Origin: Macrostomum lignano
Taxonomy: Eukaryota
Direction: 5' to 3'
Assembly: GCA_002269645.1 (NCBI GenBank)
Contig: NIVC01004797.1
Coordinates: 1-34,894, forward strand
Length of the DNA: 34,894 nucleotides
Positions 1-34,894 of the stretch are shown here, in pieces. Every line of letters begins with the position of its first letter. Positions within the stretch are counted from its first letter, which is position 1. The notes below the pieces were generated by a model. The model had not been told where the DNA came from. It ran no database searches and saw only the letters and a program-made list of their open reading frames with translations. The position numbers and the translations under genes are program-made.

Positions 1-237
1 TGGGGAAAGGAAGTCGATTTTTCTGACTGAGCTGCTTGAAGACAGGTTTATAACTAGAAGATTTGGGAGCACCCTCGACTGAAGATTCAGATACTGGCTG
101 TGCAGTGAGAAATTCGTTGCTGCACTACAGTTGGCTTAAGCCAAAGTTCTGCATCAACTTAAGAAGCGAGCAGTGTCCGTGGCACACGAGCAGTAAAGTT
201 GGCAGAAGCAGATTTGGTGAAGAAGTTGACGATCGAA

Positions 238-810
238 ATGAGCCCACCAGCTACAGCCCTAAGAGTGACCAATCTGGTTGGCGGAGTAGATCTGAGACTG
301 GATGGTGGCAGGGGCGCTCAGCTGCCTCTACGGGAACTGGCTCTCAGCATGGCTCATGTGATCTACCGGCCCGTCTGGCCCCGGGTGCTCATCAAGCGGA
401 TGCGGATTCCCAGAGTGACTCTCCTACTCTACCCTACTGGGCAACTGAGCATCTGCGGTGCCAAGACCCACGCAGACGCCAAAAGGGCTGCCCGTCGCTT
501 CGTGGCTATGCTGCATCGGAGAGTGCCGGCTCAACTGCTGCCTCATCAAACAATTTGTGTTCGAATTAAAACTATTACTGCTCATGGACAGCTCCCAGTT
601 CATTCCGCACTTTCCTTATTAATGTTAAAATCAATTATCCCAAACGCCGAATATGAACCAGAATCCTTTTCTGCTTTAATTTTCAATTTAAACTTTTGTA
701 AATGTCTGCTTTTTCACAGCGGCTCTTTTGTTCTCAGTGGAGCTCGGTCCTTGAATCAGTTGCATACCGATAGCATGCGTCTACTCAATGTAGTTCTTTC
801 CATTGAATAA
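238..810 (+). CDS. Divergent TATA-binding protein (TBP)-like protein, 190 aa from the first ATG, intronless
   Basis: Two TBP repeats: VTNLV...VIYRP...RMRIPRVTLLLYPTGQLSICGAKT...AARRF and AEYEPESFSALIF...CLLFHSGSFVLSGARS (compare canonical YEPELFPGLIY and LIFVSGKVVLTGAK). The ORF-track start at 199 is TTG; the first ATG is at 238. The stop overlaps AATAAAAATAAA (poly(A) signals). Confidence 0.85.
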   Translation: MSPPATALRVTNLVGGVDLRLDGGRGAQLPLRELALSMAHVIYRPVWPRVLIKRMRIPRVTLLLYPTGQLSICGAKTHADAKRAARRFVAMLHRRVPAQLLPHQTICVRIKTITAHGQLPVHSALSLLMLKSIIPNAEYEPESFSALIFNLNFCKCLLFHSGSFVLSGARSLNQLHTDSMRLLNVVLSIE

Positions 811-1392
811 AAATAAAGTCAAGTCAAGCAATTTGCCGCAAATATTTCAATGATTAGTGAAAAGTGAATAAAAGGATAAACTTGGTATTCTTTACATTCA
901 TTTTCCCAGGCAGACAGCTATGGAACACTTCAAAAACGTATTTAGCCCATCACCAAAAGTATCGCAAAACGCATATCAAATCCGAAAGTAAACAATACTA
1001 CCATCGTTATAACAAACGATGTGCACCGAGAGAAGAGAAATAGAAAAGTGATAGAGAAAATATGATTAAAACGCTGATTGAATTTACAGGAACAATTTGT
1101 GTCAGATAAAAACCAAAAACACATTTTAAACAAGTAGTACACAAAGCAAACAAAAATGAATTAATATTGTATGAGCGCACTTGCCACACAGCTTTATAAA
1201 AAGTAAAACTTAAATTGATATCAATATTTCACGCCGCAAAAACAAATTGACAGCTAAATCTAGCGCAATTAGCCAAGCATACAAATTTGTAAAAGTTACT
1301 ACATGCAAGTCACTACATTTAAAACAGAATTTGGCAATTTAAACAACTCTAAAAGCAAGAAAAAGTACTAAACAGTCTGTTAAACACCCGCA

Positions 1393-4300
1393 CTAGACCA
1401 GTCGGATGCGCTTCAGCTGATCGTGGGATGCGGGCGTCAGCGCATAGTGTCCGTAGGGCAGGCTTCGATTACTGCTAAGCCACACTCGCTTATCCTCCCA
1501 CACCGATAGGCTTCTTTTCTCCATGACCGACGTGAAGATTTCGTGTTTCTTGGAAACAATCGCTGTCATGGCAACCATCTGCTCTTGCTTGGACTCGAAC
1601 GCGTCGACATAGTTCGCATGCGAAATTTGCTGTCTTACTACTGACTGCTTCACGCCTTTGGCAGTTTTCTTGATCTTTGCACTCGAATTCTCGGCAGGGA
1701 GAAACGAATAAAGTTTTGGACGCAAAAGAATCCACTCCTGGTAAATTCCACCAGCAGATTCATCTTTAACGCAGCCCAGCTTTCCTTTTAACTCTTCAGA
1801 GAAATGCGGATGGTCTCGAGAATAGTTGGATGTGTCAAGTATTTTTTCCTCTCTAAGCTTCGGGATTACCTCCGATGTTAAATCATGATTCTTGAAAGCT
1901 AGAAAAAATGAGTCAGTATCACCTCCGCAAAGCATCATGTCTCTGGAACCGTCTGAATGACAGAACAGCGGTCGGAGCCTGTCATATAGTAGGCTGTACA
2001 TGGCCATCTTAGAGAGATCGAGAACTGCCTGGCCAACGAAAATGGCCTTGTCAAGCGTGACTTTATCTTTTTTGAGCTGAAAAATGCTCAACGACTCATT
2101 GATAATCGAGAATGCGGCACAGTTTGGTCGAGAGGCGCAAGTTTCTGCTTGAGTCTGGTTAGTGCAAATTCGAACATCGCATCTTTTTCGAACGTTCTCC
2201 ATAGTTTTTCCAAAGAGAGAATTGTTTTTCAATTTGTAAAAATCCTTAGCAAACTCGGAAGTTGCCAAAGCTCTTTTTTCATTGTTGCTGGCAATGTACG
2301 GCGCGAAAATATTTTCCTGCTTGAACGAAATCATTTTTTTGACGCACTTGATCCGCATTCCGTGTTGCAGGTAAAATCTTAAAACGGTGCTGTGAACTAC
2401 GTAAGAATCCTTGTCGGTACAGGTGAGTAGAAGCTTCTCCGTTGCTTGAAACTTAGCTTCAGCATTGCCAGTTCGCTGTTCAGCAATCTCTTTCCATAGT
2501 TCGGCCATGTACGGCGAGAATTGATCTGGCTGTGGTTTTGATTTTTCAGGTGCAAACGGTAACTCCTGAGTCGAATCGTGAATCTCAGCTGGGTATTCTA
2601 GATCGAGTTGAACAAGGTAGGCGATCTCGGCTTCTGGATTGAGTGACAGAAACCGATTGGAGTCCCAGAACTGGATTTCCTGTTCCGGTACCCACCTGAA
2701 TTCCCTGCATGGAAGCGGAAGCGACAGGGCAAAGCCATACAAGTTGTTCATATCGATCGGCATGAGGCTTACACTCTCTTGCTGATCATCATAACCTGGC
2801 AAGCTAGGATTATTACCTTTGACGCAATGCACATTAATGAAGGACATGCCTCCTCGTATTCCCTTCTCAAACAGATGATACATGTCAGCATCAGTCAGCT
2901 GCTCTAGAACCACTCCAGTCGACTTTAGAGCTGAGTCGTAAGACAAACCAGGAGTAGTAAAGTAGTGTACCGGATCCAATCCGTCCTCTTTCAGACTGGC
3001 CTGTCGGAATGTCTCGAAAATGTCAGCCAGCTGCCTTACATCCATTTCAAGATAGGCGAGCATATAATCCTTCAAACTTTTGCATTGAAATGCCGCCCAT
3101 GCCGCTCTTGCTCTATTGTAGTCGTCGTCGGAAATTCCCCGATCGGAAAGTCGATTAAAAAAAGCATCTTTAGGCGGCAAAACCGACTGCTCGAGAATCT
3201 CAAATCCTGTGAGGTAATCATATGGGAAAATCCCTTTTTTTCGAAGTAGCTCTCTTGAAAGATGTGGTCTTGACTCAAGCATTTGCATTGTCAGCTTGCA
3301 TTCAGCTTCGGGAAGATTAGCAAACAAATTGGACAAACTTCCCTTCAAAAAGCAGAGCGAGTCGATGAACTGAATTGTAAACATGATTGGCACAACTTTT
3401 CCGTTCTTTACGTAACTTGCAACAGGGAATTCCGCCCTTAGTGACAAGTATCGCTCGGATGATTGCGGAACAACACTAAGTTTCCAATTTTTCATGCTCC
3501 CAAGCGCAGTGGAAAGTAGAAGATGAAGGTCGTAGCCGCCTAAGTTGTGAAAAACCAGGGGCAGAAACCGGCGTCGGAGCTGTGCTCGCAGGTTGCATTC
3601 TTGACATGCTGCACCTTTGTACTGTCCATTTAAATGATCGTGGTCAAAATGTTTATCTGTAGAACTTTTAAAGTTCTTCTTGCAGTAGTGACATACCTCA
3701 GCAGAATTGAAATCATCCATGACGGTCGCGGATGATCGGTCAGCCGGCTGGTGGCTATGCTTCTGGTTCCAGTGAAATATATCCTGAGCCAGGCTTTCAA
3801 GAGATTTGAGAAAACCAAGGATACACTCATCAGGGTCCGCATTGCAAAAGACCTTGTACATGTCTCCTTCTGGCCTAAGCGGAGGTCCTGTCATGCCTTC
3901 ACGAGGCACTGCAAGAAAAGCTGCTGCACATGGTTCATGCTTTGAGATCAGGTTAGCAGGGTCTGTGTTCGCTCGCAAAATGGCTTCCAGGTCGGCATAG
4001 GCAACGAATGGTGGACTGACAGTGTTTTGACAGTTTCGGAACTTTATTTCATTCTGTCCTGGAACTGGAAGCGTTTCTTTGACAGGATTTTCTGCAGTAA
4101 TGCTGCATTCGTTCCTGTGCTCTTGAAGCCTCTCGTTGCTATAAAATGATGTTAAACATTTCGTGCACCACTTCCTCATGGCGGGACCATTACGACTGTT
4201 CATTAACCTGTCAAAATTAGTAATTGCACACCAGTGCTCCGATCCGTAGCTGTCTTTAACTAGCAAAAGCATGAGGTGTCTTCGGTCATCTGACTCATGC

Positions 4301-5042
4301 TTGCGGCGACGGAGAAGAGTCACACTGCCCTGCTGCCAAGAGAACGCAGAAATGCAAATTCCTGGATTGTTAGACTCGACGCGATCGATATCAGCGACAC
4401 ACACTGGCATGGAGATTTCTGCAAAGTCCAGCTCACGCAACCATTCATCGTAAGAGGATATTCTGTTGGGCGATTTCTGAACTTTCGGATCGGCGCTGTG
4501 CAGTGCAGCGAGACAGGCGTACAGGAAACAGTCTTTGCCTGTGCTCGGTGGATTGATAACAGCCTTTTTGTTCTTCAAACTGGCAGGAAGATTGAATCTA
4601 ACGGCTCTGCCCTGGCGAAATCGAATTGGATTGTACCTGGCAAGGTTGATGTCTAGAAAATTAATTTGTTTAATTGTCCAGCCACTGCCGTTCGTATTAA
4701 TCATACTACAGATCCTCTCCAACTCCTGCTCCTGCTCAATCAACCAGTTGTTTAAACGGCCTGCTTCACCACCTAGGTCTAGGGCCTGCATTTTACAGCT
4801 TATCCATCTGTCCTCTTCGGCAAGCATCTCCCCATCTCTTATTCGGACCATTCGAATATTCGCCTTTAGCTGAACTTTGTAATGATGTCTTGAAATTCTT
4901 TGCTGAACTGCCTCAATAATTTTGTCTCCAGCTTGGACAAAAAATTCTGACGGAAGCGTGTCTGGGTGACTCGATCTGAGCCTCAGTATTTCCAGTGATT
5001 GATCATAGGCTTGGGCAACTCTGCTGAAGCTGACTGTTGAAC
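1393..5042 (-). CDS. polB: Protein-primed family B DNA polymerase (pPolB), main exon, with C2H2-like finger and inserted endonuclease VII-like domain
   Basis: Exo I YADLEA, Exo II FHNLGGYD, Exo III YLEMD; Pol motifs DMNNLYG, KLKNNSLFGK, GDTDS; N-terminal GSGW and KKAVINP...DCFLYA motifs; CHYC...DHDHLNG...CQECN insert. The frame is open 64 codons upstream of the ORF-track ATG (4851), up to a CAG acceptor ending at 5043. Confidence 0.95.
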
Positions 5043-5274
5043 CTGGTTTGTGGTTTTAGGATAATATTTTTGTTTTTTGCTGCCTATAGTTTCAAATATC
5101 AAAGATACTAAACTAAACGTCTGTACCCAAGCATACATGTACAACCCTACCGGTATAAAGTCTTTTATCTCCCCTTCTCCCATTCTTTGGACTAAAATTT
5201 TAGACTGCATAATATACATCGCATTGATAAGAAAATTTTTAAGTAAGTTGAAAAGGATAAATAAAGGCACTTAC

Positions 5275-5707
5275 CTTGGTGTGCATCAGTCACCGACTCG
5301 CTGTTGGCTGCTGACTCGCTGCTGGCTGCTGACTCGCTGCTGGCTGCTGACTCGCTGCTGGCTGCTGACTCGCTGCTGGCTGCTGACTCGCTGCTGGCTG
5401 CTGACTCGCTGCTGGCTGCTGACTCGCTGCTGGCTGCTGACTCGCTGCTGGCTGCCGACTCGCTGCTGGCTGCCGACTCGCTGCTGGCTGCCGACTCGCT
5501 GCTGGCTGCTGACTCGCTGCTGACGTCATGGTCCACCCAAGGGTGGTCATACTCGATCCACGAGTGGCCATTCTCCATCCACGAGTGGCCATTCTCCATC
5601 CATGAGTGGTCATTCTCCATCCATGAGTGGTCATTCTCCATCCATGAGTGGTCATTCTCCATCCATGAGTGGTCATTCTCCTGCTCCATCCAGGAGTGCT
5701 CAACCAT
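5275..5707 (-). CDS. Putative first exon of polB encoding (MENDHSW)n and (SESAAS)n repeats
   Basis: ATG at 5707 is the first Met after an in-frame stop. There is a consensus donor AAG|GTAAGT after 5275 in phase 1, matching the phase-1 acceptor CCAG|GT at 5043/5042. The joined product reads ...TDAHQ-G-STVSFSRV... and is 1360 aa. Confidence 0.65.
5296..5522. repeat. 18-bp tandem repeat CTGACTCGCTGCTGGCTG, about 12-13 copies (SESAAS on the minus strand)
   Basis: Directly visible near-perfect tandem units. Confidence 0.95.
5545..5700. repeat. 21-bp tandem repeat CATGAGTGGTCATTCTCCATC, about 7 copies (MENDHSW on the minus strand)
   Basis: Directly visible tandem units with divergent end copies. 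Confidence 0.9.
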
Positions 5708-6591
5708 AGAAAAGGCAAGCAGTTAAAAGCTGACAGTGTTTACTGGCTGCAACTGAGTGTCATAAGCAACTGGGAGTGAATATTTGAAATCTTTTTTCGT
5801 AAGTCTTTATTGCTGCAATACTGGTACAATATCCACACTTACAAGCTAGTAGATGCTGGTTATATTTTTTTGGTTCTCCCTTAAGCTAGCTCTCTGCATG
5901 CATATTCTATTGATCCCTATTCGTAAAAGTTCGTTTCTATTTGCCTCCTACGCAGACTCAATCGGTAAAAAATGCAAAATGAAGCCAATAGTTAATTAAC
6001 AAACCAATCACCGAGTGGAAAAATGCTGACATTATATATATATTTTTTAAAAAAATATCGAATTCACATGGTGCAATCATAGTCAATAAACAATGCATGG
6101 AACAATGAATTACAAATACAGACGAGAGTTTAGAAGCAGAAATATAGCTGAAAAGTTCAATAATTAAAGAATGAGGAAACACCGCATCAAAGCAGTAGAA
6201 AGAAAATTATACCTAATCAATCGCACCAAGCATACGAAACCATCACCAATTTATTGAAAGTATGTTATGTTGATTTTAATTTGTTAAATTCAACTGTATA
6301 ATGTTTCACCTACTTTTCAAATAATTTTTTTTTACCTCGGATACCAAAAAAATATTGGTTGCCACTACGAGCTACGAGCTTTTTTTAAAACTAATTTGGA
6401 AATGAAAACTGAAAACTTATAAGCAAGATTCCTAGAAGCGAATACAGAGTTATGAGATGATCAAATCATTAATTAATGTACCTACTTTCAACTTTAAAAA
6501 GCTAGTTGAAATAAAGTTTTAGCAATAATTGCAATAAATGGGTAGATTTCTCACTCCACACAGAAAGCAAAAAAGTACAAAAATTGCTTAG

Positions 6592-7992
6592 TCACAGCGG
6601 CACAATTCTAATACGATTTTCGAAAATCGTTACCTCGTACCCAGCCCCGCCGACAGGAGGCAGAAAGAAGGCAACTCCAGCTGGCACGGGTGGAGTTTCG
6701 GATTGAGAAGCTGGAATTGTAGAGGCTGCAGCTGGGGCGGCTGGAGCAGCTGGGGCAGCCAGAGCAGCTGGGGCGGCCAGAGCAGCTGGGGCGGCTGGAG
6801 CAGCTGGGGCGGCCAGAGCAGCTGGGGCGGCTGGAGCAGCTGGGGCAGCCAGAGCAGCTGGGGCGGCCAGAGCAGCTGGGGCGGCCAGAGCAGCTGGGGC
6901 GGCCAGAGCAGCTGGGGCGGCCAGAGCAGCTGGGGCGGCTGGAGCAGCTGGGGCGGCCAGAGCAGCTGGGGCGGCCAGAGCAGCTGGGGCGGCCAGAGCA
7001 GCTGGGGCGGACAGAGCAGCTGGGGCGGCCAGAGCAGCTGGGGCGGCCAGAGCAGCTGGGGCGGCTGGAGCAGCTGGGGCGGCCAGAGCAGCTGGGGCGG
7101 CTGGAGCAGCTGGGGCGGCCAGAGCAGCTGGGGCGGCCAGAGCAGCTGGGGCGGCCAGAGCAGCTGGGGCGGCCAGAGCAGCTGGGGCGGCCAGAGCAGC
7201 TGGGGCGGCTGGAGCTGCAGGTGGCACAATTGCATTATGCGACTCATTGTCGCTGCCCTCCTCTTCTAGGATTTCCATTTCGTGGTCGTCTTCAATTAGA
7301 TGAAGTTGTTTTCCAGCAATCACCGGAACCGAAGAGACAGGTTGCTGCTGCTGCTGCTGCTGACCAGCGTTGAATTCCCTGAGGAACTGATCCAGGACAT
7401 CTTCCTCTATGAAGTTTATGACAGCAGCAGCCTCGACTCCAGCAGCCTCGACTCCAGCAGCCTCGACTCCAGCGGCCTCGACTCCAGCAGCCTCGACTCC
7501 AGCAGCCTCGACTCCAGCAGCCTCGACTCCAGCGGCCTCGACTCCAGCAGCCTCGACTCCAGCAGCCTCGACTCCAGCAGACAGCTCAACTTCAAATTCT
7601 GCAGCTGCTGAAGACCCGCTTGGCCTCATCCTCTTCAATGTAGAGTCAATTACTTGACTCAAGTGAGCTGATAGCAGACTCCTGCTGGCTCCCTTTTTCT
7701 GCTGGCTCTTCTTTTCTCTCTCGTTGCTCTTTTTGATGGCGCGGATTACTTTCCAGCGGTTACTTTCTTGCTTTTTCTTGTCATCGCTGACGATCTTGTG
7801 TCCTCGATGATATGCTGGAATTTTTCCCTCCTGCAGAGCTTCGACGGTGCCGCACTGGTCGCATGCCAACCAGCATGAGACCAGACAGTTCTCATTCTCG
7901 TGGTGTCTTGGGGACACGCCTCCAAGCAGGCACACTTCGCAGCTTATACAGACCTCATAGAGGTCTCTATGACAACTTTTAAAAGTTTTCAT
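6592..7992 (-). CDS. Hypothetical 466-aa protein: Cys/His-rich N-terminus, basic segment, AAGVE repeats, Gln run, acidic patch, Ala/Pro repeats
   Basis: Long ATG-initiated ORF with non-repetitive N- and C-terminal parts, an AT-rich leader and TATAAAAG about 50 nt upstream. No family recognised. Confidence 0.7.
   Translation of the reverse strand: MKTFKSCHRDLYEVCISCEVCLLGGVSPRHHENENCLVSCWLACDQCGTVEALQEGKIPAYHRGHKIVSDDKKKQESNRWKVIRAIKKSNEREKKSQQKKGASRSLLSAHLSQVIDSTLKRMRPSGSSAAAEFEVELSAGVEAAGVEAAGVEAAGVEAAGVEAAGVEAAGVEAAGVEAAGVEAAGVEAAAVINFIEEDVLDQFLREFNAGQQQQQQQPVSSVPVIAGKQLHLIEDDHEMEILEEEGSDNESHNAIVPPAAPAAPAALAAPAALAAPAALAAPAALAAPAALAAPAAPAAPAALAAPAAPAAPAALAAPAALAAPAALSAPAALAAPAALAAPAALAAPAAPAAPAALAAPAALAAPAALAAPAALAAPAALAAPAAPAAPAALAAPAAPAAPAALAAPAALAAPAAPAAPAAASTIPASQSETPPVPAGVAFFLPPVGGAGYEVTIFENRIRIVPL
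6727..7215. repeat. 18-bp tandem repeat GCTGGGGCGGCCAGAGCA and variants, about 27 copies (AAPAAL/AAPAAP)
   Basis: Directly visible; built from two 9-bp sub-units. Confidence 0.95.
7425..7580. repeat. 15-bp tandem repeat GCAGCCTCGACTCCA, about 10 copies (AAGVE)
   Basis: Directly visible. Confidence 0.95.
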
Positions 7993-8042
7993 TTTGAAAG
8001 AGAAAGAGTTGTTTTTTAGAAGTAGTAAGGTTTTTAAAAATC

Positions 8043-8050
8043 CTTTTATA
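8043..8050 (-). promoter_or_regulatory. Candidate TATA box (TATAAAAG) for the 466-aa ORF
   Basis: Exact TATA consensus 51-58 nt upstream of the ATG at 7992; function inferred from position only. Confidence 0.45.
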
Positions 8051-8321
8051 CAATTTGTTTTTGTCTATTTGTTTATTTGTACTTGCGTGGCTGCTTATAT
8101 AGTAATTTGTACATGCATGCCCTCTCCTTATCATATCGTATATGAACATCCAGCCATGCTCAGGTAATAATTACTTTACCGTTATAGAGGCCACTGGCTG
8201 TAATTAGTGTATCCCCCCCGTCCCCTTATCCAGGTAAGCAACACCAGCCGTCCTCTGTGCAGTTGTAAAACTTTATAACCTTACCCTAACACAGAGCACA
8301 GAGATTGGCCACCCCTCTTAT

Positions 8322-8806
8322 CTCTGCAATGTTTAGCCGTTCCCAATGCACAGAGATAGGATCCTCTCCGCAGTGTATTTTTCCTATATCCTTTTTGCCG
8401 CCTATCTCGCCAGCGCTAGTGCGGCAGTATCATGAATCGCCTCTATCTCCGCAGTGCTTAGCCGTCCCCAATGCACAGAGATAGAGCTCATATCTCTGCA
8501 GTGCTTAGCCGTCCCCAATGCACAGAGATAGAGCTCATATCTCTGCAGTGCTTAGCCGTCCCCAATGCACAGAGATAGAGCTCATATCTCTGCAGTGCTT
8601 AGCCGTCCCCAATGCACAGAGATAGAGCTCATATCTCTGCAGTGCTTAGCCGTCCCCAATGCACAGAGATAGAGCTCATATCTCTGCAGTGCTTAGCCGT
8701 CCCCAATGCACAGAGATAGGGCTCATATCTCCGCAGTGTATTTTTCCCTATACATTTGCATTGCCGCCTATCTCGCCAGTGCTAGTGCGGCAGTATCATA
8801 ATTCGC
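8322..8806. repeat. 47-bp palindrome-containing tandem array (six copies at 8451, 8498, 8545, 8592, 8639, 8686, plus a diverged copy near 8325) with a duplicated flanking block; probably part of the element's terminal inverted repeat
   Basis: Unit GCAGTGCTTAGCCGTCCCCAATGCACAGAGATAGAGCTCATATCTCT; block 8370-8440 recurs at about 8733-8806. Confidence 0.95.
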
Positions 8807-11118
8807 CCTACTACTAAAGGGTCTTCCATTGCAAATTTGAGGCCGATTCTCTCCGCCGTGCCCCTCATACAAAACTGCAACTGGGGTTCAGAATGGGTCG
8901 GCAGAATGGATGCATCCCGATAAAGAAATCCTGCCTTCCAGGCGCGGCACTGGTCAGCAAGTGCTTTTTCTCTCTGAACTGCATCGCTCACAAGCATACA
9001 AGCACATTTTCAGCGGCTTGCTGGAATTTCTCGATCTTGTTATGGGATGCTGAACGGTAGGGAAAAATTGCACCCAACTTTTTCCTTCATCATCATGCCC
9101 TTGTTCCTACCGAAGCGCACAAACAATTAAAACAGAGAAGCACTTTTTATTGCACTTGCTGCTTGCTGCGGTTCGAACGGTTTCCCGTCCGCTCTGCCTC
9201 ATTATCCGACATCCACAACTTGTTATCGCAGAACCTTCGTTCTGTACAAGCGCAAAGCATGCACAAAGGCTTGCATTAGCGTTTTATTTTCCCAGGCAAA
9301 GACGATGAATGCATGCGTCTAGAGAACTTTTTTTACATGTAGTCCTATGAATTTCGGCTGACTGGCAATGTCTTTAGCATTTGCAGACAGAGAATCGATA
9401 AAATCTAAAAGAATTAGCAAGGCAGCTGTTGGATAGCCAGCACGCTTTAATTCACGCTTGAATACAAATCATTCGAGATCTTAACCGGAATTAGTCTAGG
9501 GCTCTATGCTATTACTGTTCTGCATGCATTGGAATCAGTTGCTTTGGTGCCAATAATTTTCATTCGATTCATTCAGGATGCTCGCTCCCACTGCAGAATA
9601 GTTCCGTATGGAAGCAACGTGGTGGGCAGAATGGAAGAAACGGCTTTGGGTGCACCGGGTGCAGTTCATGGAGGGAAAAAGATTTCGGACTAAATGGTTG
9701 CGTAGCTCTGGTAAACAAAATGGCCGAGACTTTGCTTGTCGACTGTGTATGTTGGCCAGTGTGGTTTTGCAGTGGGGACAGAGTGCGTAGCTGGGGCTTG
9801 GCCCCTCGGTGCGTGCACATCTCTATCCGCCACGAAGGCCGATCAGGATCAAGCAGCCTCACGATGAAGCCCACACAACTTACTATATTTAACCGTAAGC
9901 CGCAAAACTTCTGATCTTCAAAGTTCCACGCCCAAAGCAAAAGTTTTAGGGAAACGCAATTCGATGCCATTTCCTAGCTCATACCATATTCTAGTCTTTG
10001 CGGGGGTAACTTATCATAGTAAAAGGTCACACTCTGCCAATCTTTTAGCCACTTGCATACTGCAGCTACCGCAGCAACCGGGAATTTGTTTAGCGGATAC
10101 CATTTTGTACAATTGAAGTCAGTTAGAAAAGTACAAATGTTGCGAGCCCTGATGATCTGAAGGCGAAGCGTAAATGCAAAGCTTGTAGTGCATTAAGTAT
10201 GCGAACGTGTTGAAAACCGCATCAAGTTCCATTCGAGAAGTTGGTGGAAAAATAATTGGACACGTGATCAGCGCTAGAGTGTAGGTTTGGAGAGAGCGTA
10301 AGTTTTACGCACTAAATCAAGCATAAAACATAAAACTGGAGCTAGCATTCAAGTGATTTCCAACGTATAGCTGACGCAATAAAGCGTCCAAAAGGCTAGA
10401 GTTGGTTCTTTTTTATTTCCTTGGTCCTGCGTGGAAGGAAATCGAAACAATTCAGTTTTACTTCTGTCTTTGCTTGCTTTGCTTGCTTCCCCTCTAAATC
10501 GAGTTCAACGAAACGATTATCTTTACATTAATAAAAAATAAATTGTGAAACATGCGTAACTTCTATATTAACTTTAATTTTGTAAATTTTTTTGTTTGCA
10601 ACCTCAACAGAACATTAAAGGTTGAATATTTTCTAAACCAATTTGTCATGTAGAGGTGGGGAAAAATCTCGACATAAAAATTGCAGGCTCCGAAAGTCAA
10701 GCCCATATTTTCTGAGACGGCTTACGTTACCCGTGCACTCATTTATGTAGAAAATTCTGTAATTTCGGAACTCATTGCGGGTGATGTGACAGAACCCTAT
10801 CAGTCTGTTGTAAGGACAGGACAGTTTTTAAATTAGAAAATCGCGATGAACAATTATAACAAAAAGAGTCAAATTAAAGTGCTTTTTTGGCCCAAGACAG
10901 GTAAAGGAACCAGAAAGATTATTTTTAAAACGTGAAGTTTTTTTATACGCAACAATTTTCTGATTAGGCATTGTTTTTACTAATCAGCTGATCAGCCTTG
11001 ACAAATCATATGATTCGCCGAGGTAACTACTAAATTCTAACTCAGTAATCGTTACTAAAGGTCAAGCAGTTTTTGTGACGCAGCACAGCGATTGATTTTA
11101 GAAGCGTTCTTACTAAAG

Positions 11119-13746
11119 ATGTCTTCGCCTAGCCCAGGAAAACGCAGAATGGACACGGATGTTGTCAAACTGTATCCTTTGCTTTGGTTATTTCACTTTT
11201 TAAGACTCAACTGAAGAGTCAAGGGGCCTTATAAATAGTATAAAATTAATTACATTGTAAAATCAAGACAAAATAGGGCCTACTAGTTTTGAATGAGCAT
11301 ATATCAGATATATAGGCAATATATATATATAATACCCTGCAACCTTCCTGCAAGGAATTATTCTTGTGTACCATATCAAAATTTGTTTCAAAATTTACCT
11401 AAAAATTAACAAGAAATTAAATTGCTAATAGGTCTGTGTTTCCTAATCAAATATGCTGAAACTGGTTTGAACAAAAACAGTAAGAAAATAATTGGTAATA
11501 ATTTATAAGAGATAAGAAGTGTTGTGGATATAAGAGCTTATTATAAGTCTAAAAATATTTTTAGATATTGAGTCAGTTTCAAGTAAAGTAGTAAATAGGC
11601 TATTTTTGATAAACATTAGTTATCAATCAACCAATAAGGAAAGTTCTATCTCTTTTAAAGTATAGCAAATCTATCAAATCTATACCAAAGCTTAGGCTCA
11701 TATCTATTTTATTTAAAAATCATTTAATTTATGTAAAAAGATAAGCCTACTATATTACACATATATGTAATACAAATATGCAGTTTTAATACTTATAGTT
11801 ATGAACCATTTTTAGTATATGGATATAAAGTATATAATAGCTTTGTAACTTTCTAAATATTAGTAATATTTTTATACTTTATACTTTAGGAATTGGCCTT
11901 TATAAATATAAATATTGGTTAAATTGGTTTTAGTTTAATACAAAGTTGGCTAATGTCTATTGTAAGATTTATACTAACATTTTTTATTTCTATTTTACTT
12001 ATTTAAATATATTTTCTTGTTTATAGTCATAATTTTTATAATGTCCTTAACTTGGCATAATTTAACTATGCTAAAAATAGCATTGAAAGTAAGCATGAAG
12101 TCACTATACTTGGAGGACTAAATGAGTTCACTGTGAAATTCTATGGTCCTACAGACTGTAAGTAATTGTTTTGATAAATCTAAATCCTATATTTTAGTCT
12201 CTATTTATTCAATTTATTTATGAATATAACTCCAATTTTAGCTCCATATGAAGGAGGTGTATGGAAAGTCAGGGTAGACTTGCCTGATCGCTATCCATTC
12301 AAATCACCATCAATTGGTAAGCTTCAATTGGCAAAATTTTTTACTTCAAAGGCCAGATAAAGAACCTAACTAATGGCTTCAGCCTAGAGAAGAGATAATA
12401 GAAGAGAAATAGAAGAAGAAAGATAAATGGATAGATGAAAGAAGAGAGGAAAGGCAAGAGAGGAGATATAAGATAAGATATGGAATGAAAGAAAAGATAG
12501 GAGAGAAGATAAGAAGAGAAGAGGGTAGAGGGGTGCAGCAACTTTTTAGTCATTTCTTCACTTTATCTGCACTTGTCTCTGTTTTCTTGTCTTATCTATG
12601 CTCAACCCCCCCCCCCCCACTATTTTAATGACTTAAATAGAGCAAGGGTTGTTGAGTAAGAAAAGGAGGGGTGGAGTGCGCGACAAAAGAAAGAGGCGAG
12701 ATTGAAGAACCAATCAGAAGGCAGCAAGGGGGAGAGATAAGAATTACAAGCTAAAAGATTGAAGAACCAATCAGAAGGCAGCGAGCGGGAGAGATAAGAA
12801 TAACAAGCTGAACTAGGCAGAGAGGGAGAGAAAACATAGTAAACAGAGACGAGTGCAGATAAACTGAAGAAATGACTAAGAAGTTGCGACAAGAGCTGAG
12901 TAGAGACCTTGAGCGGGCTGGAATTTGTCGACCCTTGGTCGAGATTGAAATATTTTTTTGATTTTCCATTTTTTGCTATCCTTTGATAATCTGCACAAAA
13001 CTTGGTAATTTCAATTGCAGGCTTTTTAAACAAGATATTTCATCCCAACATTGACGAAGCGTGAGTTTATAGAGCAGATTTTATTTTAGTTTCTATGAAT
13101 AGACTGGTTTCTAGAAAACCAATTGTTGTTTGGCTATTTTAACATTAACATGCAAAGTGGCTCAATAATCTTTACATATTTAGATCTGGCACCGTGTGCT
13201 TGGATGTCATTAACCAGACTTGGTCTGCACTTTATGGTGAGTCGAAACTATCAATTACAACACGGGTGCCAGGTATCCAGATGAGAGTCGGCCTATGAGA
13301 ATCAGGAGAGAGTCGCGCTATGAGATTCGAAATGATATCGAGATGGTGTCAAGATTGAGTGGGATGCCAGGTTTTCAGTTTAGAATGCAAAAATCTGGCA
13401 ATATGAATGTTCTTATTCTTTTGGAATCTTGCTGCTAACCGTACTAAATCTTGCCCTCTGCCCAGACCTCACCAATATATTCGAGTCGTTCCTGCCGCAA
13501 CTGCTGACCTACCCGAACCCCATGGACCCGCTGAACGGGGACGCAGCCTCGCTCTATCTACACAGGCCGGACGATTTCAAGCAAAAGGTGCGCGATTATG
13601 TCCAGCGCTTCGCCACGGAGTCGGCCATCCGATCGCAGGACTTGCCTGGCGCGATGTCCTCGGAGGAGGAAGACGGCGAGAGCTCGATGTCGGAGTTCAG
13701 CGACGAGGAGCGGCCAGACGGAGGCGCTGAGGATATGGAGCTCTGA
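11119..13746 (+). CDS. UBE2H: Ubiquitin-conjugating enzyme E2 H (Ubc8 orthologue), 192 aa, six coding exons: 11119-11171, 12081-12157, 12242-12316, 13021-13060, 13184-13236, 13466-13746
   Basis: The joined exons (53+77+75+40+53+281 = 579 nt, all GT-AG, phases consistent) read [34 protein letters not shown]...[69 protein letters not shown]...EDMEL. HPN motif, catalytic Cys and acidic tail are present. Confidence 0.98.
11172..12080 (+). other. UBE2H intron 1, probable U12-type (minor spliceosome) GT-AG intron
   Basis: 5' splice site GTATCCTTT; branch-point match TCCTTAAC at 12044-12051; no polypyrimidine tract before the AG (CTAAAAATAG). Confidence 0.8.
12701..12810. repeat. Two 57-bp direct repeats in UBE2H intron 3, each with AACCAATCAG
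   Basis: ATTGAAGAACCAATCAGAAGGCAGC... at 12701 and 12758. Confidence 0.85.
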
Positions 13747-13861
13747 TCCAGACTGGAATGAGGAGGCGCTTTGGTGGGCTTGGCTGCTCCCGTTGCTGGC
13801 TCATTAGATTGTGCTGTTTCTCTTGGTGTTAGTATACTACCCACGGTCCTCACCCTCCTCA

Positions 13862-14760
13862 AATCTGATTGGCTGCCAAATCAGTCAAACCAACCACCCC
13901 ATTCTCAACCCCTCACCCACCTGCAATCTAATTAGCTGTCAGATCAGTCAAACCAACCACCCCATTCTCAACCCCTCACCCACCTGCAATCTAATTAGCT
14001 GTCAGATCAGTCAAACCAACCACCCCATTCTCAACCCCTCACCCACCTGCAATCTAATTGGCTGTCAGATCAGTCAAACCAACCACCCCATTCTCAACCC
14101 CTCACCCACCTGCAATCTAATTAGCTGTCAGATCAGTCAAACCAACCACCCCATTCTCAGTCCCTCACCCACCTCCAATCTGATTGGCTGTCAGATCAGT
14201 CAAACCAACCACCACCCCATTCTCAACTCCTCACCCACCTGCAATCTAATTGGCTGTCAGATCAGTCAAACCAACCACCCCATTCTCAGTCCCTCACCAC
14301 CTCCAACCTGATTGGCTGTCAGATCAGTCAAACCAACCACCACCCCATTCTCAACCCCTCACCCACCTGCAATCTAATTGGCTGTCAGATCAGTCAAACC
14401 AACCACCCCATTCTCAGTCCCTCACCACCTCCAATCTGATTGGCTGTCAGATCAGTCAAACCAACCACCACCCCATTCTCAACCCCTCACCCACCTGCAA
14501 TCTAATTGGCTGTCAGATCAGTCAAACCAACCACCCCATTCTCAGTCCCTCACCACCTCCAACCTGATTGGCTGTCAGATCAGTCAAACCAACCACCACC
14601 CCATTCTCAACCCTCACCCACCTGCAATCTAATTGGCTGTCAGATCAGTCAAACCAACCACCCCATTCTCAGTCCCTCACCACCTCCAATCTGATTGGCT
14701 GTCAGATCAGTCAAAACAACCACCCCATTCTCAGTCCCTCATCCACCTCCAATCTGATTG
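13862..14760. repeat. Minisatellite of about 63 bp, 14 copies plus a partial, with higher-order repeats
   Basis: Unit starts at 13862, 13925, 13988, 14051, 14114, 14177, 14243, 14305, 14371, 14433, 14499, 14561, 14626, 14688, 14751. Confidence 0.97.
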
Positions 14761-15375
14761 TCCGAATTCGTCAATGCAGCCTCACAGTCCGAGCAATGAG
14801 CAGTAATGATGTCACAGGCCTTCCAGTGCAGTGCGTTTTCCCCCAGTTCCCTTAATCAGCGCATGATCAGTTTTTTGTTTTCATTTTGTACAAAGTATTC
14901 GCGATACCATTTATTAAAATGCTCCGCTACTTTCCCTAAATCTCTCTGGTACTTTTTGGTAGATTAATTGAGCGAATATGTGCGATAGCGTGCTTATAGT
15001 AGCAGCACTGTTCCCTATGCATGCAATGTGTCAATGAACATGCCTATATAATAATACCTATATACTTTTTCTGCTCACTACTAAATTATATATTTTTTAT
15101 TGTTTAACTTTTCCTGCCATAAGCTTTTCATTATTCTCTCTTTCACCTCTCTTTACCTTACTGTGTCCCAGATTTTGCTTAAAATCTTTTTTTCAAATAT
15201 GCTGCAGTGAAGTCGACCGACTCTTGCTTGATTACAGTAGATTCCGCACCACACTGCACTGTTAGAAGCACCAAACCCACTTATCTCATTAGTATCTCGT
15301 TTTTCTTTCTGTTATCAAGTTTGATTTTCAAAGTATTGGCTGGTTAGGTTGCTCGCTTGCTTCTTTTGTGCCTTC

Positions 15376-15488
15376 GAAATCGCTTCTGTCTGTCCATCTG
15401 TCTGTAAGTGTGCCTGCCTGCGTCTGTCTGTGTGTCTGTTTATCTGTCTTAGTGTCTGTCTGTCTGTCTTAGTGTCTGTCTGTCTTAG

Positions 15489-15535
<47 letters not shown>

Positions 15536-15620
15536 GTGTCTGTCTGTGTGTCTGTCTTAGTGTCTTAGTGTCTGTCTGTCTGTCTGTCTGTCTGTGTGTC
15601 TGTCTGTCTGTCTGTCTTAG

Positions 15621-15671
<51 letters not shown>

Positions 15672-15704
15672 GTGTCTGTCTGTGTGTCTGTCTTAGTGTC
15701 TTAG

Positions 15705-15743
<39 letters not shown>

Positions 15744-15768
15744 GTGTCTGTCTGTCTGTCTGTCTTAG

Positions 15769-15823
<55 letters not shown>

Positions 15824-15856
15824 GTGTCTGTCTGTGTGTCTGTCTTAGTGTCTTAG

Positions 15857-15903
<47 letters not shown>

Positions 15904-15950
15904 GTGTCTGTCTGTCTGTCTGTCTTAGTCTCTGTCTGTCTGTGTCTGTC
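15376..15950. repeat. Compound (GTCT)n microsatellite with GTGT and CTTAGTGT interruptions
   Basis: Directly visible. Confidence 0.97.
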
Positions 15951-16823
15951 CTATCATTATTTGTCCTGCTTGCCTGCCTTCACCCCCTTCAACCCAGGCC
16001 TGTGTCTTAATGCCTGATATCACCCGTGGACCAGTGCCTTCTCAGACCCAACAGCCCACATTTCCTAGGCTTCCTCGAGTGAGTCTGCTTGGTCAGAGAG
16101 CGAAGGAAAATAGCAGCAGCGCCACTTAATCCGTTTAGTAGTAGCGAACTTTGATTCTGTAAAAAAATTCTTGACTACAATAAAACTTCTGATTACATGA
16201 AACTATTAATTTATAAATTTCTGATTCAGAATACATTGCACTGTTTTGTTAACAGTCTTTCTGACTGTTTTCAGATTTTCATTTTTTGCAGCACCAATTA
16301 TCAATATTGTTTATTGAGCGCATCTTTCATTAAAAATTTTTTATTTTATCTGGAAATTGCAAGCCGATTCCAGACTTTACTACTCAAAGTAGACTGTTTG
16401 GCTATTATTTTAAACTCCCTGCGAAATTGGTTTGTTTTGTTTTTTTCTGAATAAATTTTATTAAAAATCCGCGCGTTCAGCTAAACTGCCTTGCCCGCCT
16501 AGCCATTAGCTTCTGTTCTTATTTTTTGAATAAAAATATTCATTTATTCACAAGCTCGCGTATGAACTTGCTCGTTCCACTGCCCAGTAACCGTTATATT
16601 ATATACTTGTGTTTATATGTATTCTAAGAAAAATTTTATTCCCCCAAGAAATGCGCGCAAACATGCCTTATCTCTGTGTAGTGTCGTGCAAAGCCTACAA
16701 TTCGTTACTAATAGTGCTCGAATGTCGGAGATTTTTATTTCATTAATTTAATTATCGTATCGATTTTCGCCTAAATTAGTGTCTATCAAATATTTCTTCG
16801 ATTTGGTGTAAGTGTTGCGGGTA

Positions 16824-17151
16824 AGGGTACCTCTTATTTCGCCGATTCTCGTTTCGCCGAAATTAATTTAATAACCATCTGGACATTAGACCATAGACAA
16901 CTACACTAATGCAAATATGATTTAGATGGAATTCTAATTCTAAGAATTCTTCCTTCTGCATAGTCTATGGTAAAAAGTCCATAGCCAGTGGTGTATATGT
17001 ATGGTAGGAGGTTGTGAAATACAAAAATGCCGATTGAAATCGTTTCTGGTGGTTTGAAATTGAAATTAGTGTAGTTGTCTATGGTCTAATGTCCAGATGG
17101 TTGTGAAATTAATTTCGGCGAAACGAGAGTCGGCGGAATGAGAGGTACCCT
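16824..17151. mobile_element. 328-bp MITE with 87-bp TIRs and an 8-bp target-site duplication (TGCGGGTA)
   Basis: TIRs at 16824-16910 and 17065-17151 (AGGGTACCTCT..., 5 mismatches counted); TGCGGGTA at 16816-16823 and 17152-17159. An 8-bp TSD fits hAT, P or Merlin; superfamily not resolved. Confidence 0.9.
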
Positions 17152-18189
17152 TGCGGGTATAATCTGAAGCGCAGTGGTTGCGACTTCTTTATTGGGGGGG
17201 GGGGCAATCTGTCTGTTACCGGGCCCAGCTACTCACTACTCAATTTATCATTAAATTAGGTTTTCCCATTTGGCTACTCTACTCTGGAAACCGTTAATCG
17301 TCAATAATTAAAGGAATCACTTCTTCAAGCGTGCTGCATTTTTACGGCAATGTTTTTCCTTTGTGTTTACTATTTTGGATTCTGTCTTTTTTATTGTAGC
17401 CGTCTGCGTAGATTCAACTGGTGTTTCCTATAAATTACAAAAATATAAAAATAAATCAAAATTTTAGAAACTAAATAACCAAATATTCTATTATTATAAA
17501 AAACTAAATTTACTGTGATAAGAGACTTCAACTATATTTTTACCCTGTGTTGCCACCGCGTTTATTTGTTCTTTTCTTTACTGTTTTATTGACACGGGTA
17601 ATCACTAGATTCAATCCCCGGTGATCAGGGAGATAAACTTAAAGTAGACTTTTTGAATCTCTTTACCGCAAGGGGTCAGCCGACCCCTCTTACCGCCTCT
17701 GGGACAGCCAGTGTTTCTCGTATTTAGTTTTGCAACATTATTTTCCGTTTTAAAATGACTAACTCCAAAACAATATTTAGTGTAAACATTTTCCTGCTCT
17801 TGGTAAAAATAAGTTGCAACTTTACAGTATAAAAAATTAATATTACGAGCTTGTAATGTATTTAGTTATATTCACGAGAAATCCCGTAAAATCCAGGGGA
17901 TGGGAGATATTGGCTCGATCCCTACTCACGGATGAGGTTTTGCTTACTCAAAATATTTCAGTAATATACCTCAGTTCAGTTTAATCAAGCATTAAAGAGC
18001 AAATATCTCCAGAAAAATCGTCATTTGCTTTTGAACTGGTATTGCTGAGCTTTTGTCTCTTTAACTGAATAAATTCTTCACTGAAATTGGCATGGATTTG
18101 TGAAACTCAAAGGTCTACCTACAATCAGGGGCCCATGAACGATATCAAAGTGCCATTAATTGACTCGACCCCACCAAACTCTATAATCT

Positions 18190-18466
18190 ATACCCTAGTC
18201 TAAATCCTATCCCTTAATTTAAGCCCTCTAACCTAAGCTAATCCTAACCTAACCTTAACCTAATTCCTAAAGCTCCGCCCCCACCCCGTAACCTATGCCT
18301 CAGCCTAAATCCTAACCATTACATATGACCTAACCCTAACCTATAACTCCAGCCTAAATCCTAACCCTAAACTATATCCTAGCCTAAAACCGAACTCATA
18401 CCCTAATGACCCTAATCTAAACCCTAAATCCTAAACCCTAAACCATATCCTACACTTTAATCCTCA
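18190..18466. repeat. Degenerate (CCCTAA)n-like tract
   Basis: Many CCTAA/CCCTAA/CCTAAC units with frequent substitutions. Confidence 0.75.
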
Positions 18467-19193
18467 CCAAAACGGTAACAAATATACAGACGACAGTCAA
18501 ATAGTGGCAGTCAGGTTGTGTGTGGTGTGGGGCCTAGGCTAAATCGCGGGCTCCCGTGCAAAATGTCTAAGACTACAACGTCTAGCAGTACAAGCCTAAT
18601 TCACTTTATTTACAGTTCTATGGCTAAACTCGCTGCAGAGCAGATCATTCGCTTGAAATATTGGTTTCCTTGGTTTGTTTTGCATTAGCAGTAGTTATTC
18701 ATAGCCATTTAGTTGGTTTTGCTGGCTGGGCTCGACTGAAAAAACAAGGGCTAAAAAACAGACACCCCCTCTGCACGATCATATCGTTCGATCGATAAAA
18801 TTCAACCCCTACCCCCTCTATACAGCCAAACTGTCTAGGGCCCTGCTGGGCTTGGCTTTCGCCTATCCTCTCAAGTCTGCTAAAAACCTTACCCATCTCC
18901 ACTGTCTGTGATTGGCTGAGAGGCCGGGGGAGGCCGGGAGGGGTTTAAAAGAAGTTAATAAAACCAACGCCCCCAGCAAGCAGCAGTTGAGCGGCGGGGC
19001 GGCTTTAGCATTCCGCATTTGTTTTAGCTCGTGCTGCAAGTCTGCAACCAAAGCCTATGGCTATAAGCGCGCTTCCTGTCAAGTATAATGTAAATCCTAG
19101 TTAGAATTAAAACAATGCCTATTTAAATTATGATAGCTGGATTTTTGCGGTCGGTATCTCTGTGCCCCATATTGTTAGTTTTTTTGACCATCC

Positions 19194-21300
19194 TGCAGAA
19201 TCGTTCGTTAAATTCACTGTACGCACATTTTTTAGCTATTGACATGAAACTTTCCGAAAATGAATATTTTCATTATGCTAACATTTTAGAAGTGTTTCAG
19301 AAGTGCCATATTTGTTAGTTCAAGGGCTGGGCGGTCTCTTGAGGTTGCACAATCCATGTTGGGGCAGGTCTTGAGCCAGCCATTTTTAATTTTAAGTGGA
19401 AAGCATCTAATTCGCAGTATTTACCACAGAATATACACAGAATGGCGAATCGGCAGTTCTCTATGAAAGCGAAAATAAATGCGATTGCACTACTAACGTT
19501 GTGAAGCTGATAAGTAGCTGCGATTTTTTAAACGCAAAGTTGAATGTAAAAGTTGAGCTCAAGACAGCCTTTGAAAGCTCTGAATCATCGTTTTGACGCT
19601 GCAGATGAATGCTGCGCCATCATTGTAATTAATTTGTTCATAACGGTGCGTCCGCAAAGTCATGAGCAGAAGTAACAACTGTTATAACCTCATTGCCATG
19701 TACATGTAAGCTAAAAAACAAAAGTAACAAACATTTAACAACAGGTTAAGTTTTAGCGCTGCACGCAAGGCAGGAAATGCCAGACGCAACAGAAATAACA
19801 AATCTCATGCAATCACACTCATATTCTTGAACTTCCTCGATTGCTCATTGCAAAATGCTCGCCCGCGCTTTCTCTCCTGAGCCGCAATCCTGCGCCCATT
19901 GCACCAATGGTGCAAGCGCAGCTTCGAGAACAGCCTCGCAATGCCCATCACGCATCTCTCTGAGTGCTCAGCGCAATGAGTCGCAATATGTTGCAATCGG
20001 CCAATAATTTGCTGATTCTGTGTGACACACCAGCATGCATGAACTCTGTCACTTCCAGCAATTTGAATTGGCGTTCCATCTCAGTGACAGCTCTGATAAC
20101 TGCTCTGCTTGGGGTGACTAAGCTGTCATCCCGCTTGCACTTCAGTCGCAGGAAGCGTGTCCGAATTGCTTTCCTTTCAGTTCCTGCTGGAACACCTCAC
20201 ACTTGCACTCGGTTTTAATGAAGCGGAACAGCAACCAACCGCCGACATATGCGCATTTCTCGTGATCTAAGTCATCCGATGTAGCAAAGAGCTCATCACC
20301 TGCTTCCGTGAGATCTGAGTCACAAGTGTTGCCCTGCAGGTGGACTGGATCTGGAGCTTCTTGGCTCACTGCAGCCTTGGATGCTCTCTGGCTGCTGAAA
20401 ACCGGTGAAATCTAGTGCCCGGCGGACACTTGCCGGCGTAGTTGGGGCATCCGTACGCAGCGCACTGAAGCCTCAAAGCAGACGCAGTCATGCGAAAACA
20501 GTATCACAATAAGCTGCGTATTAAAACTCTAGCAGATATGCCTTCGGTATTACATGTAGCACTTTTGAAGCCAGACCTAGCTTCAGCAGCACCAGCTTGG
20601 GCCATAGAGAATGCAATATAGCAAAGACAGGCTAGCGCGATCAATAATGCATTTGACCTGCATGCTTTCACGCCACGAGCTCGTGCTTGAACGCCCAAGG
20701 CATGCTGTCTATGGCACTAACTTAAAGCGCAGCAGAAGGCAGGGCCAGCCTTAAGGTAGTTTCTAAAAATAGCACAGTTTAGAAGGGGGTGGGTTGGTTC
20801 ATCAAGCCTTCTTCCTATATTCTGTGGGACAAACCCGCAATAAATGGCAAAGAATTGGTAAAGTGCCATTCAGCCTACTTAGTTTCTCTTCACAACAAGA
20901 GTAGCCAGTATAGAATATCATTCTTGTGCAAGAAATTTTCTCAAAATGCGGGATTCGCCATTCTGTGTATATTCTGTGGTATTTGCAGCTTAGCAGTGCC
21001 CCTATCCTTAAAGCCCCAGAGTTTGTAGCTAATTTTGGTCATAGACACATTTTTTACCAGTGACATCAGCAGCGCACAAATTCAAAATTGCATAATCGTT
21101 AATAGTCGTTTAAATTCGGAAAAACACGGAAAACCCCGGAAATTGCAATAAAAGTTAAGTTGCAACCCCCCACAAATGGAATTTTAATGTCAAAACACTT
21201 CTAAAATGTTGGCATGATAAAAATATAATTCATTTTTGGAAATTTTCGTGTCAATAGCTAAAAAAATGTGCGTACAGTGAATTTAACGAACGATTCTGCA
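19194..21300 (-). mobile_element. Internally deleted P-element/THAP-family transposon
   Basis: Inverted repeats of about 105 bp (19194-19297 and 21193-21300), a perfect 30-bp inner inverted repeat (19422-19451 and 20952-20981), and THAP and transposase C-terminal remnants inside. No TSD found. Confidence 0.75.
19805..20491 (-). pseudogene. P/THAP9-like transposase remnant: THAP start joined to the C-terminal domain
   Basis: ATG at 20491 gives ...QCAAYGCPNYAGKCPPGTRFHRF (THAP N-half). Shifted frames then give AYVGGWLL, KRDDSLVTPSRAV...EMERQF and IARLFSKLRLHHW...SRK, which are C-terminal motifs of P-type transposases. The catalytic core is absent. Confidence 0.75.
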
Positions 21301-21542
21301 CGATAGCCAGTTTTTTATTCGAACTGCAGAAATTAGTCATAATTTCAGCGTCTGATCTAATTTAAATAAATCAATGCCAATCAATAGGCAATATTTACTA
21401 TGCTTTTAGTGGGGTAGTTTTAAATTGCTCAAAAATTGTAGAAAAGCTTTTAAATGTATCATGAGCTAGTTTTTTATACAAACAATATCTTTTATACAAT
21501 AACGAGTTTATTAGACTATTTATTCTATTTGTTTATTGTTTA

Positions 21543-21942
21543 TTAGCTAATCAAATGGTTGCTGCCGTCAATGCTAACACGCATCTTCTTTGTTGAACAG
21601 GCCTCGGCCTCGATGTGAACTGGCCGAGAAACCGGCTCATCAATTGATAGTCGGGTGGCATTGCAACTGGTGATCGTCATCACTTGCGTGCAGGCAGTAG
21701 AAAAACTGATAAAGTTGCTCGCATTAGCAGAGAAAGACGCCTCATCATTGGAAGGCATTGTGCTTATACTTGGAATGTGCCGGGTTAGGGAACAGTTCAC
21801 TTCCTTGGAACTCCTGAACAGACTGCGGTCCTGGCGCCTAGTTAAATACCTTTTGACCGTCTTCTCGCATTTCTGGCCGGTAATAAGCATTATGTCTTGT
21901 AGCGAATGGCCAGCGGCCTCTAGGTCGCACACTCTAGTGACT
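21543..21942 (-). pseudogene. Crypton-type (DUF3504-like) tyrosine recombinase, C-terminal exon
   Basis: (R)VTRVCDLEAAGHSLQDIMLITGQKCEKTVKRY matches RATxxTxLxxAGxxxxxIMxxTGHKxxxSVxxY with the catalytic Tyr; CAG acceptor just upstream, splitting the Arg codon; TGH changed to TGQ. Confidence 0.75.
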
Positions 21943-22018
21943 CTGTGGGAGAATTAAAGGAAAGTAATTTGATGTGAACTAGTTGGAACTATTTATACAC
22001 TATATCGGAAAACGAAGT

Positions 22019-22832
22019 TTACTTACAGTACCTAATACAGTGATTAGTGTTAGGTTGAGCATTGTTGTGCAACAGAAGGTGAGGCTTCATCGCAGTCCTG
22101 CGCTTGTTGCGAATGTCAGATTTCAGCTTGGTCAGTGTCTCAGCGTAGCGATCCGAGTTAATCGTGCTGTTCGGCTCGAGAAAGTCGATGGTCAGCGGAT
22201 CTTCTTGATCGAAGAAGAAGGTCAGCATGATCTTCTTGCAGTACTGGTCTCGTTTTGCCTTCACAGATGAATCTGAACCCTTCAACGCCCATACCTTGCT
22301 CTCCTGCTTTGTCTCCGGGTCAAAGTGCGGAATCCAGGTCTCGTCGCTGGTCACCACATACGGTCGGAAACTCTCCCACCCACCGGCATCCTGAGCCAGC
22401 TCAAGATTCTCCCTGCAGGACTTCATTCTTGCAGCTTTCATTTCTTTCATCAACAAACGGGGCACCAATCTTGCCGATAGCTTCACCATGCCAAGATTCT
22501 CCGCCAAAATTCGGTAAATTGACGTTTTTGGGCTCCCCAGCCCATTTGCCATCTTTTTTGCGGTGGAACGGGGATTTTCTTGAATGAAATCCTTTTTCAA
22601 CTAGGGCCTTAGTTGATGAGGAAATGGGACAGCCACGGCTGGCTGTGTCATCAGCAACGTCCGTTCACCCTTGGCTGAACTCTTCGATCCACCGGTAGAC
22701 TGCACTCTTCGAAATCGCGCCTGCTCCGTGGATGTCAGTGAGCTTGCTGACAATTTTGCTGCCTCGCTTCCCAAATCTCCACTGGGAATACACAAACTGG
22801 CGTTGACCTTCTTTAGATGAAACGCTAAACAT
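22019..22832 (-). pseudogene. Mariner (Tc1/mariner, Mos1-like) transposase pseudogene, 3'-truncated
   Basis: ATG at 22832, HTH region ...ISKSAVYRWIEEFSQG*TDV (stop, then frameshift), ENPRST, ARLVPRLL (WVPHEL-like), VTSDETW, KKIMLTFFFD, LLHNNAQP (second catalytic D changed to N); the third Asp/YSPDL region is missing. Confidence 0.92.
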
Positions 22833-23470
22833 TTAACAATTGAACGAGGGAGAACAGAAAAGATGAAATCAACAATGCTGTCTTGTCGTGATCGAAGATC
22901 AGTACCGTGATTTCAAATGCTTCTTGCAGCTTTACGCCGGTGCCACTGATGTTTTTTGTGCTGTTCTGCTTCTGCATTTGTTTTAGATTAGCTTCTGCTT
23001 TTTCGAGGGCTTATGTGTGCTTTTGTTTCTCTTCAGCTTCTTCGTTTGCTTTTGTTTTCGGATCGATGGTTCTGACTAAAGATCAAAAATTTAGTCTATG
23101 GTCTAGCATAGTAGGCTCGACTTGGTGTAACTCTATTCACTACCCCTTGTTCTAATTATAGACAAAACTTTTGAATGAGTTGACATTTTTACCCAATTTA
23201 AATAAGCAAAACAACCGTTGAATATTTTTAAATAATACAGGGACAACTAAAACCCTCGGGACGCGAAACGAGCCAATTCATGGCAAAAAATCTGAGGGGC
23301 TCGCTTAAAAGTATTGTTCTATGGCTTTTTAAAGTCTTCTCTGCTATCAGGCATTAACGGTTAGATTAAATAGTAAAGCGAGGCAATGTCGAGTATTTAA
23401 TTTAAAGAATAGGAACCAGTGATATAATTACAATGTAATTTACAATAAAGTAACCGCCATATCAACAAAA

Positions 23471-23635
23471 AACTCCAACGGCAAGAAGATAAAAGATGAA
23501 AGCAAAGATATAACTCCAACGGCAAGAAGATAAAGGATGAAAGCGAAGATGAAACTCCAACGGCAAGAAGATAAAGGATGAAAGCGAAGATGAAACTCCA
23601 ACGGCAAGAAAATAGAAGCAAATACGGAACTCCAA
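23471..23635. repeat. 41-bp tandem repeat AACTCCAACGGCAAGAAGATAAAGGATGAAAGCGAAGATGA, 3 full copies plus partials, at the P element 3' end
   Basis: Units at 23471, 23512, 23553, 23594. Confidence 0.9.
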
Positions 23636-23724
23636 GGACAAGACGACACAAACAGTCAGTAGCTCGTACATAAAGGAAACGCTGGAACTTCACCTACTGA
23701 GCATTTAACTTCCGAAGCTTTCTA

Positions 23725-26530
23725 TCATGGGATGTCGTCGGTATTGGTGGGAGTTTTGACGAGCGTCTTACTAGTCCTTTGAAAAAAACGTTGGCTAGCC
23801 GACGGGACACTGTCCATGCTGAACTGTGTGTTAGTTGGAAAGTAAAAGTCCTTAATAACATAAAACAGCTTCTGCACGCGAGTTGCGCACGTAGGAGAGT
23901 GCAGAATAAAACTGCTGTAGCAGAGACAGGATAAGTCTAACAGCCATTGTGGAGGATGACAAAGCTTTCCGCGAGATAACTCTTCAGTGAATTCGCTGGC
24001 TGGAATGCTCGTCTCTGATATCAAATCTGTTCCTTTGATGCCTGCCTTCTTTAGTCGCTGTATAACCTGTCAATTTCCAATTAAGCACGGTTTGAATTGT
24101 TTTGATGAGATTGTGTAAAACCTCGTTGTGAATTAAATTTTAATTAATATCCAGCTTACCTGCGATATAGTGTAGAGCGAAGCCATCTCCGAAATGGAAA
24201 GCTCCTCTGATTTAGCAGCACAATTATCAATGGTCGCCAGTTCAATTTCATTCAGCTGTTCATTGCAACATTTGCTCCGATCGTGCTTGTAGTCTGCTAA
24301 TTCAAGGGATGTCAATAATTTCATTCGTCGGAGTCGAGCACTGAGCAGCACTTGCTCCACAGATACATAGTAGTTGCCGCCGCTCATTTGGCGATATACG
24401 CCAGCCAGCCAGCAGAACGTAGCTGATTCGTGGGTCGGACAAAAGAACCTCACACATCTCACAGGCTCCGCGCAGTGAGTTTACTAGCGCTGACTTGGTC
24501 TCGGGCGTCAATGAATGATGGCGAGCTCGGCCTTTTCCACAATGTGTCGAATCAAACGAATCCGCGAGCGCGCTAAGAAATTGTATGCTTTCATCTTGAA
24601 CGGAATAGACTGGTCGCCTGTCCGGATCCCGTAGTCGTGCGTGTAGATCAGGATTTTTACAATTGACAATTTTCCAGAATCTCACTATGGTTTTGATAAA
24701 TTCCGCAGTGTCTGAGTATCCATCACACTTCAATGCAGCGGCAACCCTTTCATCGAGAACTTGGAGAGCGAGACTGACTTTAGTTTTCTGAGTGCTTGTG
24801 GGATAACAGGCCTCATGAGTTAGACATGTGCGCTTGACTACGTGGTCTTTCTCCATTTGGTACAGGCGTACCACGTCTGACCATTTAGCGGATATCTGTC
24901 TGTCAGCGCCAGGAGGTTGAATGCTTAGAATTCCATTCGCTTCCATTTGCCAATTGTTGCGAATGCATTTGATAATGTGAACGAAATCGAACAGCATGAA
25001 GAATTCCGACTCCTGTGCAGCATCCGTTCCAATCCATGGCTTCTCTCTTCCATCGCTAAATAAAGCAAAACACTTGCGGTTGGTCGGGTGATTGTCGCTG
25101 ACGAGAGCAACGACACGGCCACCGTTGTTGTTAATTGCTTTAATACATTGGCTGACGCATTTTCGCAGAAACTCCGCAGACAAAATGTATGTCGGCAATA
25201 GTCGGACTACAAACGGTTTTCCACCAAGTAATGGCTTTACCATTATGGCCAAAATTGTCCTAGCAACCTGGTCCGGATCGTCGACGGCTCGACCCAGGTG
25301 ACGGCATCGATATCGAACGGACGGTTGTATGTACATTTCGTCAAACATATTACGCAGTTTCGCTGAGCTCCTGATAGACTAGCAAAAACTGACTGGATCA
25401 CATCGGCTGCGTCGGTTTCTGTGCCAACTTCTCCTGTACCTGCTAGTTGCAGCTGCAGCGTTCGGGGATGAGGCAATGGCAATAGCTTCCGTAGGTAAGA
25501 GTAAGCCGAACTACTGATCAAGTAGAGCAATGCTGACTGTCGCACTAGTGAAATGTCATAGCGGCGATTGTTCCGATTTACTAATTTAAGGCTAAGTTGT
25601 CGAATCAAAAACTGAAGCGACCGATCCAAATCAGAGTCAGAATCTATATCATCACTGATTCTACTAACAAACGCTTCGACTTCACGTTGGGGATTGGCGT
25701 CGGAATTTTTGCACCGCACGACAACAGCATCCAGTTGCGACCAGCGTCGGTTGAAATCCCAACAAGTCTCGAACCGAAATCGGTGTATGCAGTTTGAATG
25801 CACGAATCAGAAAGTTAGGTGAGACAAAAATTCGAACAGACAGGTCTCCATCTTTATCTAACGTAAACAAGTAAATGTCTTCGTTCAGAATAGCTGTATT
25901 CAGTGCATGTCGAGATACGATATCCGAATTTTTCACCTCAGCTCGAAAACTTTCCCATGCCGGCAAAAAATCAAGCAGCTGAAAAGCGTCCATCTCATCG
26001 ATGTCGCTGCACCTCGCGTCAGAAAGAACACCGCGCTTTTCGGCCTGTCGGTCTTGGTCTAAAATAAGAGTAAAAATAAAAGTAAGATAATTGTGAGCGG
26101 CAAAATCGATATAGACGCTAAGTGTTGAGCAATCTTTAAGTTACGTACCTTGGTTCTGAACAAAACACGAGCTAGGAACTCCATTAAAAACAGAAGGAGG
26201 ATTAATTGGCCTTTTGGTAGAGTTTTTCTTGAACATTGGAGCATCGCTTGGCCAATGCTTTACGCACACGCCCATATTGTCAGTCACTCTCTAAAATAAT
26301 AAATTTTGGGTTTCAAGTTGTTTGGACGAGACTGGCATGCAGAATTGAAGCGGAATTATGCAGCAGTAATGACAGCAAATGATCTGGTTTCTTACCTGGA
26401 GAATATTTGGCAGCGCCTTTCTCCATCGCTCTCGCTCCTGTGGATCTCTGGGAAACGCAAATGTCCGTGTTCGAACGGCTTCAGAGTTGTAATTTGACGA
26501 GCACGGAAATACGCTGCACTTTCTTGGCAT
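23725..26530 (-). pseudogene. Spliced THAP-domain P-element transposase pseudogene
   Basis: Exon 26530-26396 (MPRKCSVFPC...FAFP...RERW), exon 26290-26149 (GVCVKHW...PPSVF), exon from 26058, then SAYSYLRKLLPLPHPRTL, FDEMY, VSDNH, FDFVHIIKCIRNNW, KVSLALQV, YRQMSGGNY, a further intron near 24160-24070, and SEFTEELSRGKL. At least five frame disruptions. Confidence 0.92.
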
Positions 26531-27008
26531 TTCATCAAGTGAATAAAAAATGCTTCTCTTGATATAGTTCAGCTTAGCTTCACTGCTGGCCGCAGCTAAA
26601 GCAATTTTAATTTGCCTGATTGCAGAGAAGACTTGAAAAAGCCATAGAACAATACTTTTAAGCGAGCCCCTCAGATTTTTTGCCATGAATTGGCTCGTTT
26701 CGCGTCCCGAGGGTTTTAGTTGTCCCTGAAATAATACTAATGACGCAAGTTGCATAAAATTCGAATACTACAGTCAGCCTCTGTACTGGTTTTTTCTGTT
26801 ATTTCTGGGACAATCCTCGTAAATACGTCGTATTCAAAACATAAAAGATAATAGCGATTCTTGTGATGGAAAGCTATGTAATATGGGCAGAGAAACTCTT
26901 AAAAGGATTTGAGAGTTGTAAAAATGGATAAACCTGTACATATATGACATCGCATAGTCGATCGTCCCGTAGTGCTTATTATAAAAAGGCGCATTTGAAT
27001 AGTGAAAA

Positions 27009-27290
27009 CTACCTGCCCCGAAGCTTCATAAATTTTCTTTCACTAGCGTCTTTTGCTGCTAACTTTGATGCTCGTGAAATAAGTCCTTTGAGAAAGCAGT
27101 TTGTAAGTAGCCTGGTGGTAACATTTCGCGTGACGATTTCTGATGGAAAAAAAAGAATTTGGCAATGGAATCAAAAAGGATCTGCACTCGCGATGCACAT
27201 GATGGAAAACATAGGCTGTTGAAGCACTCAACAAAGTGTAGAGAAGTAAAACAATCAGTCTTGAGGATGCAGTTTCCGACGCTACACTTC
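27009..27290 (-). pseudogene. C-terminal fragment of a further, diverged P-type transposase
   Basis: Broken frames RRKLHPQD*LFYFSTLC, SCASRVQILFDSIAKFFF and RLLTNCFLKGL...ERKFMKL align with SRGKLCHPPQWLLDLSCLC, TCATRVQKLFYVIKDFYF and RRLANVFFKGL in the neighbouring P element. Confidence 0.7.
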
Positions 27291-27605
27291 CTTGACTGGC
27301 ACAAAATTTTTCGGTCTTTGGTGTTTCGGTCTGCTTATAAGTTATAGTCACGGCTCGAATATGTCACATGAGCACGTAGATAGCTATAGCTGGGAACTAA
27401 GGCGCTTGTAGCAAAAAAATCGAATGCTACAAGCATGAGCCAAAATGCAGCCATAGACACTTAAACCCCAGTGTGGCTCAGTACAGTGTCTATGGTATGT
27501 AACGCATTTTACGCACGCATATGTAACGCAATAGCCGGGCCAGGAAATAATTCACGGCGAAAAATAAAAAACAAGAGAAGAAAAATACCAAAGTTAAAAA
27601 GCACC

Positions 27606-27964
27606 TCCAGGACAAACAGCTTCAATAGAAAGTTCTTCACCTCACTTTTTGACATTTCGTCCACGTCGGTTAAAACCAGTAAAGCTGGACCACCGCCTGT
27701 GGTCCAGAAATGCTTTTTCTCGTCGTGCCATTCTCGTAAGATTTGAATTGCCCATTCTGCCTTCCTTGTTGTCGAGGGCGAGCTCTCCTCAATCTCTCGC
27801 TGAAATTCCGCTTCTGTCAGTGTCTGGAATCGTCCCTTATTTTCACTGGAGCGCGCCAACTGCGACTCATTTTCTGTTTGTATCAGAAAGTCCAGTAGAT
27901 CCGGAGAAATCTCCCTATCTGGGGTCTCAAAATCGCCAGGATCGGAAGGTAAACCGTCTTCCAT
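27606..27964 (-). pseudogene. Crypton-type tyrosine recombinase, N-terminal exon
   Basis: RFQTLTEAEFQREIEESSPSTTRKAEWAIQILREW...MSKSEVKNFLLKLFVLE matches the RFxxL...TxxKTxWAxxxFxxW...LxxFxxEVR N-terminus of Crypton/KCTD1-like proteins; followed by AT-rich, intron-like sequence. Confidence 0.7.
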
Positions 27965-28017
27965 GTCGAATTTGACTTGCCAGAAAGTACGATTGCGAAT
28001 TGATTAGCACTCCCACA

Positions 28018-28084
28018 ATAACACTCCCCAGATTTGCTGTTTATGGCGTGTTGTAAAGAAACAAATCTGGGGGGGGGGTGTTAT
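28018..28084. repeat. Imperfect inverted repeat (ATAACACTCCCCAGATTTG / CAAATCTGGGGGGGGGGTGTTAT) with a 25-bp spacer
   Basis: Directly visible, about 55-120 bp upstream of the Crypton N-terminal ATG. Confidence 0.7.
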
Positions 28085-28680
28085 CTCATAATTACGCTAC
28101 AATAGACACATAATAGAAATGAATAGGCCTTCAAGTTTTTTTCTGAAGGATTTGAGGCGTTTCCCGTCCCCTTTTCTAGTTGTTCCTGAGTAAGGATCTA
28201 CAGACTATACTATACTGTTGTTACACAACATCTAAAAAGCATTTGAAATATTAAAAGTAATGAAAATTATATAAGTTTTTGTTTTACTATTTCAAAACCA
28301 TTTAGTTTCGCTTTACGAATTCCTTCATCCAAAAGGTTAACGTTGTTGCACAGTTGGCACCGGCATTGTTCTTTTTTATTGTCTAACTTTTGTTTAAGCA
28401 CACGGGGCGGTTTGCTCAGCCAAGAATTTTTTATTCAAAATCTGCATTCCGTAAAGTAGATTTCGCTTCTGCTTTTTTATTGCCCCACTGAGCAGTCTCT
28501 TTTCTTCCGGTAGTTGCCCGTGAGTTTTGGTCTTCACACAAAAAATCCGAAACAGCCATTCTGTGTATGATTCTATGGTATTAAAAAACGTTCACTCTTG
28601 GTTGTTTTTCCTTAGTGTCTTTTCGATTTCTTAAAATATATTTCAACCCTGCACCAATGATCCGTTAGACCTAAAGGAGA

Positions 28681-30480
28681 TTTTGCCATAGACAAAAGTA
28701 ATTCTGGACGCTTGACCAGCAAGTCTGCACACAGAATCAAATAAGAATGACATCTGCACGAGTGCATGATGTCCTTCACGCACGAGTGGACGTGAAGGAA
28801 CCCCACTGTCGGGTGAATCATCAAGCAGGAAACCGTGCAAGCAAAACCGTGCAGGAATGAATTTCTGCGCCAAATGCTTTTTTAGGCTTTTTTGACTGCC
28901 ATAGACAAAGTATTTTTCGTCTCGTTTTCATTTTCGTTCCCCTCTGAAAGGTCTGTCCCAGCATAGTATGAGCTCGCATCAAAATATATGCTTTCAGCCA
29001 ATAGGAAGGAACGGGGGGAAAGGGATGTTAAAAGCGAAAATCGAGTGAGATAAAAATAACTGGCTCAGATTAGCACTCCATTCTATTCTTTCCTCCATGG
29101 CTGTAATGCCACATTCCAGTTGCGAAGCATAGAGAAGCGCTCAACCAGATAGGCCTATATCTCCTCGAATTGGAAATTTGGTCTTGAAATATTCGTCGCA
29201 ACTTTTGGTCGAGTTAAATTCATTGTAGCGGTGTGCCGAAAAAGTTTTCAACAAACAAACGTACCTCTCTTTATTGCCCGAATGGGAACCGATGCAACCG
29301 AGTTGTAGACCGACAGTTGCAGTCAAAGATGCGCACTGTCGGCGCGAATCCGTCAGCATGTAGAGATACTTTGAGTGCAACACAGCGTAACGTAAAAAAT
29401 CTGAAAGTAAATGTTTAGATTCAGTCAGAGGCCTACAAAGTAAATTAAAAAAAACAAATCTGTCTAATTTCTTGGGCAGCTTTCTTATACTCAATGTGGA
29501 AGGGAATGGCAACTTCCTTAAAAATAGTCTATGGCACAGCTCTTAGAATTTTGACTAGAATTCCCCGCGGCGTTGGCTACATTGAAAAGGATATAGAAGA
29601 TGGATGTATGCTACTTAGCTCGTAGTTAACTTCACGCCAAGAGTAGGCTCCATACGTATCTTTTTTGTCCTGCGATTTTCATGCGGAGAGCACGAATGAG
29701 CATTGTGTGTGATATTCTGTGGTTAATACTAGACTTTCACTTGCCATCAGACGCAACTGAAATACAAACTAAATGACATTTGTCGCCGTCGGCTCGAATC
29801 TTCTAATTATTCCGATTTTCGTGCCCGAGGATCGTTGATAACGTCAACTGGGCTACTTGCCTCGGTATCTGCAACTTAAGAGTCGGCGTTAGTAGCCACC
29901 GTTAGTTGATTGCTCACAGCACAGATGGCTTGCTCTCGTTTCTTCCCTCATCGAATGCAGCGCTGGACGGATGCAACTCGCCACGCCTCATCTCTATAAA
30001 CCTTAAGTAGCTCTTCATGCCAACTGATAGCGGAGATTCAAAGACTGTGTCTAGCATAGGCATAAGCCTGGAAGTCTTTCATTTTGAAAAACTCGCTGTC
30101 AAAATAACCTTCGGCAGCTTCAGCAGCTTCGGCAGCTTGGGCAGCTTCGGTAGCGGCAATCAAATAGTCAGCGTCAATATCGACGTCTTCACAAAGATTG
30201 ACCGCAGCTGCAGCATGGTCACTTATATAACTTCACAATTTAACTGCTCCTTCAGAGCTGCCTGCCGCTCGGCTTCCTCGCAGGCCTCGATGAAGGCATT
30301 GGCATCTTCTTTGGTTTCGTAGTCGTTGTCCGTATCGCACCAAATTCAATTTAGTTTTTTAAAAGAAAAGTGCTCTGAAAGAGCTAAAAAAGAAACAGCA
30401 GCGATTATATCGTTGTCTTGGTTTCCTTTCTTCTCCTATATATGACTGGGCACCGCTGTTACTTTTCTGTCTATGGCAAA
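28681..30480. mobile_element. Possible non-autonomous element bounded by short GCCATAGAC inverted repeats, with a nested similar element at 28897-29536
   Basis: TTTTGCCATAGACAAAAGTAA (28681) vs the reverse complement TTTTGCCATAGACAGAAAAGTAA (ending 30480); TGCCATAGACAAAGTATTTTT (28897) vs TGCCATAGACTATTTTT (ending 29536). No TSD established. Confidence 0.45.
29730..30345 (-). pseudogene. Decayed orphan ORF (acidic, Ala-rich), family not recognised
   Basis: Long frame ...SDHAAAAVNLCEDVDIDADYLIAATEAAQAAEAAEAAEGYFDSEFFKMKDFQAY... with scattered stops and one frameshift. Confidence 0.35.
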
Positions 30481-30733
30481 AAGACCCTTTTGCTTCACCA
30501 AGCAGAAGAAAGAAAAAAATTTTTAATTAGGGAAAAGTGCTAGGCATTGTACATATACACAAGAGTATTATAATGACACGCACCATTTTGTTATTGCTTA
30601 ACGCTGAAAATACATTTCGACCATCGAAAATTTATTTTCATATTATTTATTGAATAACAAGTGAACTTGAAAACATAAACAAGCAATAAACAAAAAACTC
30701 AGCGTGCCTGATTCGTAGAGAAACGGAACCTAC

Positions 30734-31113
30734 CTTCTGAATCGTTCAAAAGAGGCTTCGGAAAAAAGCAGCCGTTTTTCACCCATGTAGGTAAAGACCT
30801 CTCATACAGAGCAGTCAGTTAACGATGCTCTCCGTAGATGCGCGCCTGCTTCGTTCTGTCGTCTTTGCACTTCGCTGGGTCACTTGATTGGTTCTTAGTT
30901 GGTAGTGGTGGTAGTTCACAGTACTCTTGTCCGTCGGAGTCGATACCAGCAACCAATGCTCCGTGCTGTTTCAAATGTTTAAGGTGTTCTTGTCCTCTCT
31001 CACGTAGAATATAGAGAATGGTGAATACCACCTCGTCCTGTAAGCGTTTCGGCTGTGGTTCTATCAAAGTACGCCTTGACTTTTTCCAGATCTCCTTCAT
31101 CGATCGGTAGAAA
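30734..31113 (-). pseudogene. Crypton-type tyrosine recombinase, middle exon
   Basis: FLPIDEGDLEKVKAYFD / PKRLQDEVVFTILYILRERGQEHL...GIDSDGQEYC...TKNQ...RIY...FFPKP includes the catalytic R (RxRGxE) and K (KN) motifs; one frameshift, one stop, donor AAG|GTAGGT after 30734. Confidence 0.75.
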
Positions 31114-32037
31114 CTGCTTAGTTGTTGACTAAGTGAAATTGATATTTTGTTGCTGTAAATTTTCTTTCCAGTCTATCGCTTTTTGTAACATATACTGGAA
31201 TGGAACTTTTCAGTCGCGTGAAGGCCTAAATATTTGTCTATGGCCCACTGCACCAAGGCCTTTAAATTTGTCTATGGTCGACTGGGTGCCTAATTTTAGT
31301 AGCATTAAGTAATGACCGATCTATTATTGAAATTTCATGTGCCATGTCAACAGGTTGCTTCTTTCTTGCTTGATTGACATATTCGCACGACTTTAAAGAT
31401 TTGAAGAAAAAGGACGCAAAAATTCAAATGGCGTGCCAAAGCAGAAAGCTTAGTCTCAATAATAAAATATATACCTATCAATCATACAGAAGAAGAAATT
31501 AAACGCTGCTGTTAGGGATGGCTTCGTTCAACGACTTTAATCTTCCTTGTCTTTACAGTCCAATACAGTAATAGTTTATGGCTTTAACTTTGGTTACATC
31601 TATAAATAACTGATACATTTACATAATAAATAATAATATATAATAATAACATCGAACAACTGATCGCGCAATATCAAAAGATGAAAAAAATTATAAACAA
31701 GGGCTGGCTAACTAACGCATGTCCATCGTACAGTTCATAGTGCGCGCATAATTCCCTAAAATAATACGAATAGCTAAATGGATCAAATCCCTTATAATTT
31801 TATAGAGTTTATTGCGCGCACTATCAACTGTTCCTTGTTCAACATATAAGATTATTCAATAAGCATGCATAGATTTATGAATAATAAAAATACTTTAACA
31901 ATTGTACGCACGAACTATAATAATATAAACTCAAAGTTAATAAGTAATATAAGTAAAAGCGAATAAAGCACGCACCTACGTGCGCGCTTTATACGCTATC
32001 GTACTAATAGTAATTAAACACACTGGCGGCGGATCTT

Positions 32038-32221
32038 TTAACTCAGCCGCTGAACCTTGGCGACAGGCTGCGAAACAACTCCCAAGCCTCCATCCTGGCC
32101 GCCGTCACAACTTGCTGAGTTTTGCCTCCGCCTCCGCCGCTGCTTGCTTCTGCCGCCGCCGCCGCCGCCGCCGCCGCTGTGCACTGCAGCATCAGCGCGC
32201 TGCGTCGGCCGAATCTCGCCG

Positions 32222-32258
<37 letters not shown>

Positions 32259-33840
32259 TGTCTTCGGCACCACCGCTGTCGGCCAGTAATGCCGATCGGA
32301 CAGCCAGCGCCGAGGAAATTGCGGCAGAAGCAGAAGCAGAAGAATTCGCCAACTCAGACGCTGCTGCTGCTGCTGCTGCTGTTGCTGGTTTAGTAGGCTG
32401 GCCGTTGCCAACTGCCTGGCGCGAGCGGATGACAACACCCATTTGCAGCGCCCTGTGCGCGTTATAGCTGTAGTTTTGGCATATAACCGCCGGCGAGGTG
32501 CCATGGGCGCGGGCAAATGCGTGCAGCTGCGCCGGCTCCATCGCCAGGACGACGCTGCATAGGGTGCGGCGCCAGTCAGTCGCAACATAATGCCGGCCGA
32601 GCAGCCTATCGCCTCCAGTGCTGATCATGCGGCTGAATGCGCTCTGACTGTAGCCGAGGCCATAAATATCCAAAAAAATTGTGGACACCTCGGGCGGAGG
32701 AACAGACTCCGCGCGCAACGAGGCTCGGCCGGATGTAGGCGTCGTGCAGGCGCAGCAGGGCGTCGCAGAAGAGGTCGGGCAGCACCATTGTGGCTGGCTG
32801 GCCATTTTGCCCGGCCTTGTGCGGAACTTCGGTCGGCGGCAGCACCAGGTGCGAGTGCCCAACGAGATCTTCTTCAGTGGCACTGATGCTGGTGTCGCGA
32901 AACAGCTGGTCCCGGTCGTCCGCCGCCCTGTGTCGCACTGCACGGTTAAGCAGATGCTGCCGCCGCAGATAAATCCACGGCAATAGTCTAATTGGCTGTT
33001 CCACGCTGCAAAAGAAAACGAACTCCTGCACAATGCGCCGGACACATACCATCTTGGCGCACAGCTGATTGTCGTCGTCGCTGCGAGACGAGCTGTTGCT
33101 GCTACTGCTGCTGCTGCTGCTGCTGCTCCAGTCTCCAGTTTGCGGCAGCGCCTCCCAACTGTTCTCAAGCAGCATATTAAAAAACCGGTCGCGCCGGTCA
33201 AAAATGTTGCACACTTTGCTACGTTTAATATAGCTGGCCATATAGCTCATCTGCCGACCATGGTGGCCAGCTTATGGAGCTGCTCCTGGAGTGAGCGTAC
33301 AGCGGCGAACTCACCTTCTGCTTCGCCGATCAGCGAAGACATGCGCGCAACTGCAAGCTGCCTAGCAGCGAGTGGGTTGTCGCTCATCAGCTGCTGCTGA
33401 GCTCGCCAGCCGGCCTGCTCGGCATCCCCTCTGTCGTCGGCATCGGCGGTGGTAGCGGCGGCGGCGGCGGCGGGGCGGCGGCACAAAAAACTTTGATTGG
33501 CGCAGTCTGATCGCGTCGAGCACCTGCTCAAGACAGCGATTGCCGCGCACTGTGAGCCAACCCAGGATGGTAACTATCTCCTAGCACTTGCGGCCCGCCG
33601 TTGAAGGCGCCAGCTTCAACTGATTGGTGACCACCTCCAAGCCAAAGACGCCAGCGATGAGGTCAGGCCGCAGCACTAGGTCGGCCAGAGTGAGCTGCTT
33701 GCGCTGCCACAGCCGCTCCTGTGTTGCCTCAACGGAATCGCGGATCTTTCCCCAGCGGCGTTTGTGGCTTTGGTTGGCGGAGATGCTTGAGGTAAGTTTT
33801 CAGTACTGCTTTGACTATATTCTTCTTACGGTTGCCGTTA
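32038..33840 (-). pseudogene. Second-type tyrosine recombinase (CryptonV-like) gene, main exon, disrupted
   Basis: LKLAPSTAGRKC*EIVTILGWL (core-binding-like), QPIRLLPW, VPHKAGQNGQPATMVL...YIRP, IFLDIYG...ATDWRRTLCS, and GTSPAVICQNY with Tyr nine residues after the usual H/W position. Stop at 33581-33583; frameshifts near 33475, 33250 and 32700; Ala/Gly homopolymer tail from (GCC)n and (GCT)n tracts. Confidence 0.6.
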
Positions 33841-34364
33841 TTAGTAATAAGCGTTATTAGTTGAATTATTTGAGTAGCTATTATCTATCTATCTCTTATA
33901 TTTGATCGCAGGCCCCTTCCATACTGCATGCAATTATAGGTGGAGCAGCACCTAAGCGCACAATTGAAATTAAAATTAGTTGAATATCTCTCCTCTTTCC
34001 TCGCAGGCCCCTTTTTATGCTGCATGCAATCAAGGACTACTTAACAACTCAGGACGCTACACTCGCGAATGGTAGAAATTCTAGAAAAGGCCGCTTGCTT
34101 TAGCTGTGTCTATGGTTTTTAAATAAGCCTTTTGGATAAAGAAGCAAGTACTAAGTGATAGATAATTATAAAAGTTTTGCGCTATAATAATTATTTTTTA
34201 CAGTTATACAAACAATAAAAATATGCAAATATTCCCAGCATAAGAATTGTAAATGACAATTGAAAAGTACGATATGCAACGAATCGGAAAACTCCGTACA
34301 TAACTGTATAAGGAAAACATAGATGGCTATAACAAAGTTTGAAAATATGCACGTCCTACTTACA

Positions 34365-34397
34365 CACTCACTCATTCACTCACTCACTCACTCACTC
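34365..34397. repeat. (CACT)n microsatellite beginning at a minus-strand GTGAGT splice donor
   Basis: Directly visible. Confidence 0.85.
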
Positions 34398-34894
34398 TCC
34401 GGTGAAGTGGGAGCAGCGTCCACAGGCATTTGCTGCCCGACATTTGAATCAGCGGCGGCCGCCGAGCTGCTCATGGCTTGCCACTCAGTCTGCGTGGCGA
34501 TAGTGTGCATTTCCGGACGTACAGCCGCGATGCGGCTCTGTTGATCGTCTGTTAACGCAGCCGCCGTTGATGTCTTTCTACTGCACACGCCGCGGTGCTT
34601 GCGGATCTGCCGGACAAATGCGTTGCATCCGGCGGTGCACAGAACGAGCCGCTCATCCTCATTATACACGTTCGGCTCCTTGGACAGTTCAAAAGACTTC
34701 CAAAGGAGCGAGCGGCGAGCCTCTGTGTTGGCGGGGACCCAGTCAGCATCTGATAGACACATATGCGCTGGAAAGGCCTGCCGGGGATGCCAGTCCGGCA
34801 ATAGCTTGTCAGCGTGATTTCGCATAAAATGCGCTTCGCGATGCCCGTTTAGGCACCACAAAGACACTGGGAAAATCCCTGATTTCCGGTACTC
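34396..34894 (-). CDS. Probable upstream exon of the recombinase gene, with Zn-finger-like motifs; runs off the window
   Basis: Open frame with CTAGCNAFVRQIRKHRGVC (C-x3-C...H-x3-C) and a HFMRNH motif, ending at GAGA|GTGAGT. Linkage to the recombinase is inferred from strand and adjacency. Confidence 0.45.

What the first reader, a model, noticed from the sequence alone, without database searches (positions are those of the whole stretch)
1..8815. Polinton-like element that appears to carry its own transcription module (TBP homologue, putative transactivator, TATA promoter)
Seen: an intronless TBP-fold gene lies tail-to-tail with an uninterrupted pPolB, inside a segment closed by a Polinton-type terminus. 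A second accessory ORF has a Cys/His cluster, basic, acidic and Gln segments and a perfect TATA box. Known: the canonical Polinton gene set is pPolB, RVE integrase, packaging ATPase, protease and major/minor capsid proteins; TBP homologues are a feature of large Nucleocytoviricota, and I do not recall them as a described Polinton gene (no literature search was possible). Inference: this may be a Polinton/adintovirus lineage that redirects Pol II initiation with its own TBP. The intact frames, next to heavily decayed transposons in the same window, suggest a recent insertion.
Basis: partly seen in the sequence, partly recalled or inferred. Interest (0 to 1): 0.9.

Follow-up and report, generated by a model that had tools for sequence, protein, structure and literature searches.

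The report
Polinton with own TBP and box
A virus-like Polinton transposon that has spread through a flatworm genome carries its own altered TATA-binding protein and repeats one odd TATA-like box in front of most of its integrase, predicted capsid and packaging genes, so it likely uses that protein to switch on its own late genes.

Summary
Confirmed. Window 1-8815 is the right half of a ~17-kb Polinton in a genome named as Macrostomum lignano. The TBP-fold gene (238-810) is a stable Polinton gene: 152 matches in the genome, two families 39% alike, 70 of 70 loci beside other Polinton genes, dN/dS mostly 0.1-0.2, and separate from host TBP and TRF2. Other copies supply inverted ends, 6-bp target duplications, integrase, protease, ATPase, a likely capsid and a PC4 gene. 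A box CTTAAGAA (family B mostly TATAAGAA or CATAAGAA) precedes 8 of 10 cassette genes, TBP included, on the sense strand and beyond shuffled controls; PC4 and the Cys/His gene have ordinary TATA boxes. The TBP keeps the TFIIB-contact glutamates but has fixed changes on its DNA face, including loss of the proline that demands T at box position 1. Likely mechanism (untested): an early-to-late switch. Against: host TBP could sterically accept the box, and no binding or start-site data exist. 'Transactivator' is unsupported. Precedent in print: one figure-legend label. This scan noted TBP-bearing Polintons before in other genomes.

The parts
54..569 (+). 3' part of the upstream Polinton ORF (DEDD-like motif at its start, label recalled); its frame overlaps the first 110 codons of TBP. 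The frame is broken in the first ~50 bases of the window, at the contig edge
   Evidence: overlapping frame open for 108-130 codons in 35 of 35 distinct intact copies; chance 0.1-2.2% per lineage
158..165 (+). CTTAAGAA box 80 nt upstream of the TBP start
   Evidence: present at -65 to -80 in 25 of 25 distinct family-A copies
238..810 (+). Divergent TATA-binding protein, 190 aa, intronless
806..817 (+). Two AATAAA hexamers at the TBP stop (predicted poly(A) signal)
1393..5042 (-). pPolB exon 2 (annotated ORF 1393-4851; frame open up to the acceptor at 5042)
5043..5274 (-). 232-bp GT..AG intron of the pPolB transcript
   Evidence: joint 5040-5273 in one contig of run X9, 1 of 4 runs; GTAAGT..CAG ends and phase check
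5275..5707 (-). pPolB exon 1: acidic, Trp-containing repeats
   Evidence: an acidic Trp-repeat ORF at the same place in another subfamily
6592..7992 (-). Cys/His-cluster protein with long Pro/Ala repeats; function not established
   Evidence: C-x2-C-x2-C..W-x2-C-x2-C..H-x2-H invariant in 4 of 4 subfamilies at 25-34% identity
8094..8101 (-). Canonical TATATAAG box of the Cys/His gene
8315..8815 (.). Right terminal inverted repeat with 47-bp tandem repeats, ending in the (AGT)n terminus; inner boundary approximate

Best explanation
The window holds the right half of a multi-copy Polinton that encodes its own divergent TBP and PC4 and repeats one non-consensus TATA-like box before most integrase, predicted capsid and packaging genes; the TBP likely binds that box and is predicted to recruit host TFIIB and RNA polymerase II, which would give an early-to-late switch. 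Shown: the genes, their linkage, selection on the TBP, two classes of upstream box, and splicing of pPolB in one run. Inferred steps: (1) host TBP reads the canonical TATATAAG boxes of PC4 and the Cys/His gene (early); (2) weak host-TBP use of CTTAAGAA, or a canonical TATAAAAG in family B, makes the first element TBP; (3) the element TBP, with an intact acidic stirrup but a changed DNA face, binds CTTAAGAA better than host TBP does and raises its own gene and the cassette (positive feedback in family A); (4) PC4 acts as coactivator or as the single-strand binding protein of replication.
For: TBP kept across two families with dN/dS 0.09-0.43 (5' half, 28 of 28 family-A pairs) and 0.07-0.24 (3' half, 11 of 28 pairs; 16 saturated, 1 without synonymous change). 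[ACT]TAAGAA 8-12 times on the cassette sense strand against 0-2 on the other, shuffle means 2.0-2.7 (five family-A arms); family B 9:0 and 8:0. Synonymous-shuffle test for [CT][AT]TAAGAA: 6 vs 1.5, 5 vs 0.8 (0 of 1000 each), family B 3 vs 0.6 (P=0.005), pPolB genes 0 vs 1.3. The box before integrase stays 38-58 nt from the start codon in four subfamilies where the DNA aligns at under 50%. In 17 of 17 element TBPs (yeast numbering): N69, V71, T112, L114, E186, E188, F190, F207 kept; F116Y, V122S/T, T124C, N159T, V161T, V203K, P191S/T/N fixed. P191 is the residue reported to demand T at box position 1 and V203 contacts position 2 (PMC1636458, passages); family-A boxes start with C in 6 of 8 cases in each of three subfamilies. 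Outside this genome, the only 2 non-cellular TBPs among 80 metagenome loci lie beside PC4 plus zinc fingers (L111) and beside a Polinton-like integrase (L112).
Against: No binding, start-site or knock-down data. By the structural rule quoted in PMC13566119 (passage) only positions 2, 4, 5 must be A/T, so host TBP can sterically accept CTTAAGAA: a private TBP is not required. One intercalating Phe is Pro in 12 of 12 family-A rows and N159 is lost, which may weaken DNA binding. Protease and the 230-aa gene have no box; in family B two boxes lie only 11-13 nt before the nearest ATG, too close for a TATA box unless a later ATG is used. With the loosest pattern family B is borderline (P=0.053; one arm matched by the shuffle maximum). 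The pattern was chosen after seeing family A. Family B has the same V203K and loss of P191 but mostly T/C-ATAAGAA boxes, so box and residues do not co-vary one to one.
Confidence: 0.55

Rival explanations
1. Host TBP reads the box; the element TBP is a decoy or modulator that titrates TFIIB or TBP inhibitors, or dampens host transcription, without choosing promoters itself.
For: Acidic stirrup invariant while two of four intercalating Phe and N159 are replaced; host TRF2 also keeps the stirrup with a changed DNA face; the box is sterically allowed for cellular TBP.
Against: The DNA-face changes are fixed across families 39% alike rather than drifting, and N69, V71, T112, L114, F190, F207 are invariant; the proteins stay basic, pI 9.5-11.3.
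Confidence: 0.22
2. The box is a late initiator read by the polymerase of a helper large DNA virus (TAAG is the baculovirus late core; recalled), and the TBP serves another purpose.
For: TAAG core; boxes 11-13 nt before an ATG in family B; virophages use giant-virus late promoters (search listing only).
Against: pPolB is spliced at a GT..AG intron and PC4 and the Cys/His gene have canonical TATA boxes, which points to nuclear Pol II; most family-A boxes lie 34-80 nt upstream; no helper virus was looked for or seen.
Confidence: 0.08
3. TBP and PC4 work in DNA replication or packaging (bending or unwinding DNA at the ends), and the box is unrelated to them.
For: PC4 folds bind single-stranded DNA (recalled); the TBP 3' half co-segregates with pPolB in mosaic copies.
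Against: The boxes track start codons, not the termini; the TFIIB-contact glutamates are invariant.
Confidence: 0.1
4. The box is a 3'-end signal of the preceding gene, since genes are packed head to tail.
For: Boxes fall in the last 165 nt of upstream ORFs; AAGAAA is a weak poly(A) variant (recalled).
Against: Before integrase the box stays 38-58 nt from the ATG while its distance from the PC4 stop varies from 126 to 434 nt; several boxes lie 100-400 nt before the upstream stop codon; the last gene ends in AATAAA twice.
Confidence: 0.05

Closest known systems
Polintons / Mavericks / adintoviruses (PMC8502044: passages and section 3.4; PMC11071308: passages)
   Same: pPolB with an N-terminal OTU-like Cys motif (read from the sequence), RVE integrase, adenain-type protease, ATPase, likely capsid, (AGT)n inverted ends, 6-bp target duplication, 11-17 kb
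   Different: Carries TBP and PC4 in two families, two classes of upstream box, and a conserved frame overlap on the TBP gene
'TBP' label in Fig. 5 legend of Starrett et al. (PMC8502044; bioRxiv 10.1101/697771)
   Same: A TBP-like gene in a mid-size linear dsDNA virus with adintovirus-like PolB
   Different: A legend entry only, in the section on non-animal datasets; the figure is not held, so which virus bears it is unknown to me; no analysis of residues, selection or promoters in the text I saw
Cellular TBP and TRF2/TBPL1 (PF00352)
   Same: Two-repeat saddle fold; YEPE stirrup; F190, F207, N69 kept
   Different: 25% identity to host TBP and 23% to host TRF2; own clade (SH-aLRT 99); no N-terminal extension; fixed changes at 99, 116, 122, 124, 159, 161, 191, 203
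TBP-like proteins of large DNA viruses (Nucleocytoviricota; BFVD matches)
   Same: Virus-encoded TBP fold, TM-scores about 0.6-0.7
   Different: 7-19% identity; those viruses bring their own RNA polymerase (recalled), whereas no polymerase or TFIIB gene was found among this element's ORFs
Altered-specificity yeast mutant TBPm3 (PMC1636458, passages)
   Same: A few changes at 194/203/205 redirect TBP to a non-consensus box
   Different: Engineered and tested; here natural, different substitutions, untested

Membership tests
Polinton/Maverick | Protein-primed family B polymerase | tested here: met
   PF03175 E=2.1e-12
Polinton/Maverick | RVE integrase in the same element | tested here: met
   PF00665 E=3.2e-13 plus chromodomain in another copy of the family; outside the window
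Polinton/Maverick | Terminal inverted repeats with (AGT)n ends | tested here: met
   155-1034 bp in 5 of 5 copies compared
Polinton/Maverick | 6-bp target-site duplication | tested here: met
   5 of 6 perfect, 1 with one mismatch
Polinton/Maverick | Adenain-like protease | tested here: met
   PF00770 E=7.2e-5, over cut-off
Polinton/Maverick | A32-like packaging ATPase | tested here: inconclusive
   Walker A motif; Pox_A32 E=0.011, under cut-off
Polinton/Maverick | Double jelly-roll major capsid protein | tested here: inconclusive
   Atlas score 0.98 to a cluster with PF21738 DJR in 24% of members, recognition under the tool's threshold; no Pfam or PDB sequence hit; structure job unfinished
Polinton/Maverick | Single jelly-roll minor capsid protein | not tested
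   272-aa ORF called penton by position only; no Pfam or PHROG hit
Canonical TBP | Two-repeat saddle fold | tested here: met
Canonical TBP | Four intercalating phenylalanines (role recalled) | tested here: not met
   F190 and F207 kept, F116 is Tyr in 17 of 17, F99 is Pro in 12 of 12 family-A rows
Canonical TBP | Acidic TFIIB-binding stirrup E186/E188 (role recalled) | tested here: met
   17 of 17; sequence only
Canonical TBP | Binds a TATA box and supports initiation | not testable with these tools
   needs binding and transcription assays
TRF2/TBPL1 | Groups with TRF2 | tested here: not met
   host TRF2 groups elsewhere
Short (165-185 aa) TBPs from other contigs, two of them beside PC4 or integrase | One clade with the flatworm element TBPs | tested here: inconclusive
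   each group has SH-aLRT 98-99, their join is unresolved

The most novel reading that the evidence does not exclude
A widespread group of animal Polintons runs its own early-to-late transcription cascade on host Pol II with a naturally respecified TBP and a private promoter box - a self-contained lytic-style programme that needs no helper virus, and a natural orthogonal TBP-promoter pair.
Probability: 0.45. Interest if true: 0.88.

Novelty: new variant of a known kind. Interest (0 to 1): 0.72.

Why it matters
Whether Polintons are dormant transposons, helper-dependent parasites or autonomous viruses is open, and how their capsid genes would be switched on is unknown. A TBP kept by selection together with a gene-class-specific box gives a concrete, testable regulatory circuit in a laboratory animal with RNAi. 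It would also be a natural case of a TBP with changed promoter specificity in a 17-kb element, a size class thought to rely wholly on host initiation factors.

Tried and rejected
No RNA holder listed on record; runs were 'RNA?' guesses kept as contigs, so start sites, strand and level could not be read. Contigs of 4 of 4 runs cover the left cassette without any splice joint, also upstream of the PC4 TATA box, so cover there may be DNA and is not used as evidence of TBP expression. In two runs of one study cover falls near the TBP stop while two other runs go on: one study only, not counted. Viral-contig scans with the element alignment, host TBP and two short TBPs found no relative; the metagenome scan with the element alignment found none. 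The look-up of contigs for database proteins was closed, so the context of P0002-4, P0006-7 and P0019 is unknown. PHROG and PDB sequence searches did not name the capsid, DEDD-like, 112-aa or 230-aa proteins. The capsid structure job did not finish; no PDB fold search was run; the Atlas search for the Cys/His domain did not complete. The host TRF2 row was in a wrong frame and is ignored (correct). The primary TBP-TATA structure paper (PMC317201) is not held. Rejected: host retrogene captured by chance (70 of 70 linkage, selection, own clade); decayed pseudogene (35 distinct intact frames); DEDD-TBP fusion as the normal product (one database gene model, P0015; separate frames in 35 of 35 intact copies). 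No complex prediction was sent.
Full report
OBSERVATION. The window is the whole of contig C4797 of a 764-Mb assembly; the TBP protein is annotated in Macrostomum lignano. ORF 238-810 (+) matches Pfam TBP with two repeats (E=7.9e-25) and solved TBPs (best E=2.1e-18), folds as a TBP saddle (pLDDT 83.7) and finds viral TBPs by structure at 7-19% identity. ORF 1393-4851 (-) is a pPolB. The element ends at 8815 in an (AGT)n terminus. The Cys/His ORF and its TATATAAG box are real.

WHAT IT IS. The TBP has 152 matches in the genome (150 of 231 candidates scored; 25 listed at 100% over full length, the window among them). A second family is 39% identical (first 40 rows, some being pieces of one copy). 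Stretches of other copies, read separately, give for family A the order: terminus - PC4 (PF02229, E=5.5e-8) - integrase with chromodomain - 272 aa (penton by position) - 125 aa - 427 aa (likely major capsid) - protease - ATPase - 112 aa - 230 aa - DEDD-like (label recalled) - TBP, then on the other strand pPolB and the Cys/His gene - terminus. Family B has pPolB at the left and a PC4-like gene (E=5.6e-5, just under the cut-off) behind TBP. Lengths are about 16-17 kb in family A and 11-17 kb in the family-B copies seen. Inverted repeats measure 155-1034 bp in 5 of 5 copies; 6-bp target duplications are perfect in 5 of 6. Of 70 TBP loci examined (the 20 and 10 best hits picked by hand for diversity; one is the window), 70 have another Polinton gene in the flank, 62 a core gene and 50 pPolB. 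Host TBP and TRF2 are separate genes on three contigs each, 25% and 23% identical to the element protein.

SELECTION AND STRUCTURE OF THE GENE. There are 35 distinct intact TBP frames among the loci held. Among 8 family-A representatives, dN/dS is 0.09-0.43 in the 5' half (28 of 28 pairs) and 0.07-0.24 in the 3' half (11 of 28 computable). TBP is better conserved (75-78%) than the protease, the 230-aa protein or pPolB (50-60%) in the most distant family-A copies. Copies are mosaic, with a break at about codon 110-120. The upstream ORF's frame stays open over the first 108-130 TBP codons in 35 of 35 copies; random synonymous recoding leaves it open in 0.1-2.2% of trials. Mapped on yeast numbering through host TBP, 17 of 17 element proteins keep N69, V71, T112, L114, E186, E188, F190 and F207, and all carry F116Y, V122S/T, T124C, Q158K, N159T, V161T, V203K and P191S/T/N; F99 is Pro in the 12 family-A rows, and the 5 family-B rows align poorly there. 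Among 144 aligned TBPs only the element clade has this set (20 of 154 database rows were dropped as partial). The roles of the four Phe and of E186/E188 are recalled.

TWO CLASSES OF BOX. The idea of looking for a shared box came from earlier notes of this scan on other genomes; the test is my own. In family A, CTTAAGAA or a one-letter variant precedes integrase, penton, 125 aa, capsid, ATPase, 112 aa, DEDD-like and TBP (8 of 10 cassette genes; not protease or 230 aa) at 34-160 nt. [ACT]TAAGAA occurs 9, 10, 12, 8 and 10 times on the sense strand of five left arms against 0, 0, 2, 1 and 1 on the other strand (shuffle means 2.0-2.7, maxima 6-8 of 200), and at chance level in four pPolB arms. Family B, not used to choose the pattern, gives 9:0 and 8:0. 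Shuffling synonymous codons shows the excess is not due to Lys/Arg-rich ends (ORFs from two copies per family were used where one was broken), though family B is borderline with the loosest pattern (P=0.053). The non-element part of the window has 0.12 boxes per kb on both strands. TBP itself has CTTAAGAA at -65 to -80 in 25 of 25 family-A copies and canonical TATAAAAG at -53 in 9 of 10 family-B copies; this differs from note e1-7879962, where the TBP gene lacked the box. PC4 and the Cys/His gene have canonical TATA boxes in 4 of 4 subfamilies each.

EXPRESSION. One contig of run X9 (1 of 4 runs; RNA status a guess; 26 letters on the short side) skips 5040-5273 with CT..AC ends, exactly a 232-bp GTAAGT..CAG intron that puts the acidic exon 5275-5707 in phase with pPolB. 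This shows a processed pPolB transcript in one sample. Nothing comparable shows a TBP mRNA.

RELATIVES ELSEWHERE. Database proteins of both families exist in Logan, ENA and JGI data (P0002-4, P0006-7, P0019), without context. A profile search of 1.8 billion representatives gave 8 hits under 1e-30, 7 of this clade and one plant TBP. The element TBPs form one clade (SH-aLRT 99) away from host TBP and TRF2; a second clade of short TBPs (98) exists, and its link to the first is unresolved (52 of the rows were used in the second tree; no large-virus TBP with a known name was in either tree). A metagenome scan for the short TBPs kept 80 of 444 loci: 78 are cellular-type, and the other 2 lie beside PC4 with zinc fingers and beside a Polinton-like integrase (E=3e-14).

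MECHANISM. Most likely (0.55): host TBP starts the early genes from TATATAAG; the element TBP, made from its own box, recognises CTTAAGAA-type promoters, recruits host TFIIB and Pol II through its intact stirrup, and turns on integrase and morphogenesis genes. PMC1636458 (passages) says the C-terminal repeat reads the 5' half of the box, that Pro191 disallows bases other than T at position 1, that residues 194/203/205 contact position 2, and that wild-type TBP did not select G at position 6 although a cavity can take it; the element has lost Pro191 and changed 203, and its box has C at 1, T at 2 and G at 6. Against this, PMC13566119 (passage) lists only positions 2, 4 and 5 as strictly A/T, so host TBP could bind the box. 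Rivals: decoy or modulator (0.22), role in replication (0.10), helper-virus initiator (0.08), 3'-end signal (0.05).

PRIOR KNOWLEDGE. Searches: polinton + TATA-binding protein, maverick/polinton/TBP (13), polinton + PC4 (50), TATA-box binding protein + Maverick (79), Macrostomum lignano + polinton (92), polinton + late promoter (123), TATA/adintovirus/TFIIB (137). [quoted passage not shown] 5 and its preprint (passages and section 3.4 read); the figure is not held, and its supplement is cut when stored and gave no hit, so more may be there. Term searches in PMC10748475, PMC11071308, PMC11296320, PMC11131425 and bioRxiv 2026.10.13.758929 found no TATA or TBP; PMC11131425 reports VLTF3 in some polintoviruses and gene-class-wise expression (passages); PMC10675990 mentions sporadic TBPs in mirusvirus-like elements (passage). 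Subscription journals and Repbase were not searchable. Six earlier notes of this scan describe TBP-bearing Polintons in other genomes; they are unchecked leads, not support.

VERDICT. Observation confirmed, interpretation partly supported and extended. A Polinton by the features tested (capsid fold and ATPase inconclusive); new variant of a known kind; interest 0.72.

Noticed in passing
window 238-810; L022 vs L025, L028, L031, L034: Subfamilies are mosaics: the block from mid-integrase to codon ~110 of TBP is 90-100% identical between copies whose TBP 3' half, pPolB (about 50% aa), PC4 and termini are far apart. The break lies between the two TBP repeats, where the overlapping frame ends.
   Followed up: partly
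window 54-569: The upstream ORF's tail overlaps the first TBP repeat in another frame in both families (35 of 35 copies); it is Ser/Gly/Cys-rich and its purpose is unexplained.
   Followed up: partly
window 5275-5707; L026:5715-6104: A 5' exon of acidic Trp-containing repeats is spliced onto pPolB; a different acidic Trp repeat sits at the same place in another subfamily.
   Followed up: partly
L053:1879 and L038:2217: In family B the same TATATAAT promoter sequence precedes pPolB at one end and PC4 at the other, apparently as part of the ~1-kb inverted repeats; gene order differs from family A.
   Followed up: no
L111:24-2008; L112:155-1147: Unrelated metagenome contigs with C2H2 zinc fingers + double PC4 + short TBP, and short TBP + Polinton-like integrase.
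   Followed up: partly
window 23233-26733: P-element-type transposase remnant (PF21787, PF21788) between 121-bp inverted repeats.
   Followed up: no
window 22019-22552: Mariner transposase fragment, PF01359 E=9e-16.
   Followed up: no
window 19185-21309: Nested inverted repeats of 30-49 bp around about 2 kb, probably a non-autonomous DNA transposon.
   Followed up: no
window 27509-27964 and 30819-31100: Two ORF pieces that recall Crypton-type transposon proteins (recalled; no Pfam hit for the first, second not scanned).
   Followed up: no
L051:2210-2869; L052:1842-3035: Host TBP and TRF2 have intronless core domains and each occurs on three contigs, so copy counts in this assembly may be inflated about threefold.
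   Followed up: no

Follow-up and report, generated by a model that had tools for sequence, protein, structure and literature searches.

Few known proteins are as constrained as TBP, and two viral versions of its fold are among the closest known counterparts of the protein described here. The first is KSHV ORF24, which, according to the accessible part of PMC12529657, has a TBP fold with polar residues at V122, T124 and V161, uses this polar face to read TATTWAA late promoters, a private TATA variant placed before late genes, and works with host Pol II; it is a protein of 752 aa that keeps all four Phe residues, lacks the acidic residues for TFIIB and needs five other viral factors. The second comprises the two-lobed TBPs of Nucleocytoviricota: the accessible text of PMC7221094 reports that the stirrup Glu is lost from most viral TBPs (conservation about 40%), which pair with a TFIIB of their own, and that Nucleocytoviricota TBPs keep the Phe at L5.1 in 90%. 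Among mobile elements, Polintons (Mavericks, adintoviruses) carry pPolB, integrase, major and minor capsid, protease and ATPase genes together with terminal inverted repeats and a 6-bp target duplication, and the legend of one figure marks a gene of a related element as TBP-like (Starrett 2021, PMC8502044, accessible part); that same part gives no TBP function, promoter box or residue analysis, and a search of one supplement gave no match. PMC10748475 mentions neither TBP, TATA nor PC4. Our literature search, which ran mostly outside subscription papers, found no Polinton late box tied to a TBP.

The stretch of Macrostomum lignano DNA analysed here (the window, 34,894 nucleotides) holds, at positions 1-8814, one half of a 16.7-kb element. 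Polintons are defined by terminal inverted repeats, a length of 15-20 kb, a 6-bp target duplication and AG...CT ends, and the element shows all of these, with inverted repeats of about 340 bp and a 6-bp duplication (checked at both ends of one copy), and encodes both pPolB and a retroviral-type integrase; it is a Polinton. Its genes include those for a PC4-like protein, a chromo-integrase, a protease (adenain-like match, E 7e-5), a P-loop protein (a weak match) and pPolB. The capsid-candidate ORFs have no Pfam match, and what we take to be the major and minor capsid genes were named from size, order and motifs. In the half seen here, the TBP-like gene (238-810, + strand) is convergent with a protein-primed type B DNA polymerase gene with an endonuclease-VII-like zinc finger (1393-4851, - strand), followed by a repeat-rich ORF of 466 aa without convincing family (6592-7992, - strand) and the terminal inverted repeat (8476-8814), which forms the element end and contains the 47-bp tandem array (8444-8738). 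The repeat-rich ORFs of this polB arm (5192-5707 and 6592-7992) contain variable copy numbers of 18-, 21- and 15-bp units. A second family, B, has the same genes as the family of this element, A, in a different order, TBP and PC4 included. In both families the PC4-like gene lies downstream of a canonical TATA box (L036:280-1053; L070:5538-6176), and its product may be a co-activator or a single-strand binder.

The ORF at 238-810 lacks introns and encodes 190 aa with two Pfam TBP repeats (PF00352, E 7.9e-25). TBPs account for 35 of its 36 PDB sequence matches, and the protein atlas likewise places it in the TBP family. An AlphaFold2 model computed from a 16-row alignment (pLDDT 91.8) shows the complete TBP topology, in which the two repeats make the saddle that marks the family, and the top Foldseek matches are cellular TBPs at TM 0.79-0.84, a range taken from the rows above the target-normalised drop at a 522-aa fusion. 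To number residues as in yeast, we anchored the alignment through the host TBP, which agrees with all 16 yeast DNA-contact residues of Table 1 in PMC12529657. On this scale, the element protein retains N69, V71, T112, L114, E186, E188, F190, L205, F207 and V213. It is substituted in repeat 1 at F99 (P), F116 (Y), S117 (P), V122 (S) and T124 (C), and further at N159 (T), V161 (T), P191 (S), V203 (K) and T215 (S). Thus, two of the four canonical intercalating Phe residues and one of the two central Asn residues are present, as the earlier note had proposed from the letters alone: repeat 2 keeps both Phe residues (F190 is F144, F207 is F159) and its E-x-E stirrup, whereas repeat 1 has Tyr at one site and no Phe at the other, and the Asn of the second half is replaced (N159 is Thr112). 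Located on the DNA, Trp47-Pro48 (376-381) occupy the R98/F99 positions, although an alternative register shifted by one residue may put Trp47 at the F99 site, where family B has His. Tyr65-Pro66 (430-435), at F116/S117, are common to both Polinton lineages introduced below. K111-T112-I113-T114 (568-579) correspond to Q158-N159-M160-V161, Y139-E-P-E-S-F144 (652-669) form the acidic stirrup (E140/E142 for E186/E188) and the first Phe of repeat 2, followed by the Ser at P191, and F159-H160 lie at 712-717. The same note had also pointed to a missing N-terminal extension, which is correct when counted from the first ATG (the stop-to-stop frame spans 215 codons); the difference is small, since in the host TBP, too, no more than about 40 residues precede the core.

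The element protein shares with cellular TBP and TRF2/TBPL1 the fold, the two repeats, F190/F207, E186/E188, N69 and V71, but differs from cellular TBP in its altered DNA face, its intronless gene and an identity to host TBP of about 26-28%. The parallel to TRF2/TBPL1 that had been suggested is a loose one. Loss of Phe is common to both, but the host, which carries separate TBP and TRF2-like genes, has a TRF2-like protein that keeps only F207, bears other replacements and groups with cellular TBPs (support 94, quick tree). Nucleocytoviricota TBPs resemble it as two-lobed viral TBPs, with structural matches in BFVD, but in the element the stirrup is invariant, the N-lobe L5.1 residue is Tyr and no TFIIB was found. 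Like ORF24, the element protein has polar residues at V122, T124 and V161, but it is a bare 190-aa core, which lacks the extra domains of the herpesvirus late pre-initiation factor, has lost both repeat-1 Phe residues and has kept the stirrup; the likeness does not imply common origin. As for closer relatives, the metagenome scan returned 32 loci at 23-33% identity, none of them close, IMG/VR held no related loci with TBP or capsid alignments, and the close homologues outside the Macrostomum lignano genome are short contigs. Other short TBPs carry comparable changes (F-P-x-G, T or S at N159: P0039, P0040, P0080, P0114, P0144, P0083, P0090, P0031 and P0060) and possibly come from other Polintons.

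We then turned to the DNA that such a protein might read. A candidate late-promoter box, CTTAAGAA, lies 80 nt before the TBP start codon (158-165, + strand); it is kept in all 30 close copies and stands before TBP in 16 of 16 subfamily copies compared, once in GCTTAAGAAG context. In the 7.2-kb capsid module of family A1, the degenerate pattern YWTAAGAA (chosen after viewing the data) occurs eight times in sense and never in antisense, against a mean of 1.4 in codon-preserving shuffles, of which 0 of 5000 reach eight. All eight lie 12-149 nt before an ATG and together precede 8 of 10 ORFs, the exact box missing before the protease and 230-aa genes. The related family A2 has seven boxes, six near a listed ATG, and family B has five, of which three are within 160 nt of an ATG (on an ATG list without two short ORFs). 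An unbiased 8-mer scan ranks CTTAAGAA first, with 12 occurrences versus 0.26 expected and none in antisense. As the sites fall in differing reading frames of the upstream genes, the box is not a protein motif. Outside the capsid module of the 16.7-kb copy, polB arm and terminal repeats included, YWTAAGAA is absent, and 26 kb of host flank contain three sites on both strands together. The terminal genes are mostly preceded by canonical TATATAA(G), among them a TATATAAG box that lies 109 nt upstream of the 466-aa ORF (8094-8101, - strand), a candidate early promoter, and in family B a canonical TATAAAAG stands before the TBP gene in place of the private box. Two targets named in the earlier note do not fare well against this distribution: the TATAAAAG site upstream of the 466-aa ORF (8043-8050) is probably not a site because it belongs to the polB arm, which has no box, and the 47-bp repeats are probably not one either, being part of the terminal inverted repeat.

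Searching the genome with the family-B capsid uncovered further Polinton families, a second lineage of four whose capsid is 28-31% identical to that of family A. We had considered these families as TBP-less controls, since a default HMM search of them was empty, and dropped this idea when an unfiltered profile search on longer stretches found a TBP-like frame in seven of eight stretches (E 2e-7 to 3e-3), the eighth, C2158, beginning inside the element; the pairing of box and TBP is therefore assessed among TBP-bearing Polinton families only. The lineage-2 TBP is far more diverged than that of lineage 1. Three of four representatives match Pfam TBP, two of them above the cut-off, and the fourth gives a model with pLDDT 89 whose top PDB matches are all TBP, from an alignment that includes TBP rows and may guide the fold. 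Lineage-2 modules are enriched in a different box, TATAAGCA (14 versus 0.35 expected). TATAAGC occurs 5, 7, 5 and 5 times in sense in the four families and never in antisense, counts reached in 0 of 1000 shuffles each. It is absent from the modules of A1, A2 and B (0, 0 and 0), whereas YWTAAGAA is found 1, 1, 0 and 0 times in the four lineage-2 modules. The two boxes are thus nearly exclusive between the lineages. The distance from TATAAGC to the minor capsid gene downstream is 43-54 nt in all four families, and that to the major capsid gene is 124-165 nt; the lineage-2 TBP gene sits among the polB-side genes with no box before it. A kinase-like P-loop ORF, presumably deoxynucleoside-kinase-like by its motifs, adjoins the lineage-2 TBP (L146, L148, L149, L150) and is in frame with it in the C362/C297 family; one lineage-2 family also has an ORF that we take, by motif, to be dUTPase-like.

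The two boxes, placed on TATA positions 1-8 in an assumed register, share T3-A4-A5-G6, and the TBPs of the two lineages share Y116, P117, S/T122, T/S159, T/S161, the acidic stirrup, F190 and F207. We take V122 to face TATA position 6. Where the boxes differ, so do two contact residues. PMC13566119 (accessible part), citing the crystal series, describes a clash of Arabidopsis Leu-72 with a C or G in position 7. With numbers offset by 42, as also suits the other listed residues, this Leu corresponds to yeast L114; lineage 1 combines Leu at the L114 site with A7, and all four lineage-2 families combine Gln with C7. Likewise, P191 favours T at position 1 (PMC12529657, accessible part), and it is kept with T1 in lineage 2 and lost in lineage 1, where position 1 is C or T. 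The differences between the boxes are consistent with the contact residues L114 and P191, as one phylogenetic contrast between two lineages in an assumed register. It is a plausible if still tentative extension that the coexisting lineages use orthogonal TBP/box pairs under a residue-to-base code (L114/Q with A7/C7, P191 with T1), each turning on its own capsid genes only, in a herpes-like late switch that animal Polintons would run with a single minimal TBP borrowing host TFIIB. If true, this one genome would offer several natural TBP/box pairs and with them a collection of altered-specificity TBPs, and no smaller device by which a DNA virus redirects host Pol II would be known.

The most serious competitor, unlikely though we judge it, is that the late box has a different reader, either host TBP/TFIID or some other protein of the element, the element TBP being a co-factor or an early-gene activator. 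Canonical TBP accepts any base at positions 1, 6, 7 and 8 and A/T at 2, 4 and 5 (PMC13566119, accessible part), rules that both boxes obey, and structures with G in position 6 and C in position 7 are available (1qn5 and 1qn3), so host TBP could read the boxes weakly; moreover, several element ORFs belong to no known family and could supply another reader. A host reader, however, leaves unexplained both why a single host contains two boxes that are strict and nearly exclusive and the matching changes at L114 and P191.

On the sequence evidence, we find it probable that the protein is an element-specific late-promoter factor acting at YWTAAGAA and recruiting host TFIIB and RNA polymerase II; the working principle, a TBP mimic with a private TATA variant, is already known from herpesvirus ORF24. 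The choice of partner follows from the stirrup, which is acidic in all 11 element proteins aligned, and from the result that no TFIIB of the element's own was found: Pfam TFIIB gives 15 matches, all of them at host loci, and a search of 1910 frames with our own profile, which could miss a very remote homologue, gave a best E of 0.03, in an antisense frame. Host TFIIB is thus the inferred partner, with Brf1 a possible alternative through the same stirrup Glu. In the mechanism that we propose, host TBP would read the terminal TATATAAG promoters as those of early genes, the element TBP would then bind the private box before the capsid-module genes, and the retained stirrup would bring host TFIIB and Pol II to the integrase, capsid and packaging genes, resulting in an early-to-late switch. 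The family A TBP gene with its own box (158-165) suggests positive feedback, and its first expression would then need leak or read-through. For the timing of Polinton capsid gene expression, a private box together with a TBP that matches it speaks in favour of a staged programme like that of a virus. The contigs of four presumed RNA runs cover 30 of 30 bins of the element stretch, spacers included, together with spliced host exons and with no cover of the flank; no contig bearing the TBP gene is on record as RNA. We do not count this cover as expression, because DNA carry-over from many identical copies is possible. A direct test is possible in a laboratory animal that carries at least 25 identical copies of the element.

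Of the two functions offered in the earlier note, that of an altered-specificity initiation factor gains a candidate target in YWTAAGAA, while that of a dominant-negative decoy now appears improbable. Such a decoy would keep TFIIB or Brf1 (perhaps also TFIIA/Mot1) off host promoters without productive DNA binding, a role that the invariant stirrup, the two changed Phe sites of repeat 1 and the basic N-lobe helix 2 of family A would suit. Family B, however, has an acidic helix 2, and in lineage 2 the helix shows no conservation. In addition, all 14 element-type proteins compared, a set that spans down to 30% identity and contains two pairs of near-duplicates, have Y65, P66, C73, K111, T112, E140, E142, F144, K155, F159 and H160, and P48 is present in 13 of the 14. 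A concave face fixed in new polar residues over such a distance is needless for a decoy, as is a dedicated, matching box.

The genomic copies point to a protein under constraint. The copy search (231 candidates, 150 scored) gave 152 matches to the protein, 25 of them identical over all 190 residues; the non-identical copies fall into groups at about 89, 80, 77, 75 and 38% identity, the last being family B, and many copies of the gene are broken. Among 13 copies (20 of 78 pairs reported), dN/dS is 0.06-0.38 for repeat 1 (18 of 20 pairs measurable) and 0.06-0.25 for repeat 2 (14 of 20 measurable, six saturated). The altered TBP residues are conserved under purifying selection and do not reflect chance or decay. 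Of the two outcomes that would have refuted the earlier note, four conserved Phe positions and neutral decay of the copies, we checked both and observed neither. The two repeats have separate histories in some copies: one and the same pair has a dS of 0.075 in repeat 1 versus 1-1.9 in repeat 2, DNA identity, about 96% up to codon 110-120, is about 50% beyond it and remains low into a different polB, and capsid modules that are nearly identical continue into a variety of second repeats and polB arms. This mid-gene drop indicates that elements recombined within the TBP gene, the ORFs staying open; the breakpoint zone lies at about 570-600 of the window (loci L046-L061). The TBP gene abuts polB, its second repeat stays linked to the polB arm when elements recombine, and families A and B have a PC4-like gene. 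These features would fit a DNA-bending aid for protein-primed replication or packaging at the terminal repeats, where the PC4-like protein would bind single strands, by analogy with adenovirus origin factors. We regard this role as more doubtful still than that of the decoy, since the box is absent from the terminal repeats and the polB arm, a TFIIB stirrup would be unneeded and no PC4 match was found in lineage-2 elements. Finally, that a captured host TBP is decaying in a transposon, as its low identity to host TBP and the many broken copies might suggest, is scarcely credible in view of a dN/dS far below 1, an intact predicted fold, a TBP in every family examined and the rejection of a grouping of lineage 1 with host TBP (p-AU 3.6e-5, quick tree of 27 rows chosen from 72). 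A single origin of both lineages has a p-AU of 0.495 in the same kind of quick tree, with the base of the tree unsettled.

The first half of the gene is also covered by the tail of an upstream 283-aa ORF (1-569, + strand, broken here near the contig start), which overlaps TBP repeat 1 in another frame by 110-128 stop-free codons in families A and B (window 238-569; L036:7210-8058; L072:6421-7299). In a test designed after this observation, the overlap frame stays open in 1.1% and 0.12% of synonymous reshuffles, and the overlap may have been selected. We considered whether this ORF is the cause of repeat-1 conservation and rejected the idea: 36 of 56 changes fall at TBP third positions, and identity over the overlap is 96/109 in the TBP frame versus 65/108 in that of the upstream ORF, so TBP is the main constraint on the region.

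Beyond the element, about 2.3 kb from its end, the window carries a spliced host gene with five GT-AG introns (11079-13700), which we take to resemble the ubiquitin-conjugating enzyme UBE2H. It is followed by a mariner-type DDE fragment (22019-22552) and a P-element/THAP-type transposon with 121-bp inverted repeats (23233-26733).

Follow-up and report, generated by a model that had tools for sequence, protein, structure and literature searches.

What does the gene for a Polinton's protein-primed DNA polymerase of family B (pPolB) in Macrostomum lignano use as its start, and what does the N end of the protein do? In the window (the whole stretch of DNA analysed, 34,894 nucleotides of contig NIVC01004797.1), an earlier note had proposed that the polymerase frame is spliced to an upstream exon of serine-rich acidic repeats, which might be linked to priming. 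The pPolB gene lies on the minus strand and contains three parts: exon 1 (5275 to 5707; 433 nt, phase 1), with the start codon and a 144-residue acidic tail; a phase-1 GT-AG spliceosomal intron (5043 to 5274; 232 nt, GC 32%); and exon 2 (1393 to 5042), encoding a predicted terminal protein (TP), a predicted vOTU, a zinc finger, an exonuclease region with an Endonuclease VII insert, and the polymerase. By sequence and arithmetic, joining the donor AAG/GTAAGT to the acceptor CCAG/ gives a product of 1360 codons. The intron has U2-type features, with GT-AG ends and a GTAAG donor and CAG acceptor that match the host splice motifs in PMC8629364, and it is removed in contigs presumed to be RNA. The donor 8-mer occurs twice in the window versus 0.8 expected, and 18 of 100 shuffles reach two; alone, it is not beyond chance.

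The host element is an ordinary Polinton. Its protein-primed family B polymerase is identified by a DNA_pol_B_2 match (2188 to 3558, minus strand; PF03175, E 2.4e-12) and by Foldseek matches to adintovirus PolB, the top one being Drosophila-associated adintovirus 2 (E 8e-21); Foldseek on the PDB returned nothing at E <= 0.001, and a profile search of PDB sequences returned zinc fingers only. An rve integrase (PF00665, E 2.2e-13) is found in sibling locus L050 and lies beyond the contig end here, an adenovirus-type maturation protease (PF00770, E 8.2e-5) is found in sibling locus L035, and the packaging ATPase candidate is a P-loop ORF with weak NTPase matches only (E about 0.01). Two frames of 452 and 273 residues at the expected Polinton place have no Pfam match. 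The terminal inverted repeat (8476 to 8815; 340 nt, including a 47-nt array) matches the far end of a sibling inversely at 100% and has an AGT-type end, 5'-AGTAGTAG on the minus strand at 8815, where alignments to siblings also stop. The 6-bp target-site duplication is exact at two of the four sibling places with both ends (C992 and C1101) and absent at the other two, C530 and the rearranged C1580. A TBP-like gene (238 to 810, plus strand; PF00352, E 7.9e-25) is convergent with pPolB and present in siblings too. A separate upstream gene of 466 residues (6592 to 7992, minus strand), with a Cys-rich N end, two tandem arrays and a conserved C end, occupies the same position in the five sister lineages examined. 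Core genes are described as intronless in vertebrate Mavericks (PMC8097293) and in a nematode Maverick (10.1101/2022.07.12.499685). This descriptive trait does not hold here, where pPolB, a gene usually described as intron-free, has an intron.

The splice is visible in public data. Four public runs were compared for the studied lineage (A), all as assembled contigs whose RNA status is presumed, by guess. Contigs from two of them (X5 and X13, from two studies) skip exactly 5274 to 5043, with CT..AC ends; the short side of the joint is 36 nt in X13 and 26 nt in X5, the latter below the 31-nt threshold. Runs X1 and X6 contain the unspliced form only, and unspliced contigs are present in all four runs. 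These observations would also suit a minor or artefactual joint, with translation of the polymerase starting at ATG 4851, in a different upstream exon or in a trans-spliced leader, as would the 30 leader-RNA 3' ends ending in ATG in the genome and the public model P0007, which joins the upstream gene of lineage B to exon 2. However, spliced depth is at least as high as unspliced depth in both X5 (12.8 versus 9) and X13 (10.7 versus 4), although depth is a weak measure here; a start at ATG 4851 would split the TP domain; joining a leader ATG to 5042 would put it out of frame; and none of the four runs has a loose contig end at 5042. In the studied lineage, fusion of the upstream 466-residue gene to exon 2 is ruled out, as that gene has no GTRAG donor. 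A minor or artefactual joint is very improbable in our judgement, and we believe that the pPolB splice is almost certainly real. Two further in-phase AGs downstream of the acceptor (exon starts 5033 and 5018) are used by no joint in the examined run contigs. The contigs were compared up to 5340, and we infer ATG 5707 as the start codon of the transcript.

Conservation leads to the same splice. Both splice sites are kept in all 30 fetched sibling copies, with an intron of 232 nt in 27 and of 215-216 nt in three, and none of 36 genome matches looks intron-less. Exon 1 of the siblings is 361-439 nt long, in phase 1 in 29 of 30 and stop-free in 26 of 30, and its repeat number varies among the fetched copies, as the earlier note had anticipated; the splice coordinates and product length that it gave are likewise borne out by the contig joint, the conserved sites and the arithmetic. 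Eight further polymerase lineages of the same genome, 34-68% identical, have a matching phase-1 intron in the same place, and in all nine a phase-1 donor is paired with a YAG acceptor 20-32 nt before a common motif. In public annotation (UniRef gene models), one sister lineage, B, is already joined at the predicted splice site. The nine intron lineages form one clade (support 99/95), whose sister is an unspliced zinc-finger lineage (98/98). The tree suggests that the intron had a single origin in the clade, where the acidic exon would replace the usual basic or zinc-finger N end of the relatives. When the loci are shuffled, a phase-1 exon beginning with ATG turns up by chance in 7-26% of cases per locus; in this test, seven of 12 real loci passed, four failed with their ATG outside the 700-nt test window, and one (L037) has no ATG. 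Three loci were left out, one too distant to anchor (L043) and two truncated (L044 and L068). Alignment A1, used to scan viral_contigs and metagenome_contigs, gave 32 and 54 pattern matches and no relatives, so the comparison of the intron in DNA is confined to this genome. Copies of lineage H differ from one another near their start.

The structure of exon 2 indicates why splicing matters. The pPolB frame is open for 68 codons above ATG 4851, up to a stop at 5058-5056; the 64 codons counted in the earlier note hold for the part in or across exon 2. This stretch forms the first half of a predicted PRD1-like TP domain (4633 to 5034, minus strand), with the order beta0, beta1, alpha1, beta2, beta3, alpha2, beta4 and an AlphaFold2 mean pLDDT of 91.4, so the earlier suggestion of true domain sequence is supported. 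Model residues 3-136 fold into a four-stranded sheet and two helices, LF/PAD-like and complete without exon 1. Among known structures, it matches the LF/PAD domains of polymerases of the Y family best (Z 8-8.9), including 1jih (Z 8.8, rmsd 3.0, 109 aligned residues). The first ATG of exon 2 (4849 to 4851, minus strand) falls inside strand beta2, at model residue 64; the primer domain can therefore be intact only if the intron is spliced out. Unspliced, exon 1 reads into a stop within the intron and yields 171 residues. The predicted intact TP-vOTU-polymerase is thus encoded only by the spliced RNA, as sequence and model together show.

Exon 2 also contains the candidate priming residue. The GSGW loop that connects alpha2 to beta4 contains a Ser (4684 to 4686, minus strand; residue 264 of the 1360-residue product, with GSG at model residues 118-120) that adjoins Gly. 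A Ser or Tyr beside Gly or Pro at this place is the PRD1-like D1 feature, and the arrangement agrees with the linking Ser next to Gly described for the Polinton TP in the accessible text of 10.1101/2024.03.18.585575. This position is Ser in 100 of 101 aligned rows and a hydroxyl residue in all 101. The predicted vOTU protease domain follows (4195 to 4593, minus strand, borders approximate), with a Cys codon at 4530-4528 (Cys in 100 of 101 rows) and a His codon at 4236-4234 (His in 99 of 100 rows); its structural matches, by Foldseek to the OTU structures 4boz and 4bou, are weak (E 0.04-0.08). The insert of Endonuclease VII (HNH-type) lies at 3586 to 3702 on the minus strand (PF02945, E 1e-5). 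The earlier note had linked the serines of exon 1 to priming, and exon 1 is fused beside the TP domain, is 31% Ser, and would stay on the TP after the proposed vOTU cut. Against such priming residues, or a share of exon 1 in the TP, stand the complete TP fold and the conserved candidate Ser in exon 2, the single Ser in the exon 1 of lineage F, and the sister lineage that has no such exon. Exon 1 is moreover unconserved, swapped between lineages and as short as 16 residues, and its membership in the TP domain is not supported, given the complete predicted fold and this lack of conservation. Priming from exon 1 is hardly credible, and we hold with high confidence that the tail is not the primer.

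The tail itself is low-complexity, with 21% D/E, no K/R and a net charge of -30. It consists largely of a 21-nt tandem array of MENDHSW type (5525 to 5681, minus strand; 7.5 units, varying among copies) and an 18-nt array of SESAAS type (5295 to 5522, minus strand; 12.7 units, with 8-12 in in-frame copies). Across the nine lineages, exon 1 ranges from 16 to 396 residues without conserved sequence and is net negative in eight. Among 70 other homologs with at least 30 residues before the TP, 46 are net basic there, 35 zinc-finger-like and nine acidic.

These features allow a neutral reading, in which exon 1 only carries the start codon, the repeats are slippage tolerated at a disordered N end, and the acidity comes about as a side effect, since basic or hydrophobic tails would be harmful and are avoided. 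The variable length, the lack of conserved sequence and the exchange of exon 1 between lineages agree with it, and tandem arrays have grown in the upstream gene, the terminal inverted repeat and the introns of lineages B and F as well, so that repeat growth appears to be a habit of the whole element. The 16-residue exon of lineage F (net +1) and the short exons of B, D and E (net only -3 to -5) likewise fit a mere start-codon carrier. However, five of five repeat arrays are read in their most acidic sense frame (one by only a narrow margin), K/R make up 0-2% of all long exon 1 versions, and motifs of the W-S-E type are found repeatedly, in lineages C, G/I and H. We regard the neutral reading as rather unlikely.

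Motifs of the S/T-x-x-D/E and Trp-acidic type bind host adaptors. Carried on the genome-linked TP, the tail may be a surface, phosphorylated or Trp-acidic, to which a host protein docks, for example a transport adaptor or a chromatin factor. Exon 1 has eight S/T-x-x-D/E sites in the studied lineage and up to 85 in lineage G, and Trp with acidic neighbours occurs in A, C, G/I and H; yet exon 1 lacks Trp in four lineages (B, D, E and F), and the motif of A is unlike the others. Exon 1 has no Pfam match, and no longer relative was found among 7999 scored candidates, which is weak evidence. A docking surface is improbable on balance.

We favour, with some confidence, an explanation in which a spliced exon provides the start codon and an acidic tail acting by charge, with priming from the exon-2 serine. 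Host transcripts (RNA presumed) appear to lose one GT-AG intron from the polymerase gene. Exon 1 then probably contributes the start codon, followed by an unstructured acidic tail that precedes the predicted TP domain. The tail would damp DNA binding of this domain by charge. Following the published model, the GSGW serine would take the first nucleotide, and the vOTU would cut between TP and vOTU, leaving the tail on the genome-linked protein. Selection would hold the tail acidic, with length and sequence free. Either an effect of charge or the bare supply of a start codon is the likely role of exon 1; as its putative function, we judge a charge role somewhat more probable than pure neutrality or motif-based roles.

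Splicing of the P element is a cell-type switch, and it serves as a model for a more speculative idea: replication of this Polinton clade would have come under the host spliceosome, with pPolB splicing deciding by cell type whether a dead-end acidic peptide or the complete primer-polymerase is made; the acidic exon would serve the genome-linked protein as an exchangeable regulatory part; and lineage C, at least, would take its lost ATG from the host trans-spliced leader. We consider this idea doubtful; its leader ATG is based on a single copy.

Several known systems resemble parts of this arrangement. The Polinton/Maverick pPolB of 10.1101/2024.03.18.585575 (TP-vOTU-EXO-PALM) likewise has a polymerase domain, a predicted LF/PAD-like TP with Ser beside Gly in the stretch from alpha2 to beta4, and the Cys and His of the vOTU, but in the Polinton studied here a separate exon encodes the N end; the accessible text of that report mentions neither introns nor splicing and describes no acidic repeat tail. 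As far as described in PMC8502044, alpha adintoviruses (group 2 Polintons) share OTU with PF03175 PolB, rve integrase and adenain, whereas the spliced acidic leader here differs from the contiguous basic or zinc-finger N end that many homologs have. In the adenovirus E2B preterminal protein gene (PMC2397415, in the part considered), the TP start codon is also on an upstream exon, by a predicted splice; that exon is 9 nt (three codons), kilobases away, and the TP is a separate protein, whereas exon 1 of pPolB has 16-396 codons, lies 180-520 nt away and belongs to a fused protein. Spliceosomal introns also occur inside the introner-bearing polinton-like elements of dinoflagellates; according to the accessible text of PMC11957031, those introners are recent transposon insertions, whereas the pPolB intron is old, clade-wide and needed for the intact protein.

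With Polinton core genes treated as intronless, ORF-based annotation would place the start of this polymerase at ATG 4851, leaving out half of the predicted priming domain. A conserved intron that an intact protein requires implies that the whole clade is transcribed in the nucleus and depends on host splicing. The exon border exactly at the TP domain edge, together with exon exchange between lineages, is a clear example of how a virus-like element shuffles exons. The ratio of spliced to unspliced RNA would give a simple read-out of replication competence for this Polinton family, which is young, with roughly 33 copies, and resides in a tractable animal.

The pPolB gene lies on the minus strand and consists of exon 1 (5707-5275, 433 nt, phase 1), a GT..AG intron (5274-5043, 232 nt) and exon 2 (5042-1393), which together give 1360 codons. 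The donor motif taken alone is compatible with chance, so the splice was tested in sequencing reads and in relatives. Four of the 24 listed runs were aligned to window 1-5340, and they contained a single joint; the 232 nt that it removes begin with CT and end with AC when read on the plus strand. This joint spans 5275/5042, as the earlier note had proposed to look for, and is present in assembled contigs of X13 (flanks of 557 nt and 36 nt) and X5 (short flank of 26 nt, below the 31-nt threshold of the tool), two runs from separate studies that are both RNA by guess only. Runs X1 and X6 gave only unspliced contigs, which are uninformative because contigs drop variants. No intron-less DNA copy of pPolB was present among the 36 matches to window 4700-5300 in the searched Macrostomum lignano genome (G000), and the joined form is therefore best read as a transcript. 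Since the reads were aligned only up to 5340, the transcript 5′ end and initiation at ATG 5707 are both inferred.

Among these 36 matches, 32 span almost the entire query. The donor and acceptor are intact in 30/30 fetched loci; exon 1 stays in phase 1 at 29 of these loci and lacks stop codons at 26. Its length varies from 361 to 439 nt by whole repeat units, the variation in repeat number anticipated earlier. In a 95% diverged copy, exon 1 measures 70 aa and the donor is GTGAGT. With the joint in X13 and X5 and the conserved sites, the splice, its boundaries and the 1360-codon product put forward in the earlier note are borne out, and the intron is confirmed as real, conserved and supported by transcripts from runs that are RNA by guess. 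In the literature searched, which left out most subscription papers and Repbase, we found no description of a Polinton polymerase gene with a spliceosomal intron; an intron in such a gene is a useful correction.

A protein search of G000 (150 of 529 candidates scored) led us to fetch 31 places from other pPolB lineages and two diverged copies of the window's own lineage A. Nine lineages have a phase-1 donor (GTAAGT, GTGAGT or GTATG) and a YAG acceptor 20-32 nt ahead of one common motif. Exon 1 length, intron length and exon 1 net charge are 144 aa, 232 nt and -30 in lineage A; 30 aa, 486 nt and -3 in B; 106 aa, 191 nt and -18 in C, which has no ATG; 27 aa, 349 nt and -5 in D; 23 aa, 443 nt and -5 in E; 16 aa, 523 nt and +1 in F; 107-396 aa, 305-306 nt and -44 to -223 in G; and 207-209 aa, 185-186 nt and -31 to -37 in H. 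Lineage I shares exon 1 with G and has a 179-nt intron. The splice in B-I is predicted from sequence. Lineage B is joined exactly at the predicted site in UniRef models A0A1I8IZN4 and A0A1I8J9M7, which are automatic gene models from a set that also includes plainly chimeric ones. Database sources assign proteins of lineages B and H to Macrostomum lignano. The nine lineages are 34-68% identical over the region of the predicted terminal-protein (TP) and protease (vOTU) domains, and with two Logan proteins they form one clade (99/95) in a midpoint-rooted tree. Under the same rooting, lineage J, with its own ATG followed by a zinc finger, is sister to this spliced clade (98/98). The intron may thus have been gained once.

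The single-copy exon 1 of lineage C (L037:2650-2960, G000:C878) starts directly after an in-frame TTTCAG acceptor without an ATG. G000 contains 30 exact matches to the 3′ end of the Macrostomum lignano leader RNA (control, 0). As this host leader ends in ATG, it could provide the start codon of lineage C. Most other lineages have a [TC]TNCAG motif ≤150 nt ahead of exon 1, mostly out of frame.

The region 5040-4051 was modelled with AlphaFold2 from a 101-row alignment (mean pLDDT 91.4). In order, the modelled fold comprises two strands (3-10, 16-23), a helix (30-49), two more strands (53-68, 71-81), a second helix (93-117), a GSG loop and a last strand (121-136), which is the PRD1-like terminal-protein topology described in 10.1101/2024.03.18.585575. 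In that preprint, the linking residue of such TPs lies between alpha2 and beta4, beside Gly or Pro. The loop Ser of the GSGW motif (4686-4684), the candidate linking residue, is conserved in 100/101 rows, the vOTU Cys in 100/101 and the vOTU His in 99/100. Structurally, the TP model comes closest to LF/PAD domains of Y-family polymerases (for 1jih, Z 8.8, rmsd 3.0 and 109 aligned; Z values middling), a resemblance that the preprint also reports for TPs. The frame upstream of ATG 4851 is open, as previously noted, but over 68 codons rather than 64, with 64 in or across exon 2, and this stretch is indeed domain sequence, being part of the modelled TP fold. ATG 4851 falls halfway through beta2 (model residue 64); the predicted primer domain, though entirely within exon 2, would thus be incomplete without the splice, and sequence and model together show that an intact TP domain depends on it. 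The suggested structure prediction, covering 5040-4051, returned a terminal-protein fold in exon 2. The model and alignment, which place the fold and its conserved candidate Ser in exon 2, speak against the proposed link between exon-1 serines and priming, and the exon-1 tail is probably not the primer. From the literature, priming would occur at the GSGW Ser. A vOTU cut, as modelled in 10.1101/2024.03.18.585575, would leave the exon-1 tail attached to the genome-linked protein.

Exon 1 itself showed no conserved sequence, and no homolog was found. From the upstream gene through exon 1 to nucleotide 90 of the intron, lineages G and I agree at 93-96%, whereas the polymerases that follow share only 47% identity. 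In H, two types have intron and exon 2 in common (97%), and it is the 5′ portion of exon 1 that sets them apart. These comparisons indicate that exon 1 moves between lineages. Its conserved feature is composition. In 5/5 repeat arrays no other sense frame is as acidic as the one used, although one margin is just -12 versus -11 and the arrays are possibly not all independent. Among 70 other homologs with at least 30 residues before the TP domain, the N end is net basic in 46, zinc-finger-like in 35 and acidic in 9. We suggest that an acidic disordered tail stands in for a basic DNA-binding N end, likely working via its charge on a DNA-binding fold. Less likely readings are a splicing switch comparable to that of the P element and a tail that acts through Trp-acidic docking motifs. 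The main rival is that exon 1 is a neutral start-codon carrier, which is favored by the tails of ≤30 aa in four lineages, one of them neutral, and by tandem arrays that also expand in the upstream gene, the terminal inverted repeat (TIR) and two introns. Arrays with periods of 8/15/23 and 21 occupy the introns of L036 and L040, loci of lineages B and F with short exon 1.

The element is a Polinton of Alpha-adintovirus type. Its end lies at 8815 (AGTAGTAG), its inverted repeat is 340 nt long, and an exact 6-bp target duplication is present at 2/4 sibling places tested; sibling copies carry genes for an rve integrase, an adenovirus-type protease and a PC4-like protein. The PC4-like gene, close to the other end (L050:1163-1957), and a TBP-like gene (window 238-810, plus strand) are two transcription-factor-like cargoes. 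The upstream neighbor of pPolB (6592-7992, minus strand) is an unnamed gene, constant in position in six lineages examined, in which lineage-specific tandem arrays lie between an N end rich in Cys/His and a conserved C end. Within the TIR region (8315-8815), a 47-nt direct repeat flanks a 47-nt array of 6.3 units. One sibling place (L034-L035, G000:C1580:203000-213000) has undergone rearrangement: its TBP region is duplicated, and it contains an RT-RNase H insert of non-LTR type and an unassigned 673-aa frame.

Outside the element, the window contains a 63/128-nt satellite-like array (13848-14760) and a long TCTG-type microsatellite (15385-15943). Long imperfect inverted repeats border 19185-21309, probably a non-autonomous DNA transposon. 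A fragment of a Mariner-type transposase (PF01359) lies at 22019-22552 (minus strand), and a P-element-like transposon with 121-nt inverted repeats and fragmented THAP and TNP-like domains at 23233-26733.
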